Source: an uncultured Candidatus Saccharibacteria bacterium (GTDB lineage Bacteria > Patescibacteriota > Minisyncoccia > Spechtbacterales > HO2-43-30). Taken from it: a stretch of DNA of 64,000 nt. Every line of letters begins with the position of its first letter. The stretch's first letter is position 1. Under the pieces are notes generated by a model. The model was given only the letters and a program-made list of their open reading frames with translations, had not been told where the DNA came from and did not search any database. A program made the translations under genes and the position numbers. Shown here one piece after another: positions 1-64,000 of this stretch. The DNA is taken from NCBI GenBank assembly GCA_964504205.1, contig CAZDDE010000002.1, positions 11,505 to 75,504 of the forward strand, given 5' to 3'.

Positions 1-41
1 ATAAATTGCCAACGCCGTAATCGACTATGGAGATTTTTATT

Positions 42-803
42 TTAGATCCTGACATTAATTTTGTTTTTGGCTAAGTATTTTTTTAACACGCTAATGCTAA
101 AATCCTCGTAGTGCAGGACTGAAGACAACGATACGGCATCACATTTTGTTTTAAGGATAACTTCTTTCACCGATTCCATACTGCCAGCTCCGCCATGCGC
201 GATTACCGGGACAGGAGAAAAATTAGTTATCGCATTCATCAACTCATGTTTGTAGCCCGATCTCGTTCCATCCTTATCTATAGATGTTACCAATATTTCT
301 CCTACTCCTAGATCGATAGCTTTTTTGGTCCATTCTATGACATCGACTCCGGTTTTTTCTCGGCCGCCATCTGTATAGGACTCCCATTTATTGGGCGCGA
401 TATTTTTAGCCTCGATGAATAATACTATACATTGCGAGCCAAATTGTCTTACTGCTTGCGGCAAAAATTCCGGGTGGTTTATTGCATACGTATTGATGGC
501 GACTTTGTCAGCTCCAGCCCTTAGCGCGTTATTAATGTCACTGATTGATCGTATTCCGCCCCCCACAGTAAATGGTATAAAGATGTTCTCGGAAACGGAT
601 TTTAAGAGGTCAAAATCAAGGTTGCGCTGATAGAGACTCGCTACAATGTCCATATAAATAAGTTCGTCTGCGCCTTCCTTATAGTATCGAGTTGCGAGTG
701 TCTTTGGCGAGCCGACCACGCGTAAGCCTTCCGTATGTATGCCCTTGACAACATTTGGCCCTTTGATATCAAGCCTTGGGATTATTCTGATAGGATTTGT
801 CAT
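42..803 (-). CDS. HisF-family cyclase subunit (imidazole glycerol phosphate synthase-like), WbuZ/PtmH-type as used for acetamidino sugar synthesis
   Basis: Full-length (beta/alpha)8 HisF-like sequence (…IPFTVGGGIRS…, …VIAHGGAGS…) embedded in a sugar operon, not a his operon. Confidence 0.75.
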   Translation of the reverse strand: MTNPIRIIPRLDIKGPNVVKGIHTEGLRVVGSPKTLATRYYKEGADELIYMDIVASLYQRNLDFDLLKSVSENIFIPFTVGGGIRSISDINNALRAGADKVAINTYAINHPEFLPQAVRQFGSQCIVLFIEAKNIAPNKWESYTDGGREKTGVDVIEWTKKAIDLGVGEILVTSIDKDGTRSGYKHELMNAITNFSPVPVIAHGGAGSMESVKEVILKTKCDAVSLSSVLHYEDFSISVLKKYLAKNKINVRI

Positions 804-852
804 ACAAGAATGATTTTATCGCGATAGTAATTTTTTATTACAGCCATTGTTT

Positions 853-1968
853 CTAACTATTTACATAGGTTATTATAGACTGCGCAATATACTTTAGGTC
901 CTTTTCTTTAAGTCCGATATACAGCGGCAACGCTAAAGTGTGGGCGCTTGTACTTTCCGAGATTGGGAAATCGTCTCTTTTATACCCGAATTCTTTTCTG
1001 TAGAAGCCATAGAGATGTATAGATGGGAAGTAAGCTTTTGAAGCTATCCCTCTTTCCGCCAGTGCAGCGATCAATGCATTCCTATTTATTTTTTTATTGA
1101 GCAGTTTTACAACATAGAGGAAAAAAGTGTGGGTGTTTTGCGAAGCAATAAACGGTGTTTGCAGTAAATTTTTATAAGGGTCGAAATGTTTGCTGTAAGT
1201 ATTTGCTATCTTTCGCCTCTCTGCTATCGCAAAATCCAGCCTTCTAAGTTGTGGTAATCCAAGAGCGGCGCTGATCTCGGTCATCCGGTAGTTATATCCC
1301 AGACGGCGATGATCCAGCCACTGCATGTTTTTGGCGCGCCCCTGATTGCGCAGCGACCAGCAGAGCTCATAAACACTTTTTTTATTAGTCACAATCATGC
1401 CTCCCTCTCCGGTCGTCATTTGCTTATTGGGATAAAAAGAAAATACAGCCGATTCCCCGAAGGTTCCGACGCGCCGATTGCCGTGTTCGGCCATGATTGA
1501 CTCGCAGGCATCTTCTATAATTTTTAATTTATACTTTTTCGCGAGGCTGCGGATAGAAGTCATATTGGCTGATTGTCCAAAAATATGCACAATCAGCATT
1601 GCCTTGGTTTTTGGGGTTATTTTCTGTTCAATAGCTAGCGGATCTATATTGTAAGTCAGCGGATCTATATCCGCAAATACCGGTTTTGCGCCAACATATA
1701 AAATCGCGTTTGCCGAAGATACGAATGAAAACGGGGTGGTGATGACCTCATCTCCTTTGCCGATGCCAGCGGCAATAAGCGCCAAATGCAATCCGGCGGT
1801 GCCGCTTGATACCGCGCAAGCATATTTTACCCCAAGCTTTTTGGCGAAAGCAACTTCGAATTCTACAGCCATCGGCCCTAGGCTTAAAGTGCCGGAACGC
1901 AAGGCTTCCAGCACCTGTTTTTCATCTCCTCTGGTTATGTAAGGTTTTGAAATGGGATATGTAATCAT
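853..1968 (-). CDS. DegT/DnrJ/EryC1/StrS-family PLP-dependent sugar aminotransferase
   Basis: Family-typical N-terminus and PLP-lysine region; lies between the HisF-like and formyltransferase genes. Confidence 0.85.
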   Translation of the reverse strand: MITYPISKPYITRGDEKQVLEALRSGTLSLGPMAVEFEVAFAKKLGVKYACAVSSGTAGLHLALIAAGIGKGDEVITTPFSFVSSANAILYVGAKPVFADIDPLTYNIDPLAIEQKITPKTKAMLIVHIFGQSANMTSIRSLAKKYKLKIIEDACESIMAEHGNRRVGTFGESAVFSFYPNKQMTTGEGGMIVTNKKSVYELCWSLRNQGRAKNMQWLDHRRLGYNYRMTEISAALGLPQLRRLDFAIAERRKIANTYSKHFDPYKNLLQTPFIASQNTHTFFLYVVKLLNKKINRNALIAALAERGIASKAYFPSIHLYGFYRKEFGYKRDDFPISESTSAHTLALPLYIGLKEKDLKYIAQSIITYVNS

Positions 1969-1974
1969 ACGTGC

Positions 1975-2805
1975 TTATTTTTTAAATATATTATGCACTA
2001 TCTTCATTACCTCATCGTTGATAAGTGTAAATTTTCGCCCTTTTATTGTTATCGTAGCGCCGCGATACGGAGGAAAAAAGAAAGCCCTTATTTTTTTATC
2101 AATGTCTTCCAGGGAATCTTTTTGAGGATTTACTTCCTTTAGTTCGTTTAGTTCCGGAGCGGTGAGATATAATCCTCCGCTATTTTTGTGCGTTTTTACT
2201 TTCCGTCCGTTCATAAAAGCATCTATTGTAGTTTTAAATAATTCCAAAAGTTTTTCTTGTGATTTTTTTTCCAGAGAAAGCGCAGTTTCCTTGCTGGAAT
2301 TTATTGCAAATTTTTTTACTTCAATAATAGGGCCGTTATCAAGTTCTTCCGAGTCTATAAAATGCGCACTCACGCCGTATTTTTTTCTTGCATCAAGAAT
2401 GGCCGTATTGTATCCGGCCCGACCCTTATAATCAGGCAGGGGGGCGGGGTGAAAATTGATACACCCAAGTTTCGCGATATTGATAAGAGGACTCTTAATC
2501 TTACGCCAGAAAAGATACGAGATAACGAGATCAGTGTTAAGAATTCGTTTATCGCATTTTGCTATTTTTTTGTAAATGATCCCCTCGTCATGGTATACGG
2601 GTATTCTGTATTTCTTTGCCGTAGTTGACAATTTAGGCATGTAGTCTTCTTTGGCGGGAGCTATAGCCATAGTTATGGACAACCCATTTTCTACTAAATA
2701 CTCAAGCGCTTTAGTAGCGCCGGGTTTTCTGCCCAAAAATATCACCGTTTTTATTTTTTGATTTTTTCTAAGCATGCGATCTTTCATCACTGTAACATAT
2801 CCCAA
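1975..2805 (-). CDS. Formyltransferase-family protein (Fmt/PurN fold), putative sugar N-formyltransferase with a C-terminal extension
   Basis: HPAPLPDYKGRAGYNTA motif resembles the formyl-transferase HxSLLPxxRG core; glycan-operon context. Confidence 0.55.
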   Translation of the reverse strand: MGYVTVMKDRMLRKNQKIKTVIFLGRKPGATKALEYLVENGLSITMAIAPAKEDYMPKLSTTAKKYRIPVYHDEGIIYKKIAKCDKRILNTDLVISYLFWRKIKSPLINIAKLGCINFHPAPLPDYKGRAGYNTAILDARKKYGVSAHFIDSEELDNGPIIEVKKFAINSSKETALSLEKKSQEKLLELFKTTIDAFMNGRKVKTHKNSGGLYLTAPELNELKEVNPQKDSLEDIDKKIRAFFFPPYRGATITIKGRKFTLINDEVMKIVHNIFKK

Positions 2806-3839
2806 GCGATTAACTCGTCGGCGAGGACCGTTCGCCTTGCTGTTTTGCCGATAATTTCATCAAAGTATTTAGGCGCAAGTCCCGTGCCGGGTCTTTTAAG
2901 GGCTAGGTCGTTTCGCCTTATGACGGTTTCGGCGAGGATGGGGCGCGCGGCAACAATGCTTTTTCTTGCAACTTTTGCCACTTCTGTTTCGGATTTTGTC
3001 GGCTTCTTTTTATAAGATCCAAGAGCCTTGGATACATTGCGTATGGCCTGCACCATTTGTTTGAGTTCATTCGGCTCAAGCGATGCCTTGTGGTCAGGCC
3101 CAGGCATTGATCTATCAAGCGTAAAATGTTTTTCGATTACACACGCCCCAAGACTGACGGCGGCAACAGCCACCTCTATTCCAACTGTATGATCGGAGTA
3201 CCCGACTTCTAGATCAAGCTCTTTTTTAAGTGTCAGCATAGCGCGTAAGTTAATCTCATCCATGCGTGCAGGATAATTGCTGGTACAATGAAGAACGATG
3301 ATTTTTGAATTGCCATTTTGTTTAATGACATGGACAGCCTCCTTGACTTCCGCAAGGGTTGACATGCCAGTGGATAAAATAATCGGCAAATTTTTTGCGG
3401 CGAGATTTTTAAGGTGCGGAAGGTTGTTTGTATCGGTAGATCCGACCTTAAACGCCGACACTCCAAGTTTAAATAAGAAGTTCGCGTCGTCAATAGAAAA
3501 TGGCGTGGACATAAATATAAGCCCTTTTTTTTCGGCGTATTTTTTAAGCGGAGCATGGTATTCGCGTTTTAGCTTAAGACGCGCGAGCATACTGTACTGG
3601 CTTTCTTTCTCGCCGATATTTTTATCCTGATATTTAGCGCGTTGGGCGTATTTTGTAACGAGGGTTTTGGGATCAAACGTCTGAAATTTTACGGCGTCGG
3701 CTTTAGCATAAGCGGCCGCGTCTATCAATTTTTTTGCCAGTTCCAGATCGCCATTATGGTTGACGCCGGCTTCGGCGATGATAAAAACGGGTTTGTTTGC
3801 GCCTATTATTTTATTTTCAATTTTTATAAAAGCTGACAT
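2787..3839 (-). CDS. NeuB-family nonulosonic acid synthase (sialic/legionaminic/pseudaminic acid synthase) with C-terminal SAF domain
   Basis: N-terminal IIAEAGVNHNGDLELAKKLID…KFQTF is the NeuB hallmark. Confidence 0.85.
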   Translation of the reverse strand: MSAFIKIENKIIGANKPVFIIAEAGVNHNGDLELAKKLIDAAAYAKADAVKFQTFDPKTLVTKYAQRAKYQDKNIGEKESQYSMLARLKLKREYHAPLKKYAEKKGLIFMSTPFSIDDANFLFKLGVSAFKVGSTDTNNLPHLKNLAAKNLPIILSTGMSTLAEVKEAVHVIKQNGNSKIIVLHCTSNYPARMDEINLRAMLTLKKELDLEVGYSDHTVGIEVAVAAVSLGACVIEKHFTLDRSMPGPDHKASLEPNELKQMVQAIRNVSKALGSYKKKPTKSETEVAKVARKSIVAARPILAETVIRRNDLALKRPGTGLAPKYFDEIIGKTARRTVLADELIAWDMLQ

Positions 3840-3844
3840 AAAAT

Positions 3845-4870
3845 TTACTCGAGTACTGTTTGCTTGCCGGTTTTTGCGCTTTTCTCCAGTGCGAATAGCG
3901 CTTTAAGGAAACGGAGGTTTTCCGCAAATGTGAATGGATATTTTTTCCCTCCGTTTATAGCACCTAAAAAATGTCCTATTTCCTCCTCGTACATATCTTC
4001 TGTGGTTATGTAATTCTTTTCGCTTCTGCCCCCTTTTAAGTTTATTATCTTTTGCCGTTTTCCCGATGCTTGGTAAAGTTTAATTTTATGGTCCAACCAC
4101 TCCCATTCCAGGACCCCGCAAGATCCAATAACCCGTAAGGTGCGGAACGGCTTTCTTGACAGTAAATCTATGGCTATACTTCCCACTGCGCCGTTATTGA
4201 ATTCCAGAATAGCAAAATATGCATCGTCGGCTGGCATATCTAGAGCAGATATTTTTTTTGTTATTCCGCAGATTTTTTTTACTTCGCCAAGGTCAAGGGC
4301 ATACGTTAGCCATCCTAACTCAAAGGCGAACATTTCGCGGCAAGCTCCAGTATCTTTTTTTGAAAAATATACTTTTCGGTAATCTTCCCAGGGGTGCCAA
4401 TCCGGCAGGTATTGGCCCATATGGTATTGAAACGACAGCACATCACCGATTCTTCCGAAGTTTATAATCTGGCGAATTTTTTTGACTGCGGGATGAAATC
4501 TCCAGCTACAGGAGGGAACTCCAACAGAAGTTCCGCCAAGAAGTTTAAGAAGCTGATTATATCCGACATCGGTTGTGGGGTGCTCGACAAAAAAGTGCTT
4601 CTTATTGCGGGCGGCGCGCAGAAAATAGCTGTGGTGCTGGTCGGGCGGGGTTGATACTATAATGACATCAGGATTTATCTCGGTATATGTTTTTCTAAAA
4701 TCAGTTGATGCACGTATAGAATATTTTTCGTTTGCCTCCCGGCAACGTTCCTGCGAAGTATCAAATCCAAAAATTTTGGCAGGGGAGATGCCATGAAACA
4801 GCAGATTTCGTATTCGCCGCTTGCCCATCGACCCGAGGCCTATTTGCATAAAGTTGTATTTTTTTAGCAT
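3845..4870 (-). CDS. Gfo/Idh/MocA-family NAD(P) oxidoreductase (PtmF/PtmA-like)
   Basis: N-terminal Rossmann QIGLGSMGKRRIRNL; this family accompanies legionaminic acid loci. Confidence 0.6.
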   Translation of the reverse strand: MLKKYNFMQIGLGSMGKRRIRNLLFHGISPAKIFGFDTSQERCREANEKYSIRASTDFRKTYTEINPDVIIVSTPPDQHHSYFLRAARNKKHFFVEHPTTDVGYNQLLKLLGGTSVGVPSCSWRFHPAVKKIRQIINFGRIGDVLSFQYHMGQYLPDWHPWEDYRKVYFSKKDTGACREMFAFELGWLTYALDLGEVKKICGITKKISALDMPADDAYFAILEFNNGAVGSIAIDLLSRKPFRTLRVIGSCGVLEWEWLDHKIKLYQASGKRQKIINLKGGRSEKNYITTEDMYEEEIGHFLGAINGGKKYPFTFAENLRFLKALFALEKSAKTGKQTVLE

Positions 4871-5625
4871 ATCGGGAAATTCTTTATGCGATTTTTGATT
4901 TCGTGTGTGTGATTGTATATGAACTCGGCTAAAACGAAGTCCTCCGGCGTATCAAGATCAACCGAGCGCCATGCGTCCACTATCACTGCTTTTGTTTTCT
5001 TTGGGAAAAAGGTTTTTGCTTTGATAAATACGTTATATTTAATTAAATATACAAAACAGCCATTGAGTTTATATCCAGGAGGAAAGGCCTGCATCTGGAA
5101 TCCTTTCAGGCGTTTGCCTTGGATAAATTTTGGGGCAACCTTCGGGATATTGGCTAGGACAAGATTGCCATTTTTTGAGAGATTATAGAGCAATGGATGA
5201 GTGGAGCAGACTGTCAGCACTGCGTCGGTGTTTTTTTCGCGTATCTTTCGAACGCACTTTAGAATATCGGCCTTTTCGCGCAGTGGAGAAGTTGGCTGGA
5301 GAAGAGCGACGTAATCAGGTTTATAACTTTCATTTTGGTCAAGTTTTTTAAGGATATTGAGGGCGCTATCGGCGACTAAACTTTTATCTCCGGCAAGGCG
5401 CACCGGGCGCAGAAAGGGAACTTCCGCGCCATACCTTTGCGCTATTGTTGCTATCTCCGCGCTGTCGGTATCCAGGATAACCCGGTCAAAGATCTTGAGA
5501 CCCAGAGCTTGGTGAATGGTATGTCCAATAAGCGGTTTGCCGGCGAAGAGCCGTTTGTTTTTACTCGGTATTCTCTTTGATCCGCTGCGCGCCGGTATAA
5601 TAGCTAAAATTTTTTGTCTTTGCAT
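4864..5625 (-). CDS. Acylneuraminate (nonulosonate) cytidylyltransferase, NeuA/LegF/PseF family
   Basis: IIPARSGSKRIPSKN N-terminal motif of CMP-NeuAc synthetases. Confidence 0.8.
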   Translation of the reverse strand: MQRQKILAIIPARSGSKRIPSKNKRLFAGKPLIGHTIHQALGLKIFDRVILDTDSAEIATIAQRYGAEVPFLRPVRLAGDKSLVADSALNILKKLDQNESYKPDYVALLQPTSPLREKADILKCVRKIREKNTDAVLTVCSTHPLLYNLSKNGNLVLANIPKVAPKFIQGKRLKGFQMQAFPPGYKLNGCFVYLIKYNVFIKAKTFFPKKTKAVIVDAWRSVDLDTPEDFVLAEFIYNHTHEIKNRIKNFPIC

Positions 5626-6566
5626 TTTTGTAAGATATTTACAGGGTCTTCTCGTGCTATTTCAAGACAATTTGGGTTGATTTTTTCCCCATTAGGCGGG
5701 ACCATATTTGATCGAAATCCACATACTATACCAATGTTTGATAAAATTTTCAAGGTGACTTTACTATACGAATTGAGGGGGTGCGACATCGCAACAATTT
5801 TTTTATTGCAGATTCTTTTAATATGCTCAAAGTTTTTTACATATTCATCGAGCTGTTTTTTGCGGGAGAGTTTTACAATCCGGAAGGGATGATTGTACGA
5901 ATGCAGTCCCACGCAATGCCCCTTCGCGCTTATATTTTTAAGATCACGGTTGGTAAACCACAAACCTTTAGCTATTTGAGAAATATTGGCGCGTTTATTG
6001 TGCATCATCTTACCCATTATATTTTCAAATTTTTTTTGAGATGACAGTTCGTTGCGGATAAATCTATATTTTAAGTCGTTCGTTGAATAAAAAGGGAATA
6101 ATCTTTGTGTGGCGCGGGAATACTTTTTAAATTTTTGTTCATTGAGTTGCGCAAGGATCGCTTTGTCGCAATTACTAAAAAAAGTATTGAAAAATTCATT
6201 GATATCCTTAAAGTATTTTGCCGAAAAGTAGCTATAAATTTCAGATTTTACCAATCCCTTTTCAAATACTGAAGAGTAGATAAACCAAAATGCTTTTATG
6301 CTGTATTTCTCAAGAATGGGGAGACATATTTCATATTGGCATTTAAGGCCGTCATCAAAAGTTATGCAGATATCTTGGGCGTTTAGTTTGTTATGTTTTA
6401 GCTTATAGAGCCATTCGTCGGCCGAAAGAATATTTTTCAAGCCCACGCAATGAAGTATGTATTCAAACTCTCTGTCGGTGATAGAACCTTGGCCCAGGCC
6501 CGATGAGATTGCGCGGTGCACGCGATGAAACATTAAGCCGTGCGGGAATTGGACGGAGTTTATCAT
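5604..6566 (-). CDS. Polysaccharide deacetylase (CE4/NodB-like) family protein
   Basis: ITFDDG motif and overall length; start overlaps the upstream gene. Confidence 0.5.
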   Translation of the reverse strand: MINSVQFPHGLMFHRVHRAISSGLGQGSITDREFEYILHCVGLKNILSADEWLYKLKHNKLNAQDICITFDDGLKCQYEICLPILEKYSIKAFWFIYSSVFEKGLVKSEIYSYFSAKYFKDINEFFNTFFSNCDKAILAQLNEQKFKKYSRATQRLFPFYSTNDLKYRFIRNELSSQKKFENIMGKMMHNKRANISQIAKGLWFTNRDLKNISAKGHCVGLHSYNHPFRIVKLSRKKQLDEYVKNFEHIKRICNKKIVAMSHPLNSYSKVTLKILSNIGIVCGFRSNMVPPNGEKINPNCLEIAREDPVNILQKCKDKKF

Positions 6567-7786
6567 TTTTTGTAGGCGATATAATCAACGTGCCTGACGC
6601 CGTTGGCTCCGCGGAAGAGATGTTTTGCTTTTTTGATATACGTATGTACTTTGTCTAAATTCTTGTCTTCCACGGCGTCCAGAACTCCTTTCGCTTCCCG
6701 CATCAATTCATTCATTCGTTTGACAGTATATGCAGTCAGATTTAGATTTGCCAAGTCGCTCAGGTATTCATTAACCCTTTTTTTTACAATGGTACTCTCA
6801 ATTAAGGAATCCGCGCGGCAATTGGACATATAATTAACCAAAGAAGACCAGCTTTCCGAAATCTCGGACAATGGCTTTAAGATTTTTGGAACCTCAACGG
6901 CGTCATCATATTGGTGCATCAGCCAGAGGGCCTCGGCGAACACGCCGGTTTGCTTTAGTGACTGCGGTTGAAACTTTGGTTTATGGTGGGCAGAATCTGA
7001 AAATACCGGAAAAAAAATGGGTGGGTAGGAGGAGTAGAAAACCAGGTTATTTTTATCAAACCATTGCAATACTTCTTCTACTGATGGGTCATTTTGCTGC
7101 TGAACGACCCAGCGATCAAAGATAATCGCCCGCCGCGTCCGGGGAACAAATCTTTGACTGCGATCGATGTCCTCTTTAAACAGGCGCTCTGCTATCTCAA
7201 CCATTTTATTGGGAGTGTCGGCAAATCTATAGATGATGTATCGTTGCAGCATATTTTGGAATCCTCCAGCTTTGTTCGGATCTCCAAAAATTATATAGCC
7301 GCCCGGTTTCAAAAACGATGCGATCTTTGAAAATAATCCTTCTTTATCGTCGGTATGCGACAAAACTCCCCGGCAATGAACGATGTCATATTTTTTATTT
7401 GTCTTGTAGTCAAAAAGAGATGAATTAAAGAAGTGGTGTTGATTATAATTATTGGTGTATTTTTGAAAGACCTCTTTGGCGATCTGGATGGCCTTGTGAT
7501 TCATGTCAACCAGTGTGCAGCGTGCTCCCCAATTCGCGAGATACACTGTGTTTTCTCCTGTTCCAGCGCCGCAATCAAGCAAAGTGCGGTCCTGAAACAT
7601 GGGGGGAGGAAATTTTAGCAAGTCGCGGTAGAGGTACTCCGCATTCGCTGCCCATTCTTTATATTCGTTTTCCGATTTGTCCGAAAAATATATGGAAGGA
7701 ATTTCCTCCTCGAAGGTTGCAAGTACTGACGTCTCAACCGCCTTGATATGCTTTGTCCTAGTTTGTGTTTTAGCCGCGTGTTTCAT
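6563..7786 (-). CDS. Class I SAM-dependent methyltransferase with a long C-terminal extension
   Basis: LLDCGAGTGENTVYLA glycine-rich SAM motif I, followed by an acidic motif II. Confidence 0.6.
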   Translation of the reverse strand: MKHAAKTQTRTKHIKAVETSVLATFEEEIPSIYFSDKSENEYKEWAANAEYLYRDLLKFPPPMFQDRTLLDCGAGTGENTVYLANWGARCTLVDMNHKAIQIAKEVFQKYTNNYNQHHFFNSSLFDYKTNKKYDIVHCRGVLSHTDDKEGLFSKIASFLKPGGYIIFGDPNKAGGFQNMLQRYIIYRFADTPNKMVEIAERLFKEDIDRSQRFVPRTRRAIIFDRWVVQQQNDPSVEEVLQWFDKNNLVFYSSYPPIFFPVFSDSAHHKPKFQPQSLKQTGVFAEALWLMHQYDDAVEVPKILKPLSEISESWSSLVNYMSNCRADSLIESTIVKKRVNEYLSDLANLNLTAYTVKRMNELMREAKGVLDAVEDKNLDKVHTYIKKAKHLFRGANGVRHVDYIAYKK

Positions 7787-7798
7787 AATTGTTATGGA

Positions 7799-8983
7799 TT
7801 AATCGAAGTAACTTTCCAACTTGCTGTCCCGCACTGTGTCTAGTGTAGCGCAATGTATTCCTCCGCCTTGAGTGTAAATATGACGCATTCTTACGGGTAT
7901 CACTGTAATTTTATGCTGTTCAAGCACACGAATAAGGTTTGTCTGGCGCTCATCCGCAATGACTGTTTTTTGATCTAACGATAATAGATTCATTCCAACC
8001 CACGGCGAAGCTGTTAATTCCAGATTTGTTTCAAATCCTAAGGCTTGTATTTTTTTCGCTATTGGATCTCTAACTTCTTTTTGGAATTTTATTTCATGTT
8101 CCGTTACCGGGGCTACATCCGCAAACCATATCTTGTCCCACTTGTTAAACATTTTTGGCAGGTTCTTTTCATTTGCCCGTATGCTGTTTACCAATACAAG
8201 GCCGGGTCTTAAGCACATTAATGTTGAATCAATATGGCTAGATCGGTATATTTTTTCAGTGGTGTGCACTTTGTACTCATCGCCCAAGACATGCTGTAGC
8301 CACTTTGCTGCCAGATAATTCCCAGACGAAGAGACAAGGTAGAGAAGGTCTTTGCCCATTCTCAATACACTGGCGGCTTCAAATAAAATTTCGTTTTCAG
8401 TTACTTTATGCAGTTTTTCTATTCGGCCATCTGTGAGTTGTTGATAGCGAATATCCTCTTCTGTAAGCTTTCTTGCGTTGTGATCTCGATAGTAGGGAAT
8501 TATAACATCTCCGGTAAGTTTTGGTTTGGGGCCGCATATCCAGCGAAACCCTTTTTGCATGTATTGATACCATATCGGATAGAGAGCCGTAGCTTCAAAG
8601 TATCTGCTTTTGAGCATGGATGGGCTCTCGACCACAGTATCGCCAATAACCAAATGTAAGTCGCGAACATTGTAAATGTTATTTCCGGTGGAATGCCAAA
8701 AAGGAGTGGCATACATTTTTGAAATATCGTGCACGCTGGGCCGGTACACTTTGGCGCCATATTGCCGAAGCGCTTCGCACAGGCCGGTAAGATCTTCGTT
8801 TATTTCGTCCAGAAACCACTTTGGATAGGCCTTTCTCGCGAGCGTATAGGCCTTTTTTATTACTGATTCTGGGGCGGGTTTCGGCTTTGACCAAGTTAAA
8901 ACTGCCATAGTCCCTTCGGCCGTTCCGACGATGACTTCCCGAAGTTTATCCCATTCATTATGGCTATTGATTCTACTTGCCAT
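7799..8983 (-). CDS. Amidinotransferase (AGAT/StrB-like, guanidino-group-modifying-enzyme superfamily)
   Basis: C-terminal GGGIHCATLD active-site cysteine motif and HIDSTLMCLRPGLVLV core match glycine/inosamine amidinotransferases. Confidence 0.65.
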   Translation of the reverse strand: MASRINSHNEWDKLREVIVGTAEGTMAVLTWSKPKPAPESVIKKAYTLARKAYPKWFLDEINEDLTGLCEALRQYGAKVYRPSVHDISKMYATPFWHSTGNNIYNVRDLHLVIGDTVVESPSMLKSRYFEATALYPIWYQYMQKGFRWICGPKPKLTGDVIIPYYRDHNARKLTEEDIRYQQLTDGRIEKLHKVTENEILFEAASVLRMGKDLLYLVSSSGNYLAAKWLQHVLGDEYKVHTTEKIYRSSHIDSTLMCLRPGLVLVNSIRANEKNLPKMFNKWDKIWFADVAPVTEHEIKFQKEVRDPIAKKIQALGFETNLELTASPWVGMNLLSLDQKTVIADERQTNLIRVLEQHKITVIPVRMRHIYTQGGGIHCATLDTVRDSKLESYFD

Positions 8984-9041
8984 ACGTCAATTAAACACTA
9001 TACTATATTTATAGTCAAATTACAGTCAAACTGGATGCGTT
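8984..9041. promoter_or_regulatory. AT-rich divergent intergenic region between the minus-strand glycan operon and the plus-strand membrane protein gene
   Basis: Two divergently oriented operons start here; the sequence is AT-rich with TATA-like stretches. Confidence 0.3.
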
Positions 9042-11540
9042 ATGTTTACTAGACATTTCTCAAAAGAAGTTATTTTGATTTCCCTTTTCTTTGTGGTCTT
9101 GGTTTGCGCCGGTATTTTCATGCATTACACGGGTTATACCTTTTTTGCAGTTGGCGAGTTGGGGCGCTATCAACCATGGCGCGACTATATTGAAGGCGGC
9201 TCCTGCCCCCTGCGTTCCGGAGACGATTTGTATGAGCATGATTTTATTTCAAGGGAACTGACATATCTTCGAGACAACCCATACCAACAAACATATTCGG
9301 AAAGAATAATGAGCGGCTACCCTATTCGCGATTCATATTTGGCCAATCAGTATACTGCCTTTAATTTTCTTAACAAATTTTTGCCAGCCCCTTCCAGCGT
9401 TAATTTTTCCGCTCTTTTGATGCTCTTTCTTAGTTTTACGCTCGGGTATTTTATCGCGCGCAGTTTAAATTTTAAGTATTACTATGCCGCGCTTCTTGGA
9501 ATTTTATCTATAACCCTTCAGTACGCGGGTCTCTTTGAGGCGTGGAACGCCGTTCTGATCGGATATGGTTTTGTAATCCTCGGGCTCATTTTGTTCTATC
9601 GGCATGATCGCGTCTACTGTTTTGTAATTCTTTCAATGTTGGGCGCTCTGCTTATCTTCCTATCTAGTATCTATCAATTTTACCTCTATACTGCGATCAA
9701 CCTCATGCTGTTGAGTTTGTTTTATTTTTCACTGGCACGCAAAAGGAAATTTTTGGTAATGTGGCTTGCGCTCATTGTTATTTTCGTAATTTCCGCGATG
9801 CTAGTCAATTTTTCAATGACGAGCCATTACGAACAACTTTCTTCTTCGCAGAAAATCAGTCATGACGTCGGTCTTGGGGAGTTAATTAAAAGGAAGATGT
9901 TTGCCACCGACCCTATTTCATGGATATGGGGGGGCGTCTCAACTCATACCAAGGTAATAAAACATATTTTGGGGGTAGAAGCCGGAGAGGAGTTCCTGAC
10001 ACTTATCCAAAATCGCGGAGTCCAAACGCAAGGGGCGGCCTATCTCGTCCTGATGGGTATTGGGCTTTATCTCTTATTTCACAAGTCCAAGCAGTACGTT
10101 TTCGTGATGCTTTTTTGGATTTTGTACGCAATGGGCATCTCACACCTCGCTTTTGTCTTTATATTTGGCGAGCCATTTTTGAGCGAAACATCAATTCCAG
10201 CGCCGTTAGTTGTGCTTATCTTGGGTAGTTTTGCGGTGATTTATGCCATAAAAGAACTTTTGGATCAACGTGTCAAGTTAAGCCATACCGCGAGAATTAT
10301 TGTTTTTGGGGGTGTCGGTGTCATTTTACTTGCTTCTGGTTCCATGCTGATTTGGGATGCGCTAGCTCATAAGCGGGTCCTGCTCGGAGTCATTTTTACA
10401 TTCCTTAGTGCGATCCTTCTTCTCCTTACGGTAAAAATTTTTACAGGAGGAAACAGAGTCGCTCCGCAACAGAAATTTTTATTTGCGGCGCTGATTGCCG
10501 TGGCGATAATGTTTCCAACCGGGGCGAAATTATTTCTATGCTTTAAGCCGGCCACTCTGGTTATGAACCGTTCACAGTTTTACTTTCCGCAAACAAAGTT
10601 TCAAGAAGCGATTGCGGAGAACCTGGATATTGCGCGTGTTGGGATGATTCAAACGTCCAGGGAAAAAAAAGACACACTTTTGCAGAACCTTCCCGTTTGG
10701 TTGGGGTTACCAACGCTAACCGGATACCGCAACACCATTTTGAAGGAATACTTTGATTTATATATGTATCATAAGATTCTGATAGAGAATGGCGAATCAA
10801 ACTCCGGAAAGTTATTTGAGGAATTTAGAACAAAAGTGGATTATGTGACTAATAAGTTGAGCGCGTTTGAAGTTAGCAATTCTAATTTTTTCCTTCCTCC
10901 TTGGACACAGCGTTACTTCGCCCTCCACGGCGTTAATGGCATCATCGGTCCGGCGGATTTGATCATAAGAAATGAGGATTGGGAGCTTGCCGCAAGAGCA
11001 GACGGACTCTCTCTCTGGAAGGATAGGAAAAAGCCGCACGATTTCTTTTTCTCGCGAGAATCCATAGTTATTCCAGACGACGTTTTCCGTATGGCATACA
11101 TTCTGAATAGTCCCGACTTTGATATGCAAAAACAGGTTGTGTTGAAGGAAGGATTTGGGGCTAAATACAGCACAACCGCAACTTCTACTTTTTCTTTTGA
11201 AATTTTAGAAAAAACAGATGGCTATCGCCTCATCGGCGCCGATCTTGACACGCAAGGTATTCTCACCATTCCAGTTACATACAATAAGCATTGGGAGGCA
11301 AAATTCTTGAGCGACAATGGCACAGCAACAGCTTTAAAAACAATGCATGCAAACCATGCTTTTCTAGGTGTTGCGCTTCCTCCCGGACAAGGAAAGGTTG
11401 AGTTAATATACAACGATAAGCCAAAATTACAGAATGGGATTGTAGCGGGAGGAGGTGTTATACTCTTGGCGGTATTAATACTTTTTACTAAGGTTTATAG
11501 CCGTCGCGTCAAGACTAAACTTAATGAGCTTGCTGAATAA
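9042..11540 (+). CDS. Large polytopic membrane protein with a C-terminal extracytoplasmic domain (YfhO/GT-C-like, putative glycosyltransferase)
   Basis: More than ten hydrophobic helices, then a ~300 aa soluble domain; the last 5 codons and the stop are supplied by the repeat element. Confidence 0.4.
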   Translation: MFTRHFSKEVILISLFFVVLVCAGIFMHYTGYTFFAVGELGRYQPWRDYIEGGSCPLRSGDDLYEHDFISRELTYLRDNPYQQTYSERIMSGYPIRDSYLANQYTAFNFLNKFLPAPSSVNFSALLMLFLSFTLGYFIARSLNFKYYYAALLGILSITLQYAGLFEAWNAVLIGYGFVILGLILFYRHDRVYCFVILSMLGALLIFLSSIYQFYLYTAINLMLLSLFYFSLARKRKFLVMWLALIVIFVISAMLVNFSMTSHYEQLSSSQKISHDVGLGELIKRKMFATDPISWIWGGVSTHTKVIKHILGVEAGEEFLTLIQNRGVQTQGAAYLVLMGIGLYLLFHKSKQYVFVMLFWILYAMGISHLAFVFIFGEPFLSETSIPAPLVVLILGSFAVIYAIKELLDQRVKLSHTARIIVFGGVGVILLASGSMLIWDALAHKRVLLGVIFTFLSAILLLLTVKIFTGGNRVAPQQKFLFAALIAVAIMFPTGAKLFLCFKPATLVMNRSQFYFPQTKFQEAIAENLDIARVGMIQTSREKKDTLLQNLPVWLGLPTLTGYRNTILKEYFDLYMYHKILIENGESNSGKLFEEFRTKVDYVTNKLSAFEVSNSNFFLPPWTQRYFALHGVNGIIGPADLIIRNEDWELAARADGLSLWKDRKKPHDFFFSRESIVIPDDVFRMAYILNSPDFDMQKQVVLKEGFGAKYSTTATSTFSFEILEKTDGYRLIGADLDTQGILTIPVTYNKHWEAKFLSDNGTATALKTMHANHAFLGVALPPGQGKVELIYNDKPKLQNGIVAGGGVILLAVLILFTKVYSRRVKTKLNELAE

Positions 11541-11671
11541 TTGCTTCTGGCTCATTCTCGCCCCGCCAGCGCGGGGCTGCGAGGCTCGGCCTGTTTTGCT
11601 CCGACTGCGGTCGGAGACCATGCCAAAACAGGCCTCAAATCCGCCAGAAGTAATTATTCAGCAAGCTCATT
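11523..11671 (+). mobile_element. MITE-like palindromic repeat element, copy 1 (~29 bp terminal inverted repeats, internal stem-loops)
   Basis: Left end aatgagcttgctgaataattgcttctggc and right end gccagaagtaattattcagcaagctcatt are reverse complements with one mismatch; near-identical copy at 14622-14769. Confidence 0.75.
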
Positions 11672-13815
11672 GGATCGTGAAGAGCGTAATTAACTGGGGA
11701 AAAAAGTACAATATAGACCTGCAAAAATTACTGCTTAATAGGTGGTTTTTGTTGATTTTAGCGATTAAAATTGTCGCCAGTTTTCTTTTTGCTTCAGATT
11801 TTATGCTGAAGGGATTTGTGCCGTTTGTAAATTACTTTGTATCTACCGGTTTTGATAATCCCTACAATTTTTTTTATAACCTGGGACAGCCAGAAGCATT
11901 TCCGTATCCGCCCGCCATGTTATATATACTTTCTGTCGCAAGAATTTTTTTCTATCCGGTCCTGATAATTGACTGGCCGACAGTAACCTTTGCTCACTTG
12001 TTCATCATGCGTATCCCTATTTTATTGGCTGATATTGCAATATATTTAATACTTTGTAAGTGGTTGGAAACGAAGGAGAAAAAAGTGCTGTTGTATTATT
12101 GGGCTTCGCCAGTCCTCTTTTTTATCAATTATTTTCACGGGCAACTAGACGTCATTCCCACTGCCTTACTTTTTATATCTCTACTCTTTTTGTTTGCCAA
12201 AAGGGAAGCTACAGCATTTATAATACTGGGTTTGGGCATTGTGGCCAAGACGCACTTATTGGCAGTATTACCGTTTTACTTTATCTACTTAATGATCAAT
12301 AGATATCCCGTTCAAAAAGTTATCTTGTATTCCATGTTGCCGCTCGGTGTCTTTTTTGCATTCGCGTGGCCGTATTTGGCATCGAGCGGATTTACGCAGA
12401 GTGTCTTTGGTACCGAAGAAGCCAACAAATTGTTTCTAGTGTTTGTTCCATATCTTCATAATGACTTGCGGCTTCTTTTAGCGCCGGCGGCAATTTTGAT
12501 TCTTTTCTTTAACTTCTTTTCGTATAAGAAATTAAACAAGGATGCCTTCTTGTTAATTCTTGGACTGTTGTTCACTATGCTCGTCTTGTTTGTACCCCCA
12601 ATGCCCGGCTGGTTTTATTGGTCCATTCCATTTTTCGTGTACTTTTTTGCAAAGTACAAAGAAATTCCAAAGTTTAGTTTTTGGTTCTTGAGCATTGCCT
12701 ATATGCTGTACTTTATATTTAGTAAGGATGCTAAAATTTTTTCTAGCTTCGAACTATTAAACCCCGGTTTCATAACCACCGTTAGTCCATTTACGACGCT
12801 TCACGCGCTGGGTATCAATATGGACATACTTGTTAATGTTATTTTTACCCTGCTGATAGCGGCTCTCGTCATGAACGCAGTGTGGATTTATCGTATGGGC
12901 GTGCGCAGTAATTTAGAATATAAGGTCACGGATAGCCCGACTTTAATTGGAATTGGAGGAGATTCTGGAGCCGGGAAAAACACCCTGGCCAATCTAATCG
13001 TCCAACTTTTTGGAAAGGATAATGCCGTTTGCGTTGAGGGCGATGACGCGCACAAATGGGAGCGGAATCATGAAAGTTGGGAAAAATACACGCATTTGAA
13101 TCCCAAAAGCAATTTGTTGCACCGCGATTTGCGGCAAACGTCGGAATTGAAAATGGGTGAAGCAATTAAGCGACAGCTTTACGATCATTCATCCGGCCAT
13201 TTCACATTACCAAAGGATGTCGAGCCGAGTAAGATTGTTCTATATACCGGTTTGCACCCGTTTTATCTGAGTAAAATGCGCAAGGCTTTTGATATAAAAA
13301 TATATGTGGATCCAAATGAAGATCTGCGCAAGCATTGGAAAATAATGCGCGACAAAAAATACCGAGGGTACTCCAGAGAAGAGGTAATTAGACAACTAGA
13401 ATCTAGAGAGGAGGATTCCGGAAAATATATACGTCCACAACGGGAATTTGCCGATATAATTATCACGCTCATGCCAAAAGGCGAGTTAATTGAAGATCAA
13501 GAGCCTGGCTTGTGGATGCGTATCATATGCGATAATTCATTACACGTTGATCCGTTTGTCGAGCAACTTTCAAGTTGCGGTACCGTGGATGTGCGGCATA
13601 GATACGAAGATGATTTGCATAGGCAATGCATTGAGTTCGACGGCCGTATTTCTGCCGAGGAAATAAACCAGCTTGCGCATGGCCTTATCCCTTACTTCGA
13701 GGAACTTACCGATGGCAAGCACAAATGGGCGGAGGATTTAGACGGCATACGCCAGTTGTTCATACTTTATTACTTTAGCGAATTGCGAAAGTCTAATCAA
13801 ACATATAATGCATGA
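11524..13815 (+). CDS. Fusion protein: N-terminal polytopic membrane domain (PIG-M/DUF2029-like GT-C mannosyltransferase-like) plus C-terminal phosphoribulokinase/uridine-kinase-family P-loop kinase domain
   Basis: C-terminus GIGGDSGAGKNTLA (P-loop), LYDHSSG, LYTGLHPF and DIKIYVDPNEDLRKHWKIMRDKKYRGYSREEVIRQLESRE track PRK-family motifs. The N-terminal 400 aa are hydrophobic with a GFDNPYNFF loop motif. The annotated N-terminus is repeat-encoded, so the true start is uncertain. Confidence 0.6.
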   Translation: MSLLNNCFWLILAPPARGCEARPVLLRLRSETMPKQASNPPEVIIQQAHWIVKSVINWGKKYNIDLQKLLLNRWFLLILAIKIVASFLFASDFMLKGFVPFVNYFVSTGFDNPYNFFYNLGQPEAFPYPPAMLYILSVARIFFYPVLIIDWPTVTFAHLFIMRIPILLADIAIYLILCKWLETKEKKVLLYYWASPVLFFINYFHGQLDVIPTALLFISLLFLFAKREATAFIILGLGIVAKTHLLAVLPFYFIYLMINRYPVQKVILYSMLPLGVFFAFAWPYLASSGFTQSVFGTEEANKLFLVFVPYLHNDLRLLLAPAAILILFFNFFSYKKLNKDAFLLILGLLFTMLVLFVPPMPGWFYWSIPFFVYFFAKYKEIPKFSFWFLSIAYMLYFIFSKDAKIFSSFELLNPGFITTVSPFTTLHALGINMDILVNVIFTLLIAALVMNAVWIYRMGVRSNLEYKVTDSPTLIGIGGDSGAGKNTLANLIVQLFGKDNAVCVEGDDAHKWERNHESWEKYTHLNPKSNLLHRDLRQTSELKMGEAIKRQLYDHSSGHFTLPKDVEPSKIVLYTGLHPFYLSKMRKAFDIKIYVDPNEDLRKHWKIMRDKKYRGYSREEVIRQLESREEDSGKYIRPQREFADIIITLMPKGELIEDQEPGLWMRIICDNSLHVDPFVEQLSSCGTVDVRHRYEDDLHRQCIEFDGRISAEEINQLAHGLIPYFEELTDGKHKWAEDLDGIRQLFILYYFSELRKSNQTYNA

Positions 13816-14639
13816 AAGGAGAAATTAAAAAGCTGATATTTATTTCGCGCAAAGTTGGATGTTTGCCCGAACTTGTGCAGGGGGGAGGGGGGAATACTTC
13901 AGTTAAGGATGCCAGAGGAAAGATGTATATAAAAGCTTCGGGTATAGCACTGTCTGATATGACACTAAAGAGGGGCTTCGCTATTGTTGGTGATGAGGGG
14001 AAAGTGGTTGATGCAGTATCGGGAGAGCGCCCATCTATGGAAGTGTCTATGCATCTCTATTTGCCTAAATATGTTATTCATACGCATTCGGTGCATGTAA
14101 ACATTTTTACATGCATTAAAAATGGCCGGCGTCATCTCATGGATTTTTTTAAAGACGAGAAGCCGCTGTATATTTCTTATAAAAATCCTGGCGAGGAACT
14201 TGCAGCAGAGATTAAAGAACAAGTGCATATCTATAAAAGGAAGCATCTTAGCGATCCAAAGATTATTTTTTTAGAGAATCATGGTCTAATAACATGCGGA
14301 GTTGATTCAAAGCGAACACTAGAACTGACGATGCGAGTTAATGCGGCAATCAAAAAGCATTTAACGGAATCAATAGCAAATTTTAAATTATTCACCTCAA
14401 CGCAAGAAGTTTTTGAGAGGCCGAAGCGGTGTTTATTTCCCGACATGGCCGTATTTCAGACGACACCAATGACGAAATCATCCAAAGAGATTCTTGCAGC
14501 ACACGAGTATGTGTTATATGGAATAAGGAAATTAGGTGCCACCCCCCGGTATCTAAAGAGCGCCGATGTCAAATACATTCAAAACATGGAAAGCGAAAAG
14601 CATCGCATGAAAGTGGCAATGAATGGGCTTGCTGAATAA
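13812..14639 (+). CDS. Class II aldolase/adducin-family protein (fuculose-phosphate aldolase / ribulose-5-phosphate 4-epimerase-like)
   Basis: GGGGNTS…SMEVSMH…HTHS metal-binding His pattern of the class II aldolase N-terminal domain; the stop codon lies inside repeat copy 2. Confidence 0.6.
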   Translation: MKGEIKKLIFISRKVGCLPELVQGGGGNTSVKDARGKMYIKASGIALSDMTLKRGFAIVGDEGKVVDAVSGERPSMEVSMHLYLPKYVIHTHSVHVNIFTCIKNGRRHLMDFFKDEKPLYISYKNPGEELAAEIKEQVHIYKRKHLSDPKIIFLENHGLITCGVDSKRTLELTMRVNAAIKKHLTESIANFKLFTSTQEVFERPKRCLFPDMAVFQTTPMTKSSKEILAAHEYVLYGIRKLGATPRYLKSADVKYIQNMESEKHRMKVAMNGLAE

Positions 14640-14769
14640 TTGCTTCTGGCTCATTCTCGCCCCGCCAGCGCGGGGCTGCGAGGCTCGGCCTGTTTTGCTC
14701 CGACTGCGGTCGGAGACCATGCCAAAACAGGCCTCAAATCCGCCAGAAGCAATTATTCAGCAAGCTCAT
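14622..14769 (+). mobile_element. MITE-like palindromic repeat element, copy 2
   Basis: Near-identical to 11523-11671 with the same terminal inverted repeats; supplies stop codons and in-frame leaders for the flanking genes. Confidence 0.75.
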
Positions 14770-14781
14770 GAATCATTCATT

Positions 14782-15555
14782 ATGCAAATAATTATTCCAA
14801 TGGCCGGGCAAGGGGAGAGATTTGCCGAAAAAGGCTACAAGGATATCAAGCCGCTGATTAAAGTTGGCGATAAACCAATTATTGAATATATCACTGAGAT
14901 GTTTCCGGGGGAAACAAATTTTTTGTTTATTTGCAATCAAGAACACCTTGACAGCACTACTCTTGGAAAAACGCTGCATAAGTTAATGCCCAAAGGCAGA
15001 GTGGTCGGCATTTCTGGCCACCAACACGGACCAGTTTGGAGCGTCTTGGCAGCAATGACTTATATCAACGATGAAGAACCCGCCATTGTGAATTATTGCG
15101 ATTTTAACTGTATATGGGATTACGAAAATTTTAAGCGCACTGTTGTTGACAAAGATTGCCATGGCGCAATTGCCTGTTATCGCGGTTTTCATCCCCATCT
15201 ACTTGGGCCCAATCTGTATGCTTCCTGTAGGGTAGATGCAAGTAACTATTTACAAGAAATACGCGAGAAATATTCCTTTAGCGAGAATAAAATGCACACA
15301 TATCAGTCTTCTGGCACATACTATTTTAAGCGCGGAGATTTAATAAAAAAATATTTTCAAGCATTGGTCAATCAAGATATAAATGTCAACAAGGAATACT
15401 ATGTAAGTTTGGTCTATAACTTGATGCTCAAAGATAATCTTCAAACCTATATTTATGAAATAGACAAGTTTTGCCAATGGGGAACGCCGCAGGACCTGGA
15501 GGAATTTCTCTACTGGCTAGATTATTTTAAAAAATCCTATGAAAAGCACAGTTAA
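14782..15555 (+). CDS. Sugar-phosphate nucleotidyltransferase (NTP_transferase/GT-A-like, LicC/TarI/IspD-like)
   Basis: IIPMAGQGERF N-terminal nucleotide-binding motif. The track ORF starts at 14623 inside the repeat; the ATG at 14782 is preferred. Confidence 0.7.
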   Translation: MQIIIPMAGQGERFAEKGYKDIKPLIKVGDKPIIEYITEMFPGETNFLFICNQEHLDSTTLGKTLHKLMPKGRVVGISGHQHGPVWSVLAAMTYINDEEPAIVNYCDFNCIWDYENFKRTVVDKDCHGAIACYRGFHPHLLGPNLYASCRVDASNYLQEIREKYSFSENKMHTYQSSGTYYFKRGDLIKKYFQALVNQDINVNKEYYVSLVYNLMLKDNLQTYIYEIDKFCQWGTPQDLEEFLYWLDYFKKSYEKHS

Positions 15556-16315
15556 TTTGATTCCTATGGCCGGCGCGGGAGCACGTTTTTTTAAGGAGGG
15601 CTTTCGTGATCCAAAATCCCTCATAGATATAGATGGAAAGCCAATGGTTATCCGGGCGACAGAATGTTTACCCGACGCAGATAGATGGATTTTTGTTTGT
15701 AGAAAGGAGCATTTGGACAATTATCCGCTCGCGGTAACACTGAAAAAGGCATATCGTGGATGCACAATTCTTGACATTGATTATCTTAGCGAGGGCCAAG
15801 CTTCAACATGCCTCATGGCCGAGAAGTATATAGATTTAGATAACCCTTTATTAATTTCAGCATGCGATAATGGGATTGTATATAACACGCCCAAGTTAGA
15901 TACGATGATACGGGACAAAGCGGTCGATGCCTTGATTTTCACCTTTAGAAATAATGCGATTGTAGCGCGTAACCCCAAGATGTATGGTTGGGTTAAGGCC
16001 GATGATAAGCAAAGAGTCGAGCGAGTGTCGGTGAAAGTGCCGATTAGCGATAATCCAATGAGTGACCATGCCGTGGTTGGGACATTCTGGTTTCGCAAGG
16101 GGGAGTATTTTATTCATGCCGCAAAAGAGATGATTGCAAAAAATACGAGGATTAACAACGAATTTTATGTTGATGAATGTTTAAACAATGCCGTCGCACG
16201 CGGACTGAATGTGAAAGTGTTTGAGGTGGATAAATATATATGCTGGGGTACCCCAGATGAGTTGAGAACCTTTAACTACTGGCGCGAGTATTTTAATATC
16301 CATAAATTTTATTGA
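15539..16315 (+). CDS. Sugar-phosphate nucleotidyltransferase, tandem paralog
   Basis: LIPMAGAGARF motif; the C-terminus (KYICWGTPDELRTFNYW) parallels the upstream paralog. Confidence 0.7.
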   Translation: MKSTVNLIPMAGAGARFFKEGFRDPKSLIDIDGKPMVIRATECLPDADRWIFVCRKEHLDNYPLAVTLKKAYRGCTILDIDYLSEGQASTCLMAEKYIDLDNPLLISACDNGIVYNTPKLDTMIRDKAVDALIFTFRNNAIVARNPKMYGWVKADDKQRVERVSVKVPISDNPMSDHAVVGTFWFRKGEYFIHAAKEMIAKNTRINNEFYVDECLNNAVARGLNVKVFEVDKYICWGTPDELRTFNYWREYFNIHKFY

Positions 16316-16318
16316 GCC

Positions 16319-16897
16319 ATGATAAAAATCGTCCATCGCGTTAATTCTACTAGGGAACTTACGAAGATTCCGGTTAGCTATGGTGTGGAAGTGGATATCC
16401 GCGGGTATGGTGATGAGCTTGTGCTTAACCATGAGCCTCTTGCCGGAGGAGAAAATTTCGAAGGGTATTTAAAAGAATATGGTCACGCTTTTGCTATATT
16501 CAACATTAAAGAAGCAGGTATAGAACAGCGCGTTATTGACTTAGCCGGGGAATTTAATATAACGAATTTTTTTCTCTTAGATGTTGAATTTCCATTTATA
16601 TATAAAGCCACACGATGCGGATTTAGGAGTATAGCTATAAGGTATAGTGAGGATGAATGTATTGACAGCGCATTGTTATATAAAAGTAGGGTTGATTGGG
16701 TCTGGATTGACACAAATACTCGCTTGCCACTAGATAGGAAGGTAGTTGAGCAGTTGCGCGGTATCAAAACGTGCCTAGTTTCCCCTGACAGGTGGGGAAG
16801 GCCAAACGATATATTAAAGTACAAACAACAAATGAAGGCCCTAAACTTTGAGCCGACAGCAGTCATGGCCGGGAAAGATGTCATACATTTGTGGTAG
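16319..16897 (+). CDS. Glycerophosphodiester-phosphodiesterase-like (GDPD/PLC-like TIM-barrel) protein, short form
   Basis: IVHRV…VEVDIR…DELVLNHE parallels the GDPD HR…E.D…HD catalytic arrangement. Confidence 0.4.
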   Translation: MIKIVHRVNSTRELTKIPVSYGVEVDIRGYGDELVLNHEPLAGGENFEGYLKEYGHAFAIFNIKEAGIEQRVIDLAGEFNITNFFLLDVEFPFIYKATRCGFRSIAIRYSEDECIDSALLYKSRVDWVWIDTNTRLPLDRKVVEQLRGIKTCLVSPDRWGRPNDILKYKQQMKALNFEPTAVMAGKDVIHLW

Positions 16898-16913
16898 TGT
16901 AAGGTCATAACCT

Positions 16914-17627
16914 ATGCCCGCGTTATCTATCATAGTGCCTTGTTATAACGAGGCAGAAAACATCCTGCTTATTTTAGAAAAGTTTTCACGTGTGCTGAAG
17001 GGGCTTTCCGCGGAATTGATTTTAGTAAATAATGGCTCAACTGATGAATCCGGCGAGATCTTGAGAGGTGAGCTGAAAAATCCGTTATATTGCTTTGCGC
17101 GTGTTGTCAGTATCGCAAAAAATATCGGCTACGGGCATGGTATCATGACTGGCTTGCGCGAGGCGAAGGGTGATGTTTTGGCATGGACACACGCGGATTT
17201 GCAAACTGACCCCGCGGATGTTATACGGGCTTATCAAAAATTTCGCGAGCTGGAAAAAAAAGATGCTAATATTTTAATCAAGGGGCGACGCCTTAATCGC
17301 AGACTTGGCGAAAGATTTTTTACCTTTGGGATGGCGTGTCTTGCAAGTTTTGTTTTGGGGGAGGCGCTATATGACATCAATGCTCAGCCGAAAATGTTTT
17401 CCAAATCATTTTTGCTCAAGATGAAAAATCCGCCGGACGATTTTTCACTCGATCTTTATCTGATGTATCTTGCAAAACATTTTAATTACAAAACATACAC
17501 CATACCCGTGCATTTTGGCGAGAGGATATACGGCGAATCAAAATCGGCGGCTAATTTTAAATCGCGTTGCCGCACAATTATGCGCACGTTCAAATACACG
17601 TTTGCTTTACGTTCCAGAATGCGATGA
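16914..17627 (+). CDS. Glycosyltransferase family 2 (polyprenol-phosphate/DPM1-like)
   Basis: SIIVPCYNEAENI…VNNGSTDESGEIL GT2 signature. Confidence 0.8.
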   Translation: MPALSIIVPCYNEAENILLILEKFSRVLKGLSAELILVNNGSTDESGEILRGELKNPLYCFARVVSIAKNIGYGHGIMTGLREAKGDVLAWTHADLQTDPADVIRAYQKFRELEKKDANILIKGRRLNRRLGERFFTFGMACLASFVLGEALYDINAQPKMFSKSFLLKMKNPPDDFSLDLYLMYLAKHFNYKTYTIPVHFGERIYGESKSAANFKSRCRTIMRTFKYTFALRSRMR

Positions 17628-19016
17628 ACTCTCAATAATAATGGATTTAAGGAAAATATCTCTGGCCTCAATTTGTCTGTTCCTATAGAGATCTTTACTC
17701 TGCCGCAATTTTTCGAGGTGATCAATCAGCTCCTCTTTGCTATTCACGATATGCGGAAAATATGGCGCCGAGAAATGTTTCGGCACAATTTCAGACATTA
17801 CTTCTTTGCAGGTTATGATGGGAATGCCAAGCGACAGCATTTGCAGTGCCATGGTTGTGCTTGTGTTCATGAAGACTCCAATATCCATTTCCTGGAGCTG
17901 TTCAATGCGCCAGCGCTTCTTCACATGAATGAGATTACTGTACTTTTGGCACATCTTATCATAATCAGAATGCCAATCTAAGAGTTTATGCGATTTTATG
18001 CAGATAGTCATTTTTTTTTCGAGAGCGAATTGGCAAATTGACTCTATGTAATTAACAAGTTTATCTGGTTCTCCGAACGGCACTTCAAGATTTTCTTCCA
18101 TGGCAGTAACAATGACTATGTGCGACATCCGGCGTCCCGCATATTGCAAGGGAGGTTGGACTGCCCATTGCGGAGCGCGATATATAAGTTTTGGTCTTTT
18201 TACGCAAAATTCATCGGTATATTTTTGTTGATAAGTTGTCCAGATGTAGTATTCTTCCGGTTCAAAATAGCGGTTTTTATTTACGACAAGAGGGGAGCCG
18301 TGCGGGTAAGCAATTTGCGCTAAGCCATAAAAACGACTCCATAAGATAAGAGAGTTGCCGATGACATTATCCAGATCCGAGGACATTACTCTGCCGATAC
18401 TAGGATTTGCCGCAACCCTTTGCACCATGGCGCGAATGCGGGCAGAGGCAAAAGCATAGTAGATAAAATATCTCAGAAAAGAGGTAATTGAACATTGTAG
18501 TGCGCAGATATTTTTAAGAATGTTGTAAATTGAGAACAATGTTGTAAAATTTTGCAGGAATAAGGGAAAGGATTTAATATCATGCGCGCGAGATTTTTTG
18601 ACGACTATAGTAATCCTTCTTTCGCGATCTAAATCAGCAAGATCAAAAATTTTTTCAAGGTCTATGCCGGATCCCAGCACCGCGATTCCTTGTGCGTTTT
18701 TTTGAGGAGAAGCATTGGAGCGAAAATAATCGCGGTCTATATTCCAAAAGTTAACCCCGCCGCCAAAGGCGGTGGGGTTCATGGACAGAATGGCATTTCG
18801 GCCAAAGCTCCATTCATTAAAATTTCTGGGAATTAATCTGCTTTCGGATTTTAGCGCGCTTGCGCCCCCCGCTCCTTTCCATATCAGCGCAAACAAAAAA
18901 AATACAAAATCGCGCTTGATGGTGCCAAGAAAATAGCGGGCCTCTTTGCCTTTTAGCCGCAAGAAAATTGCGCCATACAACGAGAGGGCAGATTCGTAGG
19001 ACTCAAGTTTGGTCAT
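17607..19016 (-). CDS. Hypothetical polymer transferase (TagF/CDP-glycerol glycerophosphotransferase-like or capsule-synthesis-like), weak similarity
   Basis: C-terminal region ICIKSHKLL…MDIGVFMNTSTTMALQMLSLGIPIIT loosely resembles the TagF HP…TDYSS core. Confidence 0.3.
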   Translation of the reverse strand: MTKLESYESALSLYGAIFLRLKGKEARYFLGTIKRDFVFFLFALIWKGAGGASALKSESRLIPRNFNEWSFGRNAILSMNPTAFGGGVNFWNIDRDYFRSNASPQKNAQGIAVLGSGIDLEKIFDLADLDRERRITIVVKKSRAHDIKSFPLFLQNFTTLFSIYNILKNICALQCSITSFLRYFIYYAFASARIRAMVQRVAANPSIGRVMSSDLDNVIGNSLILWSRFYGLAQIAYPHGSPLVVNKNRYFEPEEYYIWTTYQQKYTDEFCVKRPKLIYRAPQWAVQPPLQYAGRRMSHIVIVTAMEENLEVPFGEPDKLVNYIESICQFALEKKMTICIKSHKLLDWHSDYDKMCQKYSNLIHVKKRWRIEQLQEMDIGVFMNTSTTMALQMLSLGIPIITCKEVMSEIVPKHFSAPYFPHIVNSKEELIDHLEKLRQSKDLYRNRQIEARDIFLKSIIIESSSHSGT

Positions 19017-19642
19017 ACAAATTTTTCAAGTTCAGTTAAGTCGCGGATTTTTGCCTTTATTTCCATATCCTTGAATGGATCGACGTCAGTTATTCGGCCG
19101 ATAAAACCGATGCGCGCCTCTTTTGCTCCTTGGTAATCATCAATAGAGTCGCCAATCATAATTACTTCATCCGGAGAAAAATTGTATTTCCCCAGTATTT
19201 TTTTGCACATTTCGCCCTTTGAAGCGGGCGAGCCGAATACTTCAACGAAGTATTGATCAATCCCTTTATCTTTTGCAACGCTGCGCATTTCTTCCTCGGG
19301 AGTGCCCGAGGCGATAAACAAAGAAAATTCGCTGTGATATTTTTGCAGAAATTCTTTAGCGCCTTGAACAAAGGGGCATTTTACGATGCGCTCATAAACA
19401 TACCCGGCAAATTTATTGCTTAGTTCTTCGCCGATTTTTTCATTATAGGGTTGATGCAGGATTTCCTGATATACAATTCTGAATTTTTCAAAACGCGGCA
19501 TACTGCCGTGGGCTTTATGCAGATTTCTAATATCTTGGGCGAACTTTGGGTAATCGCCAAACACAAAAACAAAGGCATCGCCCTTGATATCCATTGATTC
19601 TGAAATCACTCCGTCAAAATCAAAAATTATTGCCTTAAGCAT
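19013..19642 (-). CDS. HAD-superfamily phosphatase (beta-phosphoglucomutase-like subfamily)
   Basis: AIIFDFDGV motif I and IGDSIDDYQGA motif IV. Likely start at MLKAIIFDFDG; the longer track ORF overlaps the upstream gene. Confidence 0.7.
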   Translation of the reverse strand: MLKAIIFDFDGVISESMDIKGDAFVFVFGDYPKFAQDIRNLHKAHGSMPRFEKFRIVYQEILHQPYNEKIGEELSNKFAGYVYERIVKCPFVQGAKEFLQKYHSEFSLFIASGTPEEEMRSVAKDKGIDQYFVEVFGSPASKGEMCKKILGKYNFSPDEVIMIGDSIDDYQGAKEARIGFIGRITDVDPFKDMEIKAKIRDLTELEKFV

Positions 19643-20597
19643 TGGATTGCAGTTTGTGTTTAAAAACACAATTAAAAGTGCCGCCTCTCTTATCTTTAGA
19701 TATGAGCGCAAAATTTTTTCGTTCAAAAAAGTCATAAACATCCTTGCTTTGGGGCAATGATTCATCTATTTCTATCAAAACTGATTGAAGGCGCGGGTAA
19801 GAAAAGGTCGCTTCTCCTCCGACAAGAACATCTAATTCATATCCATCCACATCAAGCTTGATGTGGTTTGGCTGCGGTAAATTAAAAGTTTTTACAAAGT
19901 CATCAAGCTTATAACATAAGATTTTTTGGGAAAACTCCTCGCCATGAACCGTTGGCCCACAAAGCACATCGGGCTTTTCTTGTCCAAATTTATGAGCGGC
20001 GCCGCCGGGGGTAATATCCGAGTAATTTAGGGGAGCGAGTTCGGTAATACGGCCAAGCGCAACCTGGAAAGGAACGATGCTTTTTGAAGCATCGTTTAAA
20101 AAGATATTCTTGCACAAAGCCGCAAATGTGGAAAAACTCGGTTCGAAAGCATACACTTTACATGCCGCGCTAGTATGCGCCCAGGCCACAAAGGAGTAAG
20201 CGCCAACATTAGCGCCGATGTCATAAAAAACGTCTCCCGGCTTTACTGTACTTTCAATCCAGGCAACAGTTTCTGGTTCTTTCTTTAGAGCGCGAAGGTT
20301 TCTGATCTGTCGATATGAGCCGACATCCATCGCTATGCGGCCACCGGAGCAATCCAGATTACCGATGACATTGATCGTTTCTTTGAACGCAATTTTCAGC
20401 GCATTAGAAAGAAGAGATACGCCGCCATTGTTGAGGCCGATTGTTTTACCAGCATGCCTTAAAAGAAAAAAGTTGTCATAAACTCGTTTTAAAAAATCCT
20501 GCCAAACTTTAGGTAATAAACGAATTAAGAATCTAAAAAATTTAGAAGGCATGACATTAAAGATATTTGGCAATATTTGTAAGGACAATAGAATCAA
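19635..20597 (-). CDS. FkbM-family SAM-dependent methyltransferase
   Basis: FYDIGANVGAYSF…AFEPS pattern typical of the FkbM family. Confidence 0.7.
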   Translation of the reverse strand: MILLSLQILPNIFNVMPSKFFRFLIRLLPKVWQDFLKRVYDNFFLLRHAGKTIGLNNGGVSLLSNALKIAFKETINVIGNLDCSGGRIAMDVGSYRQIRNLRALKKEPETVAWIESTVKPGDVFYDIGANVGAYSFVAWAHTSAACKVYAFEPSFSTFAALCKNIFLNDASKSIVPFQVALGRITELAPLNYSDITPGGAAHKFGQEKPDVLCGPTVHGEEFSQKILCYKLDDFVKTFNLPQPNHIKLDVDGYELDVLVGGEATFSYPRLQSVLIEIDESLPQSKDVYDFFERKNFALISKDKRGGTFNCVFKHKLQSNA

Positions 20598-21798
20598 GAC
20601 GTTCTTGGGAAAATAATTTTTGGCAATGCTCTTTTGCCCCAGTTGCGATGCGCGTGCGCAGTTTTTGATCTTTAAGGCGTACTAGTTGCCGCGCAAAATC
20701 CTCTGCGCTTTCAGCAAATAATAAATGTTTTTCATTTTCAAAAGGATAACCGGCAAGACCATTTTTGGAAGTAACTGTGGGAAATCCTCGTGCCAGCGGT
20801 TCAAAAATTTTTTGCTGCATCCCGCGCGGTCTTCCCTTCTGGAGATAAGGCGCAAGCGCAATATCCATTTCCGCAAGGGCAGAGTCTAAATCATCGACGT
20901 AGCCGCGGTAAATAACATTTTTTGCAAGGAACGGCTTATATTCATGAGGAAATTTTTCGCCAAAAATGTGGAATTGAAAAGATTCGGAATCCAAACTCTG
21001 GACTCGCGGAATAGCATCTTCCAGAACAAAACGAAGCGCTTTCTTGTTGCGGCGCACCTTATACGTGGATCCCATAAAAAAGACATTTAGCGCGCGTTTT
21101 TCGCCGCTCGTTTTTATTGGCGATGTTTGCTGAAGGAAATACGGCAACCCGCGCAGGGGAAGCGCCGCGATATTTTTTGCGCCGATTCTTTTATACAACT
21201 GAACTTCCCTTTCTGTGATAGGAAAAATGACATCGCTTCCCCGAACAGTCTGAATTTCACTTAAGAGTCGCGCAAAAATCCGAAGATAGTCCCACGGTTT
21301 TGTTTCATGATCTTCCAAGAAATCCACAGGTTCAAAATTGTGTGAACGTGTGGCAATAGGCACGTTATAGCGTTTGACAATTTTGTATAACGGCCATGTA
21401 TACGAACGTTCAAACCATACAATATCAGGCCTCCAGTGCTCCATTTGTGTATGAAGCGCCTTTTTTATTTCAGGGTTGTCAAACTCGCTTGCCGCGCCGT
21501 CGATCAGCAGAGGATTTTTGAGTAGGCGAAGCGCAAGATGGGTCATGCGCTTTGCAAATGACCTCGATGTTCCTGTACGATCAACGAGCGGCACTATTTC
21601 AATTCCAAGTTCGTCTGATCTCTTAAGTAATTCTTTCAGCTGCTCGTTCTTTGCAATTTGTGTAATCAGTTTAACCTTAAAACCTAGGCGTAAAAACTGC
21701 AAAATTCCATGCGCGCGATCTGAAGCACTTGCGCCGTTGATTGGGAATGGGAATGGGGTGCTCACAGTAAGAATTCTTGCCATATGTTGCAAACTCAT
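20557..21798 (-). CDS. Glycosyltransferase family 1/4 (GT-B fold)
   Basis: C-terminal half has the GT4-like donor-binding region (…FMGSTYKV…, E-x7-E-like …LFAESAEDFARQL). Confidence 0.55.
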   Translation of the reverse strand: MSLQHMARILTVSTPFPFPINGASASDRAHGILQFLRLGFKVKLITQIAKNEQLKELLKRSDELGIEIVPLVDRTGTSRSFAKRMTHLALRLLKNPLLIDGAASEFDNPEIKKALHTQMEHWRPDIVWFERSYTWPLYKIVKRYNVPIATRSHNFEPVDFLEDHETKPWDYLRIFARLLSEIQTVRGSDVIFPITEREVQLYKRIGAKNIAALPLRGLPYFLQQTSPIKTSGEKRALNVFFMGSTYKVRRNKKALRFVLEDAIPRVQSLDSESFQFHIFGEKFPHEYKPFLAKNVIYRGYVDDLDSALAEMDIALAPYLQKGRPRGMQQKIFEPLARGFPTVTSKNGLAGYPFENEKHLLFAESAEDFARQLVRLKDQKLRTRIATGAKEHCQKLFSQERLDSIVLTNIAKYL

Positions 21799-23063
21799 TT
21801 CATGAGTACACGCGCTTCTTTTTTTCCGATAACTCTAAAGCGCGGCAGGGGAACGATAAATTTCCCCCCGGAGTTAAGGTATTTCTTTTCTCTCTGAACA
21901 AACTCCTTCAAAAAGTGCCAGGGCAGAACTAAAAAGTAATCCGGTTTCTCTTGGCGGGCCTGCTCTTCAGAAATTATGGGAATGAGAGTTGAAACCGTTT
22001 TCTTTCCCCACTTGGATGGATTGCGATCTGCCGCCGCTTTTACCAACCGGGAGTCCAGCTTGCAAAATTGCAATAGTGTATTTCCTTTCGTTGAAGCTCC
22101 ATATACGTAAACCTTCTTGCCCTTGCGCACCTTACTTGCGACAAAGCTGTAGAGTTTCTCTCTTAAAGCAAACACTCGCGCGGTAAAATCATCATATATT
22201 TTTTTCCGATGCAGGTTTAGCTTTTTCTCGGAATCACGCAATTCCTGAACGCGCCTCGCTATCTTGCGCGAATCGCCTTGATGGTGAATATACACCCTAA
22301 AACTTCCTCCGTTTGTATCGTTTAACACAACATCGAATACTTCCAGGCCATGTCTTTTTAATATCGTCTCAAGTGAACTTAGAGAATAATAGCAAAGGTG
22401 CTCATGGCACGTGTTGTCATACGCGTTTTGGGAAAGCATTGAAGACAAGTAGCTCATCTGAATAACGAATATGCCGTTTGGATCTAAAACTTTGACAATA
22501 TCTGCGACAAAAGCATCTGGATTATCTAAGTCGTAAAACATGGCGATCGCAGTAATTATTTTCGCTTTTGCGTCGCCAAAGCGTTTTCTCCAGTCGTTGG
22601 AGTTGAAAAAATTGTTTATAATTGTCAGGCCTTGGCCTTGGGCATCGGCAACTAAGTTGTACGACGGTTCAAAGCCGACAAGTTTCACATCTTTCACTGG
22701 ATAAGAACGCAACAAAGTGCTGTCGTTGCTTCCAATGTCAATTACAAAATCTCCTGGTTTTAACGCACATTTGCTTACTGCTCTTCGCGCGATGTCCGCA
22801 AGTTCCTTTCTCATCGTATTATTAACTCCGGAGCTATACCAATATTGCCGGTATAATTTTTCAGAGGAAACAGTATGTCGTAACTGGAGTAAACTGCAAT
22901 TTCGGCACAGAATAAGTTTGAGCGGCACTTTTCCGATAGAGAGCTGATCTTTCTCAAGAAAAGTTGAAATATGCAACTCTCCTAAAGATAGAATAAGGTC
23001 GAGTTTCCTCGATCTGCATGAGCGGCAAGCAGTTGTGATTTTCACACCGTTTGCGGTTGCCAT
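21795..23063 (-). CDS. NDP-hexose C-methyltransferase (TylCIII/Methyltransf_13-14 family) with N-terminal zinc ribbon
   Basis: N-terminal CRSCRS…CRNC ribbon, class I MTase core DIGSNDSTLL, C-terminal C-methyltransferase domain. Confidence 0.6.
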   Translation of the reverse strand: MATANGVKITTACRSCRSRKLDLILSLGELHISTFLEKDQLSIGKVPLKLILCRNCSLLQLRHTVSSEKLYRQYWYSSGVNNTMRKELADIARRAVSKCALKPGDFVIDIGSNDSTLLRSYPVKDVKLVGFEPSYNLVADAQGQGLTIINNFFNSNDWRKRFGDAKAKIITAIAMFYDLDNPDAFVADIVKVLDPNGIFVIQMSYLSSMLSQNAYDNTCHEHLCYYSLSSLETILKRHGLEVFDVVLNDTNGGSFRVYIHHQGDSRKIARRVQELRDSEKKLNLHRKKIYDDFTARVFALREKLYSFVASKVRKGKKVYVYGASTKGNTLLQFCKLDSRLVKAAADRNPSKWGKKTVSTLIPIISEEQARQEKPDYFLVLPWHFLKEFVQREKKYLNSGGKFIVPLPRFRVIGKKEARVLMK

Positions 23064-23098
23064 AACTTTTTTGTAATTATGTTAATGCATCTATGATA

Positions 23099-24073
23099 TT
23101 ATCTTGCGCTTAGCCGCGCAAGATCTGCATCTGCCATCATTGTCACTAATTCCTTAAATTTTACTTTTGGCTTCCACCCCAAAATTTTCCGTGCTTTAGA
23201 CGCGTTGCCGCACAACGAGCGAGAATCAATAACACGGAAAAATTTTTTGTCGGTTCTGACATATTTGGTAAAATCTAGTCCGAGATGTTTAAAAACTTCT
23301 TCTGCAAATTCTCTCACCGAATGCGTCTCGCCGCTGGCAATAATATAATCACTTGGAGTATTTTGCTGAAGCATGAGCCACATTGCTTCCACATAATCTC
23401 CGGCGTATCCCCAATCGCGCCTGGCATCGAGATTCCCCAGGATTAGTTTTTTTGCGAGGCCCAGTTTAATCTGCGCCGCGCCATATGTTATCTTGCGCGT
23501 TACGAATTCACTTCCTCTGCGCGGACTTTCATGACTAAACGCAATTCCTCCGCAAGCAAAAAGACCGTAACAATCGCGATACATCTTTGTCAGATAAAAA
23601 CCGGTGGTTTTTGAAATTCCATAAGGAGACACGGGATTAAACTCGGTTCCTTCATCCTGCGGGGATCGCACCGCAGATCCGAACATTTCACTCGATCCCG
23701 CAAAATAAAATTTGCAGTCCTTTTTGAATTCACGCAACGCCGAAAGCAAGTAATGCGTGCCGCTAATATTCGTCGTGAATGTGGAAAATTCATCCGCGAA
23801 CGAGCTGTCTACAAAACTTTGCGCGGCTAGATGATAGCACTCATCTGGTTTAATTTTTGCAATTAATTTCGCTAGGGTCGAAAACTCGTTAATGTCACCG
23901 TCGCATAGAATAACTTTGTCAAGGATCGGACTGATGCGGGAGAATCTGTTTTCAAGATTTTCAATGGCGTGCCTTCTTACAAGGCCATATACCTTATAGT
24001 TTTTGGATATTAAAAATTCTGCCAAGTAAGATCCGTCCTGACCGGTGATGCCGGTTATAAGCGCTTTTTTCAT
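23099..24073 (-). CDS. GDP-mannose 4,6-dehydratase-family SDR (Gmd/Rmd-like paralog)
   Basis: [17 protein letters not shown]-terminus and FYFAGSSEMFG catalytic region. Confidence 0.75.
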   Translation of the reverse strand: MKKALITGITGQDGSYLAEFLISKNYKVYGLVRRHAIENLENRFSRISPILDKVILCDGDINEFSTLAKLIAKIKPDECYHLAAQSFVDSSFADEFSTFTTNISGTHYLLSALREFKKDCKFYFAGSSEMFGSAVRSPQDEGTEFNPVSPYGISKTTGFYLTKMYRDCYGLFACGGIAFSHESPRRGSEFVTRKITYGAAQIKLGLAKKLILGNLDARRDWGYAGDYVEAMWLMLQQNTPSDYIIASGETHSVREFAEEVFKHLGLDFTKYVRTDKKFFRVIDSRSLCGNASKARKILGWKPKVKFKELVTMMADADLARLSAR

Positions 24074-24092
24074 AAATGCGTAGTTTTACTTT

Positions 24093-25004
24093 TCATAATT
24101 TTAATTTTAAGTTCAGTAATAAATTTTCCGCGGCCTGTTTCTCCATTAAAATGCGCGCCTCTTTGGCATAAGAGCCGATATGGGGGGTTAAGATGATGTT
24201 TTCAAGTTGTGTCAACTTTCCGGTATAGGGCTCTTCTGAAGGAGTATCAATTGCCGCGTTGGCAAGTCTCTTGGTACTTAGCGCGTCGTATAAGGCGTCT
24301 TCATCAACTAATCCGGCGCGCGAGGCATTGATTAAAATGGCGCCTTGCTTCATAAGGGCGATTGATGAACGGTTCATAATACATCCGGCATCACCGGGAA
24401 CATGAAGGGTGATAATATCTGAACTAGCTATGACGTTTTCTAAGCTTGTTATTCTTACCCCCAAACTATCTTGGGGAGGGGCGATATCATAGGCGATAAC
24501 TATAGCGCCAAATGCTTTAAGAATCCGGTACACTTCTTTGCCAATTCTGCCAAATCCAATAATGCCGACAGTCTTCCCCTCAAGGAGCCAGCCCATGGAT
24601 TTTTCCCATTTGCCTGCTCGTATGGATCTATCGCTTTGCGATACGCCTCTTAGGCAGTCCAGGATCAAGCCAATAGTTAGTTCGGCCACTGCTCTTGTTG
24701 GTCCCCATGGGGTATTATAAACTTTTATTCCAAGCTGTTCGGCCGCTTGCATATCCACATTATCAACTCCAGCGCCGCAACGCGAGATCACGCGCAGCCG
24801 CTTCAACTGCTCAAGGGTTTCGCGATTCAAAATTTCGGTTCCGGCAATTATGCCAATAGCATCGCTGGCATACTCAATCAATTCGCTTGAAGCAAGTTTG
24901 CGGTGCAGGGGATTTAATCGAGGCGTCAAATTAGCGCGCTTTAACGCATCAAGCGGGCTCGTATCAAATTCTCCAAAACTGGTTGTTGAGATAAAGATAT
25001 TCAT
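24093..25004 (-). CDS. D-isomer-specific 2-hydroxyacid dehydrogenase family (PGDH/GDH-like)
   Basis: GKTVGIIGFGRIGKEV NAD motif; the start is set at MNIFISTTSF, so the longer N-terminus in the ORF track is probably spurious. Confidence 0.8.
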   Translation of the reverse strand: MNIFISTTSFGEFDTSPLDALKRANLTPRLNPLHRKLASSELIEYASDAIGIIAGTEILNRETLEQLKRLRVISRCGAGVDNVDMQAAEQLGIKVYNTPWGPTRAVAELTIGLILDCLRGVSQSDRSIRAGKWEKSMGWLLEGKTVGIIGFGRIGKEVYRILKAFGAIVIAYDIAPPQDSLGVRITSLENVIASSDIITLHVPGDAGCIMNRSSIALMKQGAILINASRAGLVDEDALYDALSTKRLANAAIDTPSEEPYTGKLTQLENIILTPHIGSYAKEARILMEKQAAENLLLNLKLKL

Positions 25005-25005
25005 A

Positions 25006-25998
25006 TCATATTTTTTGCGCGACGATGCGCATATGTGAACTAAATCCGCATTCGGCAATCCACCGCTGCAGGCGCGCTTTCTCGCGGGCACTTGCTTTAT
25101 TCAGGATTGATTTCCAAAGACGTCCGATATCGACATTATCCTTCCGATACATTCCCTCAACGATATCTAAGTCTATCTTACCAGGAGTTGCCGATTCTAT
25201 AACTCTAAAACCGTTCGATTCAAGAAGTAATTTTATAGAGTGCGGATTAAAAAGATTCAAGTGATGCGGCGGGAAAATATTTTTTGACTTTTCCCATAAG
25301 ATTTGAATGTCAAACCCTTGGCCATTTGGCGCCGTGATAAAAAGGCAGCCACCCGTCTTGAGACGTTTATGCACCTCTCCGAGAAAGTACCGTGGATTCT
25401 GAAGGTGCTCCAGTAGTTCAAACATGCAGAGCAGGTCAAATTGATTATTCCATTTTTGCGGCATTTCCTCAAGTGATGTTTGAATGGTTTCCAGATTTTT
25501 TTGGCGGCATATTTCGGCCATTTCCATAGATGGATCTATGGCTATTAATTTGGCATTTGGCCAAAGTTTCCCGAGTTCCTTCAGGAATATCCCAAACCCT
25601 GCTCCGATATCTCCAATTGTCATTTTCTGATATTGGGGGAAAGTATCTTTAACATATTGAGCCCGCGGGGTAAAAATTTTTTTTCGCCGCGTTTCAGCTA
25701 CTGGCTTGAAAAATTCATTTACCCAAAATTTTGTAGAAGGGGAGTCAATATATATTTGATTTAGGTTTTTAAGGCTGGGACGCGGGTTGGCAAAGAGGGT
25801 TTCACATTCTGCGCATAAGACATACCAGAATCCCAATTTTTTGAACTGACGCTTATACTTTTTGCTATGACAGGCGATACAGGGAATTTCTGCAAAGCCC
25901 TGTTTGTGCTTTAAGATAAGCCGCTCAGCATCTTTTCTTGAGAGGCGTAGATATTCATCAAATGCTTCTTTTTTTCTTATTTCATTTTCTTTCATCAA
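25006..25998 (-). CDS. Class I SAM-dependent methyltransferase with N-terminal Cys4 zinc-ribbon
   Basis: CIACHS…CAEC ribbon; IGDIGAGFGIF motif I; LEHLQNP motif. Confidence 0.6.
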   Translation of the reverse strand: MMKENEIRKKEAFDEYLRLSRKDAERLILKHKQGFAEIPCIACHSKKYKRQFKKLGFWYVLCAECETLFANPRPSLKNLNQIYIDSPSTKFWVNEFFKPVAETRRKKIFTPRAQYVKDTFPQYQKMTIGDIGAGFGIFLKELGKLWPNAKLIAIDPSMEMAEICRQKNLETIQTSLEEMPQKWNNQFDLLCMFELLEHLQNPRYFLGEVHKRLKTGGCLFITAPNGQGFDIQILWEKSKNIFPPHHLNLFNPHSIKLLLESNGFRVIESATPGKIDLDIVEGMYRKDNVDIGRLWKSILNKASAREKARLQRWIAECGFSSHMRIVAQKI

Positions 25999-26783
25999 TT
26001 CAAGATGTATCTTTTTCTTAGAGCGTCATTGGCCATCAATTTTTCTACAAGGTCTAAATCTTCCGGTGTATCTACGCTATGGGTCTGAAACGGCGTTGGT
26101 GCCATTTTAACCTTATAGCCATGTTCCAAAACGCGCAGCATATCTATTGATTCGGCAATTTCAAGGGGAGTCGGCTTCAGGCGATTAAATTTAAGCAAAA
26201 AATCGCGCTTAAAGGGAATAATACAGACCTGTTTCCACATCGGGAAGTCAGTAGCGCCTTTTTTGCGCGTGGGGATTGCTTCGCGGGACATGTACACAGC
26301 AAAATTGTTTTTGTCCAGGACGACTTTGATGCAGTTGGGATCTTCATGTTCTTCACGCGTTGTAATTGGCGCGGTGAGGTTGCTTACTAAAATCGAGGAA
26401 TCTTTAAGTAATGGTTTGACCGAGGCATCTATCATTCTAGGATGCACCATTGGCTCATCCCCTTGAATCATGACTACTATACTTGGCTTTTGTTTTTCTG
26501 CGCGCTCAATCTTCAGCATTGCTTCGGCGCTTCTATCCGAGGCGCGCTGATGCGTATCTTTGGTCATGACGGCTTGGGCGCCAATTGAAGCCGCGTAGTC
26601 CATGATTTCTTGGTCGCATGTTGCGATATAGACTTCGTCAAGAGCCGCGGACATTTTACAGCGAAAATAGACATGTCCCACCATGGGGACGCCGTGAATT
26701 TTGGCGAGCGGCTTGCCGGGGAATCTAGTTGAAGCCATGCGGGCGGGGATGATGCCGATAATCTTAAGTTTATTTTTTTTCAT
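25995..26783 (-). CDS. KdsB-family cytidylyltransferase (CMP-2-keto-3-deoxy-acid-sugar synthetase-like)
   Basis: IIPARMASTRFPGKPL N-terminal motif is characteristic of CMP-Kdo synthetases. Confidence 0.75.
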   Translation of the reverse strand: MKKNKLKIIGIIPARMASTRFPGKPLAKIHGVPMVGHVYFRCKMSAALDEVYIATCDQEIMDYAASIGAQAVMTKDTHQRASDRSAEAMLKIERAEKQKPSIVVMIQGDEPMVHPRMIDASVKPLLKDSSILVSNLTAPITTREEHEDPNCIKVVLDKNNFAVYMSREAIPTRKKGATDFPMWKQVCIIPFKRDFLLKFNRLKPTPLEIAESIDMLRVLEHGYKVKMAPTPFQTHSVDTPEDLDLVEKLMANDALRKRYILN

Positions 26784-27540
26784 AAGTTTTTATCTCCTGC
26801 ATTAGTTTGGCGCAGTTTTTCCCTAAAAATAAAGTGTCCAAACCAAATGCTAAAAATCTGTATCCGGCGTCAAATTTGGCCTTAAAATCGTCGGGATTCG
26901 GATCAACTACATGAAAGCCGGCCGTTTTCTTCATCTTTTTGGAGATTTTCAAAATTTGCGCAAGGGCCGTTTTTACTTTGACGTTATCAAATTGACCGGG
27001 AATGCCGAGTGAACCAGAGAGGTCATAGGGACCGACAATAAATCCGTCTATTCCTTTGACCGCTAGGATCTCCCGAAGATTTTTCACGGCTTGAATATGT
27101 TCTATTTGAGCGATAACAACGCTTTCTTCTACAACCCATTTTTTGTATTTTTCAAAAGTTAGTCCATAACCCTGCGCGCGGCCAAGACCAACTCCGCGTT
27201 TGCCGGTCGGCGGGTATTTGACGGCTTCCACCGCCTTGATAGCGTCGGCACGGCTATTCACCATCGGCACAATCACGCCGCCCGCGCCGGCATCCATCAC
27301 TCTTTTGATTAAATAAGGACTATTATCGCCAACGCGCACCAATGGGGTGCATCCGGAGAGTTCAATGACCTGCATCAGTTCCTGCGCTTCGTCCAAATCT
27401 ATGGCGCTATGCTCCATATCAATGGTCAGCCAGTCAAAGCCGGCGCTTGCCATGATTTCGGCAATGGCCGGATGGCCAAGCGTAATCCAGGAGCCGATAG
27501 TCAGTTCATTTTTGTGTAGTTTTTCTTTTAATGAAATCAT
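26770..27540 (-). CDS. HpcH/HpaI-family class II pyruvate aldolase
   Basis: Overall match to 2-keto-3-deoxy-acid aldolases (…WLTIDMEHS…, …GGVIVPMV…). Confidence 0.7.
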   Translation of the reverse strand: MISLKEKLHKNELTIGSWITLGHPAIAEIMASAGFDWLTIDMEHSAIDLDEAQELMQVIELSGCTPLVRVGDNSPYLIKRVMDAGAGGVIVPMVNSRADAIKAVEAVKYPPTGKRGVGLGRAQGYGLTFEKYKKWVVEESVVIAQIEHIQAVKNLREILAVKGIDGFIVGPYDLSGSLGIPGQFDNVKVKTALAQILKISKKMKKTAGFHVVDPNPDDFKAKFDAGYRFLAFGLDTLFLGKNCAKLMQEIKTYEKK

Positions 27541-29369
27541 ATCTTAATATCTATCATTTGCGGGCAAGAGTCAATATGGTATACAAGAATAAGATGAATT
27601 ACGGGAGTAAGGTAGATCTATTTAGAAAAGCTTTCGGGCGATACAAACTTCAGCTTACTGTTTTAACGTTGCTTGGAGTGGTAAGCGCCTTCACGGAAAG
27701 TCTTGGTGTAACAGCGCTTATTCCGCTTTTTTCCCGTTTGGCGGGGCAAGGGACATCCGATGATATTGGTTCGCGAATTATCGGAAATGCGTTAGATTTG
27801 TTTAACGTTGGGTTTGCATTTAAGTTTCTGCTTGCAATTATCATACTGGCGTTTATTTTCAAAGCCCTTGCGCTTTGGTTGTTCAACTATTTTTCAGCTA
27901 GAGTAACTGCTGATTATGAATATCAAACCCGTAGCGATTTGTTGCGCGGAGTTTTTTCCGCGGACTGGTTTTTTTTAATGCGGCAAAAAGTTGGGTATCT
28001 AGAGACGATTATACTAAGAGACATAAGTATAGCGAGAAACCTTTTTTCAATTGTGAGCGGCGCGATGATGAATCTCGCTAGTTTGGCAATATATGTGGCA
28101 ATCGCCTTGAGCATATCTGGCACCATAACTTTAATATCACTAACTCTGGGCGGACTGATATTTTTAGTTTTAAAACCTCTTCTCTATAAGACAAAAATGA
28201 TAGCGCGTCATATGGCAAAACTTTATAGCGAGATGAATCATCATGTCGGAGAAAAAATCATAGGAATAAAAACAGTAAAGACGAGTTCGGTTGAAGAGGT
28301 TATATCCAGCAAGGCCGATGATTATTTTGAGGAGATACGCAATCTCGATGTCAAGGTAGCGGTTTTGGGGGTTGCGCCAGCGGTTATTATGGAGCCAATA
28401 AGTATTCTTTTTATTGTGAGCATATTTACCTTTCTGTATGTTACTGATAATTTTCAGATCGGAGTTTTTGCGGCCACAATGTACCTCATCCACCGAATCT
28501 TTGGTGATATTCGCAATGTTCAAATGCTGCTCTACAAGGCGAACGAGAGAATTCCATACGTTGAACGCGTTATTGAATTTCAGGAAGAAGTGGCAAAAAA
28601 TCGGGAAAGCGATGGGGGGACTAATAGATTTGAATTTAAGAAATGCCTGGAGTTTAAAAATTTAGATTTTACTTACGAGAGTTCCAAAAATGTTTTGTCG
28701 AACCTAAATTTCGTGGTTAAGAAGGGAGAAATGTTGGGAATCGTCGGTAAATCGGGAGCGGGCAAGACAACTATTGTGGATTTATTTCTGCGTTTAATGC
28801 AACCCACGCGCGGAAAAATCTTAATTGATGGGACGGATATTTCCGCAATAAATATAAAAGAATGGCGCAATAATATTGGCTATGTTTCACAGGATATATT
28901 CGTCCTCAACGACACATTTGAGAATAATATCAGATTTTATGACGAATCAATCAGTGATGAGGTTGTTTGTGATTCTGCTAAGATGGCCTATATTTTTGAT
29001 TTTATTCAAAGCAAAGCAAATCAATTCAAAACTGCGGTAGGGGAGAGGGGCGTTTTGCTCTCCGGGGGAGAAAAGCAGAGACTGGTCCTGGCAAGAGTCC
29101 TGGCGCGGCATCCCTCAATCCTGATTCTTGACGAAGCGACAAGCGCCCTTGATAATGAATCCGAGCTTATGATTCAGCGGGCCATTGAGGGGCTGAAGGG
29201 CAGAGTGACGATTTTCGTGATTGCGCACCGTCTAACAACGCTTTTAAACTGCGACAAGATTATTTTTCTTGAAAACGGCAGAAACTGCGAAGAAGGACCC
29301 CCGCAGGAATTGCTGAAAGATAAAGATTCGAATTTTTTCCAACTTTATAACATTCGCAATCAGTTATGA
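27531..29369 (+). CDS. ABC exporter, fused permease and ATPase (MsbA/type I exporter-like)
   Basis: Six N-terminal TM helices; Walker [10 protein letters not shown]; signature LSGGEKQRL; Walker [13 protein letters not shown]. Confidence 0.85.
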
Positions 29370-30361
29370 AAAAAGCATTGATTACCGGTATTACCGGCCA
29401 AGACGGTTCGTATCTTGCTGAATTTTTGTTAGGCGAGGGATACGAAGTTCACGGCATCATCCGCCGTTCCAGCGATTTTAACACTGGAAGGATCAATCAT
29501 CTCTTTCGGGATATACATTCAAGCGGAGTGAAACTTTTTTTACATTACGGAGATCTGATGGATTCGGGAAATATTGCGAAACTTATATACGAAATTAAAC
29601 CCGAGGAGATATATCATTTGGGAGCGCAATCGCACGTGCGGGTGAGCTTTGACATACCGGAATACACCGCAAATGTGATTGCGCTGGGAACGTTGCGGAT
29701 TTTGGAAGCAATAAAGAATTGCCGATTTCCCATAAAATTTTACAACGCGGCAAGTTCTGAAATGTTCGGCGCATCCCCTCCGCCCCAAAATGAATATACG
29801 CCTTTTCATCCGCGCAGTCCTTATGCCGCGGCAAAAGTTTTTAGTTATAATATCACGCGTAATTATCGTGAGGGTTACGGCATCTTTGGTTGTAATGGCA
29901 TATTATTCAATCATGAATCAGAGCGTCGCGGAGCAACCTTTGTTACGCGCAAGATAACACGCGGCATTGCGCGAATTAAAGCTGGGTTTGATCAAAAAAT
30001 TTATCTTGGAAATCTTGACGCCAAACGCGATTGGGGATATGCTCCGGAATATGTTCGCGCGATGCACCTTATGCTACAGCAGGACAAACCCGATGACTAT
30101 GTTATTGCTACCGGCGAAACTCATTCGGTGCGGGAATTTTTGGCGGAAGCATTTAGTTATGCGGGTCTCGGAGATTGGCGCAGATACATTGAGATTGATC
30201 CGCGTTATTTCAGGCCCGCCGAGGTGGAATGCTTGGTCGGCGATGCTTCAAAGGCAAAAGAGCTATTGGGCTGGGAGGCAAAGGTAAAATTTAAGGAAAT
30301 TGTTCATCTGATGATCGATGCAGACTCAAAACAAATTTATGATTACTCTAGGAACAGTTAA
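29366..30361 (+). CDS. gmd: GDP-mannose 4,6-dehydratase
   Basis: [28 protein letters not shown] and the [20 protein letters not shown] motifs. Confidence 0.85.
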
Positions 30362-31439
30362 TATTTCAAAAAAAACAAAAACTCTTCTCGATGAAGCCCT
30401 AAAGAAAGGCATTATCGGACAGGGTCATTATATCCAGGACTTTGAGCAGAAACTCGCAAAATTTTTAGGTGTAAAGTATGTTATTGCGACTGCCAATGGC
30501 ACGCTCGCCGATACTGTTGCCTTAGCGGTTGCAAAGTATAAGGATGGGGAAAAGCGCAACGAAGTTATTGTTCCAGCGCTTACGTTTATCGCGCAAATTA
30601 ACGCAGTTTATTATAATCACTTAAAACCGGTTTTTATTGATATTGGCTATGACTATCAGATTGATGTTGCGCAAATTGAGAAGAAGATAAACAAAAATAC
30701 CCTTGCCATAATGCCTGCGGATCTTTTGGGTAAACCGGCGAATATGTCTAAGATTTTAGAACTAGCGAAAAAGTACGATCTATATGTGGTCGAAGATGCC
30801 TGTGAAGCGCTTGGATCTAAATACAAAAATAAGTTATGCGGAGCGATCGGCGATATGGGGTGCTTTTCATTTTTTGTCTCGCACTCCATAACGACTGGCG
30901 AAGGCGGAGCTATTGCGACAAATAATAGACAACTTGCGGAGCTTGCTCGTTCTTTGCGCAATCACGGCAGAAAGGGCAGTAATCCGGGCGAGCACTTTAT
31001 TTTTCCGTATATCGGGTATTCCGCGAAGATGAATGCGCTGGAAGCGATTATTGGGCTTGGAGTTATAGATGAGCTTGGCGAGCATATCAAAAGACGGCAT
31101 GCTAATTTAGCAAGACTAAATGAATCAGTTGGCCGAGATTTATTTTTGGATGCAAAGGATGAGTATATTGTGCCGCACGGCTTCCCATTTCTGGTGAAGT
31201 CGCAAAAACTACGTGATAATTTGCTGAAAGAACTTCCTAAAAAATTTGGTATTGAAGCTCGGCAAATTTTTTACTCCATTCCCACCCAGAGCGGCGCTTA
31301 CAGATTTTTAGGGGAAAAAATCGGCAGTTATCCAGTCGCCGAAGATATCGGCCGCCGCGGATTGTATTTACCTTGTCATCAGAATTTAAATGGCAGGGAG
31401 CTCGCGCGGATTGCCGAGGTTCTAAGAAACATAATTTAA
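30318..31439 (+). CDS. DegT-family aminotransferase, GDP-perosamine-synthase-like
   Basis: DegT family signature; immediately downstream of gmd. Confidence 0.75.
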
Positions 31440-31470
31440 GTTGTGAATAATAAAAATAGGAGCAAAGCCC

Positions 31471-32211
31471 CTATTTTGGTTCGTGATATAGTTCTAATTT
31501 TATTGCTTCTTTTTCTAGGGCATTCACAAGAGTGGTAAGCTGGGTAATCCGTTTTTTATACATCTGGAAATTATCTTCCGTGGCGGTCTGCTCGCTTGGA
31601 TGAACGTAATCTACCTTTACCCCAACTACTCTCTTACCGTCTTTTATCATGCGGAGAACCGGAATGAAAATAGAATCCCAGAGATCTCCGTGTTCTCCTT
31701 TGTATTCTACAAAGAAGTAGGCAAAATCAGCGCGAAAGATTCTTACGCCACTCCACACATCGAGATTTCTTCCAGTCAGTAGATGGAAACCGCGGTTGCC
31801 TAAAAATTCCGCATATCGCTGCATTTCTGGATAAGAGTCCATGCTCACGCGCTCTGCAATGACGAGATCAGCCTCATTTTCTATGATCGGCACGGTCAGT
31901 TTTTTGATATGTGGAACAAGCGACGCTTTTTCGGGTTCGAGCCATACCACAATTCCATCTGCGCCTGCGATTTCCGCCGCCATTTTTATTGCTTCGCGTC
32001 TGCCAGGTCCCATGCCAGGTTGCACCTGATCAAATAAGAGCGCACCATTTTCCCGTAAGGTTTTTTTAACCGGAACCGTGGACGCATCGATAACCACTAT
32101 TTTTAAATTTTCCCTACCTGCCCCTTGGATAGTTTGAACAGCTAGTTTTGCTCTTACATCGTTCGGGTTGTTATAAAGAGTAGTCGTTGCAAGCACAGCT
32201 AAGTTACTCAC
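31471..32211 (-). CDS. Hypothetical GT-A-fold-like protein
   Basis: Weak GT2-like features (VIDAS…, acidic …LEPEK…); no firm family assignment. Confidence 0.25.
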   Translation of the reverse strand: MSNLAVLATTTLYNNPNDVRAKLAVQTIQGAGRENLKIVVIDASTVPVKKTLRENGALLFDQVQPGMGPGRREAIKMAAEIAGADGIVVWLEPEKASLVPHIKKLTVPIIENEADLVIAERVSMDSYPEMQRYAEFLGNRGFHLLTGRNLDVWSGVRIFRADFAYFFVEYKGEHGDLWDSIFIPVLRMIKDGKRVVGVKVDYVHPSEQTATEDNFQMYKKRITQLTTLVNALEKEAIKLELYHEPK

Positions 32212-32302
32212 GCGTAGTACCTCCCTAAAGAACTATTTCTCGCAGTACATTTAATGCGAGACAGGTGCCGACGCAAATGGGCAACTGTCTAACATCAAAT
32301 GA

Positions 32303-32842
32303 TTAAAGATTGGTTAATAATGCTTTTGTGTTTTTGGCGAGCATTATAAGCGCTGGATGGAAATTCCCATTGGTTATTTCATCAAGATTTACCCATCGCA
32401 GTGATCGATATTCTTTGGGCTTAATCTCTATACCCTCTTTTTCTTCGTCGCTAATTTTAGCAATCATGGTAATGGCTATGTTGTGCGAACCATTTTTTTT
32501 CGGGGGTTGGGCGCGTTTTGCCCAGACAAGCGAATATGCGCATAAATATTGAAAGCGCGCGGTAGGCATAGTTAAATCAAGCTCGCGTTTGAGAAGGCGT
32601 GCGGCCGATTCTTCAAAATTTTCACCAGGAAGCATGCGTCCGCCAATAATCCACCAATCGGGGTAGGGTAACGCGACTCTCTTCCCCAATAACATTTCTC
32701 GCGCTTCATTCAAAAGCACAATATCCACACAAGCAAAGACGATATTGTCTAAGATCATTCCGTAAGAAGCATCGTCTATAAATTTTGCGTGGGATTTGAA
32801 GCCGTTTTCGATAAAATGCGCTCCCTGAATAATGTTTTGCAT
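32303..32842 (-). CDS. GDP-mannose mannosyl hydrolase-like NUDIX protein (Gmm/NudD/WcaH-like)
   Basis: VDIVLLNEAREMLLGKRVALPYPDWWIIGGRMLPGENFEESAARLLKRELDL parallels Gmm; paralog at 44241-44774. Confidence 0.6.
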   Translation of the reverse strand: MQNIIQGAHFIENGFKSHAKFIDDASYGMILDNIVFACVDIVLLNEAREMLLGKRVALPYPDWWIIGGRMLPGENFEESAARLLKRELDLTMPTARFQYLCAYSLVWAKRAQPPKKNGSHNIAITMIAKISDEEKEGIEIKPKEYRSLRWVNLDEITNGNFHPALIMLAKNTKALLTNL

Positions 32843-32884
32843 GAGTAGGTTTAGCTTATCTACTATTTATTCAACTGTCAATGC

Positions 32885-33871
32885 TTGCGTGCAACACGGA
32901 AAAAAATTATGATAAAAACCGCTATGCTAGTTTCAAACGTAAAAATATTATTAACCGGCGGCGCGGGATTTGTGGGAAGTTTTGTGAAGAGAGAATTGAT
33001 AAGAAAAGGCGCGCATGAAGAAAATATTTTTATTCCGCGCAGTGATGTGCATGACTTGCGAGAAAAAGGAGTGTGCGTGGAGGTGACGCATGGTAAAGAC
33101 CTTGTGATTCATCTGGCCGGACGGGTTGGTGGAATAAAATTTAACAAAGAAAATCCTGCCAGTTTATTTTACGACAACGCGGCAATGGCGCTCAATCTTA
33201 TAGACGCGGCATACAAAAACGGCGTTAAAAAATTTGTGGGCATCGGCAGCGTGTGCGAGTATCCTAAATTTGCCGCTGTTCCTTTTCGCGAAGAAGAGCT
33301 ATGGGACGGTTACCCCGAAGAGTCAAACGGCGCGTATGGCCTGGCAAAAAAGTTTATGCTGGTGCAGTCGCAGGCCTATGCCGCGCAATATGGTTTTAAT
33401 GCGGTACATCTTCTCATGATAAATCTATATGGGCCTGGCGATAATTTTAGCCTCGATCACTCTCACGTCATCGCGGCTTTAATAAGGAAGGTTGTTGAAA
33501 CCAAACATGAAAATAAGCCATATATTGGGGCGTGGGGCACTGGAAAGGCTACGCGAGAATTCTTATACGTTGAAGATGCGGCAGAGGCAATTGTCCTTGC
33601 GGCTGAAAAATATGACAAACCAGAACCGGTAAATATCGGCTCGGGCATGGAGATTTCAATAAAAGATTTAGCGGAAACTATTTGCCGCTTGGCTGATTAT
33701 AAGGGAGAAATTAGATGGGACGCCTCAAAGCCAGACGGTCAAATGCGCCGTAAGCTTGATGTAAGCAAGGCCGCGCGCGAGTTTGGTTTTTACGCGAAAA
33801 CTGACTTTGAAAGAGGATTGAGGAAAACTATTGAATTTTATGAAAACAACACTCGTTATTCTAACGCGTAA
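32885..33871 (+). CDS. fcl: GDP-L-fucose synthase (GDP-4-keto-6-deoxymannose 3,5-epimerase-4-reductase)
   Basis: LLTGGAGFVGS Rossmann and NLYGPGDNF…SHVIAALIRK Fcl signature. Confidence 0.8.
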   Translation: MRATRKKIMIKTAMLVSNVKILLTGGAGFVGSFVKRELIRKGAHEENIFIPRSDVHDLREKGVCVEVTHGKDLVIHLAGRVGGIKFNKENPASLFYDNAAMALNLIDAAYKNGVKKFVGIGSVCEYPKFAAVPFREEELWDGYPEESNGAYGLAKKFMLVQSQAYAAQYGFNAVHLLMINLYGPGDNFSLDHSHVIAALIRKVVETKHENKPYIGAWGTGKATREFLYVEDAAEAIVLAAEKYDKPEPVNIGSGMEISIKDLAETICRLADYKGEIRWDASKPDGQMRRKLDVSKAAREFGFYAKTDFERGLRKTIEFYENNTRYSNA

Positions 33872-34523
33872 TGAGATAGAAGGGATGAAGGCGCTTTTTG
33901 ATAGAATTCCTTTTGATAAGATTGACGAAACTATTGTCGTGGATTACAAATCGAAAGATGGGACGCGAGAATTTTTGCAAAGTAGGGGCGTGAAAGTTAT
34001 AGATCAAGAAATTCCTGGAAGAGGAGAGGCATTTCGCCTCGCGGTAGAAAAAGCGCAAGGCGATGTCCTTATATTTTTTAGTCCGGATGGCAACGAAAAT
34101 CCTCGCGATATTCCGCTCTTGGCGGATTTAATCAAGCAAGGGTATGATATGGCGATCGCCTCGCGTTTTTTGCCCGGCGCGCTGAACGAAGAGAGCGGCA
34201 AGTTGCTCCCGTTGCGGCTATGGGCCAATAAGGCCTTTACCTTTTTAGCCAACTTGTTTTTTGGCGGAAATATAAGCGATTCTATCAATGGGTTTCGGGC
34301 AATGCGGCGCGATAAATTTATGGATCTGCATGTTGATGCTTCCGGGTATGCGATAGAGTATCAAATGTCTATCAGAGCTCTCAAAAAGGGGTATAGGATT
34401 AAGGAAATACCAACGATTGAAGGGCAGAGAATCGGCGGCGAAAGCGGAGCAAAAGCAGTACCCGTGGGCTTAAAAATTCTGAAGCTTCTTATCCGCGAAA
34501 TTTTTATCGGCAAAAAATTTTAA
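33831..34523 (+). CDS. Glycosyltransferase family 2 (ArnC/GtrB/DPM1-like polyprenyl-phosphate glycosyltransferase)
   Basis: LVILTRNEIEG…VVDYKSKDGT…FSPDGNENP GT2 DxD region. Confidence 0.75.
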   Translation: MNFMKTTLVILTRNEIEGMKALFDRIPFDKIDETIVVDYKSKDGTREFLQSRGVKVIDQEIPGRGEAFRLAVEKAQGDVLIFFSPDGNENPRDIPLLADLIKQGYDMAIASRFLPGALNEESGKLLPLRLWANKAFTFLANLFFGGNISDSINGFRAMRRDKFMDLHVDASGYAIEYQMSIRALKKGYRIKEIPTIEGQRIGGESGAKAVPVGLKILKLLIREIFIGKKF

Positions 34524-34530
34524 TCACAAA

Positions 34531-34905
34531 ATGTTTTCGACTATAGTTCCAATACTAATCGCCTCTATGATAACTGTTAGCGCACAGCTTCTCCTCAAGA
34601 AAGGAGTTTTATCAATGGGCGAGCTTCAATTTTCTTTTTCTGAGCTAGTCCGTCTTGTGCCAAAAATTTTGCAAAATGTTTGGCTGATGGGAGGAATGAT
34701 TTTATTCGGGATAAGTTTTCTTCTGTGGATTATACTATTGTCGAAGATTCCGCTGCATATTGCTTATCCAATACTCATCAGTATTAATTTCTCCATGATT
34801 GCGGCGGCATCGTGGCTGTTGTTTCACGAACAGCTCTCATTCTTTCAGATTGCCGGCATCGTAACTATTGTTATGGGTATATATTTGTTATCCCCCAAAG
34901 CATAA
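34531..34905 (+). CDS. Small 4-TM EamA/SMR-like membrane protein (ArnE/ArnF or GtrA-like flippase candidate)
   Basis: 124 aa with four hydrophobic segments, lying between a GT2 and a GT-C-like gene. Confidence 0.5.
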   Translation: MFSTIVPILIASMITVSAQLLLKKGVLSMGELQFSFSELVRLVPKILQNVWLMGGMILFGISFLLWIILLSKIPLHIAYPILISINFSMIAAASWLLFHEQLSFFQIAGIVTIVMGIYLLSPKA

Positions 34906-34913
34906 AATTGTCT

Positions 34914-36164
34914 ATGTTCCCGAATTTTCAAAACACGTTCACGAGACGGCCGATATTAGCCTTGTTTTTTTTGTTGCTTTTGTTTTTTCAGTTAATCTAC
35001 AGCTTCGCGGTGCCATCAGTGGGAGACAATGGCAATTGGCTTCCTATAACCGATTACTTGCCAAAGTTTTCGGCGGAAGGACACGACAATTTTTTACTGA
35101 AGACTTTTTATCCCTTAATTTCTTCCAAGTATCGTCTTAACTCGGATGTCGGCGAATACTTGATTGTGGCCCGAGACTTTTCGCGCGAATATCTTGAGGG
35201 TCATCAATATCTAAACAGGCCGCTCTATTCTTTCTTAGTTCTGTTGTCCTCGCGTTTAGTCAGTCCGTTTATTTCAATTTCCTACGGGGTTTTCTTTGGG
35301 CTCGCAATTATCATCAATTTTATTTTTGTCTACGGCGCGGTTTTGCTATTTTTTGTCCTTCTTAAAAAAATATTCTCTTTCAAGATTGCATTTCTTTCTT
35401 CCATCCTGCTTATCTTTTCTCCGTACGTTCACACACATCTTACCCAGCCGGGAGCGGAAATGCTCACGACTTTTGGGCTGACACTCTCATTGTATCTATT
35501 ATATCAATATGTGCGCAAACCGACACTTGTGAAACTTACAGGATTTTCACTGCTTGCGGGAGTTTTTATGCTCGGAAAAATGTTCTTCGCGACGCCGCTC
35601 TTTATTCTTATCGCGGCCGTTTGCTATAAGCGGTTTAGGGAGGGAATAATTTTTGCAACTTATTACTCTATTCCAGTAATCCTCTGGTATATTTGGGTTA
35701 CACGGATTTGGGATATTCCGTATTATGTCAACGAAATTCAGCAGTGGCGTATGGGCATTTGGATTTTTGGCATTCTTGCAATGCCCGTTCAGCAAGCCAT
35801 AAAGATTTTAGTTGATGCGCTTCCAAGCTTTATAAGCGCGGTGTTTCACTCATTTATTTTTATACCCGTTGTCTTTGCTATAATTGGCGTTGAAAAATTA
35901 AGCGATCAAAACAAAAAGCGCATAATCTACGCGCTAATATTTTCCGTTTTCGCCTTCACCTTTCTCATAAACCTTCATCTTTATCGTCATACTTTCTTGC
36001 TGTTCCCAGCAGTTTATCCGGCGGCGATTCTTGGCATTGAGTGGGCGTCTGGGCGTTTGGCAGGAAGAAATAATGTTTTAAAACCGGTTTTTGAAATCGC
36101 GACTGTTGCTTTGATCATCTTTATTTCCAGCATAAATATCTATAAGTTTTATTACTATATTTAA
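34914..36164 (+). CDS. Polytopic membrane protein, GT-C-like glycosyltransferase candidate (ArnT/PMT-like)
   Basis: More than ten TM helices; start set at MFPNFQ, internal to the longer track ORF. Confidence 0.45.
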   Translation: MFPNFQNTFTRRPILALFFLLLLFFQLIYSFAVPSVGDNGNWLPITDYLPKFSAEGHDNFLLKTFYPLISSKYRLNSDVGEYLIVARDFSREYLEGHQYLNRPLYSFLVLLSSRLVSPFISISYGVFFGLAIIINFIFVYGAVLLFFVLLKKIFSFKIAFLSSILLIFSPYVHTHLTQPGAEMLTTFGLTLSLYLLYQYVRKPTLVKLTGFSLLAGVFMLGKMFFATPLFILIAAVCYKRFREGIIFATYYSIPVILWYIWVTRIWDIPYYVNEIQQWRMGIWIFGILAMPVQQAIKILVDALPSFISAVFHSFIFIPVVFAIIGVEKLSDQNKKRIIYALIFSVFAFTFLINLHLYRHTFLLFPAVYPAAILGIEWASGRLAGRNNVLKPVFEIATVALIIFISSINIYKFYYYI

Positions 36165-36179
36165 ATCCTGCACTCTGCT

Positions 36180-37556
36180 TCATTGAGTTTTTTTAAAAAA
36201 TAGGTTGATGGTTTTGAGGAGTATCGTGACATCTAGAAGCGCCGATCGATTTTTAAGATAGTACAAGTCGTATTGAAATTTCTCATACGTATCCATGGGC
36301 GTGCGCGCATATCTAAAATTGACCTGCGCCCAGCCGGTGAAGCCGGGTTTTATGATGTGGCGGATATGATAGTGGGGAATTTGCGCTTCAAGCTCGCGCA
36401 CGAATTCAGTTCTCTCGGGTCTCGGGCCAACTAAAGAAAGATCGCCCTTGAGGATATTGATCATTTGGGGCAGTTCGTCTAAATGAATCCTGCGCAGAAA
36501 TGCGCCGACGCGCGTTACGCGCGGATCGTTTTCTTGTGCCCAGATCGGCTTGTTTCCTTCGGCCTTATGGATCATCGAACGGAATTTTATCAGACGAAAA
36601 AGTTTTTTGTTGCGCCCCACTCGTTCTTGCAGATACAGCACCGGCCCCGCGCTTTCCAACTTAATGGCGAAAGCGATAATCGGCCAAAGCGGCAAGGTGG
36701 AGATCAAGATGAAAGACGCGGCGGCAATATCTAATATTCTCTTAATATTATCGTGAACGCGTTTTTGCTGTTCATTAATATTCTCAAGAAACCATGTTTG
36801 ACTTATATAGGATATTGGAATGCGCGCGGTTAAAAGTTCGTAGCTTTGAGCGAGATCAAGAAATCTTATTTTATACGGCAAGGACTCGTAAAACATCTGC
36901 GCTATAATCGGATTGAAGTGCGGATTTTCGGCGGTAATCACCGTGTCAATCCTTGCAGCGATAAGATTTTTAATCAGATCTTTATCTGCCCAAAGAACCG
37001 TCGTATCGCCGCAAACCGCCGCTGTCTTATCGAATAGGGGCGCTGTGCTGATGAAGGCGGCAAGGCGGTATCCCATATGCGGTTTCGCAGATATAAAATC
37101 GGCGAGTTCTTTGGCGTGTTCATTCAGCCCCGCTATCGCAACATTTATCTTAAATCGTCCGGCCACATATCGCTGAAACAATACTCGCCATATCCAGAAA
37201 AAAAGCGCCGCTATGGCCATATTAAGCAGTAAGTTTGTTTTAGGAGTAATTTCCGGGTTGTTTAGCAGGTAAAACATAGTTGTGCCGAAAACAACGCCAA
37301 TGGCGTGAATCAGAAGAACGCTCGGAAGTATTGCTGTTGCCGGTCGAAAAGAGCGTGTTTCATACAGCCCGGCGATATAATAAAGAACAACAAGAAAAAA
37401 ATAAATTAACGTAAATGGAGGAAGGTGATCGTAGACTAGTTCTAAGCTAAAATCATTGAGGAACGCAATCGCAAGGGTTATGGGCAGGGAAGAAAAAAGG
37501 AGAATCATATCACCTATGAGCAGGATCGCTTCTTTTACCTTAAGAATAGTTGTCAT
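36180..37556 (-). CDS. Initiating polyprenyl-phosphate sugar-phosphate transferase (WbaP/WcaJ bacterial sugar transferase family)
   Basis: C-terminal RVGRNKKLFRLIKFRSM…DELPQMINILKGDLSLVGPRP is the bacterial sugar transferase hallmark. Confidence 0.8.
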   Translation of the reverse strand: MTTILKVKEAILLIGDMILLFSSLPITLAIAFLNDFSLELVYDHLPPFTLIYFFLVVLYYIAGLYETRSFRPATAILPSVLLIHAIGVVFGTTMFYLLNNPEITPKTNLLLNMAIAALFFWIWRVLFQRYVAGRFKINVAIAGLNEHAKELADFISAKPHMGYRLAAFISTAPLFDKTAAVCGDTTVLWADKDLIKNLIAARIDTVITAENPHFNPIIAQMFYESLPYKIRFLDLAQSYELLTARIPISYISQTWFLENINEQQKRVHDNIKRILDIAAASFILISTLPLWPIIAFAIKLESAGPVLYLQERVGRNKKLFRLIKFRSMIHKAEGNKPIWAQENDPRVTRVGAFLRRIHLDELPQMINILKGDLSLVGPRPERTEFVRELEAQIPHYHIRHIIKPGFTGWAQVNFRYARTPMDTYEKFQYDLYYLKNRSALLDVTILLKTINLFFKKTQ

Positions 37557-37624
37557 ATTGTTTTGTTTACGGCTTTATTGTGCAGGACATTGCTGGTGTT
37601 GTAAAGCCATGCTAGAGTAAATTT

Positions 37625-38518
37625 ATGCACGTTTTAGTTACCGGCGGAGCCGGTTTTATCGGGAGTAATTTGGCGGAGCGGCTTATCGGGGAAGGTCACC
37701 AAGTCAGCATAATCGATAATCTTTCCACTGGAAAACGCGCTAATCTCCGCTCCGATGCCGAGTTTTTTGAATTTAATATCGCGGATTTAGATTCTATTAA
37801 AGATATTTTCCAAAGGAAAGATGTTGTTTTTCATGTTGCCGCGATCCCAAGAATATCCCGTTCTATCGAAAATCCCGCGGAGACATTTAACTCTAACGTT
37901 ACCGGAACCCTTAATGTTCTCTTGGCGGCAAGAGACGCTGGCGTGAAGAGGGTTGTATACAGCGCATCATCTTCCGCATATGGCATACAGGATAAACTTC
38001 CTCTATCAGAGGATATGCCGGCAAGACCGCTTAATCCCTACGCGCTTTCCAAGTACATTGGCGAAGAATTATGTAAAGAGTTTACAGATTTATACGGACT
38101 TGATACGATATCTTTACGCTATTTTAATGTCTATGGTCCCCGCATGGATATGCAAGGCGAATATGCCACGGTTATTGGAAAATTTTTACAGCTTAAATCC
38201 GGGGGAAAGCCGCTGACTATCGTCGGCGACGGCAAGCAGACAAGAGACTTCACACACGTCAGCGACATTGTAGAAGCAAATATGCTTGCTTCCCAAATAG
38301 CGCGCGGCGGAGGCGAAATTGTAAATATCGGGGCAGGCAATAACCGTAGCGTTCTTGAGATAGCGGATATTATCGGAGGAGAACGCGTGTATATTCCGGA
38401 AAGACTGGCAGAGATACGAGACACTTTGGCGGATATAAGCAAAGCGAAAAAGATACTGGGCTGGGAACCAAAAGTCATCCTAAAGGAAGGAATTAATCAA
38501 TTACTATCTTATGTTTAA
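37625..38518 (+). CDS. NAD-dependent epimerase/dehydratase (extended SDR, GalE/WbpP-like nucleotide-sugar 4-epimerase)
   Basis: VTGGAGFIGSNL and YSASSSAYG…YALSK catalytic triad region. Confidence 0.75.
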   Translation: MHVLVTGGAGFIGSNLAERLIGEGHQVSIIDNLSTGKRANLRSDAEFFEFNIADLDSIKDIFQRKDVVFHVAAIPRISRSIENPAETFNSNVTGTLNVLLAARDAGVKRVVYSASSSAYGIQDKLPLSEDMPARPLNPYALSKYIGEELCKEFTDLYGLDTISLRYFNVYGPRMDMQGEYATVIGKFLQLKSGGKPLTIVGDGKQTRDFTHVSDIVEANMLASQIARGGGEIVNIGAGNNRSVLEIADIIGGERVYIPERLAEIRDTLADISKAKKILGWEPKVILKEGINQLLSYV

Positions 38519-39338
38519 GCCATCACAGTTTGGCATCATTGGGGCAGGGTATGTCGGCGGCGCAATAATGTATCATTTCAAGGAGTGCAAGATTTGGGAT
38601 AAATTCGTTCAGACGCCGCATACTTTGGAGGAGGTTTTGGCCCAGCCGCTCATTTTTGTTTGTCTTCCGACGCCCTATGCAAAAAAAGCCGTTAGAAAGG
38701 GGCAAACTGTTTTTAGGGGGGCGGATATATCCGCGCAGGTGGAAAATTTAGACAAATTCCCCAAGGGGCGCATTGTGGTTATAAAATCAACTATACCCCC
38801 GGGAGGCTCCGACTATTTTGCAAAAAAATATCCCCATTTAGATATTATCTTTAACCCAGAGTTTTTAACCGCAAAATTTGCTAAAGAAGATTATGGTTTT
38901 CCGGATAAGCAGATCTTGGGTTATACAAGTGAAAAAACCAAGAAGATTTGCGAGGAACTGATGCCGGTTTTACCGCGAGGGCAGTCGCTGATAGTTCCAG
39001 CAGTTGAGGCCGAACTTATCAAGTACTCTATCAATAATTATTACGCGAAGAACGTTGTTTTTGCCAATCAAATTTATGACGTTTGCCAAAAACTTGGGGC
39101 AGATTACGACAACGTTCGGCTTGGTTTTACGATTGATAAGCGTATTAACGACAGCCATTTTGGGATATTCACTGATGGCTATCGCGGCTACTCGGGCGCT
39201 TGCTTGCCGAAAGATATGAAGACTTTCATTCAGCTTGGCAAAGAGCTGGGTTTGGATTTGAAGCTGCACAAAATCGTTGATGCTCTAAACGAAAAGCTCT
39301 TACGAGATGGGAAGAAAATCAAAACGCAAAAAACTTAA
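38511..39338 (+). CDS. UDP-glucose/GDP-mannose dehydrogenase-family protein, short form lacking the usual C-terminal domain
   Basis: GIIGAGYVGG NAD motif, STIPPGGS and NPEFLTAKFAKEDYGFPDKQILG central-domain motifs; only 275 aa. Confidence 0.5.
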   Translation: MFKPSQFGIIGAGYVGGAIMYHFKECKIWDKFVQTPHTLEEVLAQPLIFVCLPTPYAKKAVRKGQTVFRGADISAQVENLDKFPKGRIVVIKSTIPPGGSDYFAKKYPHLDIIFNPEFLTAKFAKEDYGFPDKQILGYTSEKTKKICEELMPVLPRGQSLIVPAVEAELIKYSINNYYAKNVVFANQIYDVCQKLGADYDNVRLGFTIDKRINDSHFGIFTDGYRGYSGACLPKDMKTFIQLGKELGLDLKLHKIVDALNEKLLRDGKKIKTQKT

Positions 39339-41598
39339 GAGAGCGCAGGAACCTTCGGTCGCTACACCCTTCCAAGAACGCGCTTTAGCAAAAAATTTGC
39401 GACAACGCGCTTCTGGGTCGGGCTTGTTTTTAATAGAAGTTATCCGCTGGGGCGCGTATGCCGCTCTTTTTGCGCCGCTTGTCGTTCATCCTTCTTTCTT
39501 TTTTCCATTCGTTGTTCCCAAAGCAGTATTTTTTTGGATATTCAGCGAAGTAATATTTTTTGCCTGGCTGCTTCTTGCCATACCAAACAAGGAATTTCGG
39601 CCAAAATTAAACCCTCTCTCCATCGCATTTGGCTTTTTTATAACCGTAACTGTAATAACGTCATTTACCGGCATCAATATAGAACGCAGTTTTTGGAGTA
39701 CCTTTGAAAGAATGGCCGGAACGGTTAATTGGTTTCACCTAGCGCTTTTCTTCTTCGTTCTTACCTCAACCTTTAAAAATGCGGCAGATTGGAAAAAATT
39801 AATGACAGTTTCATTCATCGTATCGTGTGTCGTTTCTTTTATATTTTTACTGGAAAGATTGGGCATCGCGACTCTTCCGTTTGAATCAAGAAACGGCGCG
39901 ACCATAGGAAATTCAAGTTTTATGGCGGCATATCTGTTGTTCAATGTTTTTTTTGGAATATGGCTTACCTACACGTCAAAAATGAATTGGGGAAAAATTT
40001 TGTATGGTTTTGGACTCGGCTTGCTTATTTTAAGCATGCTGGCATCCACTGCCTACGGAGCAATGGTTTCAATGTTCGGAGGATTCCTTATGGTTTTTTT
40101 GGGGTGGCTTTTTTGGGGTGCGAAATTCCGTTATGCCAAGTCAGCATGTATAGTTCTCATTGGCATTGGCATTGCGGCGGCTGGAATTATCGGGTACGGG
40201 ACTTTTAGCCAGAATGAAAAGATTACGAGCAAACTGCCTTATTTCTTCTCAAACAAAGGTACGATTGGCGCGCGAAAGGTGGTCTGGGAAAACGCTTGGC
40301 AGGGAATTAAGGAACGGCCGTTTTTCGGCTGGGGTCCGGAAAATTTTAACGTTGTTTTCACAAAGTATTTTAATCCATGCATGCCCTTGAACCGATGCGG
40401 CGGGGAGGTTTGGTATGATCGAACCCATAATACTTTTCTTGATCATCTAGTGCACTCGGGAATCTTTGGGCTGGCGGGATTTCTGATGATGCCAGTTAGC
40501 GCTCTGTGGATTCTACTGCGCAAAGCTTTTCGAGAAAATAAGGAATGGATGTTGCCAGTAGTTCTAGCTGCGGCACTTACCAGCTATCTTGTTCAGAATC
40601 TTCTTGTCTTTGATATGCCGAGCACCTATATAATGTTTGCCTTCACGTTGGCGGCGGCAACGGGATTGGCGAAAATTGGGAAAAACGAACAAGCGCATGC
40701 AGGGGCAGTAAAGCTTGCGAGCCCTGTGACCATTGTTGCGGTTGGACTTTTTGGGGTGTATTTTCTTTTTTCATGGGGATTGCAGTCTTTGCAAGCGGCG
40801 CATTGGGGAATTACTATTAATCACGATTCAATGCCTCCGGAAAAGCGATTGGAAATTTACAAAAAAAAGTTATCAGTAAGTCCTCTTGGCAATAGGCAGG
40901 TGCCGGAATTTTTCACGAATAATATGGTGAGTAATTTGAACCGCGGAGTTAATCTGTCGGCGAGTTTTGTCGGGGAAGTCGGAGAAATTATGGAAAAAAT
41001 TGCGGCAAAAAATCCTATAGACTTCAGGCACCATCTTATTGCCGGAAATTATTATGCCGCGGCGAAAGAGTATAATGAAAACAGTTTAGGGAAAGCAGAA
41101 AATTTTCTTAAAAAAGCCATAGATTTGTCGCCTACAAATCAGCAGGGTTATACATCTCTCGGGCAAGTTTATTTAATGCGGGGCGAGAGTGAAAAAGGGG
41201 TGGCGATGCTGAAAAAAGCGGTCGAGTTAGAACCGCATTACGACAAGGCGCAACTCAATCTAGCCGATGCTTATGGAAGAATCGGAGATTATGAGGCGGC
41301 AAAAAATGTGTATGAATTCGTAATTAACGAAGGAAACATTCTTTCTTATGTAAAAACGATAACGAGTATCGTGCGTGCGTATGATGAAACGGGAGATTAT
41401 GAAAAGGCGATTATCTGGCTTCGCGAAGTTGCGGAAAGTGAAGTTGGAAAAAAGGAAGGAGATGTTCATTTTAAGCTTGCGGATCTTCTGAAAAAGGGCG
41501 GATACAAGGAAGAGGCGCGCGCCGAGGCAGTCAAGGCAAAGGAGCTCAAACCATCTCTAAGCGAAAATGTTGAGGATTTTTTGAAAGAACTTAAATGA
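39307..41598 (+). CDS. O-antigen ligase (Wzy_C)-domain membrane protein fused to C-terminal TPR repeats
   Basis: Multi-TM region with WGPENFNVVF…YDRTHNTFLDHLVHSGIFGLAGF Wzy_C-like loop; C-terminal TPR-like repeats. Confidence 0.6.
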   Translation: MGRKSKRKKLKRAQEPSVATPFQERALAKNLRQRASGSGLFLIEVIRWGAYAALFAPLVVHPSFFFPFVVPKAVFFWIFSEVIFFAWLLLAIPNKEFRPKLNPLSIAFGFFITVTVITSFTGINIERSFWSTFERMAGTVNWFHLALFFFVLTSTFKNAADWKKLMTVSFIVSCVVSFIFLLERLGIATLPFESRNGATIGNSSFMAAYLLFNVFFGIWLTYTSKMNWGKILYGFGLGLLILSMLASTAYGAMVSMFGGFLMVFLGWLFWGAKFRYAKSACIVLIGIGIAAAGIIGYGTFSQNEKITSKLPYFFSNKGTIGARKVVWENAWQGIKERPFFGWGPENFNVVFTKYFNPCMPLNRCGGEVWYDRTHNTFLDHLVHSGIFGLAGFLMMPVSALWILLRKAFRENKEWMLPVVLAAALTSYLVQNLLVFDMPSTYIMFAFTLAAATGLAKIGKNEQAHAGAVKLASPVTIVAVGLFGVYFLFSWGLQSLQAAHWGITINHDSMPPEKRLEIYKKKLSVSPLGNRQVPEFFTNNMVSNLNRGVNLSASFVGEVGEIMEKIAAKNPIDFRHHLIAGNYYAAAKEYNENSLGKAENFLKKAIDLSPTNQQGYTSLGQVYLMRGESEKGVAMLKKAVELEPHYDKAQLNLADAYGRIGDYEAAKNVYEFVINEGNILSYVKTITSIVRAYDETGDYEKAIIWLREVAESEVGKKEGDVHFKLADLLKKGGYKEEARAEAVKAKELKPSLSENVEDFLKELK

Positions 41599-43346
41599 AA
41601 AAATTTTTAATTCCCGTCATGATCGGAATTTTTGTTTTTACGCAAACTGCCTTGGCGCAAAGCGTGTCGTTTAATATCGATTCTTCATACGATATAAGCG
41701 GAAGATCTGGCATTAGTGCTTCGGAGCACCACGCGGGGACAAATTCAAGATGGTTTGTTGCCGATGATTACTGGAATAGTTTAAGCGGCGGAGCTAAGGA
41801 TAATTTAACAGCAAATATAAAAATACTCTCCAATGAATTTGACGAAGTTATTTACCCGCGTCTGCGCGCTCTTTTTGGGAGCGAAAATACGCCGGGCGTT
41901 GATGGCGATCCAAAGATTACAATTCTGGTTCTTGAAATGATTGAGGAGGCCGGCGGATATATGCGCGAACAGGACGGTTTGGCGCAAGATAAAATTATTG
42001 GTTCAAACGGACGCGAGATGGTCTATCTTAACGCCGCTTATCTTGGAAACAGTAGGGCAAAATCGTTTCTGGCGCATGAATTTCAGCATCTAATCACCTT
42101 TAACCAAAAGTTTGTTCAGTATAATGTTCAGGAAGAAGTTTGGCTGAATGAGCTGCGTTCGGAAATTGCTTCAACAATTCTTGGCTACGATAATCCGCAG
42201 GTTTATGGCGGAAGCAATCTTGAGGCCCGCGTTAAAAATTTTTTGAAGTCGCCAAGCGACGCTGTTTTGGAGTGGGAGAATAAATCTAAAGATTATTCAA
42301 CAATCAATCTTTTAGGTCAGTATATTCTGGACTATTATGGGCGATCAGTGCTTGCGGCAATGACCGCGAATAACAAAGTCGGCATTGAAAGTTTTAATGA
42401 AGCTTTGCGCGCGTTTGGGTTTAGCGAAGATTTTAGCGAGGTATTTAAGAATTGGACGCTGGCCGCGTTAGTAAATGATTGTCAAGTCGGGCCAAAGCTT
42501 TGTTATAAAAATCCAAATTTAGATTTTAGTAACTTTCATATTCAATTCAATATTATTGAAGGCAGCGGAGAGAAAATAACGTCGCAGTCGCAGACGAAAG
42601 ACTGGAAGGCCGATTGGCTGAAACTGGAAAAACAACTCAATGCAGAAAAACCGCAGGAGCATATTTTTATGCTACAGTTTTTCGCGGCAGAGGCGAGCAA
42701 GTTTAGGATTCCTTACGTGGTGTACGACAGCGGCGGCAAAGTTATGGAAGTGGGTGAAATACCGATCGACGAGCGCGAATCCGGGACTCTCTTTGTGGAA
42801 AATTTTGGATTTAGCGTACCGAAAATCGTGATAATCCCCTACAATCAGACACAGAAAGTCGGCACCAACGGCAACGCGTTATCAACAACTTACACTTTTA
42901 ATGCTTCAACGATAGACGATGCGACACGGCAAACCTATTTTACGCCTGCGGCCCCGAATCTCCTCGAGGTTCCGGCCGTAAGTACTTCCTTGCCGAATTT
43001 AGCGGATGGCAGTTTAATTCGCGCGGAAGGGGATTACAAAGTCTATATTATCAAAGATGGTTACAAGCGTTGGCTCCAGTCGGCCGAGATTTTTAATTTT
43101 TATGGCCATTTAGGATTTGAGGTTGTTAATGTTCTGCCGCAAGATACAGTCGCGCTCTATAAGGACGCTTGGCTGGTGCGCGCCGAAGGAGACTTCAAAG
43201 TCTACGAAATCAACGGCGACGGCACCCGTCACTGGCTGGATATTTCGGCGGAGGAGTTTAACGCGAGCGGCCGATCGTGGGACATGATCTATGTGATAAA
43301 CAAAGCGGAACTCAATTGGTATCAGGAGGGGGCGAGCGTAAAATAG
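41595..43346 (+). CDS. Secreted putative zinc metallopeptidase (HExxH) with two C-terminal tandem ~55 aa repeats
   Basis: Signal peptide MKKFLIPVMIGIFVFTQTALA; HEFQH motif; repeated AEGD[YF]KVY.I..G.KR.WL modules at the C-terminus. Confidence 0.4.
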   Translation: MKKFLIPVMIGIFVFTQTALAQSVSFNIDSSYDISGRSGISASEHHAGTNSRWFVADDYWNSLSGGAKDNLTANIKILSNEFDEVIYPRLRALFGSENTPGVDGDPKITILVLEMIEEAGGYMREQDGLAQDKIIGSNGREMVYLNAAYLGNSRAKSFLAHEFQHLITFNQKFVQYNVQEEVWLNELRSEIASTILGYDNPQVYGGSNLEARVKNFLKSPSDAVLEWENKSKDYSTINLLGQYILDYYGRSVLAAMTANNKVGIESFNEALRAFGFSEDFSEVFKNWTLAALVNDCQVGPKLCYKNPNLDFSNFHIQFNIIEGSGEKITSQSQTKDWKADWLKLEKQLNAEKPQEHIFMLQFFAAEASKFRIPYVVYDSGGKVMEVGEIPIDERESGTLFVENFGFSVPKIVIIPYNQTQKVGTNGNALSTTYTFNASTIDDATRQTYFTPAAPNLLEVPAVSTSLPNLADGSLIRAEGDYKVYIIKDGYKRWLQSAEIFNFYGHLGFEVVNVLPQDTVALYKDAWLVRAEGDFKVYEINGDGTRHWLDISAEEFNASGRSWDMIYVINKAELNWYQEGASVK

Positions 43347-43405
43347 TTGACTTAACAATATAGTTATGTAAGATTAGTTATAGTTTTTTGACAGGAGGTG
43401 TCCAA

Positions 43406-44227
43406 GTGGACTTGATAGATTTGGTGCAAGGAAGGGTGAGTATTCTATACGAAGGTCCGTGGACCGAGGATATGGTGAGAATTTCAGTGAACAAAACCCA
43501 CTCGCCATATATATCGCGGGAGTTGAAACAGATTGCAGCAGAGCGCTACAATTTAAGGCAGAAGGAAAGAGCAATCCGTGGCCTTCGCGCTCTTAGCGAT
43601 AATGATGTCATGCATCTTTGCAGGGAGCATTCCTGCATTACGAAGAAAGAGGCGTATCTTGCGATGGGTCCGATAAAATATTCGCAGTATTGCATAGCTA
43701 CTCCGGAAGTCGCGAATATGCTTGAATGCACAGTCTTGGACTTGCCGATTGGGATGGCTGTAAATGTTGTTATAGTAACCCCCGATAAAAAAGTTGTGAT
43801 GATGAAGGCGAGCGGTCATGTTGACTTTCCCGAAAGGATTGACGTTCCGGGCGGAGTGTACAGCGGCGATACGCCGTTTATGGCAATCTACAAAGAGATT
43901 TCAGAAGAGGTAGGACTCCATCGCGAAGAACTTTTGAATATCCGTCTGCTTGGCATGTCAACAAGATTTGAGGATCGAACTATTCTCGTCCTCACTTTTT
44001 TTGCTGATACACTGCTTAATTCCGAAGAAGTTTTGGAAAGGGCAAAACACGCTCCGGATAGCTGGGAGGGACAGATTCTCTTCTTGGTGTGCGAGTCGGA
44101 TGCACTGCGCCACTACCTATTGGAAAATGGAAAAGACAGCAAGCGCAAGATGGTTTCAAGCTGTTTTTCTGCATTAGTCCTGGCTGGTCGGCATATGTGG
44201 GGACAGGAATGGTCGAAAATAAAATAG
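43406..44227 (+). CDS. Hypothetical protein with a degenerate NUDIX-like box; paralog of 44843-45781
   Basis: GGVYSGDTPFMAIYKEISEEVGL resembles the NUDIX box; shared C-terminal SALVLAGRHMWGQEWS motif with its paralog. Likely GTG start after AGGAGG; the track ORF begins at a TTG at 43388. Confidence 0.4.
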   Translation: MDLIDLVQGRVSILYEGPWTEDMVRISVNKTHSPYISRELKQIAAERYNLRQKERAIRGLRALSDNDVMHLCREHSCITKKEAYLAMGPIKYSQYCIATPEVANMLECTVLDLPIGMAVNVVIVTPDKKVVMMKASGHVDFPERIDVPGGVYSGDTPFMAIYKEISEEVGLHREELLNIRLLGMSTRFEDRTILVLTFFADTLLNSEEVLERAKHAPDSWEGQILFLVCESDALRHYLLENGKDSKRKMVSSCFSALVLAGRHMWGQEWSKIK

Positions 44228-44240
44228 ATTGGAGGACGCA

Positions 44241-44774
44241 ATGGTAGTTAACGGTCGGTATTTTGAGCAAGAAGGTTTTAAATCGCACGCAAAATTTCTT
44301 CCCGACGAAACATATAGTCAAGTCCTGGATAGTATTGTAATGGCCTGTGTAGATGCTGTGTTGATGAACTCAAAAGGCGAGATGTTAATAGGAAAGCGCG
44401 CGGTGGAGCCGAATCGTGACTGGTGGATTATTGGGGGACGTATGCGACCGGGAGAAAGCTTTGAGCAGGCGGCAGCAGTGAATGTCGAGCGAGAGCTTGG
44501 AATCAGTATCGAACCTTCGCGATTTAAGTATCTCTGCACCTATTCCGTTGCTTGGGCAAGGCGAGCCGAGCCACCTTGCGAAAATGGATTACACCAAGTA
44601 TCAATCACGATGCTTGTGCGCGTAACTGACGAGGAAGTGAGTTCGATTCAACATAATGAAGAGTACGAAACTCTCGAATGGGTTTATCCGACCGAGCTAA
44701 TTTTCAATGATGGCTTTCATCCAGCACTCGGCATGGTTGCAAAGAATGTTATCATGGTTATCGCAACGTCGTAG
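44241..44774 (+). CDS. GDP-mannose mannosyl hydrolase-like NUDIX protein, second paralog
   Basis: VDAVLMNSKGEMLIGKRAVEPNRDWWIIGGRMRPGESFEQAAAVNVERELGI. ATG at 44241 follows a GGAGGA RBS; the track ORF begins at a TTG at 44229. Confidence 0.6.
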   Translation: MVVNGRYFEQEGFKSHAKFLPDETYSQVLDSIVMACVDAVLMNSKGEMLIGKRAVEPNRDWWIIGGRMRPGESFEQAAAVNVERELGISIEPSRFKYLCTYSVAWARRAEPPCENGLHQVSITMLVRVTDEEVSSIQHNEEYETLEWVYPTELIFNDGFHPALGMVAKNVIMVIATS

Positions 44775-44842
44775 GGCAGGATAGGATATGAAACAGCCGC
44801 CTAAAAAATCTATAAGGAATAGTTACTGAGAAGGAGGGCAAA

Positions 44843-45781
44843 ATGCACGACCTGATGAATTTGGTTGCCGAGCGAGTAAGGATAGTATCCGAAGGGAAAT
44901 GGACTAGATACGCTGTCGATTGTGATGGGGATGAAATGTTTGAGCCCAAAGTCTCGCAAGAGATGATTAATTTTGCAACTTCAAGGTTCCTTGAAAGAAA
45001 AGCTAAAAACCCCAATCTATTTGATGGCCCTGCCATGCATTTGTCGCTGGAATATTCAAAGTTATCAGGGGATGCTCTTTATCTTGCAGTCGGTCTATTT
45101 AAGTATTCGGTTTATGATATCTGCCGCAAGGAATTTATCGAAAAGTTTGGCTGGGATGAAAGCCAACTCCCGACCGGCATGGGTGTTAATGCGGTTGTAG
45201 TAACCCTGGATTCCAAAATAGTGATGCATGACCGCGACCCCAATGTAGACCATAAAGCAAAGATAGGGATTATCGGTAGCGTCTATAGTGAGGACAAGCC
45301 GTTTACACATATCCAGAGCGAACTTTGGGAAGAAGTTGGTTTAGAGCTTCAAGAAACCAACGATCTATTTCTTGTCGGAATTTCTAGTAGATTAGATGAG
45401 AGAATAAATCACGAACTGACTTTCATAGTACAAGTTCCTCTGATCGCAGAAGAGGTCATGAGAAGATGGGAGAGAGCCATAGACAAGAAGGAAGGCGAGG
45501 TTTTCTTTCTTGAATGTGATCCCGACGTACTACATAGTTATTTGCAAGCAAATTACGCAAAGATGCTCTCCACTGCCTTTTCAGGTTTAGTCCTTGCCGG
45601 CCGGCACATGTGGGGCGAAGAGTGGTCGCGAATAACGAAAGCGGACTACGAATCGTTTGAAGAGACGGTTGGTATTGTGGAGGATAAGGAGTTGATGAAG
45701 GCATTGGAAAAAGGTAAAGAAGAGGTTGATGAGGGGAAGTTCATCCCATGGAAAGACGTGAAGGCCGAGCTCGGCTTATGA
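44843..45781 (+). CDS. Hypothetical protein with a degenerate NUDIX-like box; paralog of 43406-44227
   Basis: IGSVYSEDKPFTHIQSELWEEVGL box and shared FSGLVLAGRHMWGEEWS motif; strong AAGGAGGG RBS. Confidence 0.4.
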   Translation: MHDLMNLVAERVRIVSEGKWTRYAVDCDGDEMFEPKVSQEMINFATSRFLERKAKNPNLFDGPAMHLSLEYSKLSGDALYLAVGLFKYSVYDICRKEFIEKFGWDESQLPTGMGVNAVVVTLDSKIVMHDRDPNVDHKAKIGIIGSVYSEDKPFTHIQSELWEEVGLELQETNDLFLVGISSRLDERINHELTFIVQVPLIAEEVMRRWERAIDKKEGEVFFLECDPDVLHSYLQANYAKMLSTAFSGLVLAGRHMWGEEWSRITKADYESFEETVGIVEDKELMKALEKGKEEVDEGKFIPWKDVKAELGL

Positions 45782-45784
45782 CTT

Positions 45785-45812
45785 GAGAGCAGATTTTCTG
45801 CTCTTTTTATTT
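45785..45812 (+). terminator. Rho-independent terminator candidate
   Basis: gagcagattttctgctc hairpin followed by a T-run. Confidence 0.5.
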
Positions 45813-45839
45813 TGGCCAAACTATGCTATTTTGAGATGA

Positions 45840-46784
45840 ATGAAGATGGATATAAAAGAAAATACTCAACTTGCGCCCTACACGACTTATCAAATCGGCG
45901 GGCCGGCGAGATATCTTTATGAGGCAAAAAGCGTGGAAGAAATCTCCGAAGCGGTAAGCTGGGCGCGAGAACAGGGCATGCCACTTTTTATCTTAGGGGG
46001 GGGTAGCAATATCTTAGTTTCAGATAAAGGATTTGATGGGCTCGTTGTTAGAATTAAGAATCAAGAATTAAGAATCAAGAACGGAAATGTTATAGAATCC
46101 GGAGCAGGAATTGATTTGCCAAAGTTGGTTGAGCTTGCAGTTAACGGCGGCCTCAAAGGTTTAGAGTGGGCCTCTGGCATTCCAGGAACTTTTGGCGGAG
46201 CCATTTACGGTAATGCCGGCGCCTTCGGGAGTGAAATAAAAGACATTCTAGTTTCCTGCAGATTTATTGATGAGGTGGGCAAGATACGAGAATTTCGTAA
46301 TAAAGACTGCACTTTTTTGTATCGCGATAGTATTTTTAAACAAAATCCTAATTATACAATTCTATCAGCCACGCTTCAGCTTGAACCCGGAAATAAAAAA
46401 GAGCTTCAAGATTTTTCAAGAAAGACTATCGAATACCGCGCCGCGCGCCATCCTTTAGAATACGGCTCCTGCGGCAGTGTTTTCAAAGCAATCGCAGTGC
46501 AAAATATAAGCGATGAAATTTTTGCAAAATTTTCACGTTTTAAGAATTCTATCAAAGAAGACCCCTTCCCAGTGGTCCCGGCCGCCTGCTTTATTGACGA
46601 AGCTGATTTGAAGGGGTATGTTCTTGGCGGGGCCGCGATCAGCACAAAGCATCCGAATTTTTTTGTGAATTTTAACAATGCCCGCGCCGAAGATGTTATA
46701 CTGTTGATAAGCATTGCCAAGCAGCGCTTAGTTGATAGATTTGGTATAATGGCGGAAGAAGAGGTGCAATTAGTTGGATTCTAA
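45840..46784 (+). CDS. murB: UDP-N-acetylenolpyruvoylglucosamine reductase
   Basis: FAD-binding N-terminus (APYTTYQIGGPARYLYEAKS…ILGGGSNILVSD) and MurB C-terminal domain. Confidence 0.85.
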   Translation: MKMDIKENTQLAPYTTYQIGGPARYLYEAKSVEEISEAVSWAREQGMPLFILGGGSNILVSDKGFDGLVVRIKNQELRIKNGNVIESGAGIDLPKLVELAVNGGLKGLEWASGIPGTFGGAIYGNAGAFGSEIKDILVSCRFIDEVGKIREFRNKDCTFLYRDSIFKQNPNYTILSATLQLEPGNKKELQDFSRKTIEYRAARHPLEYGSCGSVFKAIAVQNISDEIFAKFSRFKNSIKEDPFPVVPAACFIDEADLKGYVLGGAAISTKHPNFFVNFNNARAEDVILLISIAKQRLVDRFGIMAEEEVQLVGF

Positions 46785-46786
46785 TT

Positions 46787-47137
46787 ATGAAAATAACCAT
46801 CAAATCCACCAACCTAGAAATATCCGATTCAATACACGCATACGTCAGCGCAAAGATTAATTCGCTTGACAGATTTGTGCAGAATGTTAATCCAGTGGAA
46901 TGCTGGATGGAAGTAGAAAAAACAACCGATCATCATCGCAAGGGCGATATTTTCCGCGCCGAGGCGCAGATAAAACTGCCGGGTGCTTCGGGTCTTCGTG
47001 CCGAGGCAAGTGAGTGGGATCTGCATCAGGCAATAGATAAGGTAAAAGATGAACTGCAAAGACAGCTGAAACGTTATAAGCGAAAAATGGTTACAAAAAG
47101 AAGGAAGGGGACTGCTTCAAAAGGAGGCACATCGTGA
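46787..47137 (+). CDS. hpf: Ribosome hibernation-promoting factor / RaiA (sigma-54 modulation protein family)
   Basis: MKITIKSTNLEISDSIHAYVSAKI family-typical N-terminus; ~115 aa. Confidence 0.8.
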   Translation: MKITIKSTNLEISDSIHAYVSAKINSLDRFVQNVNPVECWMEVEKTTDHHRKGDIFRAEAQIKLPGASGLRAEASEWDLHQAIDKVKDELQRQLKRYKRKMVTKRRKGTASKGGTS

Positions 47138-47138
47138 T

Positions 47139-47999
47139 ATGCGAGTTTTAATGTACGAAAATAAGTATTTTAAGATTCCGGCGAAGAGCGATAAAAACCC
47201 TTGGATGGATCCTAAATTCCAGCCCGATATTAAGCTATTTTTAAGACAGCATAGGCGGCTTCAGCAAATTTATAGAAGTTTAGGGGTGGAGGTATTAAAA
47301 ATAAAGCCGCGAAAAGACTTGATGGACAGCTGGCCGGCCAATATTGCCTGGGGGCGCAATGGGATATTTGTCATGGGTAATTTTCATCCAGAGGTGTGGT
47401 GGCGAAAAGACGAAACCCCTTATTACACAAGATGGTTTGCTGATAATCGTTTTGGAATAGTATTTTTACCTACCAACATATATTTTGGCGGACAGGCCAG
47501 TCTCATTACCCTTAATAAGCATTACATTTATGGGTGGGGGACTCGCGACTCGGAGGAAGCGGCAGATTACATTGAGGAACAGTTTAGGATTCATAAGCTC
47601 ATCGTGAGCGTGCAAATAATTGATCCGGACTTTTATGATAACGATACGGCAATGCATTTCGCGCGAGGATGCAAAGGTCTGTTGTGGTGTCCGGAGGCAT
47701 TTGGGGCTTCTGATATTCGTCGTATTGAAAGGATGTTAAGCCGAGAAGAGCTTGCCAGCTGTAAGTTAACGAAGCATGAGGCCATTCAGGATAAGGGGAA
47801 TAACCGGCGAAATTTTGTGTTGAACTCCATTTATATTGATAAAAATGAAATTATGCCCTGGGACGAGGAATATTCTGAATTTCCTCCGAAACTTGCAAAG
47901 TTTATTGATTCCCGGGGAGGGCGCCGGCATATTCTGGATTTTTCCGAAGCCGGAACGAGCGGAGCAGGCCCTCGATGCGCTAGTCTGTTTTTGGATTAG
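47139..47999 (+). CDS. Guanidino-group-modifying enzyme superfamily protein (amidinotransferase/DDAH/arginine-deiminase fold), uncharacterised
   Basis: C-terminal GAGPRCASLFLD cysteine motif and FYDNDTAMHF (HLDT-like) motif. Confidence 0.4.
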   Translation: MRVLMYENKYFKIPAKSDKNPWMDPKFQPDIKLFLRQHRRLQQIYRSLGVEVLKIKPRKDLMDSWPANIAWGRNGIFVMGNFHPEVWWRKDETPYYTRWFADNRFGIVFLPTNIYFGGQASLITLNKHYIYGWGTRDSEEAADYIEEQFRIHKLIVSVQIIDPDFYDNDTAMHFARGCKGLLWCPEAFGASDIRRIERMLSREELASCKLTKHEAIQDKGNNRRNFVLNSIYIDKNEIMPWDEEYSEFPPKLAKFIDSRGGRRHILDFSEAGTSGAGPRCASLFLD

Positions 48000-48039
48000 G
48001 TTGTTGACTAACCCCTTTCGCCAAAGCCTGCCTGCCGGT

Positions 48040-48098
48040 AGGTAGGCAACTGCCCTGCTTCGCTAAGCGCGAAGCGAGGCGAGCGGGGCTGTTTTTTT
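48040..48098 (+). terminator. Rho-independent terminator candidate
   Basis: GC-rich palindrome gcttcgctaagcgcgaagc/gagcggggctg followed by a T7 run. Confidence 0.5.
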
Positions 48099-48107
48099 GT
48101 TTGCACT

Positions 48108-48143
48108 TGACACAATAATAGTCTTTATAGTAATATGTTTTTG
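48108..48143 (+). promoter_or_regulatory. Sigma70-like promoter candidate (TTGACA – about 18 nt – TAATAT)
   Basis: ttgacacaataatagtctttatagtaatat, upstream of the small ORF and flotillin operon. Confidence 0.4.
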
Positions 48144-48270
48144 GCAATTAAGGGCAATTAAGCACATTTAAAAGCTATACAAGGAGGTGGCATCATGTAA
48201 AGGAAAGGAATTGCGCTTTGCATAGACATATTTCACTGAATACCAAAAATATATTAGAGAGGAGGTAGGT

Positions 48271-48375
48271 ATGGCTCTAGGTATTTTCATAGTGGGAGTG
48301 TTACTATTCGGGACAGGCGTCTTTATCGGGTATCACTGGGGCAAGGCAGAGGGAACGCATAACGGGAGAGGATAG
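48271..48375 (+). CDS. 34-aa single-TM peptide (MALGIFIVGVLLFGTGVFIGYHWGKAEGTHNGRG), translationally coupled to the flotillin gene
   Basis: Strong RBS GAGAGGAGG 6 nt upstream; hydrophobic core; stop is 7 nt before the flotillin ATG. Absent from the ORF track because it is shorter than 60 aa. Confidence 0.35.
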   Translation: MALGIFIVGVLLFGTGVFIGYHWGKAEGTHNGRG

Positions 48376-48381
48376 GATTAG

Positions 48382-50115
48382 ATGATAGAGATGACATTCG
48401 GGTTAATACTTGCGGGCGTAGGGGTAGCAGGCTTTGCAATTTCATCAAGGCTTCCGACTAGAGGCAGGGATGGGACGCCATGGCGATTGCTGGGTTTCCT
48501 TGGAAGTGGAGTAGTAAGCATCGTGGCGTTGTTCCTCCTTTTCCTCACTTCGTTCACAACGATAGATTCTGACGAAATAGGACATCTTAAGCGCGTCTAC
48601 TTTGGAGACGCCATGCCATCTGGGCAAGTTATCGCTTTGAAAGGGCAGAATGGCCCGCAGGCGGAAATACTTTCCCCGGGGTTTCATTTCCGGCCATTAC
48701 TTAAAGTAATCTATAGAGTGGAACGCTTTCCTGTTGTGGAGATACCCAGTAATCAATATGGCTATCTTGTTGCTCTAGATGGGCAGCCGCTGGGTGAAGG
48801 TGAGATCCTTGCTCCCGAATGGCCACACGAACAGTTTGAGCAAATGCTTGACGCTGAATATTTTCTGCAGCATGGAGGTAAAAAGGGCCCTCAACTTACC
48901 ATCTTGCCTCCGGGGAAGTATAGGTTCAACCATTATTTGCTCCATCATACGGTCGAGTCGGCAACAAACGTTTCCGCGGGCTTTGTTGGAGTAATTAAGT
49001 CAAACGTCCAGGCAAGGCCAAGCACAGAGTGCAACGAAATTTTTTACGCGGCAGAGGGCGCATTGTCAGTTCCTCTTTTCCCAAAGGGCTGTATAGGGGT
49101 GTGGACTGACCCCTTGCAGCCGGGGACGTTTTACCTAAATGTACATGGCTACGAGATGACCGAAGTCCCTACACGCGCGCAAGCGTGGGAGTATAAGGGA
49201 GGGTATATTCGGCACTTTATTGATCTTAGGGTAGATCAGGATGGCACAATAAGGCAAGTTGAGAGAACTGAAGATGTTCCCATTCCAATCGATGCGGCAG
49301 ATCCAGCGATTACAGTGCGTGTAGAAGGATGGATAGTGCCGCTAGAACTGCGTGTGATAGCCCAGGTTGCCCCAGAAGACGCGCCATTTGTAGTGGCGTC
49401 TGTAGGAGACTTGAAGGCAGTAGAGGATAAAATTCTTACTCCTACGATTCGAAGCGTTGTAAGAAATATTCTCGGTGAGCCAGGGAGAACGGTTCTTGAC
49501 CTTCAAAACAAACGAGCTGAGCTTGAATCGCTTGTAGAGGCCGCCATCAAACCCGAAGGCAAAAAAGCAGGAGTGACTATCCAAGAGGTGCGTTTTGGTG
49601 AGCCAATTCTTCCTCCCGAGTTGCTTGTCGCTATACTCCGCAATCAGCTCGCCGTTCAGCTTCAGCAAACCTACAAGGAAGAAAAGACAGCTCAAGATGA
49701 GCGGATTAGAACTGAACAGGCACGTGCAACAGCCAATCAACAGTCAAGATTGGTTGAAGCGCAGATTAGTGTAGCAGTTGCAACGCAACAAGTGCAGGTA
49801 GCGGAGCAGCAGAAGCGTGCGGCACAATTGCGAGGAGAAGGCAGAAAGCTTGAACTTACTGAAATAGCTATCGGCCAGCAAGCGCAAGTCGCTGTGCTTG
49901 GACAGGACCGAGTAATGCAACTGGAGGCGTTGCAAAAAGCGCTTGATGCCGCTGTAAGTAATCCGAACATAGTTAAGGTTCCGGCCATCATGGTTGAAGG
50001 CGGCGACGAGAGTGGCCTTGCAGGATTTGCCGCCATACTTGGCGGCGCAAGCAACCTCGCAAAAGGTAGTACAATATTTGATAGCCCTGAAAAGGAAGAA
50101 AAAGAAAAGCCATAG
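48382..50115 (+). CDS. Flotillin-like SPFH/band-7 protein (FloT/YuaG-like)
   Basis: N-terminal TM, SPFH domain, C-terminal Ala/Gln/Glu-rich coiled-coil flotillin repeats. Confidence 0.7.
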   Translation: MIEMTFGLILAGVGVAGFAISSRLPTRGRDGTPWRLLGFLGSGVVSIVALFLLFLTSFTTIDSDEIGHLKRVYFGDAMPSGQVIALKGQNGPQAEILSPGFHFRPLLKVIYRVERFPVVEIPSNQYGYLVALDGQPLGEGEILAPEWPHEQFEQMLDAEYFLQHGGKKGPQLTILPPGKYRFNHYLLHHTVESATNVSAGFVGVIKSNVQARPSTECNEIFYAAEGALSVPLFPKGCIGVWTDPLQPGTFYLNVHGYEMTEVPTRAQAWEYKGGYIRHFIDLRVDQDGTIRQVERTEDVPIPIDAADPAITVRVEGWIVPLELRVIAQVAPEDAPFVVASVGDLKAVEDKILTPTIRSVVRNILGEPGRTVLDLQNKRAELESLVEAAIKPEGKKAGVTIQEVRFGEPILPPELLVAILRNQLAVQLQQTYKEEKTAQDERIRTEQARATANQQSRLVEAQISVAVATQQVQVAEQQKRAAQLRGEGRKLELTEIAIGQQAQVAVLGQDRVMQLEALQKALDAAVSNPNIVKVPAIMVEGGDESGLAGFAAILGGASNLAKGSTIFDSPEKEEKEKP

Positions 50116-50127
50116 AAATTTAAGGCA

Positions 50128-50152
50128 TAAGGCGAGAAATCTCGCCTTTTTT
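50128..50152 (+). terminator. Rho-independent terminator
   Basis: ggcgagaaatctcgcc hairpin followed by a T6 run. Confidence 0.6.
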
Positions 50153-50208
50153 GTTTATACGTGCAGATATTTGATGGGTAGTCAGTTTAATGCTATCTTA
50201 GAGTAACC

Positions 50209-52770
50209 ATGTCAATGTTTTCTAAAATCTTCGGCGACCCCAATGAGCGGGAGATAAAAAATCTTCAGGAAACTGTCAATCAAATTAACGCGCTGGAGCC
50301 GGAAATCGCGCAGCTTTCAGATGGCGAGATGAAAGAAAAAAGCGCAGATTTGCCGCGGGCTTTTGCGATGGTGCGCGAGGCGGCAAAACGAACGCTTGGT
50401 CAGCGGCATTTTGATGTGCAGTTAATGGGCGGAATGGTTTTGCACCAGGGTAAGATTGCCGAGATGAGAACTGGCGAAGGGAAAACTCTCGCCGCGACAA
50501 CCGCGGTATATTTCAACGCGCTTGCCGGCAAAGGCGTGCATGTTGTTACAGTCAATGATTATTTGGCAAAAAGAGACGCAGTCTGGATGGGGCAGATATA
50601 TGCTCTGCTGGGTCTTTCTGTTGGGTGTATAACACATGAAGCAGCGTATTTATATGATGAAAATTATGGGGGCCGCGATGAGGCGCGCGATGCGCTCGGC
50701 GGATTTAAGGTCGAAGATCGCTATCTTCGGCCATGCGCCCGCAAAGAAGCTTATGCGGCTGATATAACGTATGGCACGAATAATGAGTTTGGTTTTGATT
50801 ACCTGCGCGATAACATGGCGTATAGTATGGACCAAATGGTCCAGCGCGGGCATTATTTCGCGATTGTTGACGAAGTGGACTCTATCTTAATAGATGAAGC
50901 GCGCACGCCGCTGATCATTTCCGCTCCGGATGAAGAATCAACCAGTCTTTACAAAACTTTCTCGCGCCTTGTGCCGCAATTGAAAGAGAATGAGGATTAC
51001 AATGTTGACGAGAAGATGAAAGCCGCAACGATTACTGAAGAAGGCGTCAAGAAGCTGGAGAGAATTTTAGGAATAGAGAATATTTACGATTCCACAAAGG
51101 GCGGCGGCATCAGATACGTCCATCAAGTTGAACAAGCCCTCAAAGCGCGGGTGCTTTTCGAAAGAGATCGTGATTATGTGGTGAAGGACGGAGAAGTTGT
51201 GATTGTTGATGAATTTACCGGCCGCTTAATGCCGGGGCGCCGATATTCCGAGGGTCTGCATCAAGCGCTTGAAGCCAAAGAAGGCGTTAATGTGCAAAAA
51301 GAATCGCGCACGCTTGCAACCATTACTTTTCAAAATTATTTTCGCATGTACAAAAAATTGGCGGGCATGACTGGCACAGCGATGACTTCGGCCGAAGAGT
51401 TGGATAAGGTTTATAAACTGCAAGTTGTTTCTATCCCAACTAATAAGCCGATGATACGGCAGGATAAGTCCGATTTTGTTTTTCGCACAAGACGCGGAAA
51501 GATGCAGGCAATTGTTGGTGAGGTTAAAAAACGCCATGCCAAAGGCCAGCCGATGCTGATTGGCACAACCAGCATCCAAAACAACGAAGTTCTTGCTTTA
51601 TTTTTAAGCAAAGCTGGCATTCAGCACGAAGTTTTAAATGCCAAGAATCATGAACGCGAAGGCGCGATCATTGCCCAAGCCGGTAAGCCCGGCGCTGTTA
51701 CCGTGGCAACTAATATGGCTGGCCGCGGCGTGGATATAGTTTTGGGCGGCAATCCGCCCGACGCGGAGGCGGCCCAAAAAGTTCGTGAAGCAGGCGGGTT
51801 GTTTGTGCTGGGTACCGAGCGGCACGAAGCGCGGCGCATTGACAATCAGCTGCGCGGACGTTCCGGGCGTCAAGGCGATCCGGGCGAAAGCCAGTTTTTC
51901 GTATCGCTGGAAGACGATTTAATGCGCATATTTGGCGGCGATCGCATTAAAAAATTAATGGAAACCCTGCATATTCCCGAAGACCAGCCGATTCAAAGCG
52001 GACTTATTTCCGGTTCCATCGAAAGCGCGCAGGGCAAGATAGAGGGCTATCACTTTGACACGCGAAAACATGTTTTGGATTACGATGAGGTGATGAATAA
52101 ACAGCGGCAGGTGATTTACACGCGGCGAGCAGAAATATTGAAGAAATCCTTTAATATTTCAGAAATGATTGAAGCGGAGCTTGGCAAATTTATAAATTTT
52201 CACACTTCTGGCGAACATCCTGCCGCGTGGAATGTCCAAGAAATTCACGAAAGTATTAAAAGTCTTGTTGCGGTAGCCGGCGATTTTAATAATCAGCTTT
52301 CGGAAGTTATTAAAAAGCATGGCGAGCCGGAAGATTTGCGCGATGATCTATTTAATCTTGCGCTGGGCGCGGTTGAGAAAGCGTATGATGATAAGGAAGA
52401 GAAACTCGGCTCGGAAAAAATGCGCGAGCTTGAAAGATTTGTCATGCTGCGCACCCTTGATATGCTATGGATGGAGCACCTTGAAACAATGGAGAGTTTG
52501 CGCGACAGCGTGCGGCTCCGCGCTTACGGGCAGAAAGACCCCCTTGTTGAATACAAGCGCGAAGGGCGCGAGTTGTTTGAGCGGCTGCTCGCAAATTGGC
52601 AGACGCAAGTCGTGCTGACGATATTTAAGGTGGAATTAAAGGAGACACCTTACGGCGAGGAATCAAGAGTTAGAAGTGAAGGATCGGGAAAGATAGGAGG
52701 GAGCATCGGTCGCAATGATCCCTGCCACTGCGGGAGTGGAAAAAAGTATAAAAGGTGTCACGGGAAGTAA
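50209..52770 (+). CDS. secA: Preprotein translocase ATPase SecA
   Basis: Full SecA architecture including the C-terminal CHCGSGKKYKRCHG zinc-binding tail. Confidence 0.95.
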   Translation: MSMFSKIFGDPNEREIKNLQETVNQINALEPEIAQLSDGEMKEKSADLPRAFAMVREAAKRTLGQRHFDVQLMGGMVLHQGKIAEMRTGEGKTLAATTAVYFNALAGKGVHVVTVNDYLAKRDAVWMGQIYALLGLSVGCITHEAAYLYDENYGGRDEARDALGGFKVEDRYLRPCARKEAYAADITYGTNNEFGFDYLRDNMAYSMDQMVQRGHYFAIVDEVDSILIDEARTPLIISAPDEESTSLYKTFSRLVPQLKENEDYNVDEKMKAATITEEGVKKLERILGIENIYDSTKGGGIRYVHQVEQALKARVLFERDRDYVVKDGEVVIVDEFTGRLMPGRRYSEGLHQALEAKEGVNVQKESRTLATITFQNYFRMYKKLAGMTGTAMTSAEELDKVYKLQVVSIPTNKPMIRQDKSDFVFRTRRGKMQAIVGEVKKRHAKGQPMLIGTTSIQNNEVLALFLSKAGIQHEVLNAKNHEREGAIIAQAGKPGAVTVATNMAGRGVDIVLGGNPPDAEAAQKVREAGGLFVLGTERHEARRIDNQLRGRSGRQGDPGESQFFVSLEDDLMRIFGGDRIKKLMETLHIPEDQPIQSGLISGSIESAQGKIEGYHFDTRKHVLDYDEVMNKQRQVIYTRRAEILKKSFNISEMIEAELGKFINFHTSGEHPAAWNVQEIHESIKSLVAVAGDFNNQLSEVIKKHGEPEDLRDDLFNLALGAVEKAYDDKEEKLGSEKMRELERFVMLRTLDMLWMEHLETMESLRDSVRLRAYGQKDPLVEYKREGRELFERLLANWQTQVVLTIFKVELKETPYGEESRVRSEGSGKIGGSIGRNDPCHCGSGKKYKRCHGK

Positions 52771-52806
52771 AAAGCCCAATTCCGAAGAATTGGGCAATAG
52801 GACTGG

Positions 52807-53121
52807 TTATGACTTTTTTGCAACTTTCCGCACTTTCTGTTCGAGGCGAGCAAGATCTTTCTCGCGAGCATCTTTGTGAATGTCACAACCCATGACGCTG
52901 TAAAGAGCTTCGAAGTCACCGACAGTAAAGCTAGAAAGCGGCAGGTTCTCAAGCTTTTCGCGAAGTTTGAGGAGTCGATCGATTCGCCGATCATGTTCAT
53001 CGGCTCCAGCAGGATCCATTTCACGCCAGTAATGCCCCATCTGATCACCTCCTGAATGATTGTCGGATACTGATATGATATTAACAAAGAATGGTATTGC
53101 AGTCAACAAATTCGCTCCCAT
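52807..53121 (-). CDS. Hypothetical protein
   Basis: ORF only; no recognisable family. Confidence 0.2.
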   Translation of the reverse strand: MGANLLTAIPFFVNIISVSDNHSGGDQMGHYWREMDPAGADEHDRRIDRLLKLREKLENLPLSSFTVGDFEALYSVMGCDIHKDAREKDLARLEQKVRKVAKKS

Positions 53122-53289
53122 GACATTTTCTATATTTCGGCAATTCCGATAATATCACAGATGAAAAAATGGCTTAAAATAAGGAAACCTCGTGCGGTTG
53201 GTTATTGAAAAAGTAGCGGTGTCATGGGCAATAGGGATAGATTTTGGCAAACAAAAAGAGCAGTTTTTAGTGATGCTTAGCACTCCTGA

Positions 53290-53508
53290 CTAGGACCTAT
53301 TCATGAGTATGATGACCTCTCCGCCGTAGCCCTCCGAAAAGATGATCAGCTCAGAGAGGGGAACGTCGGGGAACTCTGCCTTGACCACATCGAGGATGTA
53401 AGCCACGGTCGGCTCGGCGATGTATACATGACGGTCATCCCCAATCCCAACTTTTTTGTTACCGCGCCATCCTCCTCGACCCAGCGAACAACACGTGTCA
53501 TCTTGCAC
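53290..53508 (-). CDS. Hypothetical small protein
   Basis: ORF only; lies within a segment flanked by duplicated rdgB-leader-like sequence. Confidence 0.15.
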   Translation of the reverse strand: MQDDTCCSLGRGGWRGNKKVGIGDDRHVYIAEPTVAYILDVVKAEFPDVPLSELIIFSEGYGGEVIILMNRS

Positions 53509-53688
53509 CTCCTCCAGAGATTTTAGATTTTTGGATTACAAATACATTATAGCATGAAATTAGAGCGCTTGTCAAGTTTTTGACCCCCCGGGCATTTTCA
53601 ATATTTCAACTAATTCGGCAGATTCAGGAATAGGGAAATAGCTTAAAATAAAACCTCCGCGTGACAGTTAAGAAAGTGTAGAGATATC

Positions 53689-54282
53689 ATGGGAAATAAT
53701 AACGTACTTTATTTTATAACCGGCAACAAAGGCAAGCTTGAGGAAGCCCAGGCAATTTTGGGCGATGTTCGGCTTGAGCAGTTTGATGTTGATTTGCCTG
53801 AAATACAAGAGATTGACGCGCGCGCGGTGGTGAAGGCGAAGCTCGCGGCCGCGCTTGAGCACCACGAAGGCCCCTTTATTGTTGACGATGTCTCGGTGCG
53901 CTGTGAGGCGCTCAACGGTCTGCCCGGGCCTATGATAAAATGGTTTCTAAAGTCATTCTCGTTGGAGGAAATACACGACTTGCTCAAGAAGCTCGACAAT
54001 ACCAACGTAGAAGTGTCCCTGCTTATTGGTTATGCCCGCGATAGAGATGATATACATTTCTTTGAAGGAGTCGTCCGCGGCAAAATAGTCGCGCCAAGAG
54101 GAGAGAGCTTTGGCTGGGACCCCATTTTTCTGCCGGATGGATCCGACAAAACTTACGGCGAGATGAACGGGGAAGAGAAAAACAAAATTAGCCACCGTCG
54201 CCTCGCTCTTGATAAGCTCGGAGAATTTTTGAGGAAGAATTCTGGGGATGAACAATCGGGTGCAAGGTCAAGAGGAGCTTAA
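53689..54282 (+). CDS. rdgB: Non-canonical purine NTP pyrophosphatase (Ham1/RdgB/ITPase)
   Basis: FITGNKGKLEE N-terminus and GFGWDPIF…SHR C-terminal motifs. Confidence 0.85.
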   Translation: MGNNNVLYFITGNKGKLEEAQAILGDVRLEQFDVDLPEIQEIDARAVVKAKLAAALEHHEGPFIVDDVSVRCEALNGLPGPMIKWFLKSFSLEEIHDLLKKLDNTNVEVSLLIGYARDRDDIHFFEGVVRGKIVAPRGESFGWDPIFLPDGSDKTYGEMNGEEKNKISHRRLALDKLGEFLRKNSGDEQSGARSRGA

Positions 54283-54342
54283 AAAAGTCATTGCGGAAAA
54301 CAAAGAAGAGTTTGAGGATAATATCCGATCTATATTGGTTTC

Positions 54343-55113
54343 TTGCAATTATTGCGTAAGCAAAATTCTATGCACAAGGCATTGCTATTATTAAAGAAAA
54401 TACCCTGCGGTAAAGTGACGACCTATAAAGAACTCGCGCGTGTATGCGGCACTTCGCCGCGGGCGATTGGGAGAATTTTGGCAAAAAATCCCGACCCGGT
54501 AAATTATCCATGCTATAAAATCGTCGCCTCCGACGGCCGCCTTTGCGGGTATAGCGGACGAGGCGGGCTGAAACGAAAAGCGGAATTACTGAAGCGCGAG
54601 GGAATAGATACTGTCGGTGATAGAGTAGCTAAGAGCTATTTTTATCAATTCAGGCAAGCTAAAAAAATTTTAACACTCTGCATCGTTCATCAGCATCCTC
54701 GGGTACTTCTTGGTATGAAAAAGCGGGGTTTTGGCGAAGGTAAATGGAACGGTTTTGGGGGGAAGGTTGAGCCGGGCGAGAGGATAATAGACGCGGCAAG
54801 GCGGGAACTGCGCGAAGAAGCGGGGATAGAAGTCGCGGATTTAACGAGGGCGGGAGTTGTTGAATTTGAATTCAAAGGTAATCCCGAGATTCTGCGGGTG
54901 CATATCTTCAAGACAAATGAATTTTACGGTACGCCGCAGGAGAGCGAGGAGATGAGACCACAGTGGTTTCATCTAGATAAAATCCCGTTTTCTAAAATGT
55001 GGCCCGACGACGCCCATTGGCTGCCATTAGTTTTAGCGGGTAAACAAATAAAGGCAAAGTTTTGGTTTGAAGGGTTTGATAAAATAATTGACAAGAGGAT
55101 AGAGTTCGTTTAA
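54343..55113 (+). CDS. Fusion: methylated-DNA-protein-cysteine methyltransferase DNA-binding domain (PCYKIV active-site region) plus MutT-like NUDIX hydrolase
   Basis: N-terminal HTH…PCYKIV (PCHRV-like), C-terminal GGKVEPGERIIDAARRELREEAGIEV NUDIX box. Confidence 0.7.
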   Translation: MQLLRKQNSMHKALLLLKKIPCGKVTTYKELARVCGTSPRAIGRILAKNPDPVNYPCYKIVASDGRLCGYSGRGGLKRKAELLKREGIDTVGDRVAKSYFYQFRQAKKILTLCIVHQHPRVLLGMKKRGFGEGKWNGFGGKVEPGERIIDAARRELREEAGIEVADLTRAGVVEFEFKGNPEILRVHIFKTNEFYGTPQESEEMRPQWFHLDKIPFSKMWPDDAHWLPLVLAGKQIKAKFWFEGFDKIIDKRIEFV

Positions 55114-55174
55114 CTTGACATAATTTAGTATATATAGTAAGATACCTAGTCTGCAAAACTTAGCAGACAGTTCT

Positions 55175-55792
55175 TTGAAAGGGGGTACACATTTTATGAA
55201 ACCTTTGCTTATCGTTGGTATCGTGGGACTTTTGGTACTGATAGTCGTCGGCGGCTGTACGTGGGGGAGTTATAACGGGCTTGTTTCAGCAGACAACAAT
55301 GTCGAAAAGTCCTGGGCAAATGTGCAAAGCGGATATCAGCAAAGATTAGATACTTTGCCGAAGTTCGCCGAGACCGCCAAACTTTCTGTTGAGTTCCAGA
55401 TTGCCCTGCAGGAGAGATATGTCGCAGCACGCAATTCCGTGAATACCGCTGCTGAAAGCGGCGACCCCACGCAGCTGGAGAGGGTCGCAAATTCTCAATT
55501 TGAAGGTTTGCGCAGTTTTCTAACGGTACAGGTAGAGGCGGTTCCCGAAGCAAAGACCGAGCAGCTTACGGAACTTAATTCCCAGATAGAAAGCGTTGAG
55601 CGCGTGATAAAACATGAGCGTGACGCGTATAACGAGGCGGTCAAAAATTACAAGGATAAGGCGAGAAAGGTCCCGGGCAACATCGTTGCAGGAATGTTCG
55701 GCTTTGATGTAGATAAATACAAACCCTTCCAGGCGTCCGAAGCTGCGCAGACTTCTCCAGATTTGGACTTAGATTTCGATAGGAAAAGATAG
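55175..55792 (+). CDS. LemA-family membrane protein
   Basis: N-terminal TM then LemA-like helical domain; alternative start at MKPLLIVG. Confidence 0.75.
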   Translation: MKGGTHFMKPLLIVGIVGLLVLIVVGGCTWGSYNGLVSADNNVEKSWANVQSGYQQRLDTLPKFAETAKLSVEFQIALQERYVAARNSVNTAAESGDPTQLERVANSQFEGLRSFLTVQVEAVPEAKTEQLTELNSQIESVERVIKHERDAYNEAVKNYKDKARKVPGNIVAGMFGFDVDKYKPFQASEAAQTSPDLDLDFDRKR

Positions 55793-55821
55793 TGCTTCCA
55801 GTAGCGCTGCAGTACTACTCA

Positions 55822-55848
55822 AGGGAGGGTTTCGCCCTCCCTTTTTTC
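55822..55848 (+). terminator. Rho-independent terminator
   Basis: gggagggtttcgccctccc hairpin followed by a T6 run. Confidence 0.65.
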
Positions 55849-55879
55849 ACAAAAATTCAAAAAACAGGGAAAAGGAGGG

Positions 55880-56728
55880 ATGATGCATTACGGCAATTAT
55901 CGTCGTGGGAAAAGAGATAGGTCAAGACGTTCTGTCCCCTTGATTATTTTGGCTGTATCTGCGCTCGTGGCTGTGTTGGGAATAGTGATCTTTCTAACTA
56001 TTTCACGAGTTTCCGAGCCGGCTAAAAGCACTTTGGTTGTGGGCACAAGCACTGGCTTTCCACCATTTGAGATGCGGTTTGGCGAAGAAGTGCGAGGACT
56101 AGACATTGATTTATGCCGAAAAATCGGCGAAGCTCTGGGAAGAGATGTAGTGGTGCGCGACATGGCATTTGACGCGCTTTTGCCTTCATTGGGCCGAGGA
56201 GTTGCCGGTGAAAAACCGCTTGTAGACATGGTTTGCGCGGCTGTAACTAAAATTTCAGAGCGCGATGAGGTAGCTGATTTTTCCGACACCTATTTCACGG
56301 CCAATCAGGCTGTGCTCACGACGCGAGATAGCGGTATGGTTTATTCCGTGCCGGGCGATCTTGCGAACTTGGTAGTAGCGTATCAAGAAGGGACGACAAG
56401 TGAAGATTGGTTTACGGCAAATGTTTTCGGAAAAGTCGCGATTGCGCGGCATGAGCCATTTACGGAGATGTTGATAGCTTTACAGCGCCTAGGTAAAGAC
56501 TTGAATATAATCATCATGGATGAGCCGGTCGCAAGAGCATTAATCAAAACGAGACTTCATCTTGCAGTTGCAGGTGTGATTGAAACTGGCGAAGAGTACG
56601 GCTTTGCGGTTGCCAATGGCGACCCGCAAGGAATTATTCCGGCGGCGAATAAGGCGCTAAGGGAAATGCGTGAAAGCGGCGAATATGATGAGTTGGTGAA
56701 AAGGTGGTTTAGCGATGATGAAAAGTAA
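55880..56728 (+). CDS. Membrane-anchored periplasmic-binding-protein type 3 (amino-acid ABC transporter SBP-like)
   Basis: N-terminal TM anchor then PBPb-like domain (…LVVGTSTGFPPFE…, …GLDIDLCRKIGEALG…). Confidence 0.55.
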   Translation: MMHYGNYRRGKRDRSRRSVPLIILAVSALVAVLGIVIFLTISRVSEPAKSTLVVGTSTGFPPFEMRFGEEVRGLDIDLCRKIGEALGRDVVVRDMAFDALLPSLGRGVAGEKPLVDMVCAAVTKISERDEVADFSDTYFTANQAVLTTRDSGMVYSVPGDLANLVVAYQEGTTSEDWFTANVFGKVAIARHEPFTEMLIALQRLGKDLNIIIMDEPVARALIKTRLHLAVAGVIETGEEYGFAVANGDPQGIIPAANKALREMRESGEYDELVKRWFSDDEK

Positions 56729-57776
56729 AACAGCGATACTGTTAGCTGGGTTTTTTTTACTGGTTGTAGCGGCTTTGCCATTAACGGCAGTTTATGCGCA
56801 GGAAAACGACGAGGCGCCAAAAATTCGCGGCATCTACATCTACGATGAACGCGATTTTCTGCCGCAGGATTCAGAGGTTGCGCTTGCATGGGTTCTTTGG
56901 AATCTGGATTTGAAGACTGGCTATGAAATGGTGCTGGTTTTTCCTGCCAAGCAATTAAGCGAGTTAGAAACCATAGATTGGTTTAATAAGAACGGCGTAG
57001 GAAAAAAGGGGAAAGATAATGGCGCAGCGCTGTTCGTATTTCCCGATAACTCCATGTTTATGGCGATTGGTTCGGGAAACGACAAAATAACTGTTACCAA
57101 GTCTAAAACATACGGCGAGCGGATATTTACTGACTTTGAAGATGATCCGATGCTCACGTTGCTACGTTTCGTCAACAAAATGGCAGGAGACGTTGACAAA
57201 TCTACTGCTGGCGGAAAATTAGGCGACCTTGGCGCGACAGTTTGGGAGAACATTGATGTTGTCTTGCTGTGGGCGCTCGTACTCGCGTTGATACTTTTCC
57301 TGATTCAACAATTCAACGGATTTCAGCCGACAGATTTAATTCTACCGATTCTGGTGTTCGTGGTAGCGATGGCTTTCGTGGGTCTTGCGCAGATCGGCGG
57401 AGGTTCACAACCAAGTTCGTACGTGTCGTACGGGGTAATTACTTCGACACAGCACTCGCACCATACTAACATTCACATGCATAGTATCTGCACGTCCACT
57501 GGAAAAACGACTTCATGCACTTCTTATCCGCATGTTCATGATGTCTATGTAAACGACGCGACTCTGCTTAGTTATGAACTGCGCGAGCACAAATACCGCT
57601 TTTTATCGGAAGAAAGCAGATGGGCATTGGAACGCAATGTGGGGGAAATTGAGAGGATGAGTGTCGGCATAGAAAAAGGTGAATTGCGCGGCGCAAGCCC
57701 CGCGGGCGTCGGCAAAGATTCCGGCGGTATAACCAAAGGAGAGGGTACCTGGATATACGCCGCGACGAAAAAGTAG
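56715..57776 (+). CDS. TPM-domain (TLP18.3/Psb32/MOLO-1) protein with C-terminal TM and His/Cys-rich tail
   Basis: Signal peptide, TPM-like core (…IYIYDERDFLPQDSEVALAWVL…ALFVFPDNSMFMAIGSG), TM segment, tail HSHHTNIHMHSICTSTGKTTSCTSYPHVHD; follows lemA as is typical. Confidence 0.55.
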   Translation: MMKSKTAILLAGFFLLVVAALPLTAVYAQENDEAPKIRGIYIYDERDFLPQDSEVALAWVLWNLDLKTGYEMVLVFPAKQLSELETIDWFNKNGVGKKGKDNGAALFVFPDNSMFMAIGSGNDKITVTKSKTYGERIFTDFEDDPMLTLLRFVNKMAGDVDKSTAGGKLGDLGATVWENIDVVLLWALVLALILFLIQQFNGFQPTDLILPILVFVVAMAFVGLAQIGGGSQPSSYVSYGVITSTQHSHHTNIHMHSICTSTGKTTSCTSYPHVHDVYVNDATLLSYELREHKYRFLSEESRWALERNVGEIERMSVGIEKGELRGASPAGVGKDSGGITKGEGTWIYAATKK

Positions 57777-57788
57777 GAAATAAGATTA

Positions 57789-57818
57789 AAGCCAGCAGAA
57801 ATGCTGGCTATTTATTTT
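57789..57818 (+). terminator. Rho-independent terminator
   Basis: agccagcagaaatgctggct hairpin followed by a T-rich run. Confidence 0.6.
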
Positions 57819-57905
57819 GCAAAAAATTTAGAAAGCTATATACTATTGATATGTTCTACTTAGTTTCTGATACTGAAACAATCGGCACAAATTAGGATTT
57901 GCGTT

Positions 57906-58475
57906 ATGGCGCATATTTTTTTAGAAAAATCATTCGCGTGGCTTGAGCATCCTTCCGGAGAAAACGTTTTGGCTAGTGATATATACTGCGCTACGCGCGA
58001 TGTTTTCCAGGGGCGATTGGATAATCTGCGTAGAATGCTTGAAGAAAAAATGCCGGATGATTCAGCATTGTTTATTGCCGTTTGCGGAGAGATAGGCAAT
58101 AATTCGTTTGACCATAATATTGGTAATTGGCGAGATATTCCCGGTGTTTATTTTGAATTTGATACAGAAAATTTCAGCGTGATTCTTGCGGATAGGGGGC
58201 GGGGGGTACGCGCGACTTTAGGCAGAGTTATGCCGGGACTTCAAAACGATCGCGAAGCGGTGGAGGCCGCCTTTACCCGACGGATTTCCGGACGCTTGCC
58301 CGAACAGCGCGGCAATGGCTTAAAATTTGTCCGTGATATTACTGAGGGAAAAAGATGGTCGCTGGAGTTTTTCTCCGGCTTGGGTGTGGCTAGCATTGTA
58401 AAAGGCGGGAAAATTGAATTTTTAATGGGGGATAATGATATAAAAGGTTGCGTTGCATTGGTTTCAATGAAATAA
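57906..58475 (+). CDS. GHKL/HATPase_c-domain protein (anti-sigma-factor-type serine kinase-like)
   Basis: N-box-like GEIGNNSFDHN, G1-like DRGRGV, G2-like GNGLKF. Confidence 0.5.
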   Translation: MAHIFLEKSFAWLEHPSGENVLASDIYCATRDVFQGRLDNLRRMLEEKMPDDSALFIAVCGEIGNNSFDHNIGNWRDIPGVYFEFDTENFSVILADRGRGVRATLGRVMPGLQNDREAVEAAFTRRISGRLPEQRGNGLKFVRDITEGKRWSLEFFSGLGVASIVKGGKIEFLMGDNDIKGCVALVSMK

Positions 58476-58491
58476 GCATACTAGCATTAGC

Positions 58492-58767
58492 ATGACGATT
58501 TATCTCAAAAAATTTGGTGAAATGCTTATATCCCGGCCAGCTGGCCGAGAAGCTTGGCTCGCGGCACTAGCTTATGTTCTGCCAAAGTCAACTGATGAAA
58601 AAGTAATCGTGGATTTTGAAGGCGTAGCTGTGCTTAGCCCCTCTTGGGCTGATGAATTTTTAACTAAACTGCTTGCAAGACAGGGGAAGAGGAATGTAGT
58701 TTTCCAAAATACTGATAATCCATCTGTTGGAGCGACATTACAAACGTTGGGGTTAGTGGAAGAATAA
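58492..58767 (+). CDS. Small STAS-like (DUF4325-like) protein, putative partner of the upstream GHKL ATPase
   Basis: ~90 aa; the EKVIVDFEGVAVLSPSWADEFLTKL pattern is typical of STAS-like antagonist folds. Confidence 0.4.
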   Translation: MTIYLKKFGEMLISRPAGREAWLAALAYVLPKSTDEKVIVDFEGVAVLSPSWADEFLTKLLARQGKRNVVFQNTDNPSVGATLQTLGLVEE

Positions 58768-58776
58768 TTTAAATTT

Positions 58777-59502
58777 ATGTCTTACCTGGTTTTTGATATT
58801 GAAACAATTGGCAAAAATTATGCGGATTTTGACTCGGCGGACAAGGCCTATTTTAAGCAATGGGCGGAAAGAGAGGCCGGAGACGAGGAGCAGATTGAAC
58901 GGGAATTGGAGAAGATAAAAAAGGGTCTGCCGTTCTCGCCGCTTTGGGGAGAAATTGTCGCTATCGCGATGCGCGATGATCATGAGATGGGAGCAGTGTA
59001 TTTCCGCGCGGATAAGGATAAAAAAGCAAAAGATTTTGAAGAAGACGGAATCCAATATCGCGTCGGTTCAGAAAAAGAAATCTTAGAGAAATTTTGGGAA
59101 GTAGCGCGCAATTATTATACTTTCGTTACTTTCAATGGCCGCGGATTTGACGCGCCGTTTTTAATGATTCGCTCCGCTGTGCATGGCCTGCGCCCCTCGC
59201 GCAATTTAATGCCGCCAAGGTATATGTCCCAGCAAAAGTATGGCCCCCAACACATTGATCTTGCCGACCAATTATCTTTCTACGGATCAATTAAAAGATC
59301 TAGTCTGCACTTTGCAACAAAGGCCTTTAACATGCAAAGTCCAAAAGAAGGCGGCATGAGCGGAGAAGAGGTGCCGCAAGCGTTCAAAGACGGCCGCTAT
59401 GAGGAGATTGCCCGCTACTGCATGGGCGATGTTTTCGCCACCAAAAAACTTTTTCAATACTGGGATCAGTTCCTTAATTTTGAAATAAACAGCCAAAGTT
59501 AA
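58777..59502 (+). CDS. DnaQ-fold 3'-5' exonuclease (PolB-exonuclease-domain-like, DEDDy)
   Basis: Exo I VFDIETIG, Exo II FNGRGFDAPFL, Exo III YCMGDVFAT. Confidence 0.6.
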   Translation: MSYLVFDIETIGKNYADFDSADKAYFKQWAEREAGDEEQIERELEKIKKGLPFSPLWGEIVAIAMRDDHEMGAVYFRADKDKKAKDFEEDGIQYRVGSEKEILEKFWEVARNYYTFVTFNGRGFDAPFLMIRSAVHGLRPSRNLMPPRYMSQQKYGPQHIDLADQLSFYGSIKRSSLHFATKAFNMQSPKEGGMSGEEVPQAFKDGRYEEIARYCMGDVFATKKLFQYWDQFLNFEINSQS

Positions 59503-59735
59503 CGAATCAGGAGGGTAAACTTGCTTATTGAAATTATTATTGTGGCTATTTTGATACTGCCGTTGCTCTTTTTGTTTTTTCTGCTTATACGTTTTTTACG
59601 TTCTTTGCGCTGTGCCCGCTGCCGCCGCTTTTTGCTTTTTGACGGCATTGATCAATCTCCCGTCACTCTTTCCGATATTTTTTTTCCGCGCGCAAGAATT
59701 TGTTTCACATGCCGTCATCTTGCGCGTTCCCCATA

Positions 59736-59800
59736 ATCGCCGTTTGAAAGCGGCGTTTTTTTTACTAAAAACGTCGCTTTCAAGATGAAGCGGCGGTTTT
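59736..59800 (+). terminator. Two tandem hairpin-plus-T-run terminator candidates
   Basis: cgccgtttgaaagcggcg followed by T8, and cgctttcaagatgaagcggcgg followed by T7. Confidence 0.5.
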
Positions 59801-59810
59801 TTTAATACAA

Positions 59811-60000
59811 AAGAAGGGAGTAGGGGGCGGCAATATAGAGACCTCCAGCCCATAGGGCCATAAATTAAACGTCCAGCCGCCCCCTTCTTTATTCAGCGAT
59901 TCACGCTGAACAAAGAAGGAGGCAGGGGCGGCCATAATCATATAATCCAGCCCAATAGGGCCATAAACTATGTGCTGCCCAGCCACCCCCGTATGGCTAT
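59811..60000 (+). repeat. Tandemly duplicated ~85 bp structured unit with long inverted repeats (aagaaggg…gggggcggc / gccgccccc…cttcttt) and an embedded ccagccca(a)tagggccataaa motif
   Basis: Unit 1 is ~59811-59893 and unit 2 ~59911-60000, separated by the palindrome ttcagcgattcacgctgaa. Confidence 0.55.
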
Positions 60001-60073
60001 TTTATCATATATGGTTAGACTTGTCAATATGGATGAAGGTAACTCAAATGTTAAAATAATAATAAATGTCATA

Positions 60074-63000
60074 ATGAACGAAATGTTTGCTAGATTGTAT
60101 AACCAGCTAAACCCGCAACAGAAAGAAGCGGTTGATACCCTGGAGGGGCCCCTAATGGTCGTGGCAGGACCGGGGACGGGCAAGACGCAGGTTTTGACTT
60201 TGCGGATCGCCAATGTAATCCTGCAAGGCAAGGCCAAGCCGGAAGAAGTTTTAGCACTCACTTTCACCGAGAATGCCGCGGCAAACATGCGCCGGCGGCT
60301 TTTTGAAATTCTGGGCAGTCGGGCGTACTTTGTGAATATCGCGACCTTTCATGGATTTTGCAACGAAGTCATTCAGCAAAACCCGGAAGATTTTGCGTTT
60401 GTTCAAGCGCAGGATATTTATCGCGCGGGCACGAACGTCAGCGAAGTGGAGCAGACGCAACTATTAGAAAATATAATCAGAAAAGGCCAATTTGAACGTT
60501 TCAATCTTTACAATCCTTATATCAATTATATTGCCCTGATCAATAAAGCCATTGGCGACCTCAAGCGCGAGGGCGTCGGTCCGAATGAATACAATCTGCT
60601 TATTCAAAAGGCCGAAGACGAGCTTGCCGCTCGCGATGATCTCTACCATGCGAAGGGCCGCTATAAAGGGCAAATAAAATCCGTCTACAAAAAGGCGCAG
60701 GAGCGCATTGAAAAAAACAAAGAGTTTTGTGAGGTTTACCGGCACTATCAGGAAGAACTGACAAGTTTGGGAGATTATGATTACAACGATATGATTATGT
60801 ACACGCTCAGAGCATTGCGCGAAAATAAGATTTTACGCGAGCGCTTGCGCGGCGCGTACAAATATATTCTTATTGACGAACACCAGGATGCCAATAGCGC
60901 GCAGAACAAGGTTGTTGAGCTCATCGGCGGCGAAGATCCTGCGCCAAACATTTTTGTGGTGGGAGATGAGAAACAGGCCATTTTTAGATTTCAGGGCGCA
61001 TCGCTTGCCAACATTATGTATTTCAAAAACAAGTTTCCTTCGTGCAAGGTAGTAACTTTGCAAAAAAATTATAGATCTCATCAAAAGATAATAGACGCCG
61101 CGCAGAGCGTGATTTCAAACAATGAGGGAAGAATTGCCAATTACATCGTAGGGATTGACGATTCTCTGACTGCGGCGCATGGGAGCGCGGGAAGAAAAAT
61201 TGAGCTGTATGAGCCAGAAACTCCGGAACTGGAGCTTTACATGATCAAAGAAAAAATAAAAGAACTTGAAGCGGAGGGCGTTGCGCGAAGCGAGATAGCG
61301 GTGCTCTACCGTGAAAATCGTGAAGGCGATGCTATATCCGACGTCCTTTCTAAAGAGGGGATTCTGCATGTTGTAGAATCAAGCCGGAACATTTTTGACG
61401 ATGCGGCAATAAAAAATTTTATCGCCCTTGTAATCTTTGCCGCAAGGCGCGATCTTACATCAGGGGCTCTGCGCCGTCAAGAGTGCGATGCTGAACTAAT
61501 CAATCTTTTACTTATCGATTTTTTGGAGATTCCAGCATCTGATGTATATAAACTTGCAAGTCTGCGCGCCGAACGCCGCAAGCCCAAAAATATATTTTGG
61601 GTAATGAGTGATGTTAAGTTGATGCAGGAAAATAACATTGAGTCTTGCGATAAGATTTTTGAATTTTCTCAAAACATTTCAAAATGGATATCGGCGGCAC
61701 AGAGTAAGAATGCCGCCCAGGCATTTGAGCAAATAGCTCGCGAATCCGGATTTTTGGAATATATCGCGTCAAAAAATTCTTTTGATTATATTGCAAAGTT
61801 CAACACTATTTTTTCGGAGCTTAAAAACCTTACGCAAAGCAAAAAAAATTTTACTCTCGCTGATTTTACGCAACATGTTGCTTTGCTTGGAAGATTCGGC
61901 ATAGCGCTCAAGCAGAAATCTTTGCGCCTGCCGGCGGACGCAGTGCGGCTGATGACCGTGCACAAAGCCAAGGGTCTGGAGTTTGATTATGTCATTTTGT
62001 GCGGATGCCTTGATGCAAGGTGGGGCGGAAGAAAAAAGCCGGACGTTCTGGGTTTGCTTGATATTTACGGTGAAGGCGGAGGAACCGATGCCTCCGCAAT
62101 AGAAGATAATCGGCGGCTTTTCTATGTCGCTTTGACTAGAGCGCGAAAAGGCGTATTTATCTCCGCGCCGCTTTATGCCGGAGATGGCCGCGAACAAATA
62201 AGAAGCCGCTTTATTGGCGAGATAAAGCCGGAGCTTGTGGAGCGGGGCGATGTGAGCCGATACGACAAAGGAATCGCTGCGACCGCACATTTCTTCATCA
62301 GTGAGGCAAGGCCAAGCGAGCCGGGCGTTTCTGACAAAAAGTTTTTGCAGGCCCTTTTTTTGAAAAGGGGCCTTTCGGCGACCGCGCTAAACAATTATCT
62401 GGTCTGCCCATGGAGATATTTTTATCGCAATCTCGTGCGCCTGCCCGAAGCCCAGCAATCCTATCTTATGTATGGCAACGCCGTGCACGCGGCGCTGAAA
62501 GAATTTTTTGATTGGCCAGATCGGAGCAAGGAACATCTTTTTCTAAAATTTACCCGCGCCCTCAATGCGCAGCCCTTTTTGGAGCACGAAGCCTTAAGGT
62601 ATAAAGGGCGTGGTGAAAAAGCGCTTAGCGCGTATTTTGATAATTATGATTTAGGTTCTTCAATGGCAGGAATAAAAACGATCAACGAGTTTACCGTCGG
62701 CAATATTATGCTCGATCGCAATATCCGTCTGACCGGGAAGATTGATAAGATAGAGTTGGATTTTGGAGGCGGCGTCAACGTCGTTGATTACAAAACCGGT
62801 CGGGCAAAAAGCCGCAATGCGCTTGCCGGTATCGGCAAGAATGCTGCGGGTAACGAGAGGCGACAGCTCGTGTTTTACAAGTTATTGCTGGATAGACTGC
62901 CGGATTCAAAATATCGCATGACTTCCGGCGAGATAGATTTTGTGGAGCCCGACAAAAAATCTGGTAAGTTTCGCAAAGAGAAATTCGTCATCAGTAGCGA

Positions 63001-63142
63001 AGATACCTCTGCCCTGGAGTCTCAAATCCGCCAATCCGCGGATGAAATATTAAGTTTATCCTTTTGGAACAAACGATGCGATGACGCCAGATGTTATTAC
63101 TGTTCGTTGCGCGAGATGACGCAAAAAAGAACTCCCCGCTAG
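60074..63142 (+). CDS. UvrD/PcrA-family SF1 helicase with C-terminal PD-(D/E)xK (RecB/Cas4-like, Cys-cluster) nuclease domain (AddA-like)
   Basis: Walker A AGPGTGKTQVL; helicase motifs through VHKAKGLEFDYVIL; C-terminal CPWRYF…DYKTG…CDDARCYYCS cysteine cluster. The track ORF starts at 59972 inside the repeat; ATG at 60074 is preferred. Confidence 0.8.
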   Translation: MNEMFARLYNQLNPQQKEAVDTLEGPLMVVAGPGTGKTQVLTLRIANVILQGKAKPEEVLALTFTENAAANMRRRLFEILGSRAYFVNIATFHGFCNEVIQQNPEDFAFVQAQDIYRAGTNVSEVEQTQLLENIIRKGQFERFNLYNPYINYIALINKAIGDLKREGVGPNEYNLLIQKAEDELAARDDLYHAKGRYKGQIKSVYKKAQERIEKNKEFCEVYRHYQEELTSLGDYDYNDMIMYTLRALRENKILRERLRGAYKYILIDEHQDANSAQNKVVELIGGEDPAPNIFVVGDEKQAIFRFQGASLANIMYFKNKFPSCKVVTLQKNYRSHQKIIDAAQSVISNNEGRIANYIVGIDDSLTAAHGSAGRKIELYEPETPELELYMIKEKIKELEAEGVARSEIAVLYRENREGDAISDVLSKEGILHVVESSRNIFDDAAIKNFIALVIFAARRDLTSGALRRQECDAELINLLLIDFLEIPASDVYKLASLRAERRKPKNIFWVMSDVKLMQENNIESCDKIFEFSQNISKWISAAQSKNAAQAFEQIARESGFLEYIASKNSFDYIAKFNTIFSELKNLTQSKKNFTLADFTQHVALLGRFGIALKQKSLRLPADAVRLMTVHKAKGLEFDYVILCGCLDARWGGRKKPDVLGLLDIYGEGGGTDASAIEDNRRLFYVALTRARKGVFISAPLYAGDGREQIRSRFIGEIKPELVERGDVSRYDKGIAATAHFFISEARPSEPGVSDKKFLQALFLKRGLSATALNNYLVCPWRYFYRNLVRLPEAQQSYLMYGNAVHAALKEFFDWPDRSKEHLFLKFTRALNAQPFLEHEALRYKGRGEKALSAYFDNYDLGSSMAGIKTINEFTVGNIMLDRNIRLTGKIDKIELDFGGGVNVVDYKTGRAKSRNALAGIGKNAAGNERRQLVFYKLLLDRLPDSKYRMTSGEIDFVEPDKKSGKFRKEKFVISSEDTSALESQIRQSADEILSLSFWNKRCDDARCYYCSLREMTQKRTPR

Positions 63143-63158
63143 GAGGGGGAGACGTTCT

Positions 63159-63869
63159 TTGTATTCTCTGAACGTTTTGAGAGCAAATATGGACAAAACA
63201 TATGAGCAAAAACAAAAACACGTTTACCCTCCGAAGCTCCGCGAGGAGCGAAGGAGGGCGCGAAAGATTTTGCAGCAGCTGAAAAAATGGAAGCCGGATG
63301 CCAAGATTGTTTTGCGATACGATAATAATATTCAGCTTTTAGTCGCTGTCATGCTTTCGGCGCAGTGTACTGATAAAAAAGTAAACGAAGTTACAGGAAA
63401 ATTGTTTAAGAAGTATAAAACTCTAGAGGATTTCGCCAAAGCAGACTTAAAGACATTTGAACAAGAGATTCGCTCGACCGGCTTTTATCATAATAAAGCC
63501 AAAAATATCATGGCCGCGGCAAAGATGATTCTTGATAAGTTTGGCGGAAAGATGCCTAAAACTATGGACGAGATGATTGAATTGCCCGGTGTTGCGCGCA
63601 AAACCGCTAATGTTGTTCTAGGCAATGCTTATGGCGTAGTAGAGGGTATAGCGGTTGATACGCACGTGCGGCGCGTTTCGCGCCATCTTGGGTTGACAAA
63701 CGAACAAAATCCTGACAAGATTGAGCAAGACCTCATGCGGCTCTTTGACAAAAAAGACTGGTTCAAACTGACCTATCTTTTCATTGAATATGGCCGCAAT
63801 GTGCATACGGCAAAAAAGCCGCTGCCATGCAGTAGGGGACCGCTAAAGGGCCTGTGCCCAAAAGACTAA
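63159..63869 (+). CDS. nth: Endonuclease III (HhH-GPD base-excision DNA glycosylase)
   Basis: LLVAVMLSAQCTDKKVN, HhH LPGVARKTANVVL and catalytic-Asp region. Confidence 0.85.
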   Translation: MYSLNVLRANMDKTYEQKQKHVYPPKLREERRRARKILQQLKKWKPDAKIVLRYDNNIQLLVAVMLSAQCTDKKVNEVTGKLFKKYKTLEDFAKADLKTFEQEIRSTGFYHNKAKNIMAAAKMILDKFGGKMPKTMDEMIELPGVARKTANVVLGNAYGVVEGIAVDTHVRRVSRHLGLTNEQNPDKIEQDLMRLFDKKDWFKLTYLFIEYGRNVHTAKKPLPCSRGPLKGLCPKD

Positions 63870-63895
63870 AAACAAAGAAGGGCGATGGAGGAGAA

Positions 63896-64000
63896 AATGA
63901 CAGGCGTAGAGATATTTGAGGGATACATAAGAATTTTCAGCGCACTGGATGCAGAGACAAAAAAGCTTCGGGTTCAGTATTATTATGACAGGACGATCAG
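63896..64000 (+). CDS. Partial CDS (5' end only), hypothetical
   Basis: ATG after an aagaagggcg RBS-like sequence; open to the end of the window. Confidence 0.2.

Follow-up and report, generated by a model that had tools for sequence, protein, structure and literature searches.

The locus raises the question of how a sugar acid could be built and CMP-activated where a KdsB-like cytidylyltransferase gene adjoins an HpcH/HpaI-type aldolase gene in place of a KdsA or NeuB synthase. An earlier note on the window (the whole 64-kb stretch of DNA analysed) had grouped this pair with a dehydrogenase and a methyltransferase gene at 24093–27540 and proposed pyruvate aldol addition leading to a CMP-linked 3-deoxy acid. 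The four genes were located on the minus strand as described, and their families were confirmed by HMM searches, but the operon extends beyond that span, through a HAD phosphatase and a GT-B-fold protein. On balance, the genes at 27540–24093, together with the phosphatase and the GT-B protein, probably represent one copy of a widespread, undescribed module, predicted from its sequences to supply a surface glycan with a CMP-activated 2-ulosonic (alpha-keto) acid sugar by a PEP-independent, aldolase-dependent route. Families and synteny support the aldolase-based route to a CMP-ulosonic acid, whereas "pyruvate" and "3-deoxy" were assumptions. No published description of the module was found in the literature.

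Organization of the operon

Ten densely packed genes run on the minus strand from 27540 to 17607 (Table 1), with the aldolase (ALD), KdsB-like, zinc-ribbon SAM methyltransferase and D-2-hydroxyacid dehydrogenase (HADH) genes first and the HAD phosphatase and GT-B-fold protein (U469) genes last. Gene overlaps and start codons indicate coupling of translation along this order: the KdsB-like and ALD genes overlap by 14 nt, and a 4-nt overlap joins the cytidylyltransferase stop to the methyltransferase start. The HADH start is most likely the ATG at 25004, which gives 303 aa, the usual family length, and lies 1 base past the methyltransferase stop; this start is likelier than the GTG at 25091. The FkbM methyltransferase, a family seen repeatedly in related loci, likely starts at the ATG at 20552, and the translation places the phosphatase start at the Met of MLKAIIFDFDGV.

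As the earlier note had stated, no KdsA gene lies beside the locus. A phmmer search of the 64-kb window (E ≤ 10, with an E. coli KdsA query) returned no KdsA-like ORF, and none of the Pfam-scanned ORFs of the window was KdsA-like either. The NeuB/NeuA-type branch is likewise present as a separate set of genes.

Table 1. Features of the 64-kb window discussed in the text
Feature	Position	Strand	Evidence
ALD, HpcH/HpaI-type class II (metal-dependent) 2-oxoacid aldolase, 256 aa	26770..27540	-	PF03328 HpcH_HpaI, full-length, E 4e-37
KdsB-like CTP:ulosonate cytidylyltransferase, 262 aa	25995..26783	-	PF02348 CTP_transf_3, E 4.5e-46; PRK13368; TIGR00466
Zinc-ribbon class I SAM methyltransferase, 330 aa	25006..25998	-	Methyltransf_23/11/25 matches
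HADH, NAD-dependent D-2-hydroxyacid dehydrogenase, 303 aa	24093..25004	-	PF02826/PF00389
Gmd-like extended SDR, 324 aa	23099..24073	-	PF16363, E 3.5e-114
TylC3-type NDP-sugar C-methyltransferase, 422 aa	21795..23063	-	Methyltransf_13, _23, _14 domains
GT4-type (GT-B) glycosyltransferase, 413 aa	20557..21798	-	Glyco_trans_1_4, Glyco_trans_4_4
FkbM-family methyltransferase	19635..20597	-	PF05050, TIGR01444
HAD-IA phosphatase, ~209 aa	19013..19642	-	PF13419/PF00702
U469, CPR-restricted GT-B-fold protein, 469 aa	17607..19016	-	AF2 model, structural matches
NeuB+SAF	2787..3839		
CTP_transf_3 of the NeuB/NeuA-type branch	4864..5625		

Membership of the Gmd-like SDR in the module is uncertain. It occupies the slot that a GalE/LegB-like SDR holds in most loci, scores only 40–70 bits against module SDRs elsewhere, and reaches 362 bits against TIGR01472 gmd, under the cut-off of 415. 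It may instead feed the neighbouring TylC3-type C-methyltransferase, which is probably a separate deoxysugar branch inside the operon. A divergent Gmd and DegT pair adjoins the operon.

Aldolase and cytidylyltransferase

ALD shares its fold, 36–40% identity and the catalytic His, Arg, Glu and Asp with the catabolic class II aldolases HpaI, GarL and YfaU/RhmA; by alignment, H44, R69, E147 and D173 correspond to H45, R70, E149 and D175 of HpaI. However, its scores fall far under every equivalog cut-off of these enzymes (191 bits against 369 for HpaI, 169 against 407 for GarL, 158 against 441 for RhmA), and it lies in a biosynthetic gene context rather than in an operon for degrading aromatics or sugar acids. 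The differences include His210, Ser45, Val70 and Tyr125, where the catabolic enzymes have Leu, Ala, Pro and Trp. Within the ALD clade, His210 is present in 227 of 228 sequences (Leu in HpaI and YfaU) and Ser45 in 215 of 228 (Ala in both).

In SwHKA, an HpcH-family hydroxy-ketoacid aldolase of Sphingomonas wittichii (PDB 6R62 and others), Phe210 replaces the conserved donor-pocket Leu and has been linked to the use of hydroxypyruvate and other pyruvate analogues; the residue at this position is in contact with the donor C3 and modulates the use of hydroxypyruvate (PMC10099721). Residue-for-residue alignment places this Phe210 at position 210 of ALD, which has His there and scores only about 108 bits with SwHKA, a protein whose physiological role, unlike that proposed for ALD, is not nucleotide-sugar biosynthesis. 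A precedent for anabolic use of an HpcH/HpaI-type aldolase is RhiG, which builds a 4-hydroxy-2-oxoacid skeleton in rhizocticin biosynthesis. Unlike the module, RhiG belongs to a phosphonate pathway with PEP mutase and decarboxylative use of oxaloacetate, and that pathway has no CTP_transf_3 cytidylyltransferase.

The KdsB-like protein, with the N-terminus IIPARMASTRFPGKPL, scores 313 bits against NCBIfam PRK13368 (cut-off 255) and 161 bits against TIGR00466 kdsB (cut-off 155). E. coli KdsB is 36% identical to it, KpsU and KdsB are its nearest solved relatives, and its PAR..R..GKP and QGDEP motifs are invariant. It does not group with canonical KdsB. In a neighbor-joining tree, all 73 aldolase-adjacent KdsB-like proteins fell inside one clade of 89, whereas none of the 31 canonical-type KdsB proteins had an aldolase nearby. 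In the aldolase-linked clade, five positions differ from canonical KdsB: R74 (S/T in the latter), Q181 (H), I185 (Y), D210 (E) and M211 (Q). In both ALD and the KdsB-like protein, the catalytic residues are intact and the pocket changes are clade-specific.

Conservation across genomes

Neighbourhoods were counted in 50 species-representative loci with full flanks, taking cytidylyltransferases within 7 kb of the aldolase and on the same strand. All 50 encode a CTP_transf_3 enzyme there, KdsB-like in 31 and PseF/NeuA-like in the rest. In the reverse direction, an aldolase gene lay within 4 kb of 18 of the 23 high-scoring KdsB-like genes and of none of the 18 lower-scoring ones. Such conserved synteny, seen in both directions, shows that the two genes are not neighbours by chance. 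The ALD family is very large (7965 of 8000 scored candidates at E ≤ 1e-10), with at least 590 stretches in species-representative genomes and identities of 55–88% over archaea, CPR, Omnitrophota, Dehalococcoidia, Planctomycetota, Nitrosomonas and others. The module is conserved over hundreds of bacterial and archaeal species, among them lineages without LPS (archaea, CPR bacteria and Dehalococcoidia).

The surroundings of the pair vary. In Methanococcoides the module adjoins AglB. A plasmid of cultured Acuticoccus carries five module genes (aldolase, NeuA-type cytidylyltransferase, "phosphoglycerate dehydrogenase", HAD and oxidoreductase), its aldolase being only 47% identical yet keeping His210. 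In 46 loci the gene behind the dehydrogenase encodes an extended SDR, which is missing from the Saccharibacteria locus L005. A point against the module reading is the Parcubacteria locus L165, which has an HADH-SDR-HAD-U469 block and a cytidylyltransferase with no aldolase within 10 kb. Other neighbour sets in some loci comprise a GmhA-like SIS protein, a GFO oxidoreductase and an AroB-related phospholyase, and feeder chemistry therefore differs among loci. In the window and in L005, L008, L045, L066, L076 and L081, the module has nonulosonic acid gene sets as neighbours; many other loci, such as Nitrosomonas L070, L075, L077 and the Acuticoccus plasmid, have the module without NeuB-type genes.

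Dehydrogenase, methyltransferase and phosphatase

HADH is encoded in 43 of the 50 full-flank loci. Its closest PDB relatives are PGDH and glyoxylate reductases, and it retains the catalytic Arg, Asp/Glu and His. The phosphate-binding Arg-Ser of PGDH is replaced by an invariant A-G-x-E (51/51), and an NAD-type Asp/Glu is equally constant (51/51). The enzyme may supply the 2-oxoacid donor. The zinc-ribbon methyltransferase carries a CxxC...CxxC motif in the N-terminal part of its translation and serves as an optional gene for tailoring: orthologues (≥200 bits) occur in 13 of 81 loci, usually right behind the KdsB-like gene, and close homologues at the same threshold in 10 of the 50 full-flank loci. 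A HAD phosphatase is present in 27 of these 50. The window enzyme scores 150–270 bits against HAD genes of 36 related loci and, as judged from these scores, is orthologous to the module phosphatase, for which a KdsC-like dephosphorylation step is proposed.

Proposed pathway and donor substrate

In the proposed pathway, ALD would form the C–C bond: a 3-carbon 2-oxoacid, bound to the metal as its enolate, would attack an aldose or an aldose phosphate, a condensation standing in for the PEP-dependent synthases KdsA and NeuB. The HAD phosphatase would then strip the phosphate, like KdsC or Kdn-9-P phosphatase, or might act upstream, for example from 3-PG to glycerate. The KdsB-like enzyme would couple the anomeric C2-OH to CMP, pyrophosphate loss driving the reversible aldol reaction forward, after which the methyltransferase could tailor the sugar and the GT-B protein transfer it to the glycan.

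This scheme resembles the Kdo pathway (KdsD, KdsA, KdsC, KdsB) in joining a 3-carbon 2-oxoacid unit to an aldose phosphate, followed by a HAD phosphatase and attack of the C2-OH on CTP by a KdsB-family cytidylyltransferase that keeps the R10, K19, QGDEP and second-Asp motifs. It differs in that an HpcH-fold metal aldolase replaces the PEP-dependent, DAHP-synthase-fold KdsA, the phosphatase is of HAD-IA rather than KdsC type, the cytidylyltransferase forms a clade apart with an altered sugar pocket, a 2-hydroxyacid dehydrogenase and an SDR are conserved in addition, and carriers include organisms without LPS. With the nonulosonic acid and Kdn pathways (NeuB/PseI/LegI and NeuA/PseF/LegF; Kdn-9-P synthase, phosphatase and CMP-Kdn synthetase), the module shares a CTP_transf_3 final enzyme, PseF/NeuA-like in many loci, neighbours resembling NulO transferases (BFO_1060/TIGR04326-like, Maf/MptE-like, HP motif), and a place among surface-glycan genes, frequently next to a true NeuB cluster. 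Its condensing enzyme, however, is unrelated to NeuB and presumably uses a free 2-oxoacid instead of PEP, and no aminotransferase or acetyltransferase is conserved in it.

The pathway model is incomplete, because a simple aldolase-phosphatase-cytidylyltransferase scheme does not require the near-universal dehydrogenase. Together with the clade-wide donor-pocket residues His210 and Ser45, this GRHPR-like enzyme possibly points to another donor, such as hydroxypyruvate. Should the main reading be correct, we tentatively suggest, at somewhat less than even likelihood, that the dehydrogenase oxidises D-glycerate to hydroxypyruvate and that this, not pyruvate, is the aldolase donor; the product would therefore be a 3-hydroxy and not a 3-deoxy ulosonic acid. 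The NAD-type dehydrogenase lacking the phosphate-binding Arg of PGDH, and a His at the position of the HpaI/YfaU Leu and SwHKA Phe210, favour this donor, although the His could instead serve stereocontrol or oxaloacetate binding and not a 3-hydroxyl. The acceptor aldehyde, carbon number and stereochemistry lie beyond the reach of sequence.

Alternative explanations

The module could be a PEP-independent route to authentic Kdo, in which pyruvate and D-arabinose or arabinose 5-phosphate would yield CMP-Kdo after dephosphorylation, for use in glycans other than LPS, for instance beta-Kdo linkers or capsule-like polymers. The parallel between the aldolase-phosphatase-cytidylyltransferase trio and KdsA-KdsC-KdsB, the KpsU and KdsB relationship, the TIGR00466 cut-off that is barely cleared and a KpsC/KpsS-type Capsule_synth gene in L165 are in its favour. 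We nevertheless regard it as unlikely, since the aldolase-linked clade changes conserved KdsB residues (H181 to Q, Y185 to I, E210-Q211 to D-M, S/T74 to R), many loci have a PseF/NeuA-like cytidylyltransferase, and the donor-pocket Leu-to-His change, the near-universal dehydrogenase and the SDR are left unaccounted for. Moreover, a normal Kdo pathway is expected already in Gram-negative carriers such as Nitrosomonas and Sulfurimonas.

Alternatively, the product of the aldolase, dehydrogenase and phosphatase might be a small acid (2-hydroxy or 2,4-dihydroxy), formed by aldol addition with subsequent 2-keto reduction and attached as an acyl or ether group to a different sugar, such as the NeuB-branch nonulosonic acid or a perosamine-type amino sugar; the cytidylyltransferase would then activate that sugar or the acid itself. 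Nonulosonic acids bearing N-glyceroyl or di-O-methylglyceroyl groups have been described (PMC5378307; bioRxiv 10.64898/2026.04.20.719630). An aldolase and a 2-ketoacid reductase are a natural chemical pair with a thermodynamically favourable reduction, and the nearby nonulosonic acid gene sets and the adjoining Gmd and DegT pair also agree with this explanation. We give it little probability, as many loci consist of the module alone, with its own cytidylyltransferase directly beside the aldolase, and an acyl-activating enzyme (ligase, ACP, CoA transferase) is not conserved. To our knowledge, characterised CTP_transf_3 enzymes all activate the anomeric hydroxyl of ulosonic acids.

It is very improbable that the 4-keto group of an NDP-4-keto-6-deoxyhexose from the neighbouring SDR accepts the enolate formed by the aldolase, giving a shewanellose-type branched-chain sugar whose side-chain 2-keto acid is reduced by the dehydrogenase. 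Nature does contain branched sugars whose C3 side chain comes from pyruvate, the dehydrogenase would gain a clear role, and an extended SDR follows it in 46 loci, a Gmd-like one in the window; yet the phosphatase and the ever-present, tightly linked cytidylyltransferase would be left unexplained, and L005 lacks the SDR. That a catabolic HpaI/GarL/RhmA-type aldolase lies by chance beside a housekeeping KdsB, as automatic annotations at present name the genes, is scarcely credible and contradicted by the comparative data, namely the reciprocal synteny across domains, the ALD scores far under all three catabolic cut-offs, the gene overlap and the carriers without LPS.

Terminal transferase-like genes

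For the preferred reading, an aldolase-dependent CMP-ulosonic acid module, the terminal genes are candidates for the transfer step. In other loci these are u617 (TIGR04326/BFO_1060-like), MptE/Maf-like proteins and the LIC12162 family. U469 has no Pfam or NCBIfam match and only 19 homologues, all named ones being CPR. The best PDB matches of its AF2 model (pLDDT 83.6) are GT-B glycosyltransferases and UDP-GlcNAc 2-epimerases, about equally good; it is a candidate CMP-sugar glycosyltransferase but may instead have an NDP-sugar hydrolase/2-epimerase-like role. U469 matches the C-terminal KxHP domain of the u617 family, module-terminal elsewhere, with an hhalign probability of 94%; in u617 the HP motif is invariant, and the family weakly matches TIGR04326 and the BFO_1060 glycosyltransferases. 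U469 is the CPR counterpart of u617, and it sits behind the HAD gene in L005, L164 and L165.

Organization of the operon and the glycan island

Ten closely spaced genes, all in one orientation, occupy the minus strand from 27540 to 17607 and are listed in the table with the other features of the window. The earlier note, made from the sequence alone, had described a KdsB-family gene and an HpcH/HpaI aldolase gene (ALD) co-oriented with a D-2-hydroxyacid dehydrogenase gene (HADH) and a zinc-ribbon methyltransferase gene within 24093-27540. HMM searches and gene coordinates bear out these four genes, while the operon extends well beyond that span. The methyltransferase stop ends one base before the ATG of HADH, and the likeliest start of the HAD phosphatase, as read from the sequence, is the Met of MLKAIIFDFDGV. 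The operon lies in an island of surface-glycan genes of about 45 kb, which also carries a NeuB/NeuA-type branch, a Bac_transf initiating transferase, a Wzy_C/TPR protein, several glycosyltransferases and several NUDIX genes, with an ABC exporter, Gmd and DegT on the divergent strand. A search with an E. coli KdsA sequence returned no KdsA-like ORF in the 64-kb window. In the region from 17 to 28.2 kb, a scan for promoters and terminators gave site numbers not above those in shuffled sequence. Rfam and tRNA scans found no RNA genes in the window, and exact-sequence cluster look-ups returned no names for its proteins.

Features of the ALD operon and of the surrounding window
Feature	Position	Strand	Remarks
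HpcH/HpaI aldolase (ALD)	26770-27540	-	PF03328
KdsB-like cytidylyltransferase	25995-26783	-	PF02348; overlaps ALD by 14 nt
Zinc-ribbon SAM methyltransferase	25006-25998	-	overlaps cytidylyltransferase gene by 4 nt
D-2-hydroxyacid dehydrogenase (HADH)	24093-25004	-	ATG start at 25004
Gmd-like SDR	23099-24073	-	TIGR01472 362 bits, cut-off of 415 not reached
TylC3-type C-methyltransferase	21795-23063	-	directly after Gmd-like SDR
GT4 glycosyltransferase	20557-21798	-	
FkbM methyltransferase	19635-20597	-	
HAD phosphatase	19013-19642	-	
U469	17607-19016	-	469 aa; no family match
NeuB/NeuA-type branch	2.8-5.6 kb		
Second unusual cassette	9042-17627	+	
Class II aldolase/adducin-type gene of the cassette	13812-14639		
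MobA-like nucleotidyltransferase of the cassette	14623-15555		
Second Gmd-type SDR, then DegT aminotransferase	29366-31439	+	perosamine-type branch
NUDIX-domain genes	32303-32842, 43388-44227, 44229-44774, 54343-55113		four genes in or beside the island
UDP-glucose/GDP-mannose dehydrogenase-like ORF	38511-39338	+	275 aa

Distribution and conserved neighbourhood

ALD belongs to a very large and well-conserved family, with 7965 of 8000 scored candidates at E ≤ 1e-10. The best 120 relatives are 63-100% identical and come from Methanococcoides, Methanolobus, Hadarchaeum, Nealsonbacteria, Omnitrophota, Syntrophorhabdaceae, Peptococcaceae and others. With each GTDB species represented by one genome, at least 590 stretches encoding ALD were counted. 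Carriers of related genes include archaea and CPR, and the nearest relatives of ALD and of U469, the GT-B-fold protein that ends the operon, were found in Candidatus Spechtbacteria, Saccharibacteria, Nealsonbacteria and Parcubacteria, so that a CPR/Patescibacteria origin of the window is probable.

For the neighbour survey, ORFs were called in the best 80 loci, and counts were made on the 50 loci flanked by 5 kb or more on each side, taking as neighbours the genes within 7 kb of ALD on the same strand. A CTP_transf_3-type cytidylyltransferase was present in all 50 of these loci. It was KdsB-like and often directly downstream in 31, and a short PseF/NeuA-like protein, usually encoded just upstream of ALD, in the other 19. 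HADH accompanied ALD in 43 of the 50 loci and an orthologous HAD phosphatase in 27; among all loci, an extended SDR was found in 46 and a PF04199 "cyclase" in 20. In Methanococcoides, the order is cytidylyltransferase, an unknown protein, ALD, HADH, SDR, cyclase, HAD, SDR, GT2 and AglB. No KdsA/NeuB-family synthase was assigned among the recurring neighbours in a scan covering part of the neighbouring ORFs. As for the gene content proposed in the earlier note, the dehydrogenase stands as part of the core, together with the phosphatase that the note had missed, whereas the zinc-ribbon methyltransferase becomes optional, with a close homologue in only 10 of the 50 full-flank loci.

A complete five-gene module was also identified on a plasmid of Acuticoccus sp. 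I52.16.1 (NZ_CP094833.1, 40686-45138). Its genes bear the generic annotations aldolase/citrate lyase family, acylneuraminate cytidylyltransferase family, phosphoglycerate dehydrogenase, HAD hydrolase and NAD(P)-dependent oxidoreductase, and its aldolase keeps the clade signature at 47% identity to the window protein. Among the best 15 plasmid matches listed, all but Acuticoccus are at most 40% identical; two of these are annotated as bphF 4-hydroxy-2-oxovalerate aldolase, and the others, Acuticoccus apart, carry generic aldolase names. Phage records contained only distant aldolase homologues (30%). In a Nealsonbacteria locus (L164), a very divergent HpcH-like ORF of 302 aa lies on the opposite strand between ALD and the cytidylyltransferase gene (10810-11718, minus strand).

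A separate KdsB-like subfamily

The window cytidylyltransferase matches PF02348 with 158 bits, and its nucleotide and metal motifs (PAR..R..GKP, QGDEP and the C-terminal VD) are invariant in the alignment with E. coli KdsB. Among NCBIfam models, the subfamily PRK13368 fits it best (313 bits). When 120 proteins were placed in a neighbour-joining tree with E. coli KdsB as the root, the 73 that are aldolase-adjacent all grouped in a single clade of 89. The remaining 16 clade members come mostly from short contigs, and an aldolase lies near none of the 31 proteins outside the clade. The outside group shares with E. coli KdsB the residues S/T74-G75, N96, R164, H181, Y185 and L-E-Q at 209-211, putative Kdo contacts in KdsB structures, while the aldolase-linked clade carries R74, A/C75, M96, K164, Q181, I185 and V-D-M. 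The protein thus stands apart from canonical KdsB.

The association also holds in the reverse direction. When metagenome contigs were scanned with the KdsB-like profile, relatives formed a graded series from 70% down to 36% identity. Counting proteins with at least 1 kb of flank, an aldolase lay within 4 kb in 18 of the 23 scoring at least 205 bits versus 0 of the 18 scoring lower. Together with the cytidylyltransferase in 50 of 50 loci, this confirms the conservation of the pair. An alternative route to authentic Kdo was also considered: the nearest solved relatives of the protein are KpsU and KdsB, and the TIGR00466 kdsB equivalog is passed marginally (161.1 vs 155.2 bits). Set beside the separate clade and its altered residues, we consider this explanation unlikely.

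Donor pocket of the aldolase

ALD matches PF03328 over its full length (128 bits; residues 15-236 on profile positions 2-215 of 221) and shares 36-40% identity with YfaU and HpaI, both of solved structure. Residues H45, R70, E149 and D175 of HpaI align with H44, R69, E147 and D173 of ALD, and their equivalents are invariant in 228 clade members; in HpaI numbering, His45 and Arg70 are catalytic, and Glu149 and Asp175 are the metal ligands. The protein lies outside the catabolic HpaI, GarL and RhmA equivalogs, with scores far below the NCBIfam cut-offs (191 vs 369, 169 vs 407 and 158 vs 441 bits, respectively). Because the synteny is conserved and reciprocal and the cytidylyltransferase clades separate, neither of the contrary outcomes named in the earlier note was found, namely a grouping with bona fide Kdo synthetases or with catabolic aldolases lacking conserved synteny.

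Two positions of the pocket distinguish the clade. Position 210 is His in 227 of the 228 members, at the place of a conserved Leu in HpaI (L212) and YfaU (L216), and position 45 is Ser in 215 of the 228, where YfaU and HpaI have Ala. The conserved Leu of HpaI-type enzymes adjoins C3 of the donor, and SwHKA has the aromatic Phe210 instead, which is described as the reason why it accepts hydroxypyruvate and further analogues of pyruvate (PMC10099721). SwHKA and ALD align in register, with His210 of ALD at the place of Phe210. Both His210 and Ser45 would be polar replacements around donor C3, which suggests that the donor carries a polar group at this carbon.

Substrate of the dehydrogenase

HADH is a member of the D-2-hydroxyacid dehydrogenase family whose nearest solved relatives are phosphoglycerate dehydrogenases (PGDHs) and glyoxylate reductases. 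The equivalents of the catalytic Arg, acid and His (R236, D260/E265, H283) are invariant in 51 of 51 HADH proteins, and all 51 end strand beta-2 with Asp or Glu, a mark of NAD(H) specificity. The PGDH substrate-loop Arg-Ser (human R54-S55) is absent from all 51, which carry an invariant A-G-x-E instead. Human R54 presumably binds the 3-phosphate of 3-phosphoglycerate (3-PG), and we take glyoxylate/hydroxypyruvate reductases to have L-S-D/E at this place. The simplest assignment, a true PGDH converting 3-PG to phosphohydroxypyruvate, was rejected because this putative phosphate-binding pair is missing throughout; the TIGR01327 score is 228 bits against a cut-off of 454. With Arg-Ser lost, the catalytic triad kept and an NAD-type acid in place, HADH looks like an enzyme for a non-phosphorylated 2-hydroxy or 2-oxo acid.

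Variable partners and terminal transferases

Many modules end at the 3' side with u617, a family of about 620 aa with no Pfam match, weak matches to TIGR04326 and the BFO_1060 glycosyltransferase family, and an invariant His-Pro motif. MptE/Maf-like or LIC12162-family transferases occur in other loci, and an HMM search of the window found none of the u617, LIC12162, MptE-like and "nt425" families. U469 belongs to a family of only 19 proteins and takes the position of these transferases, behind HAD, both in the window and in loci L005, L164 and L165. Its AF2 model (mean pLDDT 83.6) has a GT-B fold that matches GT-B glycosyltransferases and UDP-GlcNAc 2-epimerases about equally, and hhalign pairs its C-terminal domain with the KxHP domain of u617 (94% probability, E 9e-8). 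On these model-based comparisons, we read U469 as the putative CPR counterpart of the module transferase, with a hydrolysing-epimerase-like role as the other candidate.

In a second set of loci, the SDR and HAD genes are swapped for a GmhA-like SIS protein, a GFO/IolG-like oxidoreductase and a third element, either a short-chain dehydrogenase with an AroB-related phospholyase or a CysQ-type PAP phosphatase. What stays constant is thus a core of the aldolase, HADH and the cytidylyltransferase, around which the feeder and tailoring genes vary. The AroB-related protein scores 436 bits against TIGR04425, "sugar phosphate phospholyase (cyclizing)", and the product made in loci carrying it may be a deoxy or carbocyclic variant. 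The set of phospholyase, short-chain dehydrogenase, GmhA-like SIS and IolG-like genes was seen beside the aldolase/HADH core in L027, L028, L034, L046, L047, L056, L058, L063 and L068. An inositol-monophosphatase-like neighbour was considered as an alternative sugar phosphatase and rejected, since it passes the cut-off of the CysQ (PAP phosphatase) equivalog and thus points to sulfation. Neighbour content did not point to one acceptor aldehyde or carbon number; feeder genes differ by locus type (SDR and HAD, with or without cyclase, versus GmhA-like SIS, GFO and AroB-related phospholyase).

Proposed pathway and alternatives

The module, with its observed protein families, catalytic residues, conserved reciprocal synteny and clade-specific pockets, probably makes a CMP-activated 2-ulosonic acid by a PEP-independent route, for which we infer the reactions, their order, the donor, the acceptor and the identity of the product. 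The aldolase would join a 2-oxoacid of three carbons to an aldose or its phosphate, the HAD phosphatase would remove a phosphate, and the KdsB-like enzyme would form the CMP-sugar, the pyrophosphate released in cytidylyl transfer pulling the reversible aldol step forward. A methyltransferase would then tailor the sugar, and the GT-B/HP-motif protein would place it on a glycan exported by the island ABC transporter or the Wzy machinery. The context of GT-B/HP-motif proteins, AglB and nearby Wzy and ABC genes suggests a CMP-linked ulosonic acid that would be moved to a glycan. The aldolase-based route to a CMP-activated acid proposed in the earlier note is thus supported by families and synteny, whereas its pyruvate donor and 3-deoxy product stand as assumptions.

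Within this scheme, the donor and C1-C2 of the product are the sole places with a 2-oxoacid function. Reduction of the product would destroy the anomeric centre needed by the cytidylyltransferase, so donor supply is the more coherent role for HADH; granted the main reading, we hold this with somewhat less than even confidence. The phosphatase would then act on 3-PG or on the sugar phosphate. A more specific version, which we regard as possible but doubtful, is a third, PEP-independent way to CMP-acidic sugars, in which the His210 aldolase would join hydroxypyruvate, made by HADH from glycerate, to an aldose to give a 3-hydroxy 2-ulosonic or ulosaric acid. If so, archaea, CPR/DPANN lineages and many anaerobes would follow a hydroxypyruvate route, and its 3-hydroxy (non-deoxy) product would be a glycan building block not yet recognised.

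Alternatively, the aldolase, HADH and phosphatase might supply another sugar, for instance the nonulosonic acid nearby, with a small hydroxy-acid substituent. The island does hold a NeuB/NeuA-type branch; the window NeuB lies 23 kb from ALD, in another operon, and we judge this explanation as improbable as the route to authentic Kdo. Addition by the aldolase to an NDP-4-keto sugar, giving a branched sugar, would have a Gmd-like SDR at hand in the operon but leaves the cytidylyltransferase unexplained, and is very unlikely. Chance adjacency, with synteny conserved in both directions, is scarcely credible.

One locus is a clean fit to none of these rival explanations. In L165, a Parcubacteria contig of 21 kb, an HADH-SDR-HAD-U469 block occurs with a NeuA-like cytidylyltransferase and a radical SAM/SPASM protein, and no HpcH aldolase lies within 10 kb. 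This contig also carries an EamA transporter and a KpsC/KpsS-type Capsule_synth gene.

Relation to known systems and significance

To our knowledge, all described CMP-ulosonic acid routes (Kdo, sialic, legionaminic and pseudaminic acids, Kdn) start with a PEP-dependent KdsA- or NeuB-type enzyme. The Kdo, Kdn and nonulosonic acid pathways have a common logic of condensation, phosphatase, cytidylyltransferase and transferase, and a dedicated CTP_transf_3 cytidylyltransferase is shared by these modules and the present one. The latter differs in a condensing enzyme of another superfamily, presumed to use a free 2-oxoacid, in a cytidylyltransferase of a separate KdsB-type subfamily (PseF/NeuA type in other loci), and in an additional dedicated 2-hydroxyacid dehydrogenase. 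Full-text literature searches on HpcH/HpaI aldolases with cytidylyltransferases, ulosonic acids and hydroxypyruvate returned no description of the module, and neither the SugarBase preprint nor the Tannerella nonulosonic acid paper mentions such enzymes. The module is apparently undescribed, and its genes are currently annotated as "HpaI/GarL aldolase", "KdsB" and "phosphoglycerate dehydrogenase".

If the proposed route is correct, a conserved path to CMP-ulosonic acids would depend on a reversible metal aldolase rather than a PEP synthase, which would be a new logic for acidic-sugar biosynthesis and would probably yield a new sugar. The module occurs in no fewer than several hundred species, some of them from lineages of minimal metabolism. 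This reading would also correct a systematic misannotation, in that "KdsB" is now read as a marker of LPS in organisms without LPS, and "HpaI/GarL aldolase" in MAG reconstructions would no longer equal aromatic or sugar-acid catabolism. Surveys of ulosonic acids by NeuB or KdsA homologues alone would miss the module. Its aldolase, well conserved and unusual in its donor pocket, is of interest for biocatalysis. Cultured carriers for direct testing include Acuticoccus, Syntrophomonas wolfei, Methanococcoides and Methanolobus, and the complete module on the plasmid of the cultured marine Acuticoccus makes this organism a tractable experimental system.

Other features of the window

Almost no intergenic space (27531-27540) separates ALD from the divergent ABC exporter gene, and gene calls on identical ENA contigs place the two starts about 35 nt apart. 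The second Gmd-type SDR and the DegT aminotransferase follow behind this exporter. One of the four NUDIX genes is a fusion with a 6-O-methylguanine DNA methyltransferase DNA-binding domain. The UDP-glucose/GDP-mannose dehydrogenase-like ORF matches the N-terminal and central domains only in part and may be truncated or a pseudogene. Furthermore, the second unusual cassette opens with two large proteins without a Pfam match, of 832 and 763 aa, the latter with a C-terminal PRK/uridine-kinase-type domain, followed by the class II aldolase/adducin-type and MobA-like genes, two unknown proteins and a GT2. With its kinase, aldolase or epimerase, and nucleotidyltransferase, it looks like another sugar-activation pathway.

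Follow-up and report, generated by a model that had tools for sequence, protein, structure and literature searches.

CapK/CapS and VapK/VapS/VapC are systems in which GHKL serine kinases, activated by single-stranded DNA (ssDNA), phosphorylate a STAS protein (EMBO J 2026, PMC13373217). Their genes are found in the orders capK-capS-immune operon and vapK-vapS-vapC, and the operons downstream of CapK/CapS, which the pair controls in response to ssDNA, are variable (PMC13373217). The internal STAS domain of CapK and VapK forms the ssDNA-binding groove, while VapS is an antitoxin which inhibits its nuclease via a C-terminal helix (PMC13373217). VapS itself is a DUF4325 protein (Pfam, E=2.7e-17), and DUF4325 genes are coupled to one PIN/VapC subfamily.

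The window studied here, a stretch of 64,000 nucleotides from an uncultured Candidatus Saccharibacteria bacterium, contains two adjacent genes, here called K and S, encoding a GHKL protein and a STAS-like DUF4325 protein. A preliminary description had likened them to a kinase/antagonist module, and this resemblance was confirmed, with CapK-CapS and VapK-VapS as the nearest characterised relatives (PMC13373217). The description had further offered two readings of the K, S, exonuclease and helicase-nuclease genes, a conflict or defence unit and a DNA-repair neighbourhood. We propose that the region probably consists of two unrelated things, which are adjacent by chance: a K-S operon of the Cap/Vap family, and a housekeeping DNA-repair neighbourhood made up of the DEDDy exonuclease, a small zinc-ribbon protein, the UvrD-PD-(D/E)xK helicase-nuclease and nth.

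Table 1. Features of the K-S region, in window positions.
Feature	Position	Strand	Evidence
Bidirectional terminator-like hairpin	57790..57809		Consensus scan; 3′ of upstream TPM gene
Promoter-like sigma-70 hexamer pairs	57816..57874	+	Consensus scan, 9/12 matches; 5′ of K
K, divergent GHKL/Bergerat-fold protein, 189 aa	57906..58475	+	Motifs, AlphaFold model, hhalign, hmmsearch
S, STAS-like DUF4325 protein, 91 aa	58492..58767	+	Pfam PF14213, E=1.7e-8, above family cut-off
Stand-alone DEDDy 3′-5′ exonuclease, PolB-exonuclease type, 241 aa	58777..59502	+	PF10108 DNA_pol_B_exo2, E=7.9e-24
Small protein, 71 aa	59521..59736	+	ORF; GGAGG Shine-Dalgarno before TTG start
Two tandem intrinsic terminators	59738-59763 and 59772-59805	+	Terminator scan; inverted repeat I2
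Hairpin element, about 75 nt, two imperfect copies	59817-59890 and 59918-59990		Repeat families D2, D5, D6; inverted repeat I8
UvrD/PcrA-type SF1 helicase with C-terminal four-cysteine PD-(D/E)xK nuclease, 1022 aa from ATG	60074..63142	+	Pfam, NCBIfam
nth, endonuclease III	63159..63869	+	TIGR01083, 231 bits (cut-off 211.7); HhH-GPD domain

The K and S proteins

The HATPase_c label given earlier to the product of the K gene holds at the level of the fold, as judged from motifs and from AlphaFold and Foldseek. It is not backed by any HMM library, and K has no sequence match in Pfam, NCBIfam or PDB; the other assignments that were checked, DUF4325, DNA_pol_B_exo2, UvrD_C and PDDEXK_1, were all matched. 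The AlphaFold model of K (pLDDT 90) matches the ATPase domains of GyrB, ParE, MutL and Hsp90 with a Foldseek probability of 1.0. Three motifs are invariant in the K family: the N-box GEIGNNSFDHN (aa 61-71 in K), the G1 box DRGxG (aa 95-100) and the G2 box RGNGLKF (aa 135-141). The first 55 residues of K are helical and form no STAS domain. Approximately two-thirds of the family members carry an N-terminal HTH, with at least three unrelated kinds of fusion (MarR/HTH_24, ArsR-like and MerR). The window copy has no HTH. K is predicted to be a serine kinase of the CapK/VapK type in a short form. However, its best PDB fold matches are the GyrB/ParE/MutL/Hsp90 ATPases and not anti-sigma kinases; because of these matches and the GHL-style N-x-x-D in its N-box, K could be an ATPase or clamp instead of a protein kinase.

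The product of the S gene, placed earlier with the STAS/DUF4325-like proteins, retained this assignment and its position 16 bp after K. Its model (pLDDT 96) finds the STAS domains of RsbS and of the stressosome as top fold matches (TM 0.55-0.65). We predict that S is the partner of K and is phosphorylated by it. The phospho-loop of S (aa 41-56, DFEGVAVLSPSWADEF) contains Ser51 (nt 58642-58644), which is kept in 79 of 80 S sequences, as is Pro50. Position 49 is Thr or Ser in 67 of the 80 sequences and Ala in 12. The phosphorylated Ser54 of CapS aligns to Ser51, while Ser48 of VapS aligns to Pro50, between position 49 and Ser51. The acceptor is therefore ambiguous by one or two positions, and Ser51 is the residue that we infer.

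Profile comparison with hhalign ranks the Cap/Vap proteins first. For the K profile, the alignment to VapK spans the entire kinase domain (E=1.7e-3); CapK follows with E=4.8e-3, and the E-values for MutL (0.041) and SpoIIAB (0.32) are poorer. The catalytic N218 of CapK sits in an N-box that aligns to the N66 motif of K. The S profile aligns to VapS with E=1.6e-4 and to CapS with E=2.1e-3. Of eight reference proteins, only VapK, CapK and VapS score against the family HMMs built from 80 loci. The likeness to these three proteins is weak, at about 15 bits and hhalign probabilities of 7-50%, and was measured against single reference sequences, so that the placement in the Cap/Vap family reflects rank order and not statistical significance. 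K differs from CapK and VapK in having no internal STAS domain, and for this reason the activating signal of these kinases is not transferable to K. S has no output domain, unlike the Cap/Vap modules, and does not have the inhibitory C-terminal helix of VapS. The pair is further distinguished from VapK/VapS/VapC by the absence of a toxin, and from the Cap/Vap systems by the absence of a link to defence genes.

Transcription unit and DNA-repair genes

All previously described open reading frames were recovered in the ORF listing at the same positions. The K gene lies 129 bp from the upstream TPM gene, and the hairpin following the latter implies that a new transcription unit starts here. The promoters and terminators of the locus are consensus predictions, from which K, S, the exonuclease gene and the 71-aa ORF are predicted to form one transcription unit, closed by the two tandem terminators and apart from the helicase gene. 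The segment 59760-59805 is also similar to the coding sequence of helicase motif Ia.

The exonuclease gene starts 9 bp after S. Its product contains the DEDDy motifs FDIET, NGRGFD and YCMGD and matches a DNA polymerase exonuclease subunit in PHROG. The 71-aa ORF, absent from the preliminary description, occupies part of the stretch from exonuclease to helicase. Its product has a transmembrane helix at the N-terminus and, after it, CxxC…CxxC; it finds no match in Pfam or PHROG and is likely to be a small membrane zinc-ribbon protein. The structured tandem repeat reported in the same stretch was found as two hairpin copies, which are imperfect and not reported by TRF. Their common sub-blocks share 79-89% identity and lie approximately 101-103 nt apart, with fold z-scores of -3.3 to -1.2 for the element. 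It has no match in Rfam and was found in none of the fetched loci.

The helicase-nuclease matches UvrD-helicase (E=2.7e-63), UvrD_C (E=9.4e-47), PDDEXK_1 (E=4e-27) and, weakly, Cas4; CPWRYF and CDDARCYYC supply its four cysteines, and it also contains DYKTG. This architecture is shared by over 7,000 clusters of full-length homologues, and the homologues stand among genes for Obg, EF-P, ribosomal proteins and tRNA synthetases. The protein belongs to a Patescibacteria-wide housekeeping family. The nth gene starts 16 bp after it. The domain and motif matches uphold the earlier assignments of the stand-alone exonuclease, the helicase with its cysteine-cluster nuclease and nth, and for these three the DNA-repair reading holds.

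In close relatives, the exonuclease gene adjoins the helicase gene in loci L091, L092 and L093. L092 (SecA 75% and exonuclease 78% identical to those of the window) has kept the exonuclease-helicase order with the K-S pair absent. By the standard that the preliminary description had set itself, this arrangement refutes the four-gene unit. The K gene of L091 has decayed to a remnant beside an inserted MNT/HepT toxin-antitoxin pair, and a 71-aa homologue of the small protein (48% identity) occupies the same position there (2286-2501). The exonuclease-helicase adjacency is conserved only in the close lineage of the window and is independent of K-S. A DUF4325 gene directly precedes the exonuclease gene also in L090 and L091, and the distance of approximately 4-13 bp in the window and these two loci makes local co-regulation of the exonuclease possible.

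Conservation of the K-S pair and alternative readings

The neighbourhood census covered the best 80 K-S loci, from 80 different Patescibacteria genomes. In all 79 loci informative for the pair, K is immediately followed by a co-directional S gene, at a median gap of about 5 bp, and the same order was found in each of the three metagenome contexts examined. The exonuclease is near the pair in one of the 80 loci, the helicase-nuclease in one or two and nth in none. There is neither a conserved third gene nor a PIN domain beside the pair, and other neighbour families occur in at most nine of the 80 loci each. Neither a phosphatase nor an output partner of K-S was found. We read K-S as an autonomous two-gene operon, and it is very common in Patescibacteria (CPR). 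Although predicted to be co-transcribed with the pair in the window, the exonuclease is not conserved as its partner.

It is unlikely, though conceivable, that K-S is a sensor of DNA damage or ssDNA which regulates whatever operon follows, like CapK/CapS. The local targets would be the exonuclease and the small protein, possibly together with the repair genes that follow. Variable neighbours alone do not exclude this, since the operons controlled by CapK/CapS are variable too. The HTH on most family members, the tight packing of K, S and the exonuclease after a single promoter-like region and the presence of RmuC (three times), LigA, DnaG and UvrD among the first downstream genes are consistent with it. 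However, in 28 of 75 loci the first gene 3′ of the pair is transcribed towards it, and co-directional ones follow at a median gap of about 90 bp. The downstream genes are diverse; most serve general housekeeping or translation, no theme is enriched, and DNA-related neighbours are at about chance level after multiple testing. Moreover, neither K nor S of the window has a DNA-binding domain, and K is without the STAS domain implicated in ssDNA sensing.

Slightly less likely is a toxin-antitoxin-like or abortive-infection pair, in effect VapKSC minus VapC, in which K or another partner would be toxic and neutralised by S until S is phosphorylated. The antitoxin role of VapS and the PIN/VapC coupling of DUF4325 genes speak for it, as do the patchy distribution of the pair (absent in L092, decayed in L091), one pair that adjoins a prophage integrase and HTH-Fic genes close to nine of the 80 loci. 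The missing PIN domain, third gene and inhibitory helix argue against it. The K-S family is, furthermore, absent from the phage and plasmid collections searched, and the best 80 loci represent as many genomes of a compact, strongly conserved family (mean column identity 41-55%). Such conservation fits a regulator better than a toxin-antitoxin pair under rapid diversification.

An anti-sigma/anti-anti-sigma switch of the RsbW-RsbV or SpoIIAB-SpoIIAA type, with K sequestering a sigma factor and S freeing it, is very unlikely. The short form has the architecture of SpoIIAB/SpoIIAA (a bare GHKL protein of about 190 aa and a bare STAS protein of about 90 aa), the best fold matches of S point the same way, 7 of 27 K family members have weak HATPase_c_2 matches, and rpoD lies within 6 kb of the pair in 5 of 80 loci. 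However, this proximity is about chance after multiple testing, the family HMMs give no score to SpoIIAB, SpoIIAA or RsbS, the conserved neighbours include no PP2C phosphatase, and most K family members carry an HTH of their own, unlike anti-sigma kinases. No sigma-factor gene is adjacent in the window, which sets the pair apart from standard RsbW loci.

The four-gene conflict/defence system, in which infection would be sensed by the kinase/STAS pair and the exonuclease and helicase-nuclease would act as effectors under its control, is largely refuted by the census and is given equally little credence: the K-S-nuclease gene order mirrors the Cap and Vap operons, the DUF4325-exonuclease adjacency recurs, PADLOC GajB models score the helicase and one pair has its integrase, but L092 dispenses with the pair, two predicted terminators separate it from a helicase of a housekeeping family, S has no VapS-like helix, phages and plasmids in the collections do not carry the family, the GajB matches reflect generic UvrD similarity with no GajA present, PADLOC otherwise finds in the four proteins only a marginal DrmA match for K (E=0.0027), and genes 3′ of the pair are not enriched in PADLOC matches.

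Proposed role of the K-S module

We propose that K-S most likely works as a phospho-switch. ATP would be bound by the Bergerat fold of K through E62 and N66 of the N-box, DRGxG and RGNGLKF. K would then phosphorylate S at Ser51, where the second helix of the STAS fold begins, and phosphorylation may alter the binding partner of S or of K and thereby switch partners. Judged by rank among the reference profiles, K-S would represent a previously undescribed, distant and structurally minimal branch of the CapK/CapS-VapK/VapS family. In about two-thirds of its members, where K carries an N-terminal wHTH or MerR-type HTH, the output of the switch is probably transcriptional.

The kinase-like protein K and its STAS-like partner S

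All open reading frames listed in the preliminary description were found in the window at the positions assigned to them. The window is a compact segment of bacterial chromosome, and for each of its genes the great majority of homologues are from Patescibacteria (CPR) MAGs. Genes for SecA, Ham1, an MGMT-domain/NUDIX fusion, LemA, a solute-binding protein and a TPM protein lie upstream of K, which encodes a GHKL protein. K is followed after 16 bp by S, the gene of a small DUF4325 protein, and S after 9 bp by an exonuclease gene; further downstream are a small ORF, a helicase-nuclease gene and, 16 bp behind the latter, nth. The MGMT/NUDIX fusion protein keeps a P-C-Y-K motif where the active-site cysteine belongs, and the match of its homologue at L092, a locus of the window's own lineage, is limited to the NUDIX half.

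Features of the window and of the loci compared with it
Feature	Sequence	Position	Strand	Length	Remarks
MGMT/NUDIX fusion	window	54343-55113	+	256 aa	MGMT-type DNA-binding domain and NUDIX hydrolase domain
K	window	57906-58475		189 aa	GHKL
S	window	58492-58767		91 aa	DUF4325; PF14213, E=1.7e-8
Exonuclease	window	58777-59502		241 aa	PF10108, E=7.9e-24; FDIET, NGRGFD, YCMGD
Small ORF	window	59521-59736	+	71 aa	GGAGG Shine-Dalgarno upstream; N-terminal transmembrane helix, then CxxC…CxxC
Tandem intrinsic terminator, first	window	59738-59763			consensus scan
Segment resembling helicase motif Ia coding sequence	window	59760-59805			FTKNVAFKMKRRFF vs FTENAAANMRRRLF in the helicase
Tandem intrinsic terminator, second	window	59772-59805			consensus scan
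Imperfect hairpin, first copy	window	59817-59890			form GGGGGCGGC…CCCATAGGGCCATAAA…GCCGCCCCC
Imperfect hairpin, second copy	window	59918-59990			same form
Promoter-like site	window	60027-59999	-		TTGACA-17-TAAAAT, upstream TG, 11/12 consensus matches
Helicase-nuclease	window	60074-63142		1022 aa	UvrD-helicase, UvrD_C, PDDEXK_1 (E=4e-27); CPWRYF, DYKTG, CDDARCYYC
nth	window	63159-63869		236 aa	TIGR01083 above cut-off
Helicase-nuclease orthologue directly after K–S	L018	571-4288			full-length
MNT + HepT/HEPN-like pair	L091	102-1229			NTP_transf_2/Polbeta
Homologue of the small ORF	L091	2286-2501		71 aa	48% identity
Prophage fragment	L099	3425-8182			IMG/VR contig

The GHKL/Bergerat fold was recognized by an N-box (E-x3-N), a G1 box (DxGxG) and a GxxGxG-like G2 box on an alpha/beta sandwich. 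In the K family these boxes read G-E62-I-G-N-N66-S-F-D-H-N, D96-R-G-x-G and R-G136-N-G-L-K-F, and E62-x3-N66, D96-R-G-x-G100 and G136-N-G-L are invariant in 27 of 27 family sequences. The N-box combines the GHL-style N-x-x-D with the kinase-style N-x3-H. The AlphaFold model of K (pLDDT 90) matches the ATPase domains of ParE, GyrB, MutL and Hsp90 with a Foldseek probability of 1.0 and a TM of ~0.4, and the ranking of PDB folds favours GHL ATPases. Residues 1-55 of the model form two helices, with no separate domain and no STAS domain. The HATPase_c type initially given to K thus holds for the Bergerat fold, as judged by motifs and model, but not for the Pfam HATPase_c threshold, which K does not reach; a minority of family members give sub-threshold matches to HATPase_c or HATPase_c_2. 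Single-sequence and profile searches with K returned zero matches in Pfam, NCBIfam and PDB sequences. Its sole PADLOC match, DrmA, is marginal (E=0.0027) and was disregarded.

At 90% identity, the K family falls into more than 4,500 clusters. When one genome was scanned for each species, at least 568 genomes contained a relative of K. A profile search with the family against 1.84 billion representatives returned just 720 proteins at E≤1e-3, which shows that the family is compact and isolated in sequence. About two-thirds of its members are 240-280 aa long and carry an N-terminal HTH, of at least three unrelated types (MarR/HTH_24, ArsR-like and MerR). This long form is an HTH-GHKL protein without STAS domain; the K of the window represents the short form, which lacks the HTH. 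No fusion of K with S was present among the top matches, where the long forms were HTH fusions. The phage and plasmid collections searched with K gave no match, and IMG/VR gave one contig, L099, with the pair adjoining an integrase. The contig contains a prophage fragment with small and large terminase subunits, a replication initiator and a 556-aa serine integrase; a long-form K follows directly after the integrase, and the contig ends at the start of S. Here the pair is carried by the prophage as cargo, or it belongs to the host sequence that flanks the attachment site.

The product of S belongs to Pfam DUF4325, scoring 34.5 bits against the PF14213 gathering cut-off of 23. A PDB profile search with S returned nothing. 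The model of S (pLDDT 96) has its best PDB fold matches in STAS domains, among them RsbS (probability 0.89, TM 0.58), stressosome proteins, TM1442 and SLC26 STAS domains. S consists of the STAS domain alone, its homologues being 78-104 aa long. Its best-conserved stretch is D41-F-x-G-V-x-V-L-(T/S)-P50-S51-W-A-D-E. Ser51, conserved in 79 of 80 S sequences, is placed by the model at the N-terminal end of helix 50-64, its second long helix.

The two genes are strictly coupled. Gene order was assessed at the best 80 of the loci from the 568 or more genomes in which K has a relative, each locus coming from a different assembly. At each of the 79 informative loci a DUF4325 gene directly follows K on the same strand; the gap has a median of ~5 bp, and the two genes frequently overlap; the locus left out as uninformative, L036, ends ~100 bp after K.

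Relationship to CapK–CapS, VapK–VapS and the classical partner switches

The initial reading of the GHKL and STAS-like proteins as a kinase/antagonist module is supported, and the nearest references are VapK/VapS and CapK/CapS. Both systems, not described before 2026, are activated by DNA damage, control immune operons or a toxin, and occur mostly in Proteobacteria (PMC13373217). CapK (HTH-STAS-GHKL, 368 aa) is an ssDNA-activated Ser-kinase which phosphorylates the repressor CapS (STAS-wHTH) on Ser54, leading to de-repression of the downstream immune operon (Chambers et al., EMBO J 2026, PMC13373217). VapK (STAS-GHKL) is proposed to phosphorylate Ser48 of VapS, which consists of a STAS domain and a toxin-inhibiting C-terminal helix (residues 94-116), and thereby to release the PIN toxin VapC (PMC13373217). 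An immune operon lies immediately downstream of capKS in 348 of 443 loci, and 36% of the vapKSC loci are near a defence gene; the datasets of both systems contain no Patescibacteria entries (PMC13373217). A literature search for the pairing of STAS-like and HATPase proteins returned no match.

The authentic CapK, CapS, VapK and VapS sequences, taken from the source data of PMC13373217, were used for comparison. In hhalign, the K profile aligns with VapK at E=1.7e-3 across the entire kinase domain and with CapK at E=4.8e-3. The S profile aligns with VapS at E=1.6e-4, from residue 1 and covering residues 1-62 only, and with CapS at E=2.1e-3, the CapS Ser54 falling on Ser51. When HMMs of the two families, built from the 80 loci, were run against eight reference proteins, only VapK, CapK and VapS scored, and VapK/VapS gave the best hhalign and hmmsearch scores for K and S of all references. 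VapS is, like S, a Pfam DUF4325 protein (E=2.7e-17), whereas CapS has no DUF4325 match. The phospho-loops of VapS (VILDFSNVKMFASPFF) and S (VIVDFEGVAVLSPSWA) are alike. Judged by eye, the N-boxes also agree (GEIGNNSFDHN in K, WEIYANSFEHS in VapK, SELIGNVRDHS in CapK); the G1 boxes read ADRGRGVRATLGRV in K and SDSGLGIATTLKRN in CapK, and the G2 boxes are similar (RGNGLK and RGLGLK). The GHKL domains of VapK and CapK miss the Pfam HATPase_c threshold just as K does.

K–S shares with both named systems a GHKL gene immediately followed by a gene for a STAS protein with a conserved serine or threonine (Ser51 in S) on helix 2, and the long form of K also shares the N-terminal HTH of CapK. K–S is set apart by the absence of the STAS domain of the kinase, of the wHTH or inhibitory helix of the substrate, of VapC and of the downstream immune operon. 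[quoted passage not shown] S is a bare STAS domain which lacks the C-terminal wHTH repressor of CapS and, ending at residue 91, the inhibitory helix of VapS. Since the scores are weak (~15 bits), we place K–S outside both named systems, as what the sequence comparisons suggest to be a distant branch of the CapK/CapS-VapK/VapS family. These comparisons also explain an older report of one PIN subfamily 'transcriptionally coupled to DUF4325 genes'.

The name CapK-CapS stands for 'controller of adjacent pathways' (PMC13373217), and K–S might analogously control the adjacent exonuclease operon. The exonuclease gene directly follows S in the window and occurs near K–S at only one of the 80 loci; unlike capKS, K–S has housekeeping genes behind it instead of an immune operon. 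We consider this explanation unlikely. It is quite unlikely that K–S is a toxin-antitoxin-like module. The order of kinase gene and STAS gene is that of vapKSC, a toxin-antitoxin/defence operon (PMC13373217), but neither VapC/PIN nor any other conserved third gene accompanies K–S, and no association with defence genes is seen. PIN is not among the listed downstream families of K–S, and the downstream gene of the window encodes a DEDDy exonuclease.

A classical anti-sigma switch of the SpoIIAB-SpoIIAA, RsbW-RsbV or RsbT-RsbS type would likewise combine a small GHKL protein with a single-domain STAS partner whose conserved serine starts helix 2, and RsbS and stressosome domains resemble S in fold. 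We regard it nevertheless as highly improbable, with an HTH on most K-family members and neither a sigma-factor gene nor a PP2C phosphatase gene nearby: no sigma-factor gene is present at 52-64 kb of the window, rpoD comes within 6 kb of K–S in just 5 of the 80 loci, and the ORFs within ±6 kb of these loci yielded no conserved phosphatase cluster. The family HMMs detected no sequence signal in references of the SpoIIAB/SpoIIAA/RsbS type. In hhalign against SpoIIAB, MutL, RsbS and SpoIIAA the motifs are in register at insignificant scores (E=0.3-0.6 for the classical switch proteins; K against SpoIIAB 0.32, against MutL 0.041), and these four comparisons are to be read as leads only.

Gene neighbourhood and the nuclease-helicase genes

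The preliminary description had considered the genes from K to the helicase-nuclease as a possible four-gene conflict or defence unit or, alternatively, the region as a DNA-repair neighbourhood. Its domain assignments of the partners were confirmed, with Pfam matches to DUF4325, DNA_pol_B_exo2, UvrD_C and PDDEXK_1. The exonuclease scores 85 bits against the PF10108 cut-off of 24, and the DEDDy type was assigned from this score together with the motifs ExoI (DxE), ExoII (Nx3FD) and ExoIII (Yx3D), represented by FDIET, NGRGFD and YCMGD. The nth product is an Endonuclease III equivalog (231.3 bits, TIGR01083 cut-off 211.7). The helicase-nuclease resembles PcrA/UvrD in its SF1 UvrD N- and C-terminal domains and the AddB/Cas4 iron-sulphur nucleases in its PD-(D/E)xK nuclease with four cysteines; it differs from these and from AddA and RecB in being a single-chain helicase-nuclease of ~1,000 aa, and neither an AddB-like nor a RecC-like partner turned up in the neighbouring genes that were inspected. 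PcrA is its best NCBIfam match (E=1e-101, 341 bits, cut-off 911), and as a PcrA, UvrD, Rep, RecB or AddA equivalog it stays below every NCBIfam cut-off. Gabija was rejected as well: the GajB models of PADLOC match the helicase (E=1e-83) as they would any UvrD, and GajA, the ATPase-Toprim nuclease with which GajB is paired, is absent among the neighbouring genes checked (nth, exonuclease, K–S and TPM).

More than 7,000 full-length clusters of ~1,000 aa share the architecture of the helicase-nuclease; the sources name them PcrA or ATP-dependent helicase. Three contexts of its homologues, including the closest relative (56% identity), contain Obg, EF-P, ribosomal proteins and tRNA synthetases, and none of K–S, the exonuclease or nth. 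Across the lineage, this UvrD-PD-(D/E)xK protein is a housekeeping enzyme. In the public record it starts at GTG 59972 and has 1056 aa (protein P0121), overlapping the second hairpin; this call is probably over-extended, because alignments with the homologues begin at residues 2-5 of the 1022-aa form, which starts at ATG 60074.

In the census, the UvrD-PD-(D/E)xK orthologue was found near K–S at one of 80 loci (L018, adjacent), a distant UvrD at one more, and nth at none. At L018 the orthologue (39% identity) stands directly after K–S, with neither exonuclease nor small ORF between them; this sole other locus of its kind is compatible with chance. Unbiased clustering of all ORFs within ±6 kb of K–S revealed no other family at more than 9 of the 80 loci. 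HTH-Fic proteins, TrmB-type regulators, a small GIY-YIG protein, holA and dnaG-rpoD recur at varying positions in unrelated loci. The commonest of these neighbours, a 350-aa wHTH (Penicillinase_R-like) and Fic/DOC protein of variable position and strand (9/80 loci: L010, L020, L026, L029, L044, L047, L066, L079, L080), probably represents a multi-copy family of the host genomes and not a partner of K–S. The enrichment of holA, dnaG, rpoD and RmuC was discarded, as 5-6 of 80 loci per single-copy gene is about what chance gives over ~900 tested families. The first gene downstream of K–S, determined for 75 loci, is a diverse housekeeping gene, examples being those for TrmD, RmuC, HrcA, Cys-tRNA synthetase, LigA, RF-1 and DnaG; it is convergent to K–S at 28 loci, and no PADLOC enrichment was seen among these 75 genes.

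The adjacency of exonuclease and helicase genes is kept by the close exonuclease relatives (78-88% identity) in the window's own lineage (L091, L092, L093), and the distant exonuclease homologues (~50% identity) have no helicase nearby. L092, whose SecA is 75% identical, has the order SecA-NUDIX-exonuclease-167-aa ORF-helicase and lacks K–S, an outcome that the preliminary description had itself named as speaking against its proposal. L091 retains S, the exonuclease, the small ORF and the helicase, and its K gene is a truncated, frameshifted remnant. An MNT and HepT/HEPN-like toxin-antitoxin pair replaces the 5' half of this K gene, and the ORF of the K fragment starts with MSYLVFD, the N-terminus of the exonuclease; fragment and inserted pair suggest a recombination scar.

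The synteny census and the gene order at L092 go against K–S being part of a four-gene unit, and a four-gene defence system is, despite the adjacency of its genes in the window, scarcely tenable. The DNA-repair alternative stood for the nucleases and the helicase. The position of K–S beside them is an ordinary juxtaposition, and there is no defence island here.

The 571 bp between the exonuclease and helicase genes contain a 71-aa ORF and two tandem terminators, both missed in the preliminary description. The ORF, which has no match in Pfam or PHROG, would encode a membrane-anchored zinc ribbon. L091 has a homologue between the same two genes, and L092 an unrelated 167-aa ORF at this position. 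According to the consensus scans, helicase and nth are predicted to form a transcription unit separate from K–S, exonuclease and small ORF. The region of the second terminator is 83-87% identical at the DNA level to the helicase genes of L089 and L091 (E=4e-10 and 2e-7) and may have been left behind when a helicase 5' end was duplicated or replaced.

The 'structured tandem repeat' reported before the helicase does contain hairpins, but only as two imperfect copies which TRF did not detect. The whole 190 nt of the hairpin region folds with z=-5.8. Rfam found nothing above gathering score in the intergenic stretch, and relaxed thresholds yielded chance-level miRNA-like hairpins only; the loop motif occurs elsewhere in the window no more often than by chance and is absent from 89 fetched loci, and further copies of the hairpins are present in neither. 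The promoter-like site, a strong one, points into the hairpins, with the terminator hairpins beyond. The hairpin pair could represent a decayed element or else a small RNA encoded on one or the other strand.

Proposed function of K–S

In the best-supported model, K would bind ATP and then phosphorylate S on Ser51, and phosphorylated S would bring about a change of binding partner for S or K. We propose this phospho-switch because the two genes are strictly coupled in an operon and frequently overlap, because the acceptor loop is conserved, and because K and S are homologous to two kinase/STAS pairs that have been studied by experiment. Position 49 is a less likely acceptor than Ser51, since it is alanine in 12 of 80 sequences. 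The kinase activity of K, the acceptor residue and the activating signal are all putative. The HTH on most K-family kinases points to a transcriptional output. A more comprehensive proposal would see K–S as a Patescibacteria-specific, stand-alone stress or DNA-damage phospho-switch, an ancestral or stripped-down CapK/VapK, which uses the kinase-fused HTH to regulate transcription generally and in the lineage of the window controls the co-transcribed 3'-5' exonuclease, tied to the adjacent repair genes; it is unlikely to be right in all these parts together.

What is new is a CPR-wide minimal variant of the family described in 2026, with a kinase lacking the sensor STAS domain and a substrate lacking an output domain. 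The K–S family is a worthwhile target and a tractable minimal system for the core function of the kinase-STAS switch. For annotation, it teaches that a kinase/STAS pair adjoining nucleases and a helicase need not mark a defence island. Patescibacteria are a phylum with very few known regulators, to which K–S adds a candidate. If the more comprehensive proposal is true, the order of K–S and nuclease in the window would parallel vapK-vapS-vapC in function, and the kinase/STAS module of proteobacterial immune operons would have a housekeeping counterpart in the CPR.
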